Shown here: one piece after another, positions 1 to 32,000 of the stretch | Layout: every line of letters begins with the position of its first letter | How positions within the stretch are numbered: position 1 is the stretch's first letter | DNA from: Promethearchaeum syntrophicum | GTDB lineage: Archaea; Asgardarchaeota; Lokiarchaeia; Sigyniarchaeales; Promethearchaeaceae | NCBI RefSeq assembly: GCF_008000775.2 | Contig: NZ_CP042905.2 | Location: 4,050,001-4,082,000 of the forward strand | Reading direction: 5' to 3' | Length of the DNA: 32,000 nucleotides | Translations under genes and position numbers: made by a program | Notes under the pieces: model-generated | Databases searched by the model: none | What the model saw: only the letters and a program-made list of their open reading frames with translations | Told to the model about the DNA's origin: nothing

Positions 1-336
1 CTCTTGGATTTTCGCTTTTTGTTCTTCATACTGTTTATTAATACGTTCAACTTGCTTTGTAATACTATTTAATCTAATTTCAAGCTCTTCTTTCTTTTCC
101 TTTGAAGAAGTGAGTAAAACTGGAACTGAAGATTTAATAAAGATTCCTCCTGCAGATTTGTAAACAATAGCATCTTCCTCAGCGGATTCTAATTCTTTGA
201 TTGCTGCCTCTTTTTCGGCAAATTGATGTTGTATAGATGATTGTTGTTGCATCATAAACTCCAATTGTTGTTGAATGTTCTGAAAACGCGCGACTTCTTG
301 TTGATCTTGTTGGGATAAATTTGGTGGTTGACTCAT
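1..336 (-). CDS. pfdB: prefoldin beta subunit (partial; C-terminus lies beyond the window start)
   Basis: Not in the ORF track because no stop codon falls inside the window. My minus-strand translation from ATG (334-336) reads MSQPPNLSQQDQQEVARFQNIQQQLEFMMQQQSSIQHQFAEKEAAIKELESAEEDAIVYKSAGGIFIKSS...KEELEIRLNSITKQVERINKQYEEQKAKIQE. It shows the coiled coil, beta hairpin (VYKSAGGIFIK), coiled coil pattern typical of archaeal prefoldin beta. Confidence 0.7.
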   Translation of the reverse strand, partial: MSQPPNLSQQDQQEVARFQNIQQQLEFMMQQQSSIQHQFAEKEAAIKELESAEEDAIVYKSAGGIFIKSSVPVLLTSSKEKKEELEIRLNSITKQVERINKQYEEQKAKIQE

Positions 337-428
337 ATTTACTTTAAATTAATCATAAAATTTGAAAATTATCAATTTAATTTATTTTGATTTAAAATCA
401 TAGATTATAATAGAGGAAGGCGAAAGTT

Positions 429-1238
429 TTGCGAAAAATCCATATTACTTATAATGCACAAGAAAAGAAGAGAATTACTGAGCCAATTTTATCCAGTAAA
501 CCAGATGTATTATATTATATTTGTCATCAAGGAGAAATTGAAGATATTTTCTTAAATTATAAGAAAATGAATTTAGAAACGATTAAAAATAATTTGGAAA
601 ACTGTATAATTATTGAAAATTTTGTTGATTATGTTAATTATTACGATATTATTGGGAATTTAGCAAAGATTATTAGCTCAGAAAACGCAAAAAGCACTGA
701 AGAAGACATATCTTTCACCATAAATATGGGAACTGGAAGTAAAATGGTTGCTGTTGCAAACTTAGATGCAGGACGTCTATGGGACAATATCAAATTAATA
801 TATCCCTACTCACTGGATTACAATCCTAATGAAGAATCAACCCATTCAGGAATTCTTATTTCTGCAGAACCTCCCAAGTTTAAATTCGAAAAACCTCCGC
901 TAGACTTAATAAAAGCAATGCAAATTTTATATTGGTTAATGAAACATGACAAATTTGATAGAGAAAGAGATTTTGTGCTTCAAAGAGATTGGCAAGAAGC
1001 AATATATCGAACGTATAAGATAAGATCTGTCAAGAAAAATATAAATCCTAGAAAACAAGATTCTTCGGAAAAAATATCTATCCTTCGAAGGTTTATTGGA
1101 CCGTTAACAGATAAATGGGGCTTTATTTACCGTAAAAAACAAGGTAGAGATTATAAAGTTTTTTTCACAGATGCGGGTATAAAAATAGTTCTTGTTTTTA
1201 TGAATTACGATTACGGGATTAATTTTCATACAAAATAA
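429..1238 (+). CDS. hypothetical protein, possibly a Csa3/CARF-like Rossmann plus winged-helix regulator (HFX_2341/DUF6293-like)
   Basis: 269-aa ORF with a TTG start preceded by a GAGGAAGG Shine-Dalgarno-like motif (413-420). The N-terminal 'KIHITY...' strand and 'FTINMGTGSKMVAVANLDAG' resemble the nucleotide-binding-like core of Csa3-type regulators. The family assignment is from memory only. Confidence 0.4.
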   Translation: MRKIHITYNAQEKKRITEPILSSKPDVLYYICHQGEIEDIFLNYKKMNLETIKNNLENCIIIENFVDYVNYYDIIGNLAKIISSENAKSTEEDISFTINMGTGSKMVAVANLDAGRLWDNIKLIYPYSLDYNPNEESTHSGILISAEPPKFKFEKPPLDLIKAMQILYWLMKHDKFDRERDFVLQRDWQEAIYRTYKIRSVKKNINPRKQDSSEKISILRRFIGPLTDKWGFIYRKKQGRDYKVFFTDAGIKIVLVFMNYDYGINFHTK

Positions 1239-1327
1239 GAGTGGAAATATTTATTAAAACAAATTTTTTTAATATCTAATTTACTCGAATATAATAGTAA
1301 ATTGTAAATTTTATTTGGTAGATAAAA

Positions 1328-2362
1328 ATGAGCAGCATTTCAGTTTTAGCCAATAAAGAGAAAACCACTCAAGTATTACAGCAAGCAGAGTATTCTGTCT
1401 ATAATAACATTAGTTCCACGCTTGAAATGTGTTTTGAATTGTTTGCTCGCCATGATACCCCTACTATCCCCACATTATTGATAAAACTTGTAGAAAATAT
1501 CGATATTATAAAACCCTATTTTATACATGAGTTAAAATTACTTAGTAAATTCCTTAGAGCTTTACCACTTATTATTGGAATTGAGAATAGACATGATTTA
1601 CTAAAGGATGATTGTTTATTTATTAGAAAAGGCTTAATTTCAATCAGTATAAATACATTCTCCCATATAATTTCAAATAATCAACTTCCATTAGCAATCG
1701 CTAAAAAAGGGGGATTTTTTGTAGATATTGATGGGGAAAAATTAATTCAACTAAGGAAAAATAAGAATTACTCCAGAAATGATCTCGCAGAAAAACTCAA
1801 AGTATCAGCCAAATCTATTATGCATTATGAAAAAAATGCAATGAGAACATCCACAGAACATGCCCAACATCTTAAAGAAATTTTGGGAGATTCTATTCAG
1901 GTTCCGATCAATACATATGAATATATTAATCAATCCTTCTCTGATTTTTCAGTTAATCCTCAAATGCAAAGAAAAATTTCTGCAAAAAATCGCGAATTAA
2001 TGAACACAATTAATGAAATAGTTGAAGATACAGGATATCAAACCTATTGGACTCGAACCAGCCCCTTTGATTTATTTATCTATCGAGAAAACGATGATTC
2101 CACAAAAATAGAAGATTATACCTTAATCGGTGGAACGATGAGTGAAAAAATTTATCAAAAATCCACACACGATACAAAAATAAATTTCTTAAAAAATACT
2201 AAAAATTCTGCTGGAACTACAAGTATAATGATTTGCGAAGATGAAAATCGAGATGTAAAACAGGTGAAACGAGAAAAGGTTCCATATATTGTAATTAAAG
2301 AATTAAAAATTCTTGATGATCCAAAGGAATTCAAGAAATTAATAAAAACACGAAAGAATTAA
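1328..2362 (+). CDS. archaeal putative HTH-type (XRE/cro-C1-like) transcriptional regulator
   Basis: 344-aa ORF. The central segment 'LIQLRKNKNYSRNDLAEKLKVSAKSIMHYEKNAMRTSTEHAQHLKEILG' is a classic cro/C1 helix-turn-helix. Size and layout resemble the conserved archaeal ~320-aa putative HTH-type regulatory protein family. Confidence 0.6.
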   Translation: MSSISVLANKEKTTQVLQQAEYSVYNNISSTLEMCFELFARHDTPTIPTLLIKLVENIDIIKPYFIHELKLLSKFLRALPLIIGIENRHDLLKDDCLFIRKGLISISINTFSHIISNNQLPLAIAKKGGFFVDIDGEKLIQLRKNKNYSRNDLAEKLKVSAKSIMHYEKNAMRTSTEHAQHLKEILGDSIQVPINTYEYINQSFSDFSVNPQMQRKISAKNRELMNTINEIVEDTGYQTYWTRTSPFDLFIYRENDDSTKIEDYTLIGGTMSEKIYQKSTHDTKINFLKNTKNSAGTTSIMICEDENRDVKQVKREKVPYIVIKELKILDDPKEFKKLIKTRKN

Positions 2363-2401
2363 TATTTTTTAAATTATAAACTAATTTTGGAATTATTACT
2401 C

Positions 2402-3076
2402 ATGTTAATAGCTGGATTAGATGAAGCAGGGAGAGGCCCAGTAATTGGAAGCTTAGTTATTGGCTGTGTGATCTTCAATGAAAAAGACCTCCCTATCTTG
2501 GATGATATTGGGGTAGATGATTCCAAAAAAATCACATCTAAACGAAGAGAAATATTAGCTAAAAAAATCAAATCCCATGCTGTGAGTTATGATATACTTG
2601 AGATTACGGCTAAAGATATTAATGCACTCCATAAGAAAGGATTAACCCTTAATGAAATAGAGGAAATAAGTTTTGCAAAATTGATAAATGGGATAAAACC
2701 ACAACCCGATATTATTTATTTGGACGCTGCAGATGTTATTGAAGACCGGTTTGGGAAAACAATCGGAAGCATGTTAAGATTTAAACCCAAAAAAATTATT
2801 TCTAAGCATCGAGGCGATGCCATTTTTAAAATTGTGGGTGCTGCTTCGATTCTAGCAAAAACTAAACGCGATCAAATTATTGAGGAATATAAAAAGGAAT
2901 ATGGAAATATAGGTTCAGGATATCCAAGTGATCCTTATACGAAAAAATTCTTAAAATCCTATTATTATTCCAATCAGAAATTTCCTCCGATAGTTCGGAC
3001 TTGGTGGAAAACCGCTGAAAACATTAAAAAAGATTATGAAATGCAAAAAAAGCAGAAAAAATTAACGGAATTCTGA
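2402..3076 (+). CDS. rnhB: ribonuclease HII
   Basis: 'MLIAGLDEAGRGPVIGSLV...GVDDSKK...' carries the RNase HII catalytic DEAGRG and DDSK motifs. I prefer ATG at 2402 over the track's TTG at 2387, because family members start immediately before GxDEAGRG. Confidence 0.9.
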   Translation: MLIAGLDEAGRGPVIGSLVIGCVIFNEKDLPILDDIGVDDSKKITSKRREILAKKIKSHAVSYDILEITAKDINALHKKGLTLNEIEEISFAKLINGIKPQPDIIYLDAADVIEDRFGKTIGSMLRFKPKKIISKHRGDAIFKIVGAASILAKTKRDQIIEEYKKEYGNIGSGYPSDPYTKKFLKSYYYSNQKFPPIVRTWWKTAENIKKDYEMQKKQKKLTEF

Positions 3077-3116
3077 TCTTATTCAAAGATATGTAGAGAT
3101 AAAGTGAAAATGTAAA

Positions 3117-3965
3117 ATGAAAACAATGAAGATACCTTGGTTTGATAAACAAACTTTTGTAGTTACAGGAGGTAGTTCTGGAATTGGGTTTGCTATTTCC
3201 CAAAAACTTGCGCAAGAAGGCGCAAAGGTCATTGCGGTTAGTTATAATCCAACGGAATTTTCTATCGCTCAATCAAAGCTTGATGCTGATCAGCAGAATA
3301 TAGAATTTTTTAAGTGTGATATTACCAATTCCGAGGACCGAGAAAGTTTGAAGCAATTCATTTCAAGTCGCGAACGATCTTTAGCAGGGATAATTAATGC
3401 AGCAGGGATTACAACCTACGGACCATTTCTTAAAACACCAATTTCAGCTCTTAAGAAATTATACGATATTAATTTTACCGGAACAATACTATTTACTCGT
3501 GATATTCTTCCTTTGGTCCTCAATGATCAGACAACAGATCTAAAATATTTGGGATTTATTTCAAGCACCTCTGGAATTGCTGCTATGCCATATTTTGGAG
3601 GATATCCCGCCACCAAGGCAGGTGTCGAGATGTTTTTACGATGTATGGAATTAGAATACCCAAAAAATGTCAAAATTTTATCAATTCGTCCTGGTCCGGT
3701 TAGAACTAACCTTTATAATAATGTTACCACTGCTCCAGATTATAATATAAAGAGGTTATTGGATTCAAGGTTTCAATTGAAAGTTCTTCCGGAGGTCGTC
3801 GCTTCTGCATTTGTTAGAGCAATCAAAAAGAAAAAGCATGGCATAATCTATCCAAAATTTGGAACCAAGATTTCAGCGAGATTCATGAAACGAAAAATGA
3901 TCGCAAAACTCATGATGAAAGGTATGGAATATATGAATACAATGGATAAATCCAGGACAGTTTAA
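3117..3965 (+). CDS. short-chain dehydrogenase/reductase (SDR family oxidoreductase)
   Basis: Has the TGGSSGIG cofactor-binding motif, 'ISSTSG' and the catalytic YxxxK ('YPATKAG'). At 282 aa it is typical of a classical SDR. Confidence 0.85.
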   Translation: MKTMKIPWFDKQTFVVTGGSSGIGFAISQKLAQEGAKVIAVSYNPTEFSIAQSKLDADQQNIEFFKCDITNSEDRESLKQFISSRERSLAGIINAAGITTYGPFLKTPISALKKLYDINFTGTILFTRDILPLVLNDQTTDLKYLGFISSTSGIAAMPYFGGYPATKAGVEMFLRCMELEYPKNVKILSIRPGPVRTNLYNNVTTAPDYNIKRLLDSRFQLKVLPEVVASAFVRAIKKKKHGIIYPKFGTKISARFMKRKMIAKLMMKGMEYMNTMDKSRTV

Positions 3966-4051
3966 TCTGGTGTATCAACTGTTAAGAAATATTTAATTAA
4001 AATTAATGAAGAAGTAGAGAAATTTAACAGATTTCAAATATTAACAAATAA

Positions 4052-4543
4052 TTATGGGATAATCAAATTCGATCTTGCTTGAGCGATTAATCTACAATCT
4101 CGTGTATAGATTTCTGCTGTGCAATTTACAACATTTTTACCAAATTTAATAATTTTTCCCTTTACGCTTAAAATTTGACCTAATTTCGCTTTACGAAGGT
4201 AATCTACTTTTAGATCAATGGCATAAAGAAACTGGTCTAAATCCAAACTTGCACCTGTCATTCCAACAACTTCATCCATTATCGCACATTGTATACCACC
4301 ATGAAGGACACCAGCAGGATTTGTTAATTTTGGAGATACCACAAATTCTAATTCTACTTCACCGGGATAAGCCTTAATTATACTTGCATTTAACCATGAA
4401 GATAAGGGAGATTTCGGTAAACTTTCACATAATCCATTCATATCATTATCTAACCTAATTTCATAACTGCATGGATTATAATCAACATCTTCCCTAGTAA
4501 TTTTTTGAGCAGCCATCCAGAACACATCAGAATTTTTATTCAA
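4052..4543 (-). CDS. PaaI/hotdog-fold thioesterase
   Basis: 163 aa. 'NPAGVLHGGIQCAIMDEVVGM' matches the PaaI-type hotdog thioesterase signature (HGG...D). Confidence 0.7.
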   Translation of the reverse strand: MNKNSDVFWMAAQKITREDVDYNPCSYEIRLDNDMNGLCESLPKSPLSSWLNASIIKAYPGEVELEFVVSPKLTNPAGVLHGGIQCAIMDEVVGMTGASLDLDQFLYAIDLKVDYLRKAKLGQILSVKGKIIKFGKNVVNCTAEIYTRDCRLIAQARSNLIIP

Positions 4544-4741
4544 ATACTTGTAATTTTAATCAAACAAATATTTTTCACATTATTAACTTAATTCAGTGGA
4601 ACCATTTAAAGATTTTGCAACTAAACATTTATGTTTCATGGGAAAAAAATCGAGAATTAACATTTAATGATCAAAAACGATCAATGATTAATAATTATCA
4701 AAAATAATAAGGTAATTCACTATAAGAAAGAACAAATAAAA

Positions 4742-5767
4742 TCACCAATGGTTAATAACATGCTCGGCGTGACCAAATAATTGATCTTCTTTTCGAATGT
4801 GAATTTTTTCTCTATTATCAAGCACTACAGTTCCAGTAAAAAAGCCATATACTTTAAGTACTTTCATATTTAGTAAAATATAATTTGTTTTTTCATTCTC
4901 AATGAATGTTGGGTGTAATTTTAGGTTGATTCGTTCATCCATACTTTTGAATATCCAATCTTCTTCAATATTCGATGAATTCCATGTATATGTTACTTCA
5001 TCTAAATGATGTCCTTTACTATCAAAGAAGATCATATTTTTACTTGATTCAGTTCCGAATCCATAATCAAAATTTAATCCAAAATTATGATTGTTAACTT
5101 TTCCAGATGCAGAAGCCCATCTCCACTCAACTCTGTATGGAAAAACTGCTCGTGTCCAATCTAAACAGCCATAAACGCGGTCTTTCCGAGAAATTTCAAT
5201 TTTTCGATCTCCTACTTGAAATTTTCCAGTAGCAGGCATGCAATTGATTTTTTGTGCGTAGACAAACTGATTTTTTTTGTTGAATGGTATCACATTGGTC
5301 ATTGTATCCATATTTTTTGGTTGTTCCAGTTTTATTTCTCCTTTAAATCCCTTTCCATCTTCAAAATCGGGAAAATCAAATTTAAAGATTCTATGATCAG
5401 GTTTACGGATAGATTTCCAGGAGGAGTTCTTAATTTTGATATTAATATCCCCCACATCTGATGTCGGAGGGAGATTTAAAGATCCTTTGGAAAACCAAAG
5501 AATTTCACTGGCTTCTTTTTTGGTTTTATTTTTAAAATCTATAAAAGTGGCTTGAATTTTTGCTTGATAACCAACATCATAAACTACTAGGAATAAATCG
5601 TATTTATCATTGCGAATCTCATAGAAATCCCATTCTTTAATACGAAAAGGATGTGATTTAACATGGTTTCGATTGTACTGTAGAAATATTTGTCGAGCCC
5701 ACCCACTCTGAGTTAACACACCATCTAGTGTTAATAAATCTCCGGTTTGTGTGATTTCGGTTTGCAT
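4742..5767 (-). CDS. conserved hypothetical protein (possibly DUF2804 family)
   Basis: A clean 341-aa ORF. The 'GWARQIFLQYNR...FRIKEWDFYEI' N-terminus and overall size resemble DUF2804 proteins as I remember them. No catalytic motif recognised. Confidence 0.5.
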   Translation of the reverse strand: MQTEITQTGDLLTLDGVLTQSGWARQIFLQYNRNHVKSHPFRIKEWDFYEIRNDKYDLFLVVYDVGYQAKIQATFIDFKNKTKKEASEILWFSKGSLNLPPTSDVGDINIKIKNSSWKSIRKPDHRIFKFDFPDFEDGKGFKGEIKLEQPKNMDTMTNVIPFNKKNQFVYAQKINCMPATGKFQVGDRKIEISRKDRVYGCLDWTRAVFPYRVEWRWASASGKVNNHNFGLNFDYGFGTESSKNMIFFDSKGHHLDEVTYTWNSSNIEEDWIFKSMDERINLKLHPTFIENEKTNYILLNMKVLKVYGFFTGTVVLDNREKIHIRKEDQLFGHAEHVINHW

Positions 5768-5914
5768 GTATCAAATTCTTTGTTTAAATTATAAAAGGTA
5801 TTCTATTCCAATAATTAAAAAGTATAAATAAATGAATTGATTTCAATTATAATGACTAATTTAAAATATCTCACCCATATTTATCAATCAATAAATATTT
5901 GAGTAGATTTATTT

Positions 5915-6274
5915 ATGGAAAAAAAAATAGAATTAAAAATTGATGAAATCAAAGAAAATCAAGGAATTAAAATCAATCTTGAAAATATAGAAATATTATT
6001 AACAAAAATCGATGGTAAAATTTATGCTACAACAGATCGCTGTGGCCATATGAGTGTTTCTCTTTCAGCTGGAGAGGTTCATGACGGAATTGTCACTTGT
6101 CCAATGCATAAAGCTCAATTCAATATTAAAACAGGTGAAAAAATAAGAGGACCTAAAATTCCTAAATTACTTTCCCCTACAAAAATGGGAAAATTAATGA
6201 ATAACGTAAAAACACATAATTTACGAGTTTATCCAGTACATGTTAGGAATGAAGAGATTTTTATTGATATGTAA
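5915..6274 (+). CDS. Rieske [2Fe-2S] domain protein
   Basis: 119 aa with the two Rieske cluster boxes CGH ('DRCGHMS') and CPMH ('VTCPMHKAQF') at normal spacing. Confidence 0.85.
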   Translation: MEKKIELKIDEIKENQGIKINLENIEILLTKIDGKIYATTDRCGHMSVSLSAGEVHDGIVTCPMHKAQFNIKTGEKIRGPKIPKLLSPTKMGKLMNNVKTHNLRVYPVHVRNEEIFIDM

Positions 6275-6275
6275 C

Positions 6276-6971
6276 TCACAGACCTTGATATCTTCCAAAT
6301 AGAACCACATGATCTGTTTGAAAGGAAGTTATATTTACATTATCGGTCACCATTAGACCATTCTCTTCCAATGTTTTGATCTCTTTGGCGAAAATTTCTT
6401 TTGGACTTGCTATACTATCGATACTTCGAGATTTCACCGTGTAAATAAATTTTCCGACTCCCGGTTTTAAATACATTTTAGCGTTTTTGATTAAAATTTC
6501 TGATTGATTAGGCTGAGCTACGTCCATATATATTATATCGATTGCCCCAGTAATGAATTTAAGATATTCATGAGGTTGGTTAGCATCTCCGAGAATTGGA
6601 ATAACATTTTGTCGATCTACAGAATTTTGAACCAGTTCTCTTAAACTCCTGGAAGAAAATTCGATTGCATAAATAATACCCTTTGTGACAATATCAGACA
6701 CGTGACTTACAGTTGTTCCACTGGAGGCACCTAAGTATAATACTTTTGAGGATGGATTTATGAAAATTTTTCTAGCATTACATTTTATGGCAGCACACAA
6801 TTTGCTTCGGAAAGGATTCCATTCTCGATATTGCAGATCGCCGTCTAATAATAGTTTTTCTCCATAGACAGATTTATTAAAATCCAGGTTAACTGTGTAA
6901 ATTTTTTGAGTTTCTTTATAACCCGATAGAAATATTCCATCGAATTTATTATGTTTTTTGAATTTGGCCAT
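6276..6971 (-). CDS. flpA: fibrillarin-like rRNA/tRNA 2'-O-methyltransferase
   Basis: 'YREWNPFRSKLCAAI', 'VLYLGASSGTTVSHVSDIV', 'IYAIEFS', 'ILGDANQP' and 'MDVAQPNQ' are the canonical fibrillarin motifs. The gene lies immediately downstream of nop5, as in most archaea. Confidence 0.95.
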   Translation of the reverse strand: MAKFKKHNKFDGIFLSGYKETQKIYTVNLDFNKSVYGEKLLLDGDLQYREWNPFRSKLCAAIKCNARKIFINPSSKVLYLGASSGTTVSHVSDIVTKGIIYAIEFSSRSLRELVQNSVDRQNVIPILGDANQPHEYLKFITGAIDIIYMDVAQPNQSEILIKNAKMYLKPGVGKFIYTVKSRSIDSIASPKEIFAKEIKTLEENGLMVTDNVNITSFQTDHVVLFGRYQGL

Positions 6972-6975
6972 ATAA

Positions 6976-8325
6976 TCACCGTTTCTGATATTTAGATTTT
7001 TGATTTTTAGATCCTTGATATTGAGATTTTTTGTATTTAGATTTCTGATAACCAGATTTTTGATATTTTGATTTTTGATTACCGGATTTTTGATATTTAG
7101 ATTTGGATCCTTGGTATTTTCCCTTGCTTTTTTGTTGAAAATCGGGCTTAATCTCCTGTTTTTTAGGGGCTCTTGGAAATTGAGTTTTAATTTTTTCTAT
7201 TTTTCTCTCAATCTCTTCTTTATATTTATCCCCAATAAATTCCCCTTTATAATAATCAACTTTCGCTAGAATACTTATTTTTCCAGAAACCATTCGGGCG
7301 ATTTTTCCACGTAGATACGCTTTTTCTCCTCGAATTTTGTTCCATTGAAATAAAATTCCATATTTAGGAGTTTTTCCACCAGATTTTAATGCTTTGAATA
7401 AGGCTTTTTCAGCCCCTAAAATTTGAATAGTGCTGGATGAAAATTTCGCTAATCTTTCTAAACTTCCTGCAATTGAAATTAGTTTGGCTGTTATTGAAGC
7501 ACCTAAAACAAATTTTAAATTGGGAGCAACTGAATCTAATGCTTCCGAAATGTATTCCTCCAGACTAATTCGATATTCTATTTGATCTAAAACGGTTTTC
7601 GCTAATCTTTTAATCGTAATAATGTCTGTTTCTGATAAATCTCCCCCCAATGATCGTTTCGCTTTTGCTTCAACTGTCTCAATTTTATCTTCACTTAAAC
7701 CGGTAATGGATTGAATTTGATCTACTGTAAAATTATCCCTAAGTCCTAATTCTGCAACAAGTTTTGCATATATAGTGTGGTCATAAATTAATTTATCCGT
7801 TAATTCGGGAAAATGTAACCCATACCATTCTCTCAGTCTTGTTGATAAAATATTAATGGATTTATCCAGATCGACAATAGAATCCCCAGCTTGTTTAATT
7901 TGATAATCTTTTTGGGTAATACTTTCAGCGAATTGTTCTTTAATCATGATTTCCGAGAGAATTTTCGATCTCGAATATAACTGTTTTGCCTTAAAGGGAA
8001 TTTTCGAATCTAATAAGAGTTGTATCAGATTTTCTCTTAAATCTCTAAAACGTGGAATATCTTCGGTAATTACACCAGAAACATCAGAAATATCTTTAAA
8101 AAGAGGTTTATAAGAAGGATTTTCTATTTCAACTGCGGAACAACCTTGTTCTTTCAATTTTTGAATAAATTGCTGAAAATCTGGAGGAAGTTCTCCTTTC
8201 TCCATTAGAATATAGTAGTTGGCCAAATCATTTAATGATTTATCATGATAAATAGTTCCAATTACTTTATTTTTCTCATTTAATACAATTATTCCATGGA
8301 CCGATGTTAATAGTAAAGCTTTCAT
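6976..8325 (-). CDS. nop5: C/D box snoRNP protein Nop5 (Nop56/58 homologue) with a lysine-rich repeat tail
   Basis: Contains the Nop domain ('LGAEKALFKALKSGGKTPKYGILFQ', 'RGKIARMVSGKISILAKVDYY') and forms an operon with flpA. I prefer ATG at 8325 (MKALLLTS...) over the track's TTG at 8334. Confidence 0.9.
   Translation of the reverse strand: MKALLLTSVHGIIVLNEKNKVIGTIYHDKSLNDLANYYILMEKGELPPDFQQFIQKLKEQGCSAVEIENPSYKPLFKDISDVSGVITEDIPRFRDLRENLIQLLLDSKIPFKAKQLYSRSKILSEIMIKEQFAESITQKDYQIKQAGDSIVDLDKSINILSTRLREWYGLHFPELTDKLIYDHTIYAKLVAELGLRDNFTVDQIQSITGLSEDKIETVEAKAKRSLGGDLSETDIITIKRLAKTVLDQIEYRISLEEYISEALDSVAPNLKFVLGASITAKLISIAGSLERLAKFSSSTIQILGAEKALFKALKSGGKTPKYGILFQWNKIRGEKAYLRGKIARMVSGKISILAKVDYYKGEFIGDKYKEEIERKIEKIKTQFPRAPKKQEIKPDFQQKSKGKYQGSKSKYQKSGNQKSKYQKSGYQKSKYKKSQYQGSKNQKSKYQKR
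6979..7137 (-). repeat. in-frame imperfect 30-nt (10-aa) tandem repeat encoding the Nop5 C-terminal tail
   Basis: The last 53 aa read QQKSKGKYQG/SKSKYQKSGN/QKSKYQKSGY/QKSKYKKSQY/QGSKNQKSKY/QKR. The matching plus-strand DNA shows repeated 'gatttttgatatttagattt'-like units. Confidence 0.8.
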
Positions 8326-8444
8326 TAGGTTCAACCGAATTCTTCGATATATTCATCAATTCTTATTAAGCAAAAAATTTTTTGCCTTTCGAATTTTAAT
8401 TTTCATAAGGAATTAGAAAATTCTTGAAAAAAGGAGTCATCAGA

Positions 8445-9392
8445 ATGCTAAATGAATTATCTTGTGAGATTTCAGGTATAAAATTTAAAAATCCATTAAT
8501 TTTAGCAAGCGGAATATTAGGTGTTGCTCCTTCTTCAATAGTACGACTAGCAAAAGCAGGTATTGGTGGATCAACAACAAAATCGATAGGCCCAAGAACT
8601 CGTTTAGGTTTCAGTAATCCAAGTATTATCGAAATTGATGATGGTACCTTTTTGAATTCAGTTGGATTAGCAAATCCTGGAATAGAAGCTTTTATTCCTG
8701 AAATAGAAGAGATTAAAAAAAAGACTAGTATACCTCTAATTGTAAGTGTATTTGGAGATAATCCAGAAATTTATGCAGAAATTGCAAAAAAATCAGAACT
8801 TGCTGGAGCTGATGCTATAGAAATAAATGTATCTTGTCCTCATGCTGAAGTAGCATCGATTGGATTGTCTGCTGAACTCACTAAAGAATTTACGCAATGT
8901 GTTAAAAAAGCGGTAAATATACCCGTTTTTGTAAAATTAACCCCAAACCTTGCAAACATTATCCGAATTGCCAAAGCAGCTGAAGAAGGAGGTGCGGATG
9001 CAATAGTAGCAATAAATACAGTTCGCGGATTATCTCTTGATATTGAAACTGGAAGACCGATATTATCTCATGGAATTGGGGGAATTTCTGGTACAGCAAT
9101 ACGACCCATTGGAGTTCGCTGTGTTTATGAGATTTATCCACATATTAAAATTCCAATTATTGGTTGCGGTGGGATCAGCAAATGGCAAGATGTATTAGAA
9201 TATATATATGCTGGAGCCACTGCGGTTCAAATAGGTTCAATATTTTCGAGGGGTGAAGATAAAATTATAGAAATATTAGATGGACTTCATAATTTTCTAA
9301 AGAAGCATAATATCTCAAATCTTCAAGAATTGAAGGGGAAATCACATGATTATGATGATGAATTGGAGGCGAAACCAAAATTCCTAAATTGA
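8445..9392 (+). CDS. pyrD: dihydroorotate dehydrogenase, class 1B catalytic subunit
   Basis: Carries the PyrD motifs '[10 protein letters not shown]', 'NSVGLANPG', 'IEINVSCPH' and 'IIGCGGI'. ATG at 8445 is preceded by AAGGAG (8431-8436), so the track's TTG at 8424 is less likely. It is followed by pyrK. Confidence 0.9.
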
Positions 9393-10261
9393 AACCACCG
9401 TATGATTACCGATTAAATAAACCATTTTTAACTCCAATAATTGATATTATAAAGGAAAATAACAGGATTAAGACCTTTATTATAGAATACAATCCAATCT
9501 TTGAACCAGTAAAGATTAATCCGGGTCAATTTGTCATGGTGTGGATACCTGGGAGTGACGAAATCCCAATGTCTGTTTCCCACATAGGTAAAAATTCTAA
9601 AATAAGTATATCTGTTGCAAATGTTGGAGACACAACTCATTTGATGCATCAATTGAAAATTGGTGATAAGATTGGAATTAGAGGACCGTATGGAAATTGG
9701 TTTACATCTCAAGATGGAACTGCAATAGTAATTGGCGGGGGAATTGGTATGGCATCAGTTCTTTCTATCATACAAGATCTTTCAAATCATAAAAAAATCC
9801 CAACAGATATTAAAATTGATAAAATAATATGTATCAATGGGGCAAAAACTGAAACAGAACTCTGTTTTACTGAAGAACTACAGAAAATACTTAATGAAGG
9901 TGATTCTCTTGAAATTTGTACAGATGATGGCTCACTTGGATTTAAAGGGTTTACCACAGAAAAATTGAAAGAAATTCTAGACAAAGAAAAATCGAATGCA
10001 ATTACTGTTTATGCTTGTGGACCTGAAAAAATGTTAAAAACAGTTTTTCAAATATGTGAAGATCATAATAAAATATCGGTTCAATTGAGTTTGGAACGGA
10101 TGATGCGTTGTGGGTTCGGCATTTGTGGATTATGCGCTTTGGAACCAACTGGTTTACTAGTGTGTCAAGATGGCCCGATTTTTACGAATGAAATTTTACG
10201 AGAAATTACTGATTTTGGAAAAATTCATAGAGATTTTTCAGGCAAAACTTATTCTATATAA
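9389..10261 (+). CDS. pyrK: dihydroorotate dehydrogenase electron-transfer subunit
   Basis: FAD/NAD-binding fold ('IGIRGPYG', 'VIGGGIGMA') plus the C-terminal 2Fe-2S motif 'RMMRCGFGICGLCALE...VCQDGP'. The TTG start overlaps the pyrD stop (TTGA at 9389-9392), which suggests translational coupling. Confidence 0.85.
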   Translation: MKPPYDYRLNKPFLTPIIDIIKENNRIKTFIIEYNPIFEPVKINPGQFVMVWIPGSDEIPMSVSHIGKNSKISISVANVGDTTHLMHQLKIGDKIGIRGPYGNWFTSQDGTAIVIGGGIGMASVLSIIQDLSNHKKIPTDIKIDKIICINGAKTETELCFTEELQKILNEGDSLEICTDDGSLGFKGFTTEKLKEILDKEKSNAITVYACGPEKMLKTVFQICEDHNKISVQLSLERMMRCGFGICGLCALEPTGLLVCQDGPIFTNEILREITDFGKIHRDFSGKTYSI

Positions 10262-10277
10262 GAGATGAAGATAAAAA

Positions 10278-11954
10278 TTGGAAGATAAGCAGCCCAAAGT
10301 CAATTCTGAGGAAGTTATAAGAGCAGTCTCTCGTGAATTAATTGAATTTCTTCTACGACATCCAGATACTAAAAAAATTAAACTAACTGCTATTAAGTGT
10401 AAAATTGGTAAAAAACATGGTTTTATTAATGTAATTAAAGACTCAGTTGTAAGATCCTATGCAACTCCTGAAGAACAAGAAAAACTAGAATTAATTCTCC
10501 GTCGTCGCTTAACCCGTACACTTTCAGGGGTTACAATTGTTGCAGTGATGACGGCACCAGCTCCGGCTGGTTCGAAAAGCTGTCCTGGTAACTGTCTGTT
10601 TTGCCCAGGGGAATCTTCACAACCAGACGTAAAAGTTGCCCAATCCTATACTGGAAGGGAACCTGCCGCAATGCGCTCGGCGATGTATCATTATGATCCA
10701 TACGAACAAACTCTCCATCGACTTGAAGATTTAGCTGCCATCGGGCATCATCCGGATAAAATCGAGCTCATCATCATGGGAGGGACGTTCCTCTATTTTC
10801 CGCGCACCTATCAAGAAGATTTTGTCAAGGGGTGCTACGATGCTATTATTAATTTTCGAGAACCGAATTACAATGATGGAAAACGCACCACCAGTTTACA
10901 AGTGGCGATCGAAAAATTAGAGACCGCGAAAACGCGGCTCATTGGACTGACTTTTGAAACCCGACCCGATTATTGCTTTGAAGAGCATGTGGATCGGATG
11001 CTAGAATTAGGTGCTACACGGGTTGAAATCGGCATTCAAAGCACCCGTGAAGATTTATTGTCATTTTCCAGACGAAACCATACGGTGGCAGATAACAAAC
11101 GGGCGATTCAAGTGGCCAAAGATGCTGGTTTGAAAGTAAACGCCCATATAATGCCGAATCTTCCCCTGTCCTCACCAGAAACCGATATCGAAGTATTCCG
11201 AGAACTCTTTCGAGATCCGGAGTTTCGACCCGATATGATGAAACTGTACCCTTGTTTAGTCGTAAAAGGCACCGATCTCTATAATATGTATCTCTCGGGG
11301 GAGTACGAGCCTTATTCCCAAGAAAAGGTCATTCAAGTCTTGATGCAAATCAAAACCGAATTACCGCCCTATGTTCGGATTCAACGCATTCAACGCGATA
11401 TTCCAGTTGATTTGATTAAAGCGGGGGTAAAAAATTCCAATTTACGTCAAATTATTCAAACCCGCCTACTCGCGGAAGGAAAGCATTGTAACTGTATACG
11501 GTGTCGAGAAGAAGGTTTTTATGCCCAAAAACGATCCCAAACACGGGAACATGTGGATCTTTCAGGCGTTAAATTTGAGGATTTCACATATGCAGCCTCA
11601 GGAGGAGAAGAACATTTTCTGTCGTTCGAAGATCACGATAGACGTATGTTAATCGGGTACCTTAGATTGCGGTTTCTATCACCGAAGGCTCACCGTCCCG
11701 AGGTTTGTGATCAGCGTGTAGCAATTGTCAGAGAAATTCGGGTAGTGGGTGAAATTGTGGGACACGATTCAATCCCCCGTCAAGGTCAGATCCAACATCG
11801 TGGATATGGGAAAGAGCTCATGCAGAACGCTGAAGAAATTGCACGACAACATGGATGTACCAAACTTCTGGTCATTGCTGGAATCGGTGCCCGACCTTAT
11901 TTTTATAACCTCGGTTATTCTTTTGATGGAGTTTATGTAGCAAAAAAGATTTAA
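10278..11954 (+). CDS. elp3: Elp3-type radical SAM/GNAT tRNA uridine(34) modification enzyme
   Basis: Has 'RTLSGVTIVAVMT', the cysteine cluster 'CPGNCLFCPG', radical-SAM core motifs and a C-terminal GNAT 'QHRGYGKELMQNAEEIA'. The TTG start is the only in-frame start before the conserved N-terminus. Confidence 0.9.
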   Translation: MEDKQPKVNSEEVIRAVSRELIEFLLRHPDTKKIKLTAIKCKIGKKHGFINVIKDSVVRSYATPEEQEKLELILRRRLTRTLSGVTIVAVMTAPAPAGSKSCPGNCLFCPGESSQPDVKVAQSYTGREPAAMRSAMYHYDPYEQTLHRLEDLAAIGHHPDKIELIIMGGTFLYFPRTYQEDFVKGCYDAIINFREPNYNDGKRTTSLQVAIEKLETAKTRLIGLTFETRPDYCFEEHVDRMLELGATRVEIGIQSTREDLLSFSRRNHTVADNKRAIQVAKDAGLKVNAHIMPNLPLSSPETDIEVFRELFRDPEFRPDMMKLYPCLVVKGTDLYNMYLSGEYEPYSQEKVIQVLMQIKTELPPYVRIQRIQRDIPVDLIKAGVKNSNLRQIIQTRLLAEGKHCNCIRCREEGFYAQKRSQTREHVDLSGVKFEDFTYAASGGEEHFLSFEDHDRRMLIGYLRLRFLSPKAHRPEVCDQRVAIVREIRVVGEIVGHDSIPRQGQIQHRGYGKELMQNAEEIARQHGCTKLLVIAGIGARPYFYNLGYSFDGVYVAKKI

Positions 11955-12064
11955 TATCTTCGCATTTTCAGTTTATTTTTAAGAATTCTCAAACTTTGTG
12001 GATAGGCAATTTGCCAAATAAAATAAGAATGAATTCAAAAAAGCTAAAAAAATCTGATGTGGTA

Positions 12065-12883
12065 TTACTGAAATTCCGGAGGTAATTGCACGGTGATGAA
12101 TTGGCTATTCACGGGGTTTCGTAGTAAATTGTTAATTAAGTCATAGTGAAGTTTGTATGGTCCGATCATATACACCAACTGGTGATTATCAGCAATCATT
12201 TCTTGCATGTCGGGTAAAATGCGAAATCCAGTAAATACGTCGTTTTCATTATTTACGGGACCTCCTGTGAACTCTATCGGATGTTTTAGTTGTCCTCCTA
12301 CCTTTGAATTGCCAATTGCTACTATATCCATCTTTGATCTGAAACTATCAAGACTTCCTTTGTGAGTGAAGAAGTGACTATTTACATTCTTGTGCTCCTT
12401 TAGCCATGGAGTGATTTTATCATCAGAGGTTGTTTGGTAATCAATAATCTTCTCAATTTCTATCCATCCCACAATGTAAACTCGCTGGGTCCCTTCAATA
12501 AAATCACCGTTCTCCCACTTCTGCATCCTAGCAAAAATTACTAATAAATCACCTGATTCAAGCTGAGATAACATCTTGGGAACGTTATTTTGATGATTTT
12601 GGCTTGAATTATTGTCACCGTATGTTTTATGGACAAAATCTGGATCAAAATGGGCTAATGAATGGTTCTCCAGCCACCTTCTTCTGGGGATATACTCAGA
12701 CAGAAACTTTCCTGTGGTGCCGAATATTTGGTCAAATCGTGGCCCGATTTCTCTATCTTCTGGAATGGGGATAAGTTCATACCCTTTTATTTTGCCGTCT
12801 TCATTCTCAAACGCGGGATTGTAAAACCCATTTTCCCCTCTGTCTGCAAAGACACAGATTCCATATGCTTTCATTTTTTTCAT
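12065..12883 (-). CDS. hypothetical protein, function unknown
   Basis: 272-aa ORF with its own upstream AT-rich TATA-like stretch near 12924-12932. The N-terminus 'YGICVFADRGENGFYNPAFENEDGKIKGYELIPIPE...HFDPDF...TYGD...GDLLVIFA' faintly recalls small nucleotide-modification-associated (Nmad-like) proteins. That resemblance is an unverified memory. Confidence 0.55.
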   Translation of the reverse strand: MKKMKAYGICVFADRGENGFYNPAFENEDGKIKGYELIPIPEDREIGPRFDQIFGTTGKFLSEYIPRRRWLENHSLAHFDPDFVHKTYGDNNSSQNHQNNVPKMLSQLESGDLLVIFARMQKWENGDFIEGTQRVYIVGWIEIEKIIDYQTTSDDKITPWLKEHKNVNSHFFTHKGSLDSFRSKMDIVAIGNSKVGGQLKHPIEFTGGPVNNENDVFTGFRILPDMQEMIADNHQLVYMIGPYKLHYDLINNLLRNPVNSQFITVQLPPEFQ

Positions 12884-13080
12884 CTTTTTTCCTTTTCTAC
12901 TGGTAACAAATTATCCTTTTTGCTTTTAAATTGATGGTTTCGTTTTTACCCCCAAAAATAATTTCACACTTTTCACAACCACTTAATAGATAAAAGGAAC
13001 ATTTAAAGCGACATATTAAATTAAAACACGCATTCATGAAAAATAAAAGATTAACAAACTAATTGCTATTTGAAAAGATA

Positions 13081-13250
13081 TTGCCTGGCTCACAACCAAG
13101 CCAGACATGTGGAAAATAGAGAGTTGTTGAAAAAAGTTTGGTAGTTCCTACATCTTTGATTCGTGGTTGTGAAATGTGGGGATGCTACGATGCGATAGAC
13201 AATTTTTTCTTGATCAAATCTGATCATCCATACGTCTACGATGGATAATT
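13081..13250. ncRNA. candidate structured non-coding RNA or regulatory element downstream of the giant RuvC gene (strand undetermined)
   Basis: Noticeably more G+C than the flanking intergenic DNA. Hairpins: ctggct(13085-13090)/agccag(13099-13104), and atccat(13226-13231)/atggat(13241-13246) with an inner cg/cg pair. Repeated 9-mer TCACAACCA at 12973-12981 and 13090-13098, with its reverse complement at 13164-13172. ATGTGG occurs twice (13107, 13174) and CTACGATG twice (13185, 13236). There is no transcript evidence. Confidence 0.25.
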
Positions 13251-13405
13251 ATATTAAGAAATTAATGATATATAAATATTTCGTTAATCTATTAGCGGGA
13301 ATAAGAAAATGAGAAAAAATACGCATTATAACCTGAATATCGCTGATTTTACAATAAAAAAACATTGGAAAAGATTTTCGAATGGAAAGAACGTTGGATT
13401 TTTGA

Positions 13406-16400
13406 TTAGATGTTAGAGTAAATTTCGGTAAATCGTTTTAGATCTTTATCATCAGAGGTTGGACTTAGCAATCCTTGAAGCTTTTTGATAATTTTTTTGA
13501 AAGATTTGATTTGTTTTGATTCTTCACAATAATCATTGCGCTTCTTTAGAGTGTTGATTAATAATGTGAATTCTGAGTTTGATAAATTTTTGAACGAAAA
13601 GTAAATATTTTCATTTTCTTTTGAATATGTATGTTCACTGTTAACATCCTCCACGTAAATATTTTTTATTTTGTGAGATAGAACATTCGATAATTGTGTG
13701 ATGAGCGTGTTAAACTGATTTTTTATCTTCTCTTGAGATTTTATTGGAAATCTTGTTTCACGAGCAATCCATAAATTGATTATTTTTGCATAATATATGA
13801 TGGGATCATAATTATGGATGTTTGCGGAAGCGTTGATGTCCCTATTGGCGTAAGTTTTATAATCTGAGCAGTGAAAAACAATACCTGATTGGGAGAAAAT
13901 AAAGACAAGAATTGTTTTTTTATCTGTTTTTTTATTTGTTTTTAGAAGGAAATTTTCTGTATTGATTTTGTTTAAAATTCTTTTGTAATCCCAGATCTGA
14001 AGATCGGCTTTTTTGTATTTGGGGCCCGTTATTTTGACTTTATTTATTTCAGTCGGTTTTTCGGGAGCATGTAAAATTTTATTGTTTTTTCTAATATATT
14101 TGAGTTTATTGGCATTATCTTTGGACAAAACCTCACTTGGAATTGTTATTAGATATCCCTTTAATCCTTCTTTTCCACAAACAGAACATAATTTACTTGT
14201 ATAGGCGGGAGGAACTGTTTTGAGTAAAAATCCGGATAAATTGCTTTTTTCTTCAAGATAATCTTTAAAATTTCCTCGAAGCCAACGAGCGGCGGCCTCT
14301 GAAAATTTACTTCCTTTTTTTGCTTGAAATCCCCTTAAATCTTCGATATAAATCACAGTATCGTCGTTTAAATGTTTTTTAAGATTATGTGGGGAATTAG
14401 AACTGGATTTTTTTGATTTAACATAGTCTGCAATAACCTCTATACTTTGACGAATTGACGTATCCGCTATGTTTTGCTCTTTAGTATTGATTTTCTGTTT
14501 ATAATTTAGGTAGTTTATTCTGAAATAAGAGGGTTTTTTTTTGATGTAGGTGAGGTCCAATTTTTTCTGGAATTGGCTTGCAGACGAAGATAATTTTTTG
14601 GTTTTTTTTATCATTTTATCTATTGATTTATTGATTTCATCAAATGAATCAATGCTTGTGTTTTTGGTATCTCCTTCTAGGGCATCGTAATTTAGAAATT
14701 CTCTTAGCCCTAAATCTATTCCGAGTTTGTTTTTAACATCTAAACCATCTTTAGACATATAAGATGTGGGCTGAATAAAAGGAACAGCACAACCTACCGA
14801 CAAAATGATTTTACCATTGGGTTTAATTGAAACAATGACTGATTTTAGTGGTGAAGAAAGTAGCTGCTTGTAAGGAGTCGGTGTTTTTCTGTATAATAAA
14901 GAAATGAAGGCAGAAATAATTCTTTTGAGATTTTCGGTACGGGGATCTCTACCAAGGTGGAATTTTTTATTTGATTTTAAAGACGCGGTTACCCAATTAT
15001 AAAATATTATCAAAGTATCAATTATAATTATAAATTCGGCAGAAGTTGTGATGATATTAAGGTTTTTAAACTTTTCAATAGTTTTAGATACACTTTTCAT
15101 TTTTTCTAATTCATCTTTCTTCGAATTAAGTGTTAACGTTTGTATTGATGTTAAAGTTTTCTTTCTTTCTAATTTTTTTATCTGGGTATTTATTTTTGTG
15201 ATTTCAGGTTGTAAAAAAACATCGAAAAATTTTGCGTAATTGTAGTAGAGGGATCGAATAGTCTGAAAATCAACAGAACCGAATTCTTTATTTTTCAATT
15301 TTTTTAATTCATTTTTCTTCGATTTCAACATTTCCTGCATTTGCTGAACCCAGATTTTTATTTCCTCTCTTCTTTCTATTTCTTCAATTTCATCATCAAA
15401 TGTAGCAATTTCGTATTCCATTTCTTCAATTTCGCCCTCTAGTTCTTCAATTTCATTTTCATACGCTTCAATTTTACCTTCTAAATCCTTAATTTCGGGA
15501 GTGAATTTAAGGATGCGGTCCTTCATTTCTTTAAAAATCATGTCTGTATTTTCATATGCTGAGAAAAATTGTTTGAATTTTAACCAAATATAGTTTAATG
15601 GAGGTCCTGTAGAATTATTATCATCAAAGTAGGCTATTGTGAAATTTTTCCCTTTTTTTGAATCATCACATATCTTTGAAGTCCAAAAATTTTGATTTTT
15701 TTCATCTGGAGGATGTGTATTAAGAAGAGAATCGGTTAAATCTTTAAATTCTTGAAAAATCCTCCAATTTTTTGAACTGGAAGCGTTTTGGCTATTTTTG
15801 AATTGGTTTTCGGTTTTAAGACCGAATTTAGATGTTAGTAAATAATAATTATATATTTCGGTATTAGGAACTTTTACAGGGATAAATATCAGAAGATAAA
15901 TTTGGCGAAGAATATCGGTTTCTTCTTGTCTATTATAATGACCAACCATATAATAATGGTAACTCTTTGATTTTCCTACTCTGCTACTTGAAAGCAAAGA
16001 TTGGAGAGAGTATGATTCATATTTTTTCAATTCATCTAATTTTTCTAAAGTAATTTTTTTGGTAAAAATTTCGAAATTGGTCTTCCTAAAATTTGGTCTT
16101 TTCAATAAATGATTAAGTAAAAAATGATTTTCAATAGCCTCTTTTTTAGTAATATCCAGTTTCTTACTAATCTCATCATAATTATCCATGGTTTCTTCTG
16201 AAATATCGAAAGGGTTCTTAATGTCAAGGTGTTCGGTTTCTTTATCGATTTCAAAAAAATTATCGAAAATTAAAACTTCTTTTGGAAATTCGGAAAATAA
16301 TTTTTTTTCTTCATATAAACTCTGCTTGATTTTGTTAATGTCTTTAAGCGATGAAATGGAATAATCACGAGATTTTAAAAATTTCTTTGTGAGAAGAAAA

Positions 16401-19400
16401 GTTCGATTGTCTTTTTCCCAATTATCTTTAATCATTCCGGGAGTAAATTCGATTCCTTTAAGCCAATTAACGAGTTCCTTAGAGTTTTTTATATGATCAG
16501 ATGATATGTATTTTTTTTTTGAATCGAGTTTGATTACGTGATGACATAAATAATTCAATTGTCTATGATCATGCCAAACTTTTTTCCAATCAAAAACAAT
16601 ATCGCCATCCTTATCCTTGAAAACAATTTCTTTATATTCTTTCATGCATTCGGTCCAAGAATTTAGGTTTGTATTTTCCAGACCGATATGTTTTAACTTA
16701 AAATTTTGCTTCCATTTGTATATTTTATCAGTGTTGATAATAGGGTAATTGTTTTTTTTTATGGTTCTATATATTATTTTTGATATATCACGTTCCGATC
16801 GGATTATTTTTGAAAAAACACGATGGAAAGAATCGTCATCGTTTTCAATTTTAATTGGATTCAAATATAGATATTCATTATTATCGAAGTCCATGAAATT
16901 CTCAATGATTTTTAGAATTTTAGTTAAATCTTCATTGATTCCAAAATCCGAAACTATTTCTTTTGTAATCTCTTTGTATTCGATCTTGATTTTGGCGGCA
17001 ATGTCCTCAAAATCTTTAACCCATGGTTGGCGGCGTTTTACCCTATTGGTTTCTTGTATTATTGATTTTAGCGATTTTACAATTCCTGAACTTTTTAATT
17101 GGGGGTTGTTTAGTAGGAGACTTATGATAATTTTCAGGTTTTTTATTTGTTCATTGAACCACAATTCCCGAGATTCCATAATATTATTTAATGTGGAAAA
17201 CAAAGGGTTAGTTCGTTCAAATTCAGGAATTTCATCCTTATTTATAAGTAATTCTAAAAAATCCTCATTCTGAAGCGAATCTGAATTTTTAAAGAATTTC
17301 CAATGTTCTTTTGAATCATTTTGAAGGTTAATCAGTTCTTTTTTTGATTTGTTCAATTCGCTTTTAATTACAAGACATTTCTCACAAGATACCGCATAAT
17401 TATCTACCAGTTCTTCCACACATTTTAAGAGTGTAAGCCCTTGAGAAAAATGGATGTATTGAATAGGTGATTTTTGTTTTGTGAGAAAGGATTCTGATAT
17501 AATGTCAACGCTTAAAGCAATGATCTGTAAAATTTGTTTTTTATGCTTCTTCTCATACACAATGTTATTCAAATTACCATAATTGGTATTATTCAGTTCA
17601 TAGTATTGATTTTTTAAAGAATTGATTAATTCATTAAAGAAATTGTCTGTTGTGGGTAGTATCTTTGAAAGTTTAGAAGGAAAATTTGTTAAGTTTATTG
17701 ATTTTTCTTCTATGTTTTTTCCTTTTTTCAAGATAATCTTATTTTTTCCCTTCTTTGGAACTATTAAATCAACATAATTATAATCATTACATGAATATAT
17801 TTGAGGAGAATTTTTACCGAATTTGAAAAGATCTTCTTCATCTTCTGTATAAAAATCACCAGTTTCTGAAAAGAAAGCGTATTTGAGCCCGTAATTTGTA
17901 AATTTATTAAAAAGATTATTAAAATTATTGCTGATGGTAATTTTTTTTTTAATGTCTAAATTTTCCAGCTCTTCTTCTGATTTTTCATCTGGAATTAAAG
18001 ACGAAAAAATGGAAAAATCACTTGTGGTTTCGATCATTTCGAGATATTTCCTATAGAAATTATTAAGATCTTCGTGGAATTCTTTGAAAAGAGGATTAAG
18101 TTTTTTTGTTTTTGGATCAATGATATGAAACGCAATTTCTGAGCGGTTTTTTTTAATAATTTCTCGATTAAGAGATTTAAAAACGTTTTTATTAAACCTA
18201 ACTAAAGGATTGAATTTGGTTTCACTATTTTGAATAAATGTAAGAGGTGATGGGGTTTTAATCAACCCTAATGCATGAGAAAAAGGTTTTGATCCAAATG
18301 TTTTTTCTGTGGTTCTATTTAAATTTTGAAAAATTGCATTCTTTACTTCTTCATTTTTTTTGAAATGTTTTTCATAAATTTTTTTTCGGTTTTTTTTGAT
18401 TTTGTAAAGAGATTTTTCGTGTTTTGATAGGTATATATCAAGAATATCAGAAAAATCCTCGGGGCTTGGAAATACTAGAGTGGAATTTATTTTGGAATTA
18501 ACTTTATTGAAAAATTGAACATAATCAATTTTCCAGCTCTCGAAAGTCTGTAAAAATGTTATGGATTCGTCATCAGGTAATAATTTTTCTAATTTTCTTA
18601 ATTCTTTTTCTAATTCCTTTTCTTTTTCTTCTAGTTTTTTTTTTTTCTCTTCATCAGAACCATCTAAATTCTTTTTAAATCTTTTTAATTTCGATTCGGA
18701 TTCCTTATTTAGAAGTTCTCCAAATTTCTTTTTTAAATTAGATAAAATTTTTGATAGATCATCTGAAAATAAAGAAAGATCTTCATCACAATAAAACCCT
18801 TGAACATTCTCCGAAAACCTAAATTGCTGAGATATGTGAGCAAAATTAAAAATATTGTTATAAATATCAAAGTATGATGGATTTAATTTCAGTTTAGATC
18901 GTTTGGACACATAACTAAGCAAATTTCTGTAAATTTCGTTTCGTTTGAAAATTTTGTTTTTAGAAGTCTGAAGAGATTTTAGATGATTGTTAATGTCTTT
19001 CTCGTCAAAATTAAAGGGAATTTTTTTTAAATCAATGTTTTTACTATGAATTTTATCGTGAATCGATTTAATTGTTTCTGTATCTTTGGGATTTTTCGTC
19101 TTGAAAATATTTCCTGCACTCATAGTAAGGGTTCTAAAAATATTTCCAATCTGATAACGGTGTTTTCTTATTGAAAGATTAATTACTTTGGGATCGGGAT
19201 CTTGAATAAAAACATAAAAATCGCTATTTGGACGCATGCAGTGAGCCAATTCTCTCATATCCATGCCAGGATCTATATCATCCATGCTGAGTTCAGGATA
19301 AAGTACCTCATTATTATATGGATCGTCAGGATCTGTATGAGGACCTTTTGGGATAAGTATGTTTTGAAGGATATACAATGGAGAATCGGGGCTAAGAACA

Positions 19401-19678
19401 ATTTTTTTATTTCGTTTGTAATCAAAATAGTCATAAGTAACCTGTTCCGGCTTTTCTAAACCTAAAATTCTATGAATTCCGTATTTGATGGTAAATTCCT
19501 TAAGGGAAATACAATCCAAACTCATATTGCATGGCTCATTTACTATTAAATTACGAATTTGAATCGGAACATCAGTAATTATTTTTCCTTTTTTATCCAA
19601 TTTGAAGTAATCGTGCTCGAATGAATAATAATCGTGATCTTCTGGGTATTCGGAGGGGTTGGGATTTTCAATGGTCAT
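13406..19678 (-). CDS. giant (2,090 aa) protein with a C-terminal TnpB/Cas12-like RuvC nuclease module and an unrecognised ~1,550-aa N-terminal region
   Basis: The ORF is an uninterrupted 6,273 nt in very AT-rich DNA, where chance ORFs are short. The C-terminal layout matches TnpB/Cas12: '...KIILSVGCAVP...NKLGIDLGLREF' (RuvC-I, D1655, nt 14714-14716); 'DTVIYIEDLRG' (RuvC-II, E1779, nt 14342-14344); 'PPAYTSKLCSVCGKEG' (YTSxxCxxCG zinc-ribbon entry, C1831/C1834); 'YANRDINASANI' (RuvC-III, D1947, nt 13838-13840). The N-terminal part shows only charged coiled-coil stretches, for example 'EEKKKKLEEKEKELEKELRKLEKLL' and 'LEGKIEAYENEIEELEGEIEEMEYEIATFDDEIEEIERREE'. Confidence 0.75.
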   Translation of the reverse strand: MTIENPNPSEYPEDHDYYSFEHDYFKLDKKGKIITDVPIQIRNLIVNEPCNMSLDCISLKEFTIKYGIHRILGLEKPEQVTYDYFDYKRNKKIVLSPDSPLYILQNILIPKGPHTDPDDPYNNEVLYPELSMDDIDPGMDMRELAHCMRPNSDFYVFIQDPDPKVINLSIRKHRYQIGNIFRTLTMSAGNIFKTKNPKDTETIKSIHDKIHSKNIDLKKIPFNFDEKDINNHLKSLQTSKNKIFKRNEIYRNLLSYVSKRSKLKLNPSYFDIYNNIFNFAHISQQFRFSENVQGFYCDEDLSLFSDDLSKILSNLKKKFGELLNKESESKLKRFKKNLDGSDEEKKKKLEEKEKELEKELRKLEKLLPDDESITFLQTFESWKIDYVQFFNKVNSKINSTLVFPSPEDFSDILDIYLSKHEKSLYKIKKNRKKIYEKHFKKNEEVKNAIFQNLNRTTEKTFGSKPFSHALGLIKTPSPLTFIQNSETKFNPLVRFNKNVFKSLNREIIKKNRSEIAFHIIDPKTKKLNPLFKEFHEDLNNFYRKYLEMIETTSDFSIFSSLIPDEKSEEELENLDIKKKITISNNFNNLFNKFTNYGLKYAFFSETGDFYTEDEEDLFKFGKNSPQIYSCNDYNYVDLIVPKKGKNKIILKKGKNIEEKSINLTNFPSKLSKILPTTDNFFNELINSLKNQYYELNNTNYGNLNNIVYEKKHKKQILQIIALSVDIISESFLTKQKSPIQYIHFSQGLTLLKCVEELVDNYAVSCEKCLVIKSELNKSKKELINLQNDSKEHWKFFKNSDSLQNEDFLELLINKDEIPEFERTNPLFSTLNNIMESRELWFNEQIKNLKIIISLLLNNPQLKSSGIVKSLKSIIQETNRVKRRQPWVKDFEDIAAKIKIEYKEITKEIVSDFGINEDLTKILKIIENFMDFDNNEYLYLNPIKIENDDDSFHRVFSKIIRSERDISKIIYRTIKKNNYPIINTDKIYKWKQNFKLKHIGLENTNLNSWTECMKEYKEIVFKDKDGDIVFDWKKVWHDHRQLNYLCHHVIKLDSKKKYISSDHIKNSKELVNWLKGIEFTPGMIKDNWEKDNRTFLLTKKFLKSRDYSISSLKDINKIKQSLYEEKKLFSEFPKEVLIFDNFFEIDKETEHLDIKNPFDISEETMDNYDEISKKLDITKKEAIENHFLLNHLLKRPNFRKTNFEIFTKKITLEKLDELKKYESYSLQSLLSSSRVGKSKSYHYYMVGHYNRQEETDILRQIYLLIFIPVKVPNTEIYNYYLLTSKFGLKTENQFKNSQNASSSKNWRIFQEFKDLTDSLLNTHPPDEKNQNFWTSKICDDSKKGKNFTIAYFDDNNSTGPPLNYIWLKFKQFFSAYENTDMIFKEMKDRILKFTPEIKDLEGKIEAYENEIEELEGEIEEMEYEIATFDDEIEEIERREEIKIWVQQMQEMLKSKKNELKKLKNKEFGSVDFQTIRSLYYNYAKFFDVFLQPEITKINTQIKKLERKKTLTSIQTLTLNSKKDELEKMKSVSKTIEKFKNLNIITTSAEFIIIIDTLIIFYNWVTASLKSNKKFHLGRDPRTENLKRIISAFISLLYRKTPTPYKQLLSSPLKSVIVSIKPNGKIILSVGCAVPFIQPTSYMSKDGLDVKNKLGIDLGLREFLNYDALEGDTKNTSIDSFDEINKSIDKMIKKTKKLSSSASQFQKKLDLTYIKKKPSYFRINYLNYKQKINTKEQNIADTSIRQSIEVIADYVKSKKSSSNSPHNLKKHLNDDTVIYIEDLRGFQAKKGSKFSEAAARWLRGNFKDYLEEKSNLSGFLLKTVPPAYTSKLCSVCGKEGLKGYLITIPSEVLSKDNANKLKYIRKNNKILHAPEKPTEINKVKITGPKYKKADLQIWDYKRILNKINTENFLLKTNKKTDKKTILVFIFSQSGIVFHCSDYKTYANRDINASANIHNYDPIIYYAKIINLWIARETRFPIKSQEKIKNQFNTLITQLSNVLSHKIKNIYVEDVNSEHTYSKENENIYFSFKNLSNSEFTLLINTLKKRNDYCEESKQIKSFKKIIKKLQGLLSPTSDDKDLKRFTEIYSNI

Positions 19679-19727
19679 AGTATATCATATCCTTATTCTG
19701 TTGTTGGAAATTTTTTTAGGATGATGC

Positions 19728-19913
19728 TTATAAAAAATATAACTGGGTATCTTCTGGATTTTCGGGATCGGAAATGCGAATAGTTACAAAATATGGGCTA
19801 TCTGGTTCCATAAATTTAAGTAAATTTTGCACGGTGGGATTTTCATATAAGATTTCGGGGCTGAGATCTTGAACTGGTTCGTTTTTAGCGTCTTCATTTT
19901 TTTGATCTTTCAT
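19728..19913 (-). CDS. small acidic hypothetical protein (61 aa), cassette member
   Basis: Sits in a 262-nt gap between two long same-strand genes, 27 nt after the upstream stop and 49 nt before the giant gene's start. No motif recognised. It is short, so its coding status is uncertain. Confidence 0.45.
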   Translation of the reverse strand: MKDQKNEDAKNEPVQDLSPEILYENPTVQNLLKFMEPDSPYFVTIRISDPENPEDTQLYFL

Positions 19914-19940
19914 GTTTTTTTCATCTTGTTTTTTTTTTGA

Positions 19941-22223
19941 TTATTTTAGACTCACTCTTTTCCCGTTTCTGACCTTTTTAATCTCTACATTATGGCGGTT
20001 TTTTAAATGAGTTGAATGAGTTGAAAATTTTTTAACTATTTTCAAACTATCTTTTGTCACGATCGAAACTGTTACTTCTTTGTTCTCAGGCAATTGGAAA
20101 ATATTTCGAAATTTTTCGGATGTGAAATATTCCTGTAAAGATTTATTTTGAAATAGGTTGGAATTTTTAATATCCGAACTCAGTTTTTTGACCGCTCGTA
20201 AATAATCCGCTCTTTTGTAGTCAAAATTACGAACAATCGTCGGGAAATTGGTCACGTATAAATTATGGTTTTTAAAATAATGTGAAACAAACGGCAAACT
20301 CTGTCTTACCATGAACTGTTTGCGATCTTTATCTGTAATGGGATTTTGAATGGCTAAGATTTTATCTTTTTTGGCGAAGGTATCCCAAGCTTCTCGCACA
20401 GTCATATCCACAAGATCGAATTTTTCAACATCTATCTCGAAATAATGCCCAAGTTCTTTGATTGAAAAGGACTTTTGGGTTCTATTTATTTTAACCCCGT
20501 AATATAATATTTCTGCATCGGGAACCACGAAATCAAGGGCGACTTTAACCATAGGCGATAGTAAAAAGGTTCTCATGGGCGTGTCAGAAAGAATGAAACC
20601 GGTTGGAACTTTCTTTTTTAATAAATCGGAGAGAATAGTAAGGAGTTGGGGGCGATAAATGTCTTCATTAAATGCTGCCGCTTTCCAAAGTCGCATAAAC
20701 CGATTAAGGCCGATAGGATATAAATTAGGAAAATCCATAGCAATTACACGCACTTCTCTGGAAAGAGTAACATTGCCTGCCATTAAATTCCGTAAATACA
20801 TTTTGCGATCGAATAACATATCGAAGAAATTATTATCGCTTACCAATGCGTGTTTATATAATCCATTACCAAATTTTTCCCAAATCTTTTTAATTGCAGG
20901 ATCGGATATGTTCCAAATGTCCCGATATGCGCCCTTAACAGCGATTCCAAGACCATAAGCCACGATTGCGAAGGGGATAAGTTCCATAAACTGCGGAATT
21001 TCGAAGAAATATAGCGACTTCATGCGAATATCTCCAGGCATTGGAATGGCTTTTTGGAGCCTTTTTAGTTTATAATCGAGCTTTCTCTGATATCGATCCC
21101 TTTCATTTTCGATTCGTTTTATTTGCACTTTGATTTGTTTTATTTTCTTATCCACACGCGCAATTTCGGTATCGGCACGCGCTACCATATATACTAAATC
21201 CTTTAGTTCTTCGGTGGCATTTTTACGCTTTTTTGCTCGCTCTCTTATTTTTCGTTCTTTTTCTTTTCGCCTTTGTTCTTCTATTTTTTTATTTCGGGCG
21301 ATATTATCGTCAAGTTGATTCATCCAATCGCTTTTTCTCTGGCGGGATTTTTTTCTTTGGGCTTCAATTTCTGCAATTTCGGCCCAGCGTTTTATTTCTT
21401 GGAGGTGCCTTTCTTCTTTTAGTAGTTTTTCTTCCTCAGCACGGATCCGTAAAAATTCATTAAAATGTAATTCTGTTTTTTCCAAAACTTTTATCCAATT
21501 AATATCTTGATGTTTCACCAACCATTCCGCCCATTCTTCGATACTGATTATGGATTCAGGTTCCGCTGCTTGTTTTTTAGTTGTGGGCCAAATTTTAAAT
21601 CTGATTTTTGCCTTTCTAAAATAATGAATTGCAATCGGAACTTCGTTTTCACCTTCTAATTGCCAATATGTATAAGGTTTAAGAACAATTTTATTCCATC
21701 CATGCAGTGATCTTAAATTAAAATTGGCAAACAGGCTCGTTCCCATTTCCTTTTGCATTTGGTGCAAGAAGGAATGGCTTAAATCATCTTCGTGTTCGAG
21801 ATAATAAGTAACTACCCATTTGGCAGGAAAAGTATAACCATCATACATGAAATTATTTCGATGTTCGAACTGCAATCGTTCTTCCGTCTGGAACATAACG
21901 GCCATGTCCTCAATCAATTTTATTTTTTCAATATCCATTTGATCGTGAAATATGTCCGCTTCATCGATGTTATTCTGGTTGTAATTGATCCGCTGCCTGC
22001 GATATTTTGATGTTGAATCACAATTATTTGACGGGATTTTATTGCGTTTATATCCTACGGCATAGGGAAATTTTTGTTGAGGGCGATCCAAAGCGAGCCA
22101 TTTTTCATCATCTTCAGAATTATCTTCTGCAATAGAAGGATCGAAGTCTTCTTGTTTCTCTTTAATGATGTTTTCCAGAACATATTTATCACGATAATTG
22201 TCGGGTTCGTTATCTTTTTCCAT
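19941..22223 (-). CDS. hypothetical ~760-aa protein with a central highly charged coiled coil, cassette member
   Basis: Long ORF. I place the start at ATG 22221-22223 ('MEKDNEPDNYRDKY...'), which leaves a 25-nt gap after the upstream 108-aa ORF. The track's start at 22346 would overlap that ORF by 98 nt. The central segment 'RAEEEKLLKEERHLQEIKRWAEIAEIEAQRKKSRQRK...EEQRRKEKERKIRERAKKRK...IKVQIKRIENERDRYQRKL' is K/R/E-rich. It is followed by the hydrophobic segment 'FMELIPFAIVAYGLGIAV'. No known domain recognised. Confidence 0.6.
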   Translation of the reverse strand: MEKDNEPDNYRDKYVLENIIKEKQEDFDPSIAEDNSEDDEKWLALDRPQQKFPYAVGYKRNKIPSNNCDSTSKYRRQRINYNQNNIDEADIFHDQMDIEKIKLIEDMAVMFQTEERLQFEHRNNFMYDGYTFPAKWVVTYYLEHEDDLSHSFLHQMQKEMGTSLFANFNLRSLHGWNKIVLKPYTYWQLEGENEVPIAIHYFRKAKIRFKIWPTTKKQAAEPESIISIEEWAEWLVKHQDINWIKVLEKTELHFNEFLRIRAEEEKLLKEERHLQEIKRWAEIAEIEAQRKKSRQRKSDWMNQLDDNIARNKKIEEQRRKEKERKIRERAKKRKNATEELKDLVYMVARADTEIARVDKKIKQIKVQIKRIENERDRYQRKLDYKLKRLQKAIPMPGDIRMKSLYFFEIPQFMELIPFAIVAYGLGIAVKGAYRDIWNISDPAIKKIWEKFGNGLYKHALVSDNNFFDMLFDRKMYLRNLMAGNVTLSREVRVIAMDFPNLYPIGLNRFMRLWKAAAFNEDIYRPQLLTILSDLLKKKVPTGFILSDTPMRTFLLSPMVKVALDFVVPDAEILYYGVKINRTQKSFSIKELGHYFEIDVEKFDLVDMTVREAWDTFAKKDKILAIQNPITDKDRKQFMVRQSLPFVSHYFKNHNLYVTNFPTIVRNFDYKRADYLRAVKKLSSDIKNSNLFQNKSLQEYFTSEKFRNIFQLPENKEVTVSIVTKDSLKIVKKFSTHSTHLKNRHNVEIKKVRNGKRVSLK

Positions 22224-22248
22224 TTTGATTTTCTCTCGATTATGTTTC

Positions 22249-22575
22249 TTATAATGGATTAAAAAAATCGATACTTTGCTGTATTTTTTCAATTTTGGTA
22301 GGTGTTTCTTGATTTTCATAAATTTCTTGTTCTTTGTTATTTTCATCTTTAATATTTCGGGCTCTTGTGAGTCTACTCATAAAATCAAATACAATTTTCC
22401 CATTTTCATCATTATCATCCCCCAATTTGCTTCTTATATGCTTTATGAGATCCAGAGCTTTATACATTGAATCTGGATCGTCAAATAATCTTTGATACCA
22501 GCGGGAAAATTTATGTTTATAACAATCCATATCTAAAAATGCCGAATTTCTGTGGAGTTTGTTTTCTTGTTCCAT
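22249..22575 (-). CDS. hypothetical 108-aa protein, first gene of the minus-strand cassette
   Basis: ORF directly downstream of the divergent intergenic region and co-directional with the three following genes. No motif recognised. Confidence 0.5.
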   Translation of the reverse strand: MEQENKLHRNSAFLDMDCYKHKFSRWYQRLFDDPDSMYKALDLIKHIRSKLGDDNDENGKIVFDFMSRLTRARNIKDENNKEQEIYENQETPTKIEKIQQSIDFFNPL

Positions 22576-23276
22576 TTTTTTTTCTGTTCCTTTTTTGTTT
22601 ATTTTTCGCTTTTTTGCTCTATAATAATCACCGATTTAGCGGATCCTGAATACCACTGTTTTTCCAAAAAACTAAATTTCCCCCGATTTTTTTGAAAAAT
22701 GATTTATACTAATTATATTTGAGCTAAACAACCAATATAAATGTTAATGGGCTCAATGTATCCTATATTGACTGAATGTTCTCAATAGATAAGTTCATAT
22801 TTAAAGAATGTTCCGATAGAGTACTTTGGATCTCTATCGGGTACTTTGGATCTCTATCGGGTACTTTGAGCCCAATATTTAAATGAACAATTGAAAAAAT
22901 TGAAGAATAAAGAGTATTTTGAAAATTCGTTAAAAATTTATCTCATATGGAACGTATATTAAACTAAATCCTTATTAATTAAATAATGTGAAGTAGTTTG
23001 TTATGATTTTGATTAAGCGTCCCCTGTTTTTTATAAGAATATTTGTCAATAGGAAAAAAACACAAATTCTGTTACATTGTTTGTAATATTAAATGGTGTA
23101 AAAAAATCTTCCTAAATAATGGTTTCTCGAAAGTCATAATACCCGAGACAATTTCGACTAAGTTTTACTAACTAACTATAAGATGATGGATAATTTTTTA
23201 AACATCATTTCTAAAATATTAATCAGAAAGAAACAAAGCATGTATTGAGTATTATTTTTTAAATTTTTGAAATGAG
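22576..23276. promoter_or_regulatory. divergent promoter/regulatory region between the RuvC cassette and the DISARM-like operon
   Basis: A 701-bp non-coding gap flanked by two outward-facing operons. TATA-like A/T boxes occur on both sides: 'ctataataat' at 22619-22628 for the minus-strand operon and 'ttttttaaat' at 23255-23264 for the plus-strand operon. It contains the tandem/inverted repeat at 22813-22873. Exact promoters are not determinable from sequence alone. Confidence 0.5.
22813..22868. repeat. 20-bp direct tandem repeat (2.4 copies) preceded by an 8-nt inverted arm
   Basis: GTACTTTGGATCTCTATCGG occurs at 22821-22840 and 22841-22860, with a partial third copy GTACTTTG at 22861-22868. 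CCGATAGA (22813-22820) is the reverse complement of TCTATCGG (22833-22840 and 22853-22860). The outer pair GGGCTCA (22749-22755) / TGAGCCC (22867-22873) brackets the block. Confidence 0.9.
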
Positions 23277-26200
23277 ATGTTAATGGTTATGAGCAAGGTA
23301 GATTTCCAAATTGGGCAAGTAGTTGATGCACGAAACCGACTCTGGAGGATAGAACGAATAATTACAAAAAAATCAGAGTTTGAAGAAGATGCAAATATAA
23401 ATCTATTAGAAGTATCGAGTATTGATGGAGTTCCAAGTCGGTGCAATTTATTATTAAATATAGTTAAAACATCTGAAGGCAAGGAAATTGTTGAAACAAT
23501 CGAAAATATCAAAGAAGCCAAAATTTTAAAACCAGATACTTCTAAATTAGGTAATCCCGATTTTCAAAAGGTTCTCATTCAAGCCATGCGTTATGACTTG
23601 ATTTTTGGAACTTCTAACTTTATAAGTTTAGCCAACAGTCGTGTGATTCCTGTTTCGTATCAGATGGTCCCAGTTCTAATGGCTATGGCTCAGGAAAAGG
23701 TTCGTCTTCTAATTGCAGATGATGTTGGGTTAGGTAAAACTATCGAAGCAGGTTTAATTATTCAAGAATTATTAGGAAGAAGAAAAATCAACCGTGTATT
23801 ATTTGCGGTCCCAGCTAACCTCAGAGAACAATGGCGGTCAATTATGCAAAGATTCTTTGGAATTGAAGCAAAAATTCTCTCAAGCCAAACAAGAAGAAAA
23901 TTGCAAAAAGAACTCTTGGTAGGCGGTGATCCTTGGGGTTATTACAATTTTCTGATTACTTCTCAAGATTATTTAAGTCGCCAGGAAATCCTTGAGAGAG
24001 CAATCCAGTTTAAATTTGATATGGTTGTTATTGATGAAGCCCATAATATTGCCAAACCTCGATATATGATGAGATCAGGGGGGAACAAAAAAAGCAAACG
24101 AAAAAATAAGATGGCAGTCAGTCTATCAAAATATCCACATTTGCTTTTACTGACAGCCACCCCGCATAATGGTTATCACGAAAGTTTTGCCAGTCTAATA
24201 CATTTATTAAATCCGGAATTGGTTGATGACAAAAACGATTGGGCAATTGATCCAGAAAATGCAAAACGGTTTATATGCCAGCGTCGTAAAGCTGATGTCA
24301 TGAAATGGATGGAAGATGATAAGAAAAGAAAATTATTCCCGACTGTCCATCGCATCGAAGAGTTTATTATACCTTCCGTTGAATTTAAGGAAGTAATTAA
24401 GTGTCTTGACCAATACAAAGACCTTGTGTTTAAATCTGCAAAAGAAGATGGAAAAGGAGTCCGTTTTATTAAGTTCTGGGGAGTATTACACATATATCGT
24501 CGTTTAATAAGTAGTCCCCAAGCTTTACTTAAGACAATTTATAACAAGATCAGAGACTCAAATGAAAAGACAGACACCTCAGGGAAGAAAATTAAACTTC
24601 GGGAAGAAGAAATCCAAGATATTTTAGAGAAAGTTCGTAGCAACGTGACTGATACCAATACAGATGAAAACCTTGAAGAATATGAAATAGACCGAAAAAA
24701 TGATTCTGAATTCGGGAGCGAAAAATTAGGACCTGATCTGATTAAAAAACTTAGTGAACTTGAGACACTCACAAAAAAATGTTTGGGACGTAAAAAAGAC
24801 CCCAAATTCAATTACTTCTATAATAATACTCTTCAGCAATTGTTAAATTTCAACAAAAAGATAATAATATTTACCCGTTATATTGATACAGCTGATTACA
24901 TCTGTTTGGAATTAACTAAAATTGTACAAAAGAAGTCCCTCATGAAAGGATTTGAAATCATCGGTGTTGTGGGTACAGATCCCATCCATGTAAGAGAAGA
25001 AAAATATAGAAAATTCCTTGGTCTTGAGAAAGGTATCATGGTGGCTACAGACTGCATGAGTGAAGGAATCGACTTGCAATATTCTTCCAACATCGTTGTA
25101 AATTATGAATTAACTTGGAATCCAAATCGATTGGAGCAACGAAATGGAAGGGTGGATCGGTTTGGACAGCCAGAGAAGGATGTATATCTTCGCACATTGA
25201 TCATTAAAGAATCACTTGAGTTAGCTATTTTGGATCTATTATATCGAAAAATAAAAAACATTGGTGGAGATATGGGGTATATTCCCAAATATTTTGGTAA
25301 TATGGATTTAATTGGAGATATTTTAAACGATTATTTTGAAGAAGAAGAGGAATTTCGATTTGTAAAAACTAAACACGGTGCTAAGCAGCTTACATTGGAT
25401 AATTATGGAGTGTTTGCAGATGAAATGAAAGAAATGCTTAGCAACCATGTTGATAATAATATGAATAATATTATTAGTGAAGACTCTTTTTACGGACAAA
25501 CTGTTTTTGATTTCTCAGATGTGCAAGAACGAATGGACGAGATGGAAAAATCTATAGGAAATATTAATGGATTATTACTTTTTCTTCAAAAATCACTTCC
25601 CTTTTTCGATTGTTCTATTGAGCCAATGAAAAAATCGAATTTTCCTCCCAATGCAGTATTTAAAATTACTCTCAGTGATACTCTCCTCGAGATTATGAAT
25701 AAAGATGAGATTACTGGCAATGAGTGCATTATTACAACGGACCCATATTTTGGTGCAAAACAACAGGATATTGAAACATTGAGTTTAAAATCCCCAGTGT
25801 TAAATTCAATCATTAGTATTGTTAAAGAAAAAGGATTTATCACGACTCATGATTTTTATGGTCGAACCGCTGCTGCATCGAGTGATTTAATATCTGAGTT
25901 GACAGCGGTGCTTTATTACAAAATTCGCTATTTAGTCTCCACAAAGGAACAAAGCATAATGGAAGAATTGCTACCAATTGGATTGAAAATCTATGAAGAT
26001 AAACCACTCCTTAAGCGTGAGAAAACGGAGAAATTATGGACCCAATATACGTCTGGAAAAACTTCAGATTATCCTGGAATTGCAAACCAAGTAAAACAAA
26101 ATATAAAAGATCTATTCGATAGATCAGATTTTGATTCTGTTATTAAAAATGCCATTAAGAGTAATCTGTGCGTTGTGGTTGACAATTCAAGGAATCTTAT

Positions 26201-26318
26201 GAAGAATTTGCAAGCAAAGAACTTGGTTGATCTTGAAGACTTGAAAGGAATGGATGACATTTCTATAATTTCCTATGATCCTATTAGTGTAACTCTCTTC
26301 TATCCAGGAGGTTATTAA
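23277..26318 (+). CDS. SNF2-family helicase/ATPase (DrmD-like)
   Basis: SNF2 motifs: 'LIADDVGLGKTIEAG' (I), 'VVIDEAHN' (II, D253 at nt 24033), 'LLLTATPHNG' (III), 'ATDCMSEGIDLQ' and 'WNPNRLEQRNGRVDRFGQ' (VI). Three closely spaced ATGs (23277, 23283, 23289) make the exact start ambiguous. Confidence 0.9.
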   Translation: MLMVMSKVDFQIGQVVDARNRLWRIERIITKKSEFEEDANINLLEVSSIDGVPSRCNLLLNIVKTSEGKEIVETIENIKEAKILKPDTSKLGNPDFQKVLIQAMRYDLIFGTSNFISLANSRVIPVSYQMVPVLMAMAQEKVRLLIADDVGLGKTIEAGLIIQELLGRRKINRVLFAVPANLREQWRSIMQRFFGIEAKILSSQTRRKLQKELLVGGDPWGYYNFLITSQDYLSRQEILERAIQFKFDMVVIDEAHNIAKPRYMMRSGGNKKSKRKNKMAVSLSKYPHLLLLTATPHNGYHESFASLIHLLNPELVDDKNDWAIDPENAKRFICQRRKADVMKWMEDDKKRKLFPTVHRIEEFIIPSVEFKEVIKCLDQYKDLVFKSAKEDGKGVRFIKFWGVLHIYRRLISSPQALLKTIYNKIRDSNEKTDTSGKKIKLREEEIQDILEKVRSNVTDTNTDENLEEYEIDRKNDSEFGSEKLGPDLIKKLSELETLTKKCLGRKKDPKFNYFYNNTLQQLLNFNKKIIIFTRYIDTADYICLELTKIVQKKSLMKGFEIIGVVGTDPIHVREEKYRKFLGLEKGIMVATDCMSEGIDLQYSSNIVVNYELTWNPNRLEQRNGRVDRFGQPEKDVYLRTLIIKESLELAILDLLYRKIKNIGGDMGYIPKYFGNMDLIGDILNDYFEEEEEFRFVKTKHGAKQLTLDNYGVFADEMKEMLSNHVDNNMNNIISEDSFYGQTVFDFSDVQERMDEMEKSIGNINGLLLFLQKSLPFFDCSIEPMKKSNFPPNAVFKITLSDTLLEIMNKDEITGNECIITTDPYFGAKQQDIETLSLKSPVLNSIISIVKEKGFITTHDFYGRTAAASSDLISELTAVLYYKIRYLVSTKEQSIMEELLPIGLKIYEDKPLLKREKTEKLWTQYTSGKTSDYPGIANQVKQNIKDLFDRSDFDSVIKNAIKSNLCVVVDNSRNLMKNLQAKNLVDLEDLKGMDDISIISYDPISVTLFYPGGY

Positions 26319-26319
26319 A

Positions 26320-29300
26320 ATGGTAAAGATTTCCCCTTTGGAATATATCTCGTTAAGTGGTGGCTTATTTACAGAAAATTTGATTCTAAAAATTCGAGAT
26401 AAACCGGATACATATGAGGAAACTAGGTGGAGATCATTCGGAGAAAATTGGCAAGATGAAAAGAAGAAATATAAGGAAGTATGGGAATGGGCAAAACGAA
26501 GTTATGATATTTTTTCCAAAAATATTGATGATTGGTCAGTTGAGGAAAGGTTCAGTAAATGGATAAAGCCATTGCTTGAAAAATGCGGGCATATTCCAAA
26601 GATAAAAAAGAAAATTGATATTGACAGTTTATCGGAAGATGAGAAAGATAACATACTTAACAAAATTATTATATCCCATAAGTTTGAAAATACCCAAAAA
26701 GTCGTACTTCATTGTTGTATTGATAGTAATTTAGACGATAGAACAGAATCGAATTATCAAAAAAAATCCAATCATGATCATCTTCAACGATATATACTAC
26801 TCAAGGAAATGGTAAAATGGGGGTTTTTAACTAATGGTAAGAAATTTCGTATGTTGGGAGAATTTTCTAATATTTATTCCAAGGGCTATATCGAAATTGA
26901 CTTAGATTCCATCATAATTGGGCGTAATGAATCTGAATTCAAGGTTTTTTACATGTTAATTCATTCATCAAGGTTTAATGAAACCTATGGTCTTGATGTG
27001 TCAATCTGGATGAAAAAACAAGAGAAATTATGGCAAAGTTTATTAAAACAACATCAAAAAAATCCTAAAACCGTTTACATTGATGAAATTGCGATGTCCA
27101 AAGACACTTTAAAGATCTTTAAAACGTTTCTGGACGATCTTATAAAAAAAGCTCATAAATCTGGTTTAATGTCCATAAATTCATCAGAATCTGAGAATTT
27201 CATTAAATTACTTAAAGATTCTGATATAGAACTAAGTTCACATGGAAGAGAATTTTATTTAAAGATCTTTGAAAAAATTATCTCAGACATTAATGAAAAT
27301 AAATCTGCTTTTAATCGACTTCAAGATAGAAGTCAAACTGAAGGGGTTGAAGTCGGAAAAAAATTGAGAAAAAATGTCCACAATGCATTAGAATTGATGG
27401 GGGAAGATTTAATTCAATCAAATTCACATTTTTCTGAGGATATTGTCAAGGGAGATGTTGATATTAATGAATACTTTCGGGAACTTCTACGAATTGCCTA
27501 TAGGTTAATTTTTATTTTATACGCTGAAAGTAAAGATCTTCTACCTAGTGCGAATACAATATACCAATCAGAAATCGGATTAACCGAACTCAGAAAAAAG
27601 GCAGAATTACCAATACGAACCGATCAAAATAGAGATTTGTGGGAACGATTAAAAATATTATTTAACTTCATGTATGAAGGTAACACACCACTTGGGATTA
27701 ATGCCTTTGGAGGAGATTTATTTAATCCAGATAGAACTGTTATTATAACTGGTGATAAATATGGATTAGCACTAAACAATAGTACAATACTTTCGTTAAT
27801 CCGCGAGCTAACAATTGTGGAAATTGATGGGGCATTGCAACGAATAAATTATGTAGAGATTGGTGAAGAAGAAATAGGAGGTATTTATGAATCACTATTG
27901 GATTATATGCCCAGATATGTAAAGAAAGTCAGTCGAACTTACCATTTTATTTTAGAACCTATTGATACTGAAAGAAAAGGTTCAGGAACATATTATACTC
28001 CTAAAGGACTTATTGATATTATTTTAAAAACATCCCTAAAACCCATTGTTATAAACAAGCTTCATGGATTAAAAACTAAGAAAGAGAAATTAGATGCAAT
28101 TCTAAACCTAAAAATTTGTGATCCAGCTTGTGGAGGTGGATCTTTTTTACTGTCTGCTCTTGATTATTTGGGAAAAAAATATGCTCAAATTGAATCAAAT
28201 GAGGAATTTCCTTCTGAAGTTTTCTTAAGGTATGCTCGAAGAAATGTGTTACAGCATTGTATATATGGTGTAGATTTGAATCCAATGGCAATAGAACTTG
28301 CAAAAATATCTTTATGGCTTAAAGCATCAGTAAAAAATAGACCATTAACTTTTCTTGATAATCATTTGAAATTGGGAAATTCACTTATTGGTTTTTCAAA
28401 AAAAAAAGAAATAGGATCTATTCCGATTAAATCTTACAATATTGTGATAGGGGAAAAGAAGACAGGAATTCCCAATGAAAACAGAGAAAACCTGGATAAA
28501 GCAAGAGGTCGATTAAAAACTTTTAAAATATCTTCAGAAAAAGATACTAAAAAGACTATTCAAACTACCTTACTAGAACCTTTTGAAAAATCAGATAATT
28601 TAATTAAATCAGCAGAAAAAATATATGAAATGAATGAGGATAATTTATTAGAACAAAACAGGAAAATTGAATGTTATCTAAAATTAAAAAACACAAAGAG
28701 TTATATTAATTTAAATTTACAAGCTAATTTATGGACTAGTAGTTTTTTTTGGAATTTTCGTAAAAAATTTGTAGCTATTACACCAACTGATAAAGAAATA
28801 AATTATGCAAAGAAAGGTATTCTAAAGAATAATAGTGATATTGTTATCGAGGTGGAAAGACTTGCTAAAAATTATGGCTTTTTTAATTGGTTTTTAGAAT
28901 TTCCAGAAGTTTTTCAATCAGATAATTCAGGATTTGATTGTATATTGATGAATCCCCCTTGGGATGTTTTAGTCCTTCTTGAAAATGAATTCTTTGCAGG
29001 AAAATCTGATTATATAATAAATTCTCAGAATAGAGCAGAAAGGCAACTAAAAATTAAGGAATTAAAAGAAAAAAATCGAGAATTACATGATTTGTATGTT
29101 TCAGAATTTTCAAGAATTAAAAAAACCAGTCATTATTTCAAATTTTCTAAATTCTACGAAAAATCTTCTTATGGTTCTTTAAATCTTTTTGCACTATTTA
29201 TTGAAAGATCTTTATCACTTATTAACAAATCTGGTAATATTGGTACGATTGTACCTACCACACTGATCACTGGGGATAATTTGAAATCACTCTTTCAATA

Positions 29301-30699
29301 TTTGTATTTAAAATTAAAATTAAAATATGCCTTTAATTTTATCAATCGTTTGAAAATCTTTCCAATTGGGGATAAAATACAGTTTTCTTTAATAACAATC
29401 TCTAATGAAGAAAATAAAAATATCCTTATGTCATTTTATACTTGGAAATCTCAGTTATTAAATAATTATTTAGAAATTTATGAACAAGGTCAAGAAATTG
29501 ATGAATTTAATAGAAGGATTGAAGAAGGTGGATCTTTAATATTATTGGATTCAGAGGATTTTGAGCTTTTTAACCCAAATTCAAAAACTTCACCATTGTT
29601 TCGAAGAACAAAAGATTATTTTCTTGTCAAAAAATCATACCAAAGAACAATAATTTTAGAAAAGGAAAGACATTTTTCACCTTGGAAAATAAAATTTAAT
29701 CGGATTCTGGATTCTGCTTTAGCATCTAAACATTTTAAAACAGCTAAATATCTGGAGAATAATGGATTTATAAAAAAAATATGCAAAGAAAAAGGAAGAA
29801 CATGGATCAAAAATGAGGATTCAAAAAAAAACACATACTTACCGTTATATAGTGGTTCTTCTATTTGGTTTTATGATTATAGGTATAATGAACTAATCCC
29901 TCGAGATGATAAAAAACTAAAAAAAAAAGCATTACAAGTTAAAGTTACTGAAGATAAACATAATAATAAAGAGTATTGTCACCTACCAATGTATTGGGTT
30001 AATGAAAAAGTTTTTATTGATAAAAAACCCGAGAATTGGGATAAAAAATGGTATTTTGGATACAGAGATATTTCTGGAACGGATAATGAAAGAAGTTTCA
30101 TAATTTCTGTATTTCCGCATAGTCCTTTTGTAAGTACTCTTAATGTTATAACAACAGATAAATTTAGGAATGAATTTATTTGCTTAATAGCTAACTTATC
30201 ATCAATCATCTTTGATTTTATTGCTAGGAATAAAATTTCGGGGATCCATTTCTCTCAATATATTGTTAAGCAACTACCTGTATTTCCACCAGAAGTGTAT
30301 TCAAAAGATCTCTTATTTCAAATCAAAAAAAGAGTTATAGAACTTGTTTATACATCTTCGGAAATGAATACTTTTATTACTGATTTTGGTTTCAAAGAGG
30401 AATTAAAACCTTACAACTGGAAAGAAGAGAGAAGAGAGAAATTAAAAGCAGAGTTAGATGCAATATTTTCTTTAATGTACGGTTATAATAGAGAAAACCT
30501 TCAATATATATTAAATACTTTTTCAAGATTACGAACAAATGAATTGAAATTACTTGGGGAGTTCAGAACAAAAAGACTGATCCTTGAATCTTATGATAAT
30601 TTTGATTCCGATCCAAAATTAGGACCATTATTTCGACTAGAATCTATTAATTTGAAAAAAATAAATAGCAATTATTTAGCCAGAAGTGAAATAAAATGA
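26320..30699 (+). CDS. large N6-adenine DNA methyltransferase, type IIG/Eco57I-like (DrmMI-like)
   Basis: 1,459 aa. SAM-binding motif I is 'ICDPACGGGSFLLSA' (D601 at nt 28120) and catalytic motif IV is 'LMNPPWD' (N878-P-P-W at nt 28951-28962). The start lies 1 nt after the SNF2 stop, and its stop overlaps the next gene's ATG. Confidence 0.85.
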   Translation: MVKISPLEYISLSGGLFTENLILKIRDKPDTYEETRWRSFGENWQDEKKKYKEVWEWAKRSYDIFSKNIDDWSVEERFSKWIKPLLEKCGHIPKIKKKIDIDSLSEDEKDNILNKIIISHKFENTQKVVLHCCIDSNLDDRTESNYQKKSNHDHLQRYILLKEMVKWGFLTNGKKFRMLGEFSNIYSKGYIEIDLDSIIIGRNESEFKVFYMLIHSSRFNETYGLDVSIWMKKQEKLWQSLLKQHQKNPKTVYIDEIAMSKDTLKIFKTFLDDLIKKAHKSGLMSINSSESENFIKLLKDSDIELSSHGREFYLKIFEKIISDINENKSAFNRLQDRSQTEGVEVGKKLRKNVHNALELMGEDLIQSNSHFSEDIVKGDVDINEYFRELLRIAYRLIFILYAESKDLLPSANTIYQSEIGLTELRKKAELPIRTDQNRDLWERLKILFNFMYEGNTPLGINAFGGDLFNPDRTVIITGDKYGLALNNSTILSLIRELTIVEIDGALQRINYVEIGEEEIGGIYESLLDYMPRYVKKVSRTYHFILEPIDTERKGSGTYYTPKGLIDIILKTSLKPIVINKLHGLKTKKEKLDAILNLKICDPACGGGSFLLSALDYLGKKYAQIESNEEFPSEVFLRYARRNVLQHCIYGVDLNPMAIELAKISLWLKASVKNRPLTFLDNHLKLGNSLIGFSKKKEIGSIPIKSYNIVIGEKKTGIPNENRENLDKARGRLKTFKISSEKDTKKTIQTTLLEPFEKSDNLIKSAEKIYEMNEDNLLEQNRKIECYLKLKNTKSYINLNLQANLWTSSFFWNFRKKFVAITPTDKEINYAKKGILKNNSDIVIEVERLAKNYGFFNWFLEFPEVFQSDNSGFDCILMNPPWDVLVLLENEFFAGKSDYIINSQNRAERQLKIKELKEKNRELHDLYVSEFSRIKKTSHYFKFSKFYEKSSYGSLNLFALFIERSLSLINKSGNIGTIVPTTLITGDNLKSLFQYLYLKLKLKYAFNFINRLKIFPIGDKIQFSLITISNEENKNILMSFYTWKSQLLNNYLEIYEQGQEIDEFNRRIEEGGSLILLDSEDFELFNPNSKTSPLFRRTKDYFLVKKSYQRTIILEKERHFSPWKIKFNRILDSALASKHFKTAKYLENNGFIKKICKEKGRTWIKNEDSKKNTYLPLYSGSSIWFYDYRYNELIPRDDKKLKKKALQVKVTEDKHNNKEYCHLPMYWVNEKVFIDKKPENWDKKWYFGYRDISGTDNERSFIISVFPHSPFVSTLNVITTDKFRNEFICLIANLSSIIFDFIARNKISGIHFSQYIVKQLPVFPPEVYSKDLLFQIKKRVIELVYTSSEMNTFITDFGFKEELKPYNWKEERREKLKAELDAIFSLMYGYNRENLQYILNTFSRLRTNELKLLGEFRTKRLILESYDNFDSDPKLGPLFRLESINLKKINSNYLARSEIK

Positions 30700-32000
30700 A
30701 AAATATATTCTTACAAATTAAAACAATTCAAGAGCAATATAAATCCTTTATCCGCTCTTACCAGAAATTCAACAACCCAAAAATTCGTGATTGGGTTCAC
30801 AAACAAATAGAAAGTGGAGGATTTATTTATCAGAATCCTGTCATTGATATTTCTCCCCAGTATAAGAAAGGTAAAAAACTTGAGGATTTCATCAGTGATT
30901 CCACACTTCATCAAGAGATATCGGATATATTCTGGGCGGATAAAGATAATAAATCCATCAAGATTCATCCATACATTCATCAAGAACAAGCAATTCAGAA
31001 AACGGTTGCAGAAAATAAGAATATTATCGTTAGCACGGGAACGGGTTCAGGAAAATCAATGTGTTTTTGGATCCCAATTGTTTCACATTGCTTGAATGTA
31101 AAGGGTTCCAAAGGAGTAAAGACAATTGTTATCTATCCCATGAATGCACTTGCAAATTCACAATATCTGGATATTGTAGAAAGACTTCATGGTACAGGAA
31201 TAACGGTCGCAAAATATACGGGCGAAATGAAGAACACAGAAGAGCAAGCCCGAAATTATATTCAAAATGTTATTAAACGCAATATTTTCGATAGTGAAAT
31301 TGTTTCTCGCGAAGCAGTGGAAAAGAACCCACCAGATATTCTTATAACAAATTACAAAATGCTTGAATTGTTACTCACAAGGCATTTCAACCAGAAAATT
31401 TTCCGTGATAATGAAAAGGGGACCTTAAAATTTCTGGTTTTGGATGAAATCCATACATATAGTGGAAACAGCGGTGCAGATGTCGGATGTCTGATACGAA
31501 GGACAAAAGAGAAATTAAAAATGGATAAACCTATATGTATCGGAACTAGCGCAACAATAGAAGATACATCATCAATCAAAGGCAATATCATAAAAGAATT
31601 TGCAGAGAATATTTTTGGCGAACCCTTTCCTGATGATTTTCTCATTCAAGCAGAATATCTTGAAGAAATTATTCCTTCAGAAAAAACCATAGAATTACCA
31701 GATAAATCTAAGGTTAATCCGAAAGACATTGAAAAATTTAATAATTCTATTGGAAATACACTCCCGTTAGCAAAATCCCTTGTGAAATCAGAAGAAATCA
31801 TCCCTTCCTCACCTAATGAAAAGAATCTTGGCGAAATTTTCCAATATCATCCCACACTCGCTTTTATTAAGACACAAATTCGAGATACAGGACCTCAAAC
31901 AATTGAAAACATAGCAACTCTCTACCAAAAGTTGCAACGCAAGACCTTATCGATCGATGAATGTATTTTAGAGATAAAAGCAGGGTTATTGGTGGGTACA
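30696..32000 (+). CDS. DEAD/DEAH-box helicase, YprA/COG1205-like (DrmA-like); partial, continues beyond the window
   Basis: Not in the ORF track because there is no stop in the window. The frame is open for all 435 codons from ATG 30696 (ATGA overlap with the methyltransferase stop). My translation is MKNIFLQIKTIQEQYKSFIRSYQKFNNPKIRDWV...VSTGTGSGKSMCFWIPIV (Walker A, K120)...VIYPMNALANSQ...KFLVLDEIHTYSG (DEIH, D250)...CIGTSATI. Confidence 0.8.
   Translation, partial: MKNIFLQIKTIQEQYKSFIRSYQKFNNPKIRDWVHKQIESGGFIYQNPVIDISPQYKKGKKLEDFISDSTLHQEISDIFWADKDNKSIKIHPYIHQEQAIQKTVAENKNIIVSTGTGSGKSMCFWIPIVSHCLNVKGSKGVKTIVIYPMNALANSQYLDIVERLHGTGITVAKYTGEMKNTEEQARNYIQNVIKRNIFDSEIVSREAVEKNPPDILITNYKMLELLLTRHFNQKIFRDNEKGTLKFLVLDEIHTYSGNSGADVGCLIRRTKEKLKMDKPICIGTSATIEDTSSIKGNIIKEFAENIFGEPFPDDFLIQAEYLEEIIPSEKTIELPDKSKVNPKDIEKFNNSIGNTLPLAKSLVKSEEIIPSSPNEKNLGEIFQYHPTLAFIKTQIRDTGPQTIENIATLYQKLQRKTLSIDECILEIKAGLLVGT

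What the first reader, a model, noticed from the sequence alone, without database searches (positions are those of the whole stretch)
12950..13405. GC-richer intergenic block full of repeats and hairpins immediately 3' of the RuvC gene: a candidate guide/omega-RNA-like locus
Seen: the 522-bp gap after the giant gene's stop contains an island (about 13081-13250) with clearly more G+C than its AT-rich flanks. It has two stem-loops (13085-13104 and 13226-13246). An exact 10-nt inverted pair is present, TCACAACCAC 12973-12982 versus GTGGTTGTGA 13163-13172, with a third copy of TCACAACCA at 13090-13098. There are also duplicated ATGTGG and CTACGATG motifs. Established: TnpB omega-RNAs and several Cas12 scaffold RNAs are encoded at or just beyond the 3' end of the nuclease gene. 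Inference: this is where a cognate non-coding RNA or a transposon right-end relic would be expected. It could instead be the regulatory region of the downstream 272-aa gene.
Basis: partly seen in the sequence, partly recalled or inferred. Interest (0 to 1): 0.65.

Follow-up and report, generated by a model that had tools for sequence, protein, structure and literature searches.

The report
Conserved RNA gene beside giant archaeal nuclease
The GC-richer block after the 2,090-aa gene is a separate gene for a folded non-coding RNA, and the same RNA sits after every distantly related giant TnpB/Cas12-like gene of Asgard archaea whose downstream DNA could be read, so it is probably that protein's RNA partner.

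Summary
The 522-bp gap holds a 39% GC island between 25% GC flanks, with the reported hairpins and repeats.

Comparison with other loci shows what the island is. Distant relatives of the giant gene (22-32% identity in the RuvC part, all named ones from Promethearchaeota) were found. In all 7 independent loci with at least about 290 bp of downstream DNA, the same module lies 123-226 nt after the stop codon, on the gene's strand:
- an archaeal TATA box (TTTAWATA) starting 30 nt (32 in one locus) before the first hairpin base;
- hairpin hp1, with 5 of 6 pairs showing compensatory changes and 100% of cells paired;
- a near-invariant hairpin hp2, GAUCA-NNUU-UGAUC;
- an A-rich linker;
- a short stretch that pairs with the hp1 loop, forming a pseudoknot (5 sequence classes).

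A variable 19-52 nt segment follows, then in five of the six loci read that far an AUUU[C/G] block that starts a 3' helix.

No Rfam family, CRISPR array, transposase or conserved small ORF explains the module. The downstream genes differ and are often convergent.

Best reading: a new ωRNA-like cofactor RNA of a new family of giant RuvC nucleases. A guide function is plausible but not shown.

The parts
13269..13276 (-). Archaeal TATA box TTTATATA, preceded by an A-rich BRE-like CGAAATA. Predicted transcription start at A13246, with T at -1.
   Evidence: The TTTAWATA start lies exactly 30 nt before the first hairpin base in 6 of 7 loci and 32 nt in one. By my own reading of the printed sequences, six of the seven loci have T at -1 and a purine at +1, and L093 does too only if the start is moved one base upstream.
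13226..13246 (-). hp1: 6-bp stem AUCCAU/AUGGAU with the 9-nt loop CGUAGACGU.
   Evidence: 6 pairs across 7 loci, with 100% of cells paired. 5 of 6 pairs show changes on both sides. 0 of 500 shuffles reach the observed covariation score. The two G-U pairs would be A-C mismatches on the other strand.
13209..13225 (-). Conserved core GAUCAGAUUUGAUCAAG. hp2 is GAUCA-GAUU-UGAUC (13212-13225), stacked directly on hp1.
   Evidence: The 17-mer is identical in the window, L031 and L093. The pattern GATCANNTTTGATC is present once, downstream and on the gene's strand, in every locus. The covariance model gives 37-62 bits for all seven (expected for the seed sequences).
13201..13211 (-). A-rich linker AAGAAAAAAUU.
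   Evidence: It is conserved as [A/G]AGAAAAAA in 5 of 7 loci and is A-rich in the other two.
13195..13200 (-). Pseudoknot 3' strand GUCUAU, which pairs with the hp1 loop GUAGAC (13234-13239).
   Evidence: In every locus the hp1 loop is complementary to a stretch that starts 10-11 nt after hp2. There are five different sequence classes. Own loop against own partner averages -6.56 kcal/mol, against -3.36 for mismatched loci (permutation p = 0.0013).
13176..13194 (-). Variable segment CGCAUCGUAGCAUCCCCAC. The equivalent segment is 19-52 nt long in the other loci and is not conserved. It is a candidate guide.
   Evidence: No exact match in IMG/VR viral contigs.
13163..13178 (-). Block A, CACAUUUCACAACCAC. 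It holds the recurrent AUUUC and is the 5' strand of a 3' helix.
   Evidence: ATTT[CG] recurs in 5 of the 6 loci read that far. In the window, L033 and L094 the block pairs with a downstream partner over 12, 10 and 11 contiguous bp (0, 1 and 2 of 300 shuffles do as well). In L031 and L092 the pairing is not significant.
13130..13135 (-). T6 run, the first candidate archaeal terminator. It would give an RNA of about 112-117 nt.
   Evidence: A T6 run lies 76 nt after hp2 in the window and in L031. In L033 a T5 run lies at 71 nt and a T6 run at 88 nt.
13071..13107 (-). Hairpin UGUCUGGCU-UGGUUGUG-AGCCAGGCA followed by AUAUCUUUUC. Its apical part (loop and inner stem) carries UGGUUGUGA (13090-13098), complementary to block A. 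This is the second candidate 3' end, giving an RNA of about 174 nt.
   Evidence: Terminator-like site on the minus strand: 3 such sites found in the region against 0.4 expected. L031 has the same design, with TTCTGAAT paired to ATTCAGAA inside a hairpin loop.
12954..12982 (-). Distal arm GUGGUUGUGAAAAGUG (12967-12982), complementary to block A at 15 of 16 positions, followed by a T5 run (12954-12958).
   Evidence: It is either the far strand of a long 3' helix or a separate RNA or DNA target of block A. This is unresolved.
13406..19678 (-). 2,090-aa protein. Only its C-terminal part (about aa 1434-1950) is recognisable, as a TnpB/Cas12f-like RuvC plus TNB domain, with D1655, E1780 and D1947 present.
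   Evidence: Pfam PF07282 at 9.7e-11, above its cut-off. NCBIfam guided_TnpB at 5.8e-15, below its cut-off. PADLOC Cas12f at 1.2e-5. Best PDB match to a family profile is Cas12f1 at 2e-6.
19941..22346 (-). 801-aa protein upstream, weakly homologous to about aa 308-770 of the 2,743-aa relative P0015. It is probably a split-off N-terminal part of the same system.
   Evidence: tblastn 4.5e-10 and 6e-7.

Best explanation
The island is a stand-alone gene for a structured non-coding RNA on the minus strand, the same strand as the giant gene.

Anatomy. Transcription is predicted to start at about 13246 from the RNA's own TATA promoter (13269-13276). The RNA would end at the T6 run (about 115 nt) or after the next hairpin (about 174 nt). 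Its 5' 52 nt form a conserved module:
- hairpin hp1;
- hairpin hp2, stacked directly on hp1, with a nearly invariant sequence;
- an A-rich linker;
- a strand that pairs back to the hp1 loop, making a pseudoknot.
A variable segment follows, then an AUUUC-initiated 3' helix.

Inferred function. This RNA is the dedicated partner of a family of giant (about 1,000 to 3,741 aa) TnpB/Cas12-like RuvC proteins, seen so far only in Promethearchaeota (Asgard archaea). The conserved 5' module is most likely the protein-binding scaffold, as in TnpB ωRNAs and Cas12 crRNA handles. The variable part would supply specificity by base pairing.

What is shown: conservation, covariation, promoter geometry and exclusive linkage to the giant gene. 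What is inferred: expression, protein binding and guiding.
For: 1. Linkage. The pattern GATCANNTTTGATC occurs once, on the gene's strand, with the RNA's first hairpin 123-226 nt after the stop codon. This holds in all 7 independent loci with at least about 290 bp of downstream DNA: the window, L031, L033, L035, L092, L093 and L094 (L094 and L096 are the same sequence). The proteins share only 22-32% identity in the RuvC part.
2. Specificity. The covariance model finds no other copy in the window, nor in the nine genome loci L001-L009 and the 21 metagenome loci of ordinary ~525-aa TnpB genes (L010-L030).
3. hp1. 100% of cells are paired, 5 of 6 pairs show compensatory changes, and 0 of 500 shuffles reach the observed score. 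Sliding the 3' partners by 1-3 columns leaves only 17-44% of cells paired.
4. Pseudoknot. Five sequence classes keep the pairing, with permutation p = 0.0013.
5. Promoter. TTTAWATA starts exactly 30 nt before the first hairpin base in 6 of 7 loci and 32 nt in one, with an A-rich BRE-like stretch upstream. This matches the established archaeal geometry, a TATA box centred about 26-27 nt upstream of the start.
6. Strand. The G-U pairs in hp1, the pseudoknot and the distal helix fit only the gene-sense strand.
7. Protein. The catalytic D, E and D residues and the TNB domain are present.
8. Context. The downstream genes differ between loci: Nmad3, a C2H2 zinc-finger protein, an IF-2B family protein and an unknown 323-aa protein. 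Three of these four are convergent.
9. Not coding. The 45-aa ORF that starts in hp2 has ATG only in the window and L093. The others have CTG, ACG, TAG or GTG at that position, and the peptides diverge after MIRFDQEK.
Against: - There are no expression or binding data.
- No guide-target pair was found. Three candidate guide segments have no exact match in IMG/VR, and matches within the window are at chance level apart from the local inverted repeat.
- hp2 never varies, so it gives no covariation evidence. It could also be read as two TGATCA palindromes 10 bp apart, that is, a DNA site.
- The variable segment is internal, whereas TnpB and Cas12 guides sit at the 3' end.
- The 3' end is ambiguous, with three candidate ends.
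- Only 7 loci were available. hp1 loops were trimmed by hand for the seed alignment, and in L094 hp1 is separated from hp2 by a 40-nt insertion.
- Whole-block folding z-scores are unremarkable.
- The AlphaFold model of the C-terminal domain was poor (pLDDT 49.8).
Confidence: 0.6

Rival explanations
1. It is a conserved non-coding RNA linked to the giant gene, but not a guide. It could be a structural or regulatory cofactor, or an RNA that controls expression or activity of the giant nuclease (for example an antitoxin-like or autoregulatory RNA). Block A would act by antisense pairing on neighbouring transcripts, such as the 12967-12982 site upstream of the Nmad3 gene.
For: The same conservation evidence applies. 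The only strong complementarity of the RNA is local: block A pairs with 12967-12982 at 15 of 16 positions, and comparable cis partners exist in L033 and L094. No external target was found. In L093 and L094 the RNA runs antisense into a convergent gene.
Against: The partner protein belongs to a superfamily whose characterised members use an adjacent RNA as a guide (established knowledge). The downstream targets are not conserved. The AUUUC block is itself conserved, which fits a structural helix better than a gene-specific antisense site.
Confidence: 0.22
2. It is a DNA-level element. It could be a transposon end or recombination site whose hairpin forms in single-stranded DNA (as at IS200/IS605 ends), or an operator made of two TGATCA palindromes 10 bp apart.
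For: hp2 is invariant and palindromic, so a protein-binding DNA site would be equally conserved. TnpB genes normally lie next to a transposon right end (established knowledge). Inverted repeats flank the distal part.
Against: - No Y1 or serine transposase was found among the window ORFs scanned.
- The TATA box is at a fixed distance of 30 nt.
- The G-U pairs would be A-C mismatches on the other strand.
- Pseudoknot covariation has no role at an operator.
- No second copy lies in the window or upstream of any giant gene.
- No duplication or target-site repeats were seen.
Confidence: 0.08
3. It is the promoter, operator or leader of the downstream 272-aa Nmad3 gene.
For: The gene is co-oriented and starts at 12883. 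TATA-like boxes lie at about 13001-13008 and 12924-12932 by eye. The 12967-12982 arm lies 84-99 nt upstream of the ATG.
Against: The conserved module recurs where the downstream gene is unrelated and convergent. Nmad3 is absent from the other loci. A T6 run and a terminator-like hairpin separate the module from the gene.
Confidence: 0.05
4. It is a small protein gene: the 45-aa ORF 13090-13227 on the minus strand, beginning MIRFDQEK.
For: The ORF exists. A parallel 43-aa ORF in L093 also begins MIRFDQEK (my own translation of the printed sequence).
Against: The start codon position reads CTG, ACG, CTG and TAG in L031, L033, L035 and L092. There is no similarity beyond the 8 residues that are forced by the conserved nucleotides. 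The stem covariation is not explained by coding.
Confidence: 0.02

Closest known systems
TnpB ωRNA (reRNA) of IS200/IS605 OMEGA systems
   Same: A structured RNA encoded on the nuclease's strand at its 3' side. The partner protein has a RuvC plus TNB core that NCBIfam's guided_TnpB model detects (5.8e-15). The scaffold contains a pseudoknot, and a non-conserved segment follows a conserved one.
   Different: - The RNA starts 123-226 nt after the stop codon, from its own TATA promoter, and does not overlap the ORF's 3' end or a transposon right end.
- No TnpA and no transposon ends are present.
- The protein is 3-9 times larger and scores below the family cut-off (55.5 against 100 bits).
- No Rfam family matches.
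- The variable segment is internal, followed by a conserved 3' helix, rather than a 3'-terminal guide.
Archaeal sense-overlapping transcripts (sotRNAs) of IS1341-type tnpB genes (recalled from memory, Gomes-Filho et al. 2015; related: PMC12558985)
   Same: An archaeal TnpB-linked RNA that has its own transcription start.
   Different: Those RNAs start inside the tnpB ORF and belong to multicopy insertion sequences. This one is fully intergenic and is linked to a giant gene not found in an insertion sequence.
Type V CRISPR effectors (Cas12a crRNA 5' handle; Cas12f, Cas12g and Cas12b, the best PDB matches)
   Same: The RuvC plus zinc-ribbon core gives its best matches among solved structures to Cas12f1, Cas12g and a large Cas12b-like protein. 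The compact 5' pseudoknotted handle followed by a variable sequence recalls the Cas12a crRNA.
   Different: No CRISPR array was found in the window or in any homologous locus. No cas1 or cas2 was seen. There is a single RNA gene with its own promoter and terminator.
Exapted, non-mobile TnpB derivatives (TldR; PMC10705468; exapted clades in PMC10691335)
   Same: A TnpB-derived protein outside a transposon, kept together with an adjacent guide-like RNA gene.
   Different: TldRs are small and have an inactivated RuvC. Here the D, E and D residues are intact and the protein carries more than 1,400 extra N-terminal residues of unknown fold. Within PMC10691335 I read only the passages matching three search terms (Asgard, giant, largest). 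These described aCas1-linked Asgard TnpBs and a largest Cas12b of 1,888 aa.
Fanzor ωRNA (eukaryotes and giant viruses)
   Same: A TnpB descendant with a 3'-encoded ωRNA, often with enlarged proteins.
   Different: The host here is archaeal. No chain whose listed molecule name says Fanzor appeared in the family-profile search of the PDB at E up to 1.

Membership tests
TnpB/Cas12 RuvC-TNB superfamily (protein) | Split RuvC with catalytic D (motif I), E (motif II) and D (motif III) | tested here: met
   GIDLG (D1655), YIEDL (E1780) and RDINAS (D1947). The motifs align across 8 family members.
TnpB/Cas12 RuvC-TNB superfamily (protein) | Zinc-ribbon TNB domain inserted in RuvC | tested here: met
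   Pfam PF07282 at 42.1 bits against a cut-off of 26.3. The first CxxC is present (C1831/C1834). The second pair has degenerated to H1935/C1936, and three relatives lack the cysteines.
TnpB proper (NCBIfam NF040570 guided_TnpB) | Whole-protein score above the curated cut-off | tested here: not met
   55.5 bits against a cut-off of 100. The match covers profile positions 37-354 of 389, at aa 1434-1836.
OMEGA / IS200-IS605 ωRNA | RNA on the nuclease's strand at the 3' side of the gene | tested here: met
   7 of 7 loci.
OMEGA / IS200-IS605 ωRNA | RNA overlaps the 3' end of tnpB and the transposon right end; element carries TnpA or defined ends | tested here: not met
   A gap of 123-226 nt separates the stop codon from the RNA's first hairpin, and the RNA has its own TATA box. 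No transposase domain was found in the ORFs scanned. No IS-like repeats were seen.
OMEGA / IS200-IS605 ωRNA | 3'-terminal guide that matches the DNA flanking the element | not testable with these tools
   The RNA ends are unknown. No target was identified.
Known RNA families (Rfam 15) | Match at the gathering score | tested here: not met
   No match in the window or in six homologous loci. At E up to 10 there were only two chance hits, both outside the module.
CRISPR-Cas type V | CRISPR array next to the effector | tested here: not met
   TRF, the repeat finder and a k-mer scan found no array in the window or in 9 related loci.
TldR-type nuclease-dead TnpB repressors | Inactivated RuvC catalytic residues | tested here: not met
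   The D, E and D residues are intact and conserved in the family.
Archaeal C/D-box sRNA | Box C (RUGAUGA) and box D (CUGA) pairs forming k-turns | tested here: not met
   By eye the core reads UGAUCA, not UGAUGA. No C/D-box family hits the module. The one weak SNORD51 hit (E = 4.1) lies at 13489-13535, inside the giant ORF.

The most novel reading that the evidence does not exclude
Asgard archaea carry a previously undescribed RNA-guided system with three features. The effector is a giant (2,000 to 3,700 aa, sometimes split) TnpB-derived protein with an active RuvC. Its RNA is a single, independently transcribed, pseudoknotted RNA gene. The variable segment of that RNA programmes the target. 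The system would have no array and no transposon, would sit in defence islands (here next to DISARM genes), and would have an RNA architecture (5' scaffold, internal variable region, 3' closing helix) unlike any known ωRNA or crRNA.
Probability: 0.35. Interest if true: 0.9.

Novelty: new variant of a known kind. Interest (0 to 1): 0.75.

Why it matters
TnpB is the ancestor of Cas12 and Fanzor, and each exaptation of it found so far has revealed new RNA-guided biology. This finding has three implications.

- It concerns a lineage seen so far only in the archaea closest to eukaryotes. The proteins have grown to 1,000-3,741 aa, of which only about 500 are recognisable, yet they keep a dedicated RNA gene whose core is better conserved than the protein.
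- It turns an orphan 'hypothetical protein' family into a testable RNA-protein system, with a defined RNA, promoter and structure ready for reconstitution.
- It provides a new RNA family (seed alignment and covariance model) for annotating Asgard genomes.

If the variable segment is a guide, this would be a new architecture of programmable nuclease. It could also shed light on what the huge N-terminal extensions do.

Tried and rejected
- Word-indexed protein searches. The full 2,090-aa protein, an 8-sequence alignment and P0002 each returned only the query or nothing. In the first of these the 8,000-candidate limit was reached.
- Genome and metagenome scans with conserved peptides. The first scan, with the window's C-terminal 551 aa alone, found nothing. 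The later scans returned only ordinary 258-570-aa TnpB genes or fragments and no giant relatives. These loci served as negative controls.
- Viral-contig scan with the protein motif: 3 unrelated hits.
- Viral-contig scan with the RNA core. The 54 hits fit my own rough estimate of the number expected by chance. Three copies in one 437-kb contig share only hp2 and lack hp1.
- Protospacer scans with three candidate guide segments: none found.
- Matches of the RNA elsewhere in the window are at chance level. An 11-nt match inside ELP3 (about 10833-10843) extends only with a gap.
- Rfam at gathering and at relaxed thresholds: nothing.
- Tandem duplication of the gap: the alignment score is below the shuffled mean.
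- AlphaFold2 of the C-terminal 551 aa with an 8-sequence alignment gave pLDDT 49.8, so no fold search was run.
- RNAalifold on MAFFT alignments of the whole RNAs. The variable region misaligns and only hp2 was recovered. A hand-registered seed alignment was used instead.
- A formal column-wise count of the pseudoknot pairs was not possible, because its register shifts by 1-2 nt between loci. A duplex-energy permutation test was used instead.
Full report
**Setting.** The window is a piece of an archaeal chromosome.
- It encodes fibrillarin, Nop5, ELP3 and RNase HII.
- It is 31.7% GC, and the record holding the giant protein is a 4.32-Mb contig.
- The giant ORF (13406-19678, minus strand, 2,090 aa) is recognisable only in its last ~500 residues. 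These form a TnpB/Cas12f-type RuvC plus TNB domain: Pfam PF07282 at 9.7e-11, NCBIfam guided_TnpB at 5.8e-15 but below its cut-off, and PADLOC Cas12f at 1.2e-5.
- The catalytic residues D1655, E1780 and D1947 are present.
- Upstream lies an 801-aa protein of unknown function. Beyond it are DISARM-like genes, DrmD and DrmMI.
- Downstream on the same strand is a 272-aa Nmad3-domain gene.
- The window has no CRISPR array, no tRNA and no Rfam match.

**The observation.**
- The gap is 522 bp.
- The island 13081-13250 is 39.4% GC against flanks of 25.9% and 24.5%.
- Hairpins lie at 13226-13246 and about 13082-13107.
- The exact 10-nt inverted pair extends to 16 nt at 15 of 16 positions, and the third TCACAACCA copy is there.
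- Three of the four near-matches to the 10-mer in 32 kb lie within 200 nt, against about 1 expected in the whole window.
- Thermodynamic stability of the block is unremarkable on either strand (z = -1.9 and -1.5). Sequence alone could therefore not settle the question.

**Finding relatives.** Word-based searches returned only the protein itself. A full HMMER scan of 1.84 billion cluster representatives with the C-terminal 551 aa gave only 21 hits. The best were 1,592, 1,008, 1,350, 3,741 and 2,743 aa long (P0002, P0004, P0008, P0011, P0015), at 22-32% identity. They share these motifs: DLGLR, IE[ND]L, EK..W[LI]RG.F, P.YTSK, KG[YF]L and DRD.NAA.NI. All relatives that carry a source name are 'Promethearchaeota archaeon'. 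The 801-aa neighbour is weakly homologous to the N-terminal part of P0015, so the window's system looks like a split version.

**The decisive comparison.** Contigs were recovered for these relatives. Seven independent loci have at least about 290 bp of DNA after the gene: the window, L031, L033, L035, L092, L093 and L094 (L094 and L096 are the same sequence). All seven carry the same element on the gene's strand, starting 123-226 nt after the stop codon. Its parts, in order:
1. A TATA box, TTTAWATA, preceded by an A-rich stretch. It starts exactly 30 nt before the first hairpin base in six loci and 32 nt in one. By my own reading of the printed sequences, six loci have a T-purine step at that base, and L093 does too only if the start is moved one base upstream. 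This is the canonical archaeal promoter geometry.
2. Hairpin hp1, with a different sequence in every locus.
3. Directly abutting it, GAUCA-NNUU-UGAUC (hp2). The 17-mer GATCAGATTTGATCAAG is identical in the window (13225-13209), L031 and L093.
4. An A-rich linker, typically AAGAAAAAA.
5. A stretch of 4-8 nt complementary to the hp1 loop.

L035, L092 and L094 carry an extra 5' hairpin. L094 also has a 40-nt insertion between hp1 and hp2.

**Statistics.**
- On a seed alignment kept in register, the six hp1 pairs are 100% paired in all seven loci. Five of the six show changes on both sides. No shuffle out of 500 reaches the observed covariation score. Sliding the 3' partners by 1-3 columns drops pairing to 17-44%.
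- The loop-to-downstream pairing falls into five sequence classes: GUAGAC/GUCUAU, GCGAA/UUCGC, UUGUGAUG/CAUCAUAA, GUCA/UGAC and GAGG(U)/(A)CCUC. Each locus's own loop and partner average -6.56 kcal/mol, against -3.36 for mismatched loci (permutation p = 0.0013).
- The G-U pairs in hp1, the pseudoknot and the distal helix would be A-C mismatches on the opposite strand.
- A covariance model of hp1, hp2 and the linker scores 37-62 bits on the seven loci, which is expected because they are its seed.
- The same model finds no further copy in the window. It finds none in the nine genome loci L001-L009 or the 21 metagenome loci of ordinary ~525-aa TnpB genes (L010-L030). It finds none upstream of any giant gene.

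**The 3' part.** After the pseudoknot strand comes a non-conserved segment of 19-52 nt (by my own count). In five of the six loci read that far, an AUUU[C/G] block follows and begins a helix.
- The partner of this helix lies 4-180 nt downstream. In the window, block A is CACAUUUCACAACCAC (13178-13163). It pairs with the apical part of the 13107-13082 hairpin (9 nt) and, better, with 12982-12967 (15 of 16).
- Contiguous helices of 12, 10 and 11 bp occur in the window, L033 and L094. Shuffles match them in 0, 1 and 2 of 300 trials. L031 and L092 are not significant.
- A T6 run lies 76 nt after hp2 in the window and in L031. In L033 a T5 run lies at 71 nt and a T6 run at 88 nt.
- The RNA may therefore end at about 115 nt, or read on to about 174 nt or about 290 nt. 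This is unresolved.

**Alternatives.**
- *Leader or operator of the Nmad3 gene.* Rejected for the module, because the downstream genes elsewhere are unrelated and convergent. Nmad3 is also absent from the other loci.
- *Small ORF.* Rejected. The ATG that would start MIRFDQEK reads CTG, ACG, CTG and TAG in four loci, and the peptides diverge immediately after those residues.
- *Transposon end or DNA operator.* Not strictly excluded for the invariant, palindromic hp2. It is disfavoured by the fixed promoter, the strand-specific G-U pairs, the pseudoknot covariation and the absence of a transposase or repeats.
- *Known RNA family.* None matches.
- *CRISPR.* No array in any locus.

**Mechanism.**
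- Shown: a conserved, structured element equipped with a promoter and tightly and exclusively linked to a deeply divergent family of giant RuvC-TNB proteins. Its core is more conserved than the proteins themselves.
- Inferred from what is established for TnpB, Fanzor and Cas12: the RNA is bound by the protein through its 5' pseudoknotted module, and a non-conserved part pairs with a nucleic-acid target to direct the intact RuvC site.
- The A-rich linker crossing hp1 is what one expects of an H-type pseudoknot (inference).
- Against a simple ωRNA analogy: the variable part is internal, no target was found, and the only strong complementarity is local.
- I put about 0.85 on 'cognate ncRNA gene of the giant protein', about 0.6 on 'RNA cofactor bound by it', and about 0.35-0.4 on 'programmable guide'.

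**Novelty.** Text searches of the paper library found no paper among those ranked that mentions TnpB together with Lokiarchaeia, Promethearchaeota or Heimdallarchaeia terms. They found no description of giant Asgard TnpB-like proteins. Within the 2023 TnpB/Cas12 survey I read only the passages matching three search terms. These mention aCas1-linked Asgard TnpBs and a largest Cas12b of 1,888 aa. Within these limits, both the protein family and the RNA appear undescribed. In kind, this is a new variant of the TnpB-plus-adjacent-RNA theme.

**Limits.** Only seven loci were available, and there are no transcript data. The loops of the seed alignment were trimmed by hand. L094 needs an insertion to fit the model. 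The AlphaFold model was too poor to use. The genome and metagenome scans were exhausted before a systematic survey was possible.

Noticed in passing
window 22821-22868 (gap 22576-23276): A perfect 20-nt tandem repeat, GTACTTTGGATCTCTATCGG, in 2.4 copies. Each unit completes a palindrome (CCGATAGAG...CTCTATCGG). TATA-like boxes flank it, in the 701-bp divergent gap between the 108/801-aa genes and drmD. It looks like an operator or a small structured element.
   Followed up: no
window 19941-22346 (-) and L035 10925-12307: The 801-aa protein upstream of the giant gene is weakly homologous to about aa 308-770 of the 2,743-aa relative P0015 (tblastn 4.5e-10). The window's system therefore seems to be a split form, 801 + 2,090 aa. 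L034 also has an 801-aa gene two genes upstream of its 3,741-aa gene, but tblastn detected no similarity to the window's protein.
   Followed up: partly
window 23277-30699 (+): A DISARM-like pair: DrmD (SNF2 helicase, 1.6e-101) and DrmMI (Eco57I-type methylase, 2.8e-85). It lies next to the giant-gene cluster, which suggests a defence island.
   Followed up: partly
L046 57-73, L050 222-238 (-), L090 2526-2542 (IMG/VR contig 3300031133_000383, 437 kb, about 30% GC): Three non-coding copies of A(A)TGATCAGATTTGATCAAG...ACAGTTAAAA(A)CCC. They share the hp2 core of the RNA but have no hp1. One lies next to what looks, by eye, like the 3' end of a tRNA gene. The ORFs starting at the ATG are only 17-55 aa. 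Probably unrelated, but the repeat family is unexplained.
   Followed up: partly
L093 3128-3300 and L094 3267-3530: In two loci the RNA gene runs antisense into the 3' end of a convergent protein gene (an IF-2B family protein and an unknown 323-aa protein). The distal arm of the 3' helix in L094 lies inside that coding sequence.
   Followed up: no
P0008, P0011, P0015 (alignment A1): Three giant relatives have lost the CxxC cysteines of the TNB zinc ribbon but keep the RuvC D, E and D residues. The window protein keeps the first CxxC, and its second pair has become H-C.
   Followed up: no
window 6982-7104 (Nop5 gene 6976-8334, -): The 3' end of the Nop5 gene is a 15-nt tandem repeat. It encodes a lysine-rich (KSKYQ)n C-terminal tail, reminiscent of the charged tails of eukaryotic Nop56/58.
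   Followed up: no
window 10829-10846 (+), inside ELP3: GGGG-TGCTACGATGC-T-AT resembles the reverse complement of the RNA's variable segment (13176-13195): an 11-nt exact match that extends only with a gap and a mismatch. This is within chance expectation for an 11-mer.
   Followed up: partly

Follow-up and report, generated by a model that had tools for sequence, protein, structure and literature searches.

An oversized TnpB-type protein of Promethearchaeum syntrophicum with an intact RuvC triad and an IS607-end-like hairpin element downstream

A single gene of the archaeon Promethearchaeum syntrophicum raises the question of how a TnpB/Cas12-type nuclease comes to form the C-terminus of a protein of 2,090 amino acids, and to what kind of system such a protein belongs. 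The product is 100% identical to QEE14476.1 / WP_147661429.1, which is annotated as a zinc-ribbon protein and nothing further; the QEE14476.1 gene is carried on a 4.32-Mb contig. We have analysed the gene within the whole 32 kb stretch of DNA around it (the window), and the features discussed are collected in Table 1. Taken together, a nuclease core with its catalytic triad, purifying selection and a hairpin element resembling an IS607 end favour an oversized RNA-guided nuclease of transposon origin as the most probable identity, and not a component of a CRISPR or DISARM system. Specifically, we give about an even chance to the explanation that it belongs to the TnpB (OMEGA) superfamily, as an oversized form confined to Promethearchaeota, and that an IS607-type element, whose serine recombinase was lost or never present, carries the gene as cargo at its right end. 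The best reading of the carrier is an IS607-like element that is non-autonomous or immobilised.

Table 1. Positions of features in the 32 kb window, counted from its first nucleotide.
Feature	Position	Strand	Basis or remark
801-aa protein, upstream of the giant gene	19941..22346	-	syntenic with the giant gene in L058
61-aa ORF, between the 801-aa and giant genes	19728..19913	-	ORF reading
Giant gene, 2,090 aa	13406..19678	-	ATG start; dN/dS against the L058 ortholog 0.22 overall
N-terminal extension, aa 1 to ~1620	14819..19678	-	no recognisable domain
TnpB/Cas12-type core (last WED strands, RuvC, TNB), aa 1621-1960	13799..14818	-	profiles, alignment, AF2, Foldseek
RuvC-I aspartate D1655 (GIDLGLR)	14714..14716	-	alignment
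RuvC-II glutamate E1779 (IYIEDL)	14342..14344	-	alignment
RuvC-III aspartate D1947 (NRDINASANI)	13838..13840	-	alignment, own TnpB profile
C-terminal tail after RuvC-III, aa 1961-2090	13406..13798	-	dN/dS 0.21
TATA-like box TTTATATA (TTTAAATA in L005, L007, L027)	13269..13276	-	putative promoter, role inferred
Hairpin 1, TCCAT / ATGGA	13227..13245	-	stem complementary in relatives
18-mer TGATCAGATTTGATCAAG, hairpin 2 (6-bp stem, GAUU loop)	13209..13226	-	exact copies in relatives
AAAAAATTGTCTATC, last conserved bases, proposed element boundary	13194..13208	-	identity drop against L058
Unit flanked by 16-nt inverted repeats (CACATTTCACAACCAC ... GTGGTTGTGAAAAGTG)	12967..13178	-	GC hairpin at 13082-13107

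The reading frame itself is as originally predicted, by ORF calling and by its identity to QEE14476.1, and with this gene's base composition, in DNA of 28% GC, a stop-free run of 2,090 codons would arise by chance with a probability of ~1e-80. Purifying selection acts on the entire protein, the N-terminal ~1,430-1,600 amino acids included: against the 64%-identical ortholog at locus L058, dN/dS is 0.16 for aa 1-330, 0.29 for aa 331-700, 0.18 for aa 701-1230, 0.31 for aa 1231-1600 and 0.21 for aa 1601-1980. Since every segment lies between 0.16 and 0.31, the N-terminal part is genuine coding sequence. These values, the length of the open frame and a triad that is intact in each member examined all speak against a decaying relic, that is, a once-functional fusion or transposon gene that is turning into a pseudogene and has no present function, which we regard as very improbable. 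It would account for an in-frame TAA at codon 925 of the L058 ortholog, for locus L009, where only two fragments of the gene are present, for the degenerate second zinc-finger CxxC of the MK-D1 protein (CSDY, where the L058 ortholog retains CLDC), and for the giant protein being 64% identical to its ortholog when the neighbouring 801-aa protein is 80% identical to its L058 counterpart (L058 also has a 267-aa paralog of the latter). The TAA and the L009 remnants do indicate that the family also decays.

The C-terminal ~340-650 amino acids are a TnpB/Cas12-type nuclease core, a RuvC domain with putative WED and TNB parts, in which D1655, E1779 and D1947 are intact. The motifs GIDLGLR, IYIEDL, AYTSKLCSVCG and NRDINASANI stand where the original prediction had placed them, the catalytic D, E and D of the split RuvC occur in the order of motifs I, II and III in both the alignment and our own TnpB profile, and they occupy invariant or near-invariant D/E/D columns in an alignment of 17 sequences, 11 ordinary TnpBs included. 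The triad is likewise retained in P0002, P0006, P0009 and the L058 ortholog. Among curated profiles, Pfam PF07282 (Cas12f1-like_TNB) matches aa 1803-1837 at 9.7e-11 (42.1 bits, cutoff 26.3) and NCBIfam NF040570 (guided_TnpB) matches aa 1434-1836 at 5.8e-15, with 55.5 bits against a curated cut-off of 100; PF01385 (OrfB_IS605; 16.2 bits, curated cut-off 30.5) and TIGR01766 (17.6 bits, cut-off 32) also fall below threshold. The PADLOC Cas12f model matches at 1e-5, and our own profile, made from nine ordinary TnpBs, covers aa 1621-1836 and 1931-1960. AF2 models the core with a pLDDT of 70-90, and the top 40 Foldseek matches in the PDB are, 40 out of 40, Cas12, TnpB or Fanzor structures (Cas12b/f/i, the TnpBs of ISFba1 and ISDra2, and Fanzor; E down to 8e-7). 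Profiles and predicted fold agree with the original assignment of this region to the RuvC/TnpB fold, and the alignment has D/E/D at the catalytic positions. The zinc finger has its first CxxC, and an insertion of ~95 amino acids separates its two halves.

What precedes the core is harder to place. No known family was matched by aa 1 to ~1430 in Pfam, NCBIfam, PADLOC or our own TnpB profile, so that the description of the first ~1,430-1,600 amino acids as unrecognisable holds for these collections, and a search for internal repeats in the protein found none. The extension is predicted to be chiefly helical and resembles coiled coil around aa 330-370 and aa 1390-1460; its AF2 model has a mean pLDDT of 35. 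As the guided_TnpB alignment extends back to aa 1434, the last ~190 amino acids of the extension may be a diverged REC; in this putative WED/REC region pLDDT is below 50 and our own TnpB profile finds nothing N-terminal of aa 1621. Part of the extension is shared with P0002 (aa 890-1216, E 1e-6, and aa 717-759), and at the other end of the protein conservation with P0002 continues into the C-terminal tail, to about aa 2027. Relatives of the protein are few: when 1.84 billion representatives were searched exhaustively with HMMER, 15 matches were returned in all, every one on a Promethearchaeota-type or archaeal contig. P0002 has at least 1,592 aa, its ORF being open to the contig start, and P0006, from a Promethearchaeota MAG, has at least 1,008 aa.

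The gene had been described as lying without obvious IS ends in 32 kb, and this is not the case. Its stop codon is followed, 130-212 nt downstream (about 13194-13276), by a conserved, structured, IS-end-like element, which consists of a TATA-like box, two stacked hairpins (160-197 nt past the stop codon) and a last conserved segment, AAAAAATTGTCTATC. The exact 18-mer TGATCAGATTTGATCAAG is found on the same strand 3' of the gene in the window, in L005 (P0002) and in L007 (P0009), where ~0.12 chance matches would be expected in the window even with up to 3 mismatches, and its 16-nt core, TGATCAGATTTGATCA, lies 3' of three family members other than this one. Spacing between the TATA-like box and hairpin 1 is 23-25 nt in 5/5 loci. 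Both hairpins have undergone compensatory changes in relatives: the stem of hairpin 1 varies in sequence and keeps its complementarity (GCCAG/CTGGC, TGCAC/GTGCA, GCCAC/GTGGC), and hairpin 2 of L058 carries an A-U to U-A change. Overall 89% of cells are paired, whereas slid controls reach 20-45%; three pairs have changed on both sides. A covariance model of the element scores 69-82 bits in five loci, and no Rfam family matches it. A T-run ~50 nt past the stop codon suggests that the mRNA of the giant gene may end upstream of the element.

The link to IS607 comes from the 16-mer, which recurs near each end, left and right, as the subterminal inverted repeat of IS607-type (serine-recombinase) elements. 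They lie on giant-virus-like contigs that are 0.4-1.5 Mb long with 27-34% GC, one contig being listed in IMG/VR. These elements encode a TnpA with MerR-HTH and resolvase parts, and TnpB cargos of 386, 526 or 666 aa; as the cargos are unrelated, the 16-mer tracks the transposase or the ends and not a particular TnpB. Its placement agrees with published IS607 ends, which have imperfect inverted repeats close to the ends and GG termini (PMC6188088). Around the giant gene the right-end-like copy occupies 13194-13245, with no GG evident at the proposed boundary. Nucleotide identity to L058 falls from 69-84% up to AAAAAATTGTCTATC to 35-39% past it, so that homology between the two loci ends 15 nt past the 16-mer, and the downstream genes differ (the upstream context of L058 is cut by the contig end). 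No left-end copy of the 16-mer was found in the window at up to 4 mismatches or by the covariance model, nor a second copy of the element or a tnpA, and a serine-recombinase TnpA (MerR-like HTH and resolvase) is absent among the window ORFs scanned. A unit flanked by 16-nt inverted repeats, beginning 16 nt beyond the proposed boundary, could be flank, a small inserted element or a piece of a longer RNA.

That IS607-like elements with unrelated TnpB cargos have the 16-mer at each end can also be read in another way. The nuclease would be real, but its guide RNA would not come from the hairpin element, which would be only a binding site on DNA for an IS607-type serine recombinase, or else a small mobile element or sRNA gene of independent origin that is there by chance; targets would be found through the N-terminal domains or another RNA. 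A palindromic 16-mer would fit a dimeric DNA-binding protein, the entire small element occurs at L027 with no TnpB-like gene within 700 nt, and short solo copies are found in giant-virus-like contigs, for example beside a tRNA gene in L018. However, hairpin 1, whose stem changes freely yet always remains complementary and whose loops measure 7-9 nt, suits a folded single strand and not a fixed protein-binding site; IS607 recombinases work on double-stranded DNA (PMC6188088); and the strand of the element is unchanged, and its distance past the gene similar, in four family members that share only ~26% protein identity. We consider this alternative unlikely, and place it last among those that leave the nuclease a present function. 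Under our preferred explanation, RNA guidance of the giant protein is plausible, and the hairpin element, judged by its sequence, provides a concrete candidate RNA whose guide role we infer.

A possible mechanism follows the model of TnpB. A short RNA would be transcribed from the hairpin element off its own TATA-like box, with ~55 nt at the 5' end (hairpin 1, hairpin 2 and an A-rich tail) acting as scaffold and a 3' portion that derives from the flanking DNA acting as guide. The giant protein would bind this RNA and cut matching DNA at the RuvC site, which would parallel the role of TnpB in maintaining its transposon, and the helical N-terminal extension may be an enlarged REC-like or scaffolding lobe, or may supply a further function. 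Characterised omega RNAs begin within the tnpB ORF and are ~150-250 nt long. Next to these, a scaffold of ~55 nt that has a promoter to itself would be out of the ordinary.

The surroundings of the gene bear on whether it has instead been domesticated. The original prediction was right that the 32 kb hold no CRISPR array, cas1/2 or TnpA: an array search of the window found no CRISPR-like array, and the window ORFs scanned include no cas1/2/4 and no transposase gene; Rfam and tRNA scans of the window gave no matches. Its four-gene operon stands only loosely, in that a 108-aa ORF, the 801-aa ORF, the 61-aa ORF (not found in L058) and the giant gene are co-directional, but Nmad3 lies 520 nt further on, past the element boundary. 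The 801-aa protein has no match in Pfam, NCBIfam or PADLOC, DISARM included, and the giant protein matches only weak Cas12f and Csx1 models in PADLOC. Neighbouring genes are DrmD-like, DrmMI-like and a DruE/DrmA-like helicase (profile matches; the last runs off the window). On the domestication reading, the giant protein would be a host effector, a TnpB derivative that no longer serves a transposon and acts as a defence or regulatory nuclease with the 801-aa protein and perhaps the DISARM/Druantia-like genes, targeted by the downstream-element RNA or by its N-terminal domains. Agreeing with this are the position beside these genes, an apparently single copy with neither tnpA nor a left end in the 32 kb, strong purifying selection across the whole protein, and synteny with the 801-aa gene that is preserved in L058 at 80% identity. 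Moreover, sequence just beyond the boundary is complementary (15/16) to a site that precedes the start of the next gene by ~85-100 nt, an arrangement reminiscent of TldR-type TnpB repressors (PMC10705468). Yet the defence genes are transcribed divergently and set apart by 700 nt, and neither protein matches a PADLOC DISARM model; with a different downstream context in L058 as well, the weight first put on DISARM is not justified, and the connection is one of adjacency only. Synteny in two close relatives carries little weight, and distant members lie elsewhere (L007 beside MCM, helicase and IF-2B-like genes, L005 beside a zinc-finger gene). The triad is intact, which it is not in nuclease-dead TldR, and the in-frame stop of L058 and the L009 remnants resemble the turnover of selfish elements. 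Domestication had been deduced from missing IS ends, an argument that falls with the right-end-like element. We therefore think host domestication improbable, if the foremost of the competitors to a transposon cargo.

Among known systems, the nuclease-dead TldR proteins resemble the giant protein in being TnpB derivatives fixed in a chromosome without a transposase, with an adjacent non-coding element as a possible source of guides; here the protein is enormous and not trimmed, and no conserved target gene has been identified for it. With Fanzor2 and the IS607-type TnpBs of giant viruses it shares the end motif common to IS607-like elements and, in the fold search, a match to mimivirus Fanzor2 (9b0l), although its host is archaeal and the giant-virus cargos are not detectably closer to it than ordinary TnpBs. 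Large Cas12 proteins (Cas12b and relatives) are likewise RuvC/TNB cores enlarged by accretion of helical domains, and the best structural matches are ChCas12b (9klp, E 8e-7) and Cas12f; in contrast, the giant gene has neither a CRISPR array nor cas1/2/4, its host is an Asgard archaeon, and its additional sequence forms one N-terminal block instead of recognisable REC1/REC2 insertions. The largest Cas12b in the survey of Altae-Tran 2023 has 1,888 aa (PMC10691335), so the claim of unusual size among TnpB and type V proteins stands; the scores also lie under the curated cut-offs of the TnpB models. Closest in kind are the IS607-family TnpBs, with which it has in common the RuvC core with its putative WED and TNB parts, the D-E-D order, YTSxxCxxC, a DRDxNA-type RuvC-III (here NRDINA), a gene reading toward a transposon-end-like sequence, and a 16-nt subterminal repeat identical to that of IS607-type elements with a MerR-HTH and resolvase TnpA. 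It departs from them in its fivefold length (2,090 aa where ~400 is usual), in its N-terminal sequence of no known family and the insertion within its zinc finger, in those sub-threshold scores, in lacking a nearby tnpA and left end, and in a candidate RNA that is short, apparently has its own promoter and does not overlap the 3' end of the ORF.

The window is of archaeal character, encoding fibrillarin, Nop5, Elp3 and RNase HII, and has a GC content of about 30%. The giant protein of 2,090 amino acids, the chance of an open frame this long being about 1e-80 when computed with the gene's own composition, is identical to QEE14476.1/WP_147661429.1 of Promethearchaeum syntrophicum MK-D1, where its database annotation is only 'zinc ribbon domain-containing protein'. 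The original prediction was of a TnpB/Cas12-type RuvC nuclease at the C-terminus, and the Pfam, NCBIfam and PADLOC profiles and our alignment agree with this. Specifically, the giant protein matches; 1) PF07282 (TNB domain) at its C-terminus (9.7e-11, which exceeds the cutoff); 2) NF040570 guided_TnpB across aa 1434-1836 (5.8e-15, although at 55.5 bits against a cutoff of 100); 3) PF01385, weakly; 4) the PADLOC Cas12f model (1e-5); and, 5) a custom profile from nine ordinary TnpBs, which covers aa 1621-1836 and 1931-1960. In a 17-sequence alignment D1655, E1779 and D1947, whose sub-motifs sit at exactly the residues predicted, fall in the catalytic columns and are invariant or near-invariant. 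The AlphaFold2 model built for aa 1200-2090 has low overall confidence (mean pLDDT 52.7), with the RuvC core at 70-90, and using Foldseek to compare it with the PDB gave a top 40 made up of Cas12b/f/i/h/m, TnpB (8iaz, 8exa) or Fanzor (9b0l, 9ceu), with a best E-value of 8e-7, so that the suggested structural check likewise places the C-terminal region with these proteins. A PDB sequence search with aa 1401-2090 had ChCas12b as its sole, marginal match (E 0.18). The giant protein thus contains a TnpB/Cas12 RuvC core with an intact triad, and its fold and catalytic motifs make it a member of the TnpB/Cas12 superfamily; we have very little doubt that its C-terminus is a nuclease domain of this kind. 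The earlier observation that no CRISPR array, cas1/2 or transposase gene lies nearby was also borne out, as the window gave no CRISPR-like array and no Rfam or tRNA match, and no cas or transposase gene was found among its scanned ORFs.

Features of the giant-gene locus and its surroundings
Feature	Position	Strand	Remarks
Nmad3-domain protein, 272 aa	12065-12883	minus	2.6e-15; between giant-gene locus and Elp3
Unit bounded by 16-nt inverted repeats	12967-13178	minus	CACATTTCACAACCAC / GTGGTTGTGAAAAGTG, 15/16 complementary
Strong GC hairpin	13082-13107		inside the preceding unit
GTCTATCGC	13192-13200		at proposed element boundary
Exact 18-mer TGATCAGATTTGATCAAG	13226..13209	minus	strand of the giant gene
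Giant gene, 2,090 aa	13406..19678	minus	ORF call
61-aa acidic ORF (MKDQKNEDAKNEPVQDLSPE...)	19728-19913	minus	fills most of the gap between the 801-aa and giant genes
801-aa gene	19941..22346	minus	upstream neighbour
CTCTATCGG	22812-22820		just past the tandem repeat
Perfect 20-bp tandem repeat	22821-22868		GTACTTTGGATCTCTATCGG, 2.4 copies; in 700-nt spacer between giant-gene cluster and DrmD
DrmD-like SNF2 helicase	23277-26318	plus	divergent from giant-gene cluster
DrmMI-like adenine methyltransferase	26320-30699	plus	
DruE/DrmA-like helicase ORF	from ~30702, runs off window	plus	DruE 2.7e-54, DrmA 5.8e-8

The N-terminal 1,430-1,600 residues have no family match in Pfam, NCBIfam or PADLOC, in keeping with their earlier description as about 1,550 unrecognisable residues, yet they are constrained protein. 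An ortholog on L058, a contig from a related organism (Logan SRR5629171), is 64.5% identical across aa 4-2088, and dN/dS between the two genes, calculated by the Nei-Gojobori method, is 0.16 for aa 1-330, 0.29 for aa 331-700, 0.18 for aa 701-1230, 0.31 for aa 1231-1600 and 0.21 for aa 1601-1980. The extension is therefore as constrained as the nuclease core, and all 2,090 residues are under selection. These values speak against one of the main rival explanations, that the giant gene is a decaying relic. A hidden, degenerate second TnpB module or internal duplication was also considered, and BLASTP found no match to the N-terminal part either in the C-terminal part or elsewhere within the N-terminal part itself. 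The AlphaFold2 modelling suggested as a way to uncover WED/REC-like domains was carried out for aa 1-1200 from a 5-row alignment and indicates almost entirely helical structure, but with a mean pLDDT of 35 the model is unusable.

The family is small. An exhaustive HMMER search with aa 891-2090 against 1.84 billion cluster representatives found only 15 proteins, including P0002 (at least 1,592 aa, its ORF still open where its 6-kb JGI contig begins), P0006 (at least 1,008 aa, both ends cut, from a Promethearchaeota MAG), P0009 (483 aa), P0010 (671 aa) and several short fragments. Similarity of P0002 to the giant protein covers the core (aa 1584-2027, E 6e-30) and reaches into the extension at aa 890-1216 (E 1e-6) and aa 717-759. 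The motifs DLGLR, IE(D/N)L, W(L/I)xG, YTSK and RDxNAxxN are common to all members and CxxC to most, and in all giant-family members an insertion of about 60-100 aa comes after 'GxKGYL'. Word-indexed searches returned itself only for the full giant protein and ordinary TnpBs only for the core alignment, and recovered the ortholog, P0032, with aa 1-700; K/N-rich low-complexity sequence swamps the prefilter. A genome-collection scan with the RuvC-II/TNB alignment found haloarchaeal TnpBs only and missed the source genome itself.

The giant family also decays, as seen in two places. The L058 ortholog carries a single in-frame TAA at codon 925 (L058 5117-5119) and is called as 924-aa and 1,163-aa genes, which could reflect recent pseudogenisation, a mistake in the assembly or a gene that truly exists in two parts. 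A 'Prometheoarchaeum_2' contig (L009, 7533-8058) holds only two giant-gene fragments (aa 1048-1147 and 1263-1353, 50-52% identical) and represents a degraded copy whose genomic surroundings differ. P0009, on contig L007, begins at the last WED strands with no N-terminal part at all, and lies between an ORF of at least 379 aa and one of 118 aa (L007 3-1142 and 2648-3004), neither of known family. The reading of L007 as a split giant gene was rejected, as these flanking ORFs have no detectable homology to the giant family.

It had been stated that there are no obvious IS ends in the window; this overlooked an IS607-type end-like element 3' of the giant gene. The roughly 520-nt spacer past the giant stop codon contains an exact 18-mer, TGATCAGATTTGATCAAG, that is also found on the same strand 201 nt past the P0002 stop (contig L005) and, in L007, 3' of P0009 and its following 118-aa ORF, so the L007 element carries extra genes; the L058 version is CGATCTGATTAGATCAAG. 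Its 16-mer core, TGATCA-GATT-TGATCA, forms a 6-bp hairpin, in which the L058 variant changes the closing pair from A-U to U-A. Directly 5' of the 18-mer is a 5-bp hairpin whose sequence varies while its complementarity is kept (TCCAT/ATGGA, GCCAG/CTGGC, TGCAC/GTGCA and GCCAC/GTGGC). In the alignment 89% of cells pair, against 20-45% with partners slid, and three hairpin pairs are altered on both sides, a result that stands despite a one-column misregister of L007 by MAFFT. The five loci score 69-82 bits with a covariance model, which detects no further copy in the window. Across the 3' spacer the window and L058 are 69-84% identical in nucleotide sequence, falling to 35-39% right past ...GATCAAGAAAAAATTGTCTATC (~13194); beyond this point the window continues with Nmad3 and Elp3, and L058 with LigB, GNAT and ribosomal proteins S7/S12/L7Ae, so the conserved block ends at the downstream element. 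A conserved, covarying two-hairpin element with an IS607-type end motif lies at the edge of the conserved block.

In all five loci a TATA-like box (TTTATATA or TTTAAATA) lies 23-25 nt 5' of the first hairpin which, together with a T-run about 50 nt past the giant-gene stop codon, suggests from sequence that a separate short transcript may start at this hairpin. Three other readings were rejected: 1) a terminator of the giant gene, as no T-run follows the hairpins and the T-run is instead the one near the stop codon; 2) a small peptide (LIRFDQ, LIKSD frames), as the frames disagree among three loci; and, 3) the 3' end of a convergent host gene, as the 18-mer overlaps an IF-2B-like stop in L007 and there is no such gene in the window or L005. 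No Rfam family matched the element, whether at the gathering threshold or with E relaxed to 1, and a phage database had no match to the downstream region. A solo complete element (TATA-like box, both hairpins, AAGAAAAAATTGTC) lies at 679-744 of L027, a short 41%-GC contig, between unrelated genes and with no TnpB-like gene within 700 nt.

Scanning metagenomes for the 18-mer yielded 48 loci, about 20 of them on AT-rich contigs of roughly 0.1-1.5 Mb and 27-34% GC. One such contig is a 437-kb viral genome in the IMG/VR listing, and on this basis the AT-rich IS607-bearing contigs are probably giant viruses. Nine of these loci encode a protein of 196-208 aa with MerR-type HTH and resolvase domains, which is an IS607-type serine recombinase; the motif is about 40 nt away from the start of this protein, and a TnpB cargo of 386, 526 or 666 aa comes after the recombinase. 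Conservation among the metagenomic copies ends at ...CAGTTAGAAACCC, and the 16-mer recurs just 3' of each tnpB stop on the tnpB strand (...TGATCAGATTTGATCATTGTTTTTAGAACGG). Its presence on both the recombinase and tnpB sides makes it a subterminal inverted repeat of this transposon family, in agreement with published IS607 ends, where imperfect inverted repeats lie close to the termini, together with short repeated motifs and terminal GG (PMC6188088). In position and orientation, the window 16-mer stands to the giant gene as the right-end copy does to tnpB, and we consider an IS607-type origin of the downstream element likely. Pattern searches and the covariance model found no left end in the window, and no tnpA was found among its scanned ORFs. 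The three giant-virus-type cargos show no detectably greater similarity to the giant protein than ordinary TnpBs do, so the motif travels with the transposase and ends and not with one particular TnpB. The multi-copy family (L012, L019, L053, L024, L031, L039, L040, L044 and L057, on contigs Ga0308157_*, Ga0247725_1000001 and others) combines one recombinase and end type with three very different TnpB cargos, of which the 666-aa one has no Pfam match, and also leaves short solo ends, for example beside a tRNA gene in L018.

Another main rival is a domesticated effector that partners the 801-aa neighbour or the defence island. The 801-aa protein has no family match in Pfam, NCBIfam or PADLOC and is 80% identical to its L058 counterpart; L058 also has a 267-aa paralog of it, in place of the 61-aa ORF of the window. 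The island (23277-32000, plus strand) looks from its gene content like a DISARM/Druantia hybrid, as its last ORF is closer to DruE than to DrmA. The predicted position next to DISARM holds in so far as these genes adjoin, but they are divergently transcribed and adjacency is the sole link to the giant gene.

Elsewhere around the locus, the Nmad3 protein is absent from the orthologous L058 locus and so is probably unrelated to the giant gene. The tandem repeat reads CCGATAGAG twice on the minus strand, and its reverse complement CTCTATCGG resembles GTCTATCGC; a left end or TnpA-type repeat site was considered here, for which the evidence is insufficient. The unit bounded by 16-nt inverted repeats begins 16 nt past the proposed boundary and ends 84 nt before the Nmad3 start codon; it might represent an inserted small element, a section of a longer RNA or a pair resembling guide and target. 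The fold of the 522-nt spacer has z = -2.3.

We propose that an IS607-type element, non-autonomous or immobilised, carries the giant gene as cargo, and that the right end of this element may yield an RNA used by the giant protein as scaffold and guide. By analogy with TnpB the protein would cut matching DNA, with the N-terminal block as an enlarged nucleic-acid-binding or scaffolding lobe, or adding a further activity. We judge the chances of this whole chain to be about even; the remaining main rival is a nuclease with targeting independent of the hairpin element. A bolder reading, which we think rather unlikely, is of an undescribed class of giant Asgard OMEGA effectors with about 1,500 aa of new domains, an IS607-type right end encoding a short, independently transcribed crRNA-like RNA that has two stacked hairpins in its 5' part and the guide in its 3' part, and an IS607 lineage crossing between Asgard archaea and the eukaryotic virosphere. 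If true, this would bear on the route of TnpB into eukaryotes as Fanzor, and the same end motif in giant viruses would mark this IS607 lineage.

Compact genome editors derive from TnpB and Cas12, whose evolution via domain accretion is actively studied. An extra 1,400-1,600 residues, selected yet unlike anything known, extend the size and architecture range of the superfamily, and the hairpin element is a concrete candidate RNA partner in a cultivated Asgard archaeon (MK-D1). That serine-recombinase elements on giant-virus-like contigs have the same end motif is a pointer to one transposon lineage across archaea and viruses of eukaryotes. Even if the giant protein were merely an oversized selfish TnpB, its annotation would be corrected. 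A literature search found no mention of its accession numbers or of the 16-mer, and we regard the protein as a giant Asgard-restricted TnpB derivative that has a candidate short guide RNA and an IS607-type end also present in elements on giant-virus-like contigs. Compared with known systems, the giant protein falls short of the cut-offs of curated TnpB models, its gene lacks the array and cas genes that define a Cas12 context, and its locus in the window lacks the tnpA and left end of a complete IS607; as originally proposed, it fits neither a canonical TnpB nor a type V effector. At 2,090 aa it exceeds all sizes that Altae-Tran et al. 2023 (PMC10691335) give for Cas12 or TnpB, the largest Cas12b there being 1,888 aa.

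Follow-up and report, generated by a model that had tools for sequence, protein, structure and literature searches.

The question raised by this locus is what a giant gene, whose product of 2,090 aa carries a RuvC nuclease domain, and the three smaller genes packed in front of it form together in Promethearchaeum syntrophicum MK-D1. The genes (DSAG12_00289 to DSAG12_00292) all lie on the minus strand of the window, which is the whole stretch of 32,000 nt that was analysed, and in a preliminary description the 108-, 760-, 61- and 2,090-aa products were taken for one undescribed anti-virus defence operon tied to a defence island. The layout on which this proposal was based was reproduced by the ORF listing, with ORFs at 22249-22575, 19941-22346, 19728-19913 and 13406-19678. 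The second ORF encodes 801 aa when counted from the first ATG and 760 aa from ATG 22223; the latter start, which had been preferred earlier, was backed by the GenBank annotation (the annotated product is the 760-aa form) and by an 81%-identical homologue starting at the equivalent Met. Given this start, the gaps between the four ORFs are 25, 27 and 49 nt, as had been described. The upstream spacer (22576-23276) was indeed measured at 701 bp, with a divergent gene beginning at 23277. Domain matches of the neighbour genes also agreed with the flanks described before: housekeeping genes (ELP3, PyrD/PyrK, Nop5 and fibrillarin) and a gene with an Nmad3 domain at the low-coordinate side, and a DISARM-like operon composed of a DrmD-like helicase, a PglX/DrmMI-like methylase and a DEAD helicase on the opposite strand at the high-coordinate side.

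A four-gene defence operon would be in keeping with the tight spacing, the common direction and the lack of any obvious internal promoter among the genes, with the adjoining DrmD/DrmMI/DEAD-helicase genes, and with the 61-aa ORF being kept in a strain 95% identical at the nucleotide level (L008). The comparison with related metagenome loci pointed the other way. The 108-aa ORF (DSAG12_00292, 22249..22575, minus strand) was an orphan confined to the MK-D1 genome, being the sole member of its 90%-identity cluster; no related locus resembled it by tblastn or HMM, and its position was taken in L001 and L002 by a paralogue of domain B (aa 430-760 of the 760-aa protein). The 61-aa ORF (DSAG12_00290, 19728..19913, minus strand) was a lineage-specific insert of doubtful coding status, whose only homologue was found in L008; L002 lacked it, and L003 had a 267-aa domain-B paralogue (L003_267) in its place. 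Six non-synonymous and one synonymous difference (ratio 1.37) separated it from the L008 sequence, against a ratio of 0.23 for the C-terminus of the 760-aa protein in the same pair, which shows no sign of selective constraint on the 61-aa ORF. As judged by these comparisons, neither small ORF belongs to the conserved unit. The defence-island context is not shared by L003, where the cassette is flanked by genes for LigB, a GNAT acetyltransferase and ribosomal proteins, or by L001, with LRR and HicA-like genes as flanks, and the only PADLOC match of the cassette was a Cas12f-like RuvC core in the giant protein. Giant homologues lacking the 108- and 61-aa neighbours had been named in the preliminary description itself as evidence against its proposal; as they do occur, the four-gene operon is largely refuted and would now be considered very improbable.

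For the three partners of the giant no recognised motif had been reported, and this held true: the 108-aa, 61-aa and 760-aa products gave no match in Pfam, NCBIfam, PADLOC or PHROGs, and the 760-aa product gave none in PDB either. The 760-aa partner (DSAG12_00291, 19941..22223, minus strand) is composed of an acidic N-terminus, a very basic coiled coil by composition (aa 243-392, with 35% K+R over aa 290-400), a borderline hydrophobic helix by hydropathy (aa 411-429) and domain B, and its homologues were P0008 (81% identity) and P0009 (59%). The order and orientation of a 760-like gene followed by a giant gene were kept in L002, with a 27-nt gap, and in L003. Further instances of domain B were carried by L001_434, L003_267 and, in L002, the gene upstream of the 763-aa one. 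In the paralogue L001_434 (434 aa), domain A of the giant and domain B of the 760-aa protein were joined in one polypeptide: aa 4-121 matched aa 2-116 of the giant (BLASTP E 5e-12; an HMM comparison was also run), and domain B was matched with E 2e-16. This fusion argues that the 760-aa and giant proteins would work together. The earlier suggestion that the partners work with the RuvC protein was supported for the 760-aa gene and unsupported for the 108- and 61-aa genes, and conserved co-occurrence in the same gene order, which had been put forward as a check, was seen for the 760-aa gene only.

The giant gene (DSAG12_00289, 13406..19678, minus strand; all features of it given below are on the same strand) encodes a TnpB-type RuvC nuclease preceded by an N-terminal extension (about 1,430 aa) and followed by a tail of 140 aa. 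Its TnpB-homologous region (aa 1434-1960, 13799..15379) was recognised by Pfam PF07282 (E 9.7e-11, above the gathering score, covering aa 1803-1837) and by the NCBIfam model guided_TnpB NF040570 (E 5.8e-15, aa 1434-1836 on model positions 37-354 of 389), although with 55.5 bits the latter score was under the curated cutoff of 100; the PHROG match was to a 'transposase' (E 2.5e-15). The nuclease is divergent, with an intact catalytic triad of D1655 (RuvC-I, 14714-14716), E1779 (RuvC-II, 14342-14344) and D1947 (RuvC-III, 13838-13840), and the motifs GIDLG, YIEDL and NRDINASANI were kept in L003. An insert of ~100 aa (13874-14170) parts the zinc ribbon (CxxC 1831/1834 and H1936/C1937) into two halves, and one Cys of the ribbon was lost in the window copy. 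The best match among solved structures was 9KLN, a 1,496-aa C2c1-type protein (E 0.007 with a profile). An acidic heptad-like coiled-coil segment (aa ~1380-1560, 14999..15541) directly precedes the TnpB-like core and overlaps its beginning; it has a 21-nt tandem periodicity in the DNA, and only weak coiled-coil-type matches (DUF4407, JetC, LmuB) were obtained for it. No known domain was detected in the N-terminal extension, of which domain A (aa 1-137, 19268..19678), the block shared with the N-terminus of L001_434, was the most conserved part with 81% identity to L003. An exhaustive phmmer search of aa 1-1200 against 1.84 billion representatives returned six matches, all fragments from relatives of Promethearchaeum, and AlphaFold models of the extension and of the 760-aa protein had low pLDDT (36 and 39). 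Neither large ORF is a chance one, because dN/dS was 0.085 for the 760-aa gene and 0.23 for the giant (vs L003) in comparison with their homologues; purifying selection extended along the entire length of both genes, with pN/pS of the giant at 0.2-0.5 in each 150-codon window.

Directly after the stop codon of the giant gene, a conserved non-coding element of 212 nt was observed (13194..13405, minus strand; core 13194-13278), which contains a BRE/TATA-like motif GAAATATTTATATA, hairpin 1 (ATCCAT/ATGGAT), hairpin 2 (GATCA/TGATC), an A-rich tract and TTGTCTATC. The blastn alignment of the window with L003 crossed the stop codon and ended at 13194 in the window and 8871 in L003. Identity was 166/210 (79%) over the element and 77/83 (93%) over its last 85 nt, while the proportion of synonymous differences in the adjoining coding sequence was 0.53, with synonymous sites near saturation. 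Past the break at 13194 the homology stopped abruptly (0/9 identical), and the genes beyond it are unrelated: Nmad3 in the window versus an opposite-strand LigB gene in L003. An oligo-T run, read from the sequences of both loci, lies 42-64 nt past the break, and it may lend weak extra support to a TnpB-derived mobile module. The core is non-coding, because its two 1-nt indels between the window and L003 exclude a coding function. Hairpin 2 showed one compensatory change (A:U to U:A, in two sequences), and the fold over the whole 236 nt was no more stable than shuffled sequence (z = -1.06). The element was single-copy in the window and in every related locus examined; no further copies were found in JGI metagenomes or those loci, giving two sequences in all. 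It is a candidate for an omega-RNA-like scaffold or for the end of a mobile element.

An alternative in which the giant is not RNA-guided would reduce the 3' element to a 3' UTR, a terminator or a site of DNA recombination; the giant would then be a large scaffold whose RuvC nuclease is structure-specific or targeted by protein. The thin support for RNA structure, namely one compensatory pair and the fold energy, and the altered zinc ribbon are in favour of this, and targeting could come from the partner protein and from the very long extension at the N-terminus. All characterised TnpB, Cas12 and Fanzor nucleases, however, are RNA-guided (reviewed in PMC10691335); the 3' element sits exactly where TnpB encodes omega-RNAs, outdoes the coding sequence in conservation, and ends as abruptly as a scaffold-guide junction. 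This explanation is regarded as unlikely.

Within the 701-bp spacer upstream of the genes, another strongly structured element was found (22745..22877, minus strand), with a perfect 20-nt tandem repeat of 2.4 copies at 22821-22868 (100% matches, Tandem Repeats Finder), a 9-bp hairpin (CCGATAGAG/CTCTATCGG) and an inverted repeat with 45-nt arms. Its RNA fold energy was -37.1 kcal/mol (z = -5.46), and none of 200 shuffles was as stable. It had no similarity to any related locus, and its single Rfam match was below threshold and due to chance.

The giant family is limited to Promethearchaeum and close relatives, a very narrow lineage, and several of its members are decayed. The relic in L010 (about 50% identity to the giant) has an internal deletion and three in-frame stops and is surrounded by unrelated genes; L004 holds an isolated piece corresponding to aa 455-690; the homologue in L007 is truncated at 215 aa, and that in L003 has one in-frame TAA. 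The differing flanks of the related loci could be ordinary synteny loss, as the proteins of these organisms differ by about 30%. The 3' element, which lies just outside the cassette coordinates, the differing contexts and the decayed relics had all been overlooked in the preliminary description.

That description had offered an integrated mobile element or virus fragment as its alternative. An integrated virus or plasmid fragment might explain the orphan genes, the AT-rich region and the adjacent defence genes. No viral hallmark genes were found, the PHROG match being limited to the TnpB-type 'transposase', and the cassette had no relatives in IMG/VR, INPHARED phages or PLSDB plasmids. No integrase, tRNA or att-like repeat turned up in the window, and the GC content of the cassette is close to that of the surrounding genome. 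A provirus is unsupported because both viral hallmark genes and IMG/VR relatives were lacking, and a viral or plasmid origin can hardly be credited.

The 3' element, the differing contexts and the gene relics point to a selfish element of the TnpB type. The best explanation, held tentatively and at somewhat less than an even chance, is that the unit is a TnpB/OMEGA derivative restricted to this lineage, probably guided by RNA and mobile now or recently, instead of a four-gene defence cassette. The real unit would have three parts: the genes for the 760- and 2,090-aa proteins and the 212-nt 3' element. In such a module DNA would be cut by the C-terminal RuvC domain of the giant with its intact D-E-D triad. 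The 3' element would supply the guide RNA, with a hairpin scaffold ending at 13194 and a variable 3' part reading into the flanking DNA, as in the omega-RNAs of TnpB. The 760-aa protein, with its basic coiled coil and domain B, is proposed to bind the giant via domain A; nucleic-acid binding or assembly would be its probable contribution. The two small ORFs would be lineage-specific fillers where relatives hold domain-B paralogues, and the DISARM operon a coincidental neighbour. Against this reading, a search of the 32 kb for a transposase, an integrase, tRNA or terminal repeats gave nothing, and no left boundary of the cassette could be defined. Further points against it are the small number of sequences (two) that show the 3' element and its ordinary fold stability, the lack of additional copies in JGI metagenomes and the related loci, the possibility of ordinary synteny loss, the TnpB score under the NCBIfam cutoff and the lost Cys of the zinc ribbon.

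In a rather less probable alternative, the 760-aa and giant proteins would be a domesticated TnpB derivative serving defence or regulation as a fixed chromosomal host system, with the 3' element as a guide RNA gene or cis-regulatory region. The strong purifying selection on both proteins, the window without transposase and the position next to the DISARM-like operon and the Nmad3 gene would suit it, the conserved TATA-like box would fit an independently transcribed guide, and exapted TnpB clades with dedicated partner genes have been documented (PMC10691335). It is opposed by the defence context not being conserved in L003 and L001, by the very narrow range of the family, by the intact triad, since the exapted TnpBs described to date are mostly catalytically inactive (PMC10691335), and by the scattered decayed copies and the in-frame stop in L003, which resemble the turnover of a selfish element.

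The proposed TnpB/OMEGA-derived module shares with the TnpB of IS200/IS605-family transposons the split RuvC, the D-E-D triad and the TNB zinc ribbon between RuvC-II and RuvC-III, as well as a conserved 3' non-coding element with an abrupt junction to unrelated flank and decayed copies in relatives. It differs in the size of the giant, five times the usual, with the 1,430-aa N-terminal extension of unknown fold and the 140-aa tail, in the ~100-aa zinc-ribbon insert, in the score under the NCBIfam cutoff, in the obligatory 760-aa partner with no TnpA or other transposase nearby, and in that its RNA is putative. Type V Cas12 proteins are likewise TnpB-derived RuvC/TNB cores enlarged with helical regions, and enlarged Cas12b forms reach 1,888 aa (PMC10691335). 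But no CRISPR array or adaptation genes were found in the 32 kb, the similarity of the giant to Cas12b is limited to about 50 residues, and its extra mass is an N-terminal fusion before the WED-equivalent region and not REC insertions inside the core. Fanzors, the TnpB homologues of eukaryotes and giant viruses, which are a natural comparison given the link between Asgard archaea and eukaryotes, also combine a TnpB-type core with an added N-terminal extension, yet they are far smaller and carried by several kinds of eukaryotic transposons, and no sequence match was found between the giant and solved Fanzor structures.

Among Asgard mobile elements, the aloposons of Heimdallarchaeum are also built on giant genes of unknown function with smaller conserved genes before them, but they have tandem twin giants of 3,000-6,000 aa, tRNA-gene integration and a MinD/ParA-like ATPase (PMC8813620), none of which is present in the MK-D1 cassette; TnpB is not mentioned in the aloposon paper (PMC8813620). 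Class 1 DISARM is alike only as a physical neighbour, its DrmD-like, methylase and DEAD-helicase genes starting 701 bp away; it forms a separate operon on the opposite strand, is not associated in related loci, and the cassette proteins gave no match to DISARM components in PADLOC. The exapted TnpB systems with dedicated partners, Sigma-TnpB, SpoIIE-TnpB and RHH-TnpB (PMC10691335), resemble the MK-D1 module in the tight linkage of a TnpB derivative to a conserved non-transposase partner and in their restricted taxa. The described clades are normal-sized with mostly inactivated or rearranged sites (PMC10691335), whereas the site of the giant is canonical and its 760-aa partner is without recognisable domain. 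The signs of turnover and of decay suggest that the module in strain MK-D1 is not stably domesticated, and it would be a selfish mobile or proliferating element, at present or recently.

The cassette consists of four open reading frames (ORFs) on the minus strand, which encode proteins of 108 aa (DSAG12_00292, 22249-22575), 760 aa (DSAG12_00291, 19941-22223), 61 aa (DSAG12_00290, 19728-19913) and 2,090 aa (DSAG12_00289, 13406-19678, hereafter the giant protein), the last annotated so far just as "zinc ribbon domain-containing protein". The ORF coordinates of the preliminary description, its gaps of 25, 27 and 49 nt and its spacer of 701 bp, which reaches to the divergent gene at 23277, were all reproduced exactly. 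An alternative start of the 760-aa ORF lies 41 codons upstream at 22346, and the form starting from Met 22223 is correct since the 81%-identical homologue begins at the equivalent Met. No TATA-like box was found in the short intergenic gaps, so co-transcription of the four ORFs is plausible.

A TnpB-type core was identified in the C-terminal part of the giant protein. Positions 37-354 of the guided_TnpB model (NCBIfam NF040570, 389 positions) aligned with aa 1434-1836 (E 5.8e-15), at 55.5 bits and thus below the curated family cutoff of 100. The Cas12f1-like TNB domain (Pfam PF07282) reached 42.1 bits against a gathering score of 26.3 (E 9.7e-11), and a PHROG "transposase" family and PADLOC Cas12f were matched as well. 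The RuvC motifs GIDLG (D1655), YIEDL (E1779) and NRDINASANI (D1947) are canonical and kept in L003, a 13.6-kb Logan metagenome contig carrying a related gene, and they supply the catalytic Asp-Glu-Asp of the split RuvC domain that is characteristic of TnpB/OMEGA nucleases. The TNB zinc ribbon also stands where it does in these nucleases, between RuvC-II and RuvC-III, though it is atypical: an insert of ~100 aa separates the CxxC from the second half of the ribbon, and where L003 has its second CxxC the window copy reads HC. An acidic, heptad-like coiled coil (~aa 1380-1560) precedes the core and overlaps its start, and a tail of 140 residues follows RuvC-III. In length the giant protein departs from TnpB, which usually has ~350-550 aa. 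Searches of the solved structures in PDB with domain B (aa 430-760 of the 760-aa protein), and with the giant protein as a whole, as aa 1000-1400 and as its C-terminal region, gave just one usable match, a Cas12b-like one of 50 residues, and phmmer and profile searches of PDB did not reach the Fanzor/TnpB structures. In a word-index homology search the whole protein retrieved itself only and its C-terminal 531 aa nothing, where K/E/N-rich low-complexity words probably swamp the candidates.

For aa 1-1,430, no match was found in Pfam, NCBIfam, PADLOC, PHROGs or PDB, with the whole protein, four segments or profiles, and Pfam, searched at E up to 5, gave no credible domain in any of four separate segments of this part. 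With aa 1-1200 as the query, an exhaustive phmmer search against 1.84 billion representatives returned six proteins, all of them Promethearchaeum-type metagenome fragments. The dN/dS of the giant gene against L003 was 0.23 (Nei-Gojobori) and every 150-codon window gave a pN/pS of 0.2-0.5, thus the N-terminal extension is also constrained. It is a true N-terminal fusion ahead of the TnpB core, not an internal REC expansion of the Cas12 kind. A module boundary at residues ~930-950 is marked by the L003 homologue, in which a single in-frame TAA (~5117-5122, giant residue ~933, window ~16880) sits in a poorly conserved, indel-rich linker and leaves ORFs of 924 and 1,163 aa, both still conserved. 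The L003 gene may be a recent pseudogene or may genuinely encode two proteins, or the TAA may be a sequencing error. An HNH-like site at the His-rich conserved block WHDHRQLNYLCHH (~aa 1035-1050) was considered and dropped, having no supporting model. The AlphaFold models of aa 1-930 (five sequences, pLDDT 39.1) and of the 760-aa protein (three sequences, pLDDT 36.4) were too low in confidence for fold comparison.

The genes travelling together were compared across metagenome loci. In L002 (JGI), a domain-B paralogue is followed by a 763-aa gene, a 27-nt gap and the giant gene at the contig end, without the 61-aa gene. In L003, the order is a 760-like gene, a gene whose 267-aa product is paralogous to the C-terminal half of the 760-aa protein, the giant gene with its TAA and a conserved non-coding 3' element, beyond which LigB, GNAT acetyltransferase and ribosomal protein genes (S7/S12/L7Ae) follow. 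L001, from a Promethearchaeota MAG, carries an LRR gene, a 434-aa gene and a 760-like gene at the contig end, and L008, with 95% nucleotide identity to the window, has the 760 C-terminus and then the 61-aa ORF. Judged by these gene orders, the 760-like and giant genes are a conserved adjacent pair. The layout first observed was confirmed, and its interpretation as a four-gene system stood in part: it held for this pair, but not for the 108-aa gene, which had no homologue anywhere searched, nor for the 61-aa ORF, which among the loci compared was confined to the near-identical strain L008. Between the window and L008 the 61-aa ORF showed six non-synonymous and one synonymous changes (ratio 1.37), and the adjoining 760 C-terminus gave a ratio of 0.23 for the same pair. 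In relatives, domain-B paralogues stand where the window has its 108-aa and 61-aa ORFs.

Some smaller observations belong to these loci. No remnant of a 434-like gene was found in the 701-bp spacer, and P0017 (30 aa, TARA contigs), a supposed cluster-mate of the L003 C-terminal half, proved unrelated. In L008 (884 bp), the first ~100 nt of the stretch 1-149 had no match to the window; they encode ...VVFRRDRNRRGGGVALYVKN..., reminiscent of a fragment of the endonuclease/exonuclease/phosphatase type, and run into the C-terminus of the 760-like gene. Either chimeric assembly or insertion into this gene may explain the junction.

The 760-aa protein had two homologues (81% and 59% identity) in an index of 5.8 billion sequences, and its gene is under selection too, with a dN/dS of 0.085 against L002 (Nei-Gojobori). 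The 434-aa paralogue of L001 connects it with the giant protein: residues 4-121 aligned with giant residues 2-116, within domain A at the giant N-terminus (aa 1-137; E 5e-12), and residues 160-320 aligned with residues 436-632 of the 760-aa protein, within domain B (E 2e-16). Fusion of domains from two neighbouring proteins is a classical sign of joint action, so this paralogue argues that the giant and 760-aa proteins act together. The earlier suggestion that the neighbours work with the RuvC protein thus found its strongest support here, for the 760-aa protein. Two long helices were predicted in the latter (aa 243-392), with 35% Lys+Arg over aa 290-400, and a composition of this kind suggests that it may bind nucleic acid. 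A borderline hydrophobic segment is present at aa 411-429 (Kyte-Doolittle 1.67). No relatives were detected when GTDB genomes and IMG/VR were scanned with a domain-B profile.

Downstream of the giant stop codon, a non-coding 3' element of 212 nt (13194-13405, minus strand) was revealed by nucleotide alignment of the window with L003, which continued through the element and ended abruptly at window 13194 and L003 8871. Identity was 166/210 overall, 77/83 in the last 85 nt and 0/9 past the break. The element is under strong constraint, since synonymous differences reached a proportion of 0.53 in the coding sequence next to it, and two single-nucleotide indels in its core ruled out a coding function. 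The core comprises a BRE/TATA-like GAAATATTTATATA, an A-rich tract, TTGTCTATC and two hairpins, one of 6 bp (ATCCAT...ATGGAT) and one of 5 bp (GATCA...TGATC), the latter with one compensatory change in L003 (GATCT...AGATC). The next gene is Nmad3 on the same strand in the window and LigB on the opposite strand in L003, so the element serves no shared neighbour. In both sequences an oligo-T run lies 42-64 nt past the break. By analogy, the position and behaviour of the element in these two sequences are as expected of a TnpB omega-RNA scaffold abutting a guide read from the flank, or of a transposon right end. The fold of the whole region was not exceptional (z = -1.06), and no match was found in Rfam. 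That the giant protein is a nuclease working without any RNA guide is improbable in our judgement.

Further copies of the element were found neither in the window, nor in the fetched loci, nor in JGI metagenomes. The 21/22-mer at its end gave two chance matches in JGI metagenomes, without flanking similarity. The exact 22-mer (13194-13215) had no match in GTDB representative genomes, the source genome included, which must be absent or masked there, and negative results with these genomes therefore say little on paralogues in strain MK-D1. A covariance model of the 92-nt core, run over the window and eight loci with filters off, recovered only its two source sequences, and the putative guide (21 nt past the break) had no match in IMG/VR. 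The 8-mer CATCGTAG occurs twice on the minus strand, in the loop of hairpin 1 (13236-13243) and just past the break (13186-13193). The second copy begins at base 2 beyond the homology break (TCTATC|GCATCGTAGC), and there is no such repeat in the L003 flank. The repeat may be a coincidence or a trace of target choice.

On the low-coordinate side of the window, genes for RNase HII, SDR, thioesterase, DUF2804, fibrillarin, Nop5, PyrD/PyrK and ELP3 were identified. The Nop5/Nop56 homologue (6976-8334, minus strand) has a Lys-rich tail (...KSKYQKSG...) encoded by ~8 copies of a 15-nt tandem repeat (6982-7104), which resembles the KKE/D tails of eukaryotic Nop56/58. The Nmad3 (nucleotide modification associated domain 3) gene (12065-12883, minus strand) is co-directional with the giant gene and lies 522 nt after it. 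It was not counted in the unit because it is absent from L003, and it may belong to a local DNA-modification/defence neighbourhood. On the high-coordinate side, a DISARM-like operon (23277-32000, plus strand) is opposite in strand to the cassette. It encodes a DrmD-like SNF2 helicase (NCBIfam E 3.6e-108, 363 bits, below the equivalog cutoff of 610), a PglX/DrmMI-like methylase of 1,459 aa and a DEAD/ResIII helicase, whose gene begins near 31000 and extends past the window end. The operon looks like a divergent archaeal class 1 DISARM.

This neighbourhood, together with the operon-like packing of the genes, had led to the idea of a four-gene defence operon. PADLOC recognised nothing in the cassette but the Cas12f-like core and no cassette protein as a DISARM component, and the DISARM neighbours are absent at L001 and L003, so the defence-island context was not borne out and such an operon is very unlikely. 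The other early alternative, a provirus or virus fragment, fared still worse and is scarcely credible: no viral hallmark was found in PHROGs and no relatives in IMG/VR, where the giant protein was also scanned, INPHARED or PLSDB, and tblastn with the RuvC core gave no match in plasmids and phages.

No tRNA, CRISPR array, integrase, transposase or Rfam family at gathering score was found across the window. Type V CRISPR-Cas systems have an array and/or adaptation genes next to the effector, whereas the window had no array by Tandem Repeats Finder and repeat search and no cas1, cas2 or cas4; the missing array speaks against a CRISPR reading. Aloposons carry tandem giant genes for proteins of 3,000-6,000 aa, integrate in tRNA genes and have an upstream MinD/ParA-like ATPase (PMC8813620). 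An identity with them was rejected, as every defining feature differs: the window lacks a tRNA and a ParA domain, and its single giant protein has 2,090 aa.

The 701-bp spacer, which separates the DrmD-like gene from the 108-aa ORF, harbours an element of 133 nt (22745-22877) that folds far better than shuffled sequences (-37.1 kcal/mol, z = -5.46). The element has imperfect inverted arms of 45 nt, a 9-bp hairpin CCGATAGAG/CTCTATCGG and, at 22821-22868, 2.4 copies of a perfect 20-nt repeat. It had no counterpart at the related loci, and its sole Rfam match was sub-threshold and by chance. Candidate identities are a small RNA, a protein-binding array, a miniature inverted-repeat insertion and the left end of the proposed selfish element.

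Remnants of the giant gene, decayed or cut short, occur in related metagenome contigs with unrelated genes around them. In L010 (contig "Prometheoarchaeum_2", 7533-8058), two segments with ~50% identity (aa 1048-1147 and 1263-1353) form a relic that has lost an internal stretch and carries three in-frame stops; L004 (247-933) holds an isolated piece (aa 455-690), and in L007 (87-734) a piece is truncated after 215 residues. Together with the L003 in-frame stop and the differing flanks, these relics resemble the birth and death of a selfish element more than a stable host operon, which is not proof of current mobility. The signs of mobility are indirect, as they consist of flanks and relics; the transposase and defined ends of a resident transposon are missing, with no transposase or integrase domain in any window ORF and no identifiable left end. 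That the same pair has been domesticated and is not mobile is a reading we take seriously, although we think it unlikely.

The unit is best filed as a TnpB/OMEGA derivative of exceptional size, with an N-terminal fusion and an obligatory partner of no recognised fold. We propose that RNA from the 3' element would bind the RuvC/TNB region of the giant protein through its conserved hairpins, while its variable 3' part would guide DNA cleavage. The 760-aa protein would dock on domain A and aid nucleic-acid binding or complex assembly. The unit would be, or have been, a spreading selfish element, and as no transposase was seen it might be mobilised in trans. This scheme as a whole is held tentatively, its chance of being right falling somewhat short of even. 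A further reading, somewhat less likely than domestication without mobility, takes the 760-aa and giant proteins as a new two-component giant RNA-guided nuclease of Asgard archaea, with a guide RNA transcribed from its own promoter in the 3' element (a conserved hairpin handle of ~50 nt and a variable 3' guide). Under this reading the system would have taken on a host role, for instance in defence or genome maintenance, and would differ both from OMEGA transposon homing and from CRISPR, and the extension would add a new activity.

In full-text literature searches, these locus tags and accessions turned up in no paper, and nothing beyond a 2017 review paired TnpB with Lokiarchaeia. In a 2023 TnpB/Cas12 survey, Asgard TnpBs appear solely alongside Cas1 homologues (PMC10691335). 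The giant protein exceeds the largest Cas12b of that survey (1,888 aa, PMC10691335) and has kept a canonical active site. It was enlarged through N-terminal fusion without internal REC insertions, and it has an obligatory partner and a family of modular paralogues. The growth of TnpB and its acquisition of partners are central to how RNA-guided systems evolve, Cas12 and Fanzor being descendants of TnpB. To our knowledge P. syntrophicum is the sole long-cultured Lokiarchaeon, and with the host in culture the RNA and protein of the unit could be examined directly. If the 3' element is a guide RNA, the unit would represent a programmable nuclease of new architecture and an Asgard mobile element of a new kind; otherwise it would still be an unusual selfish gene family limited to one archaeal lineage.
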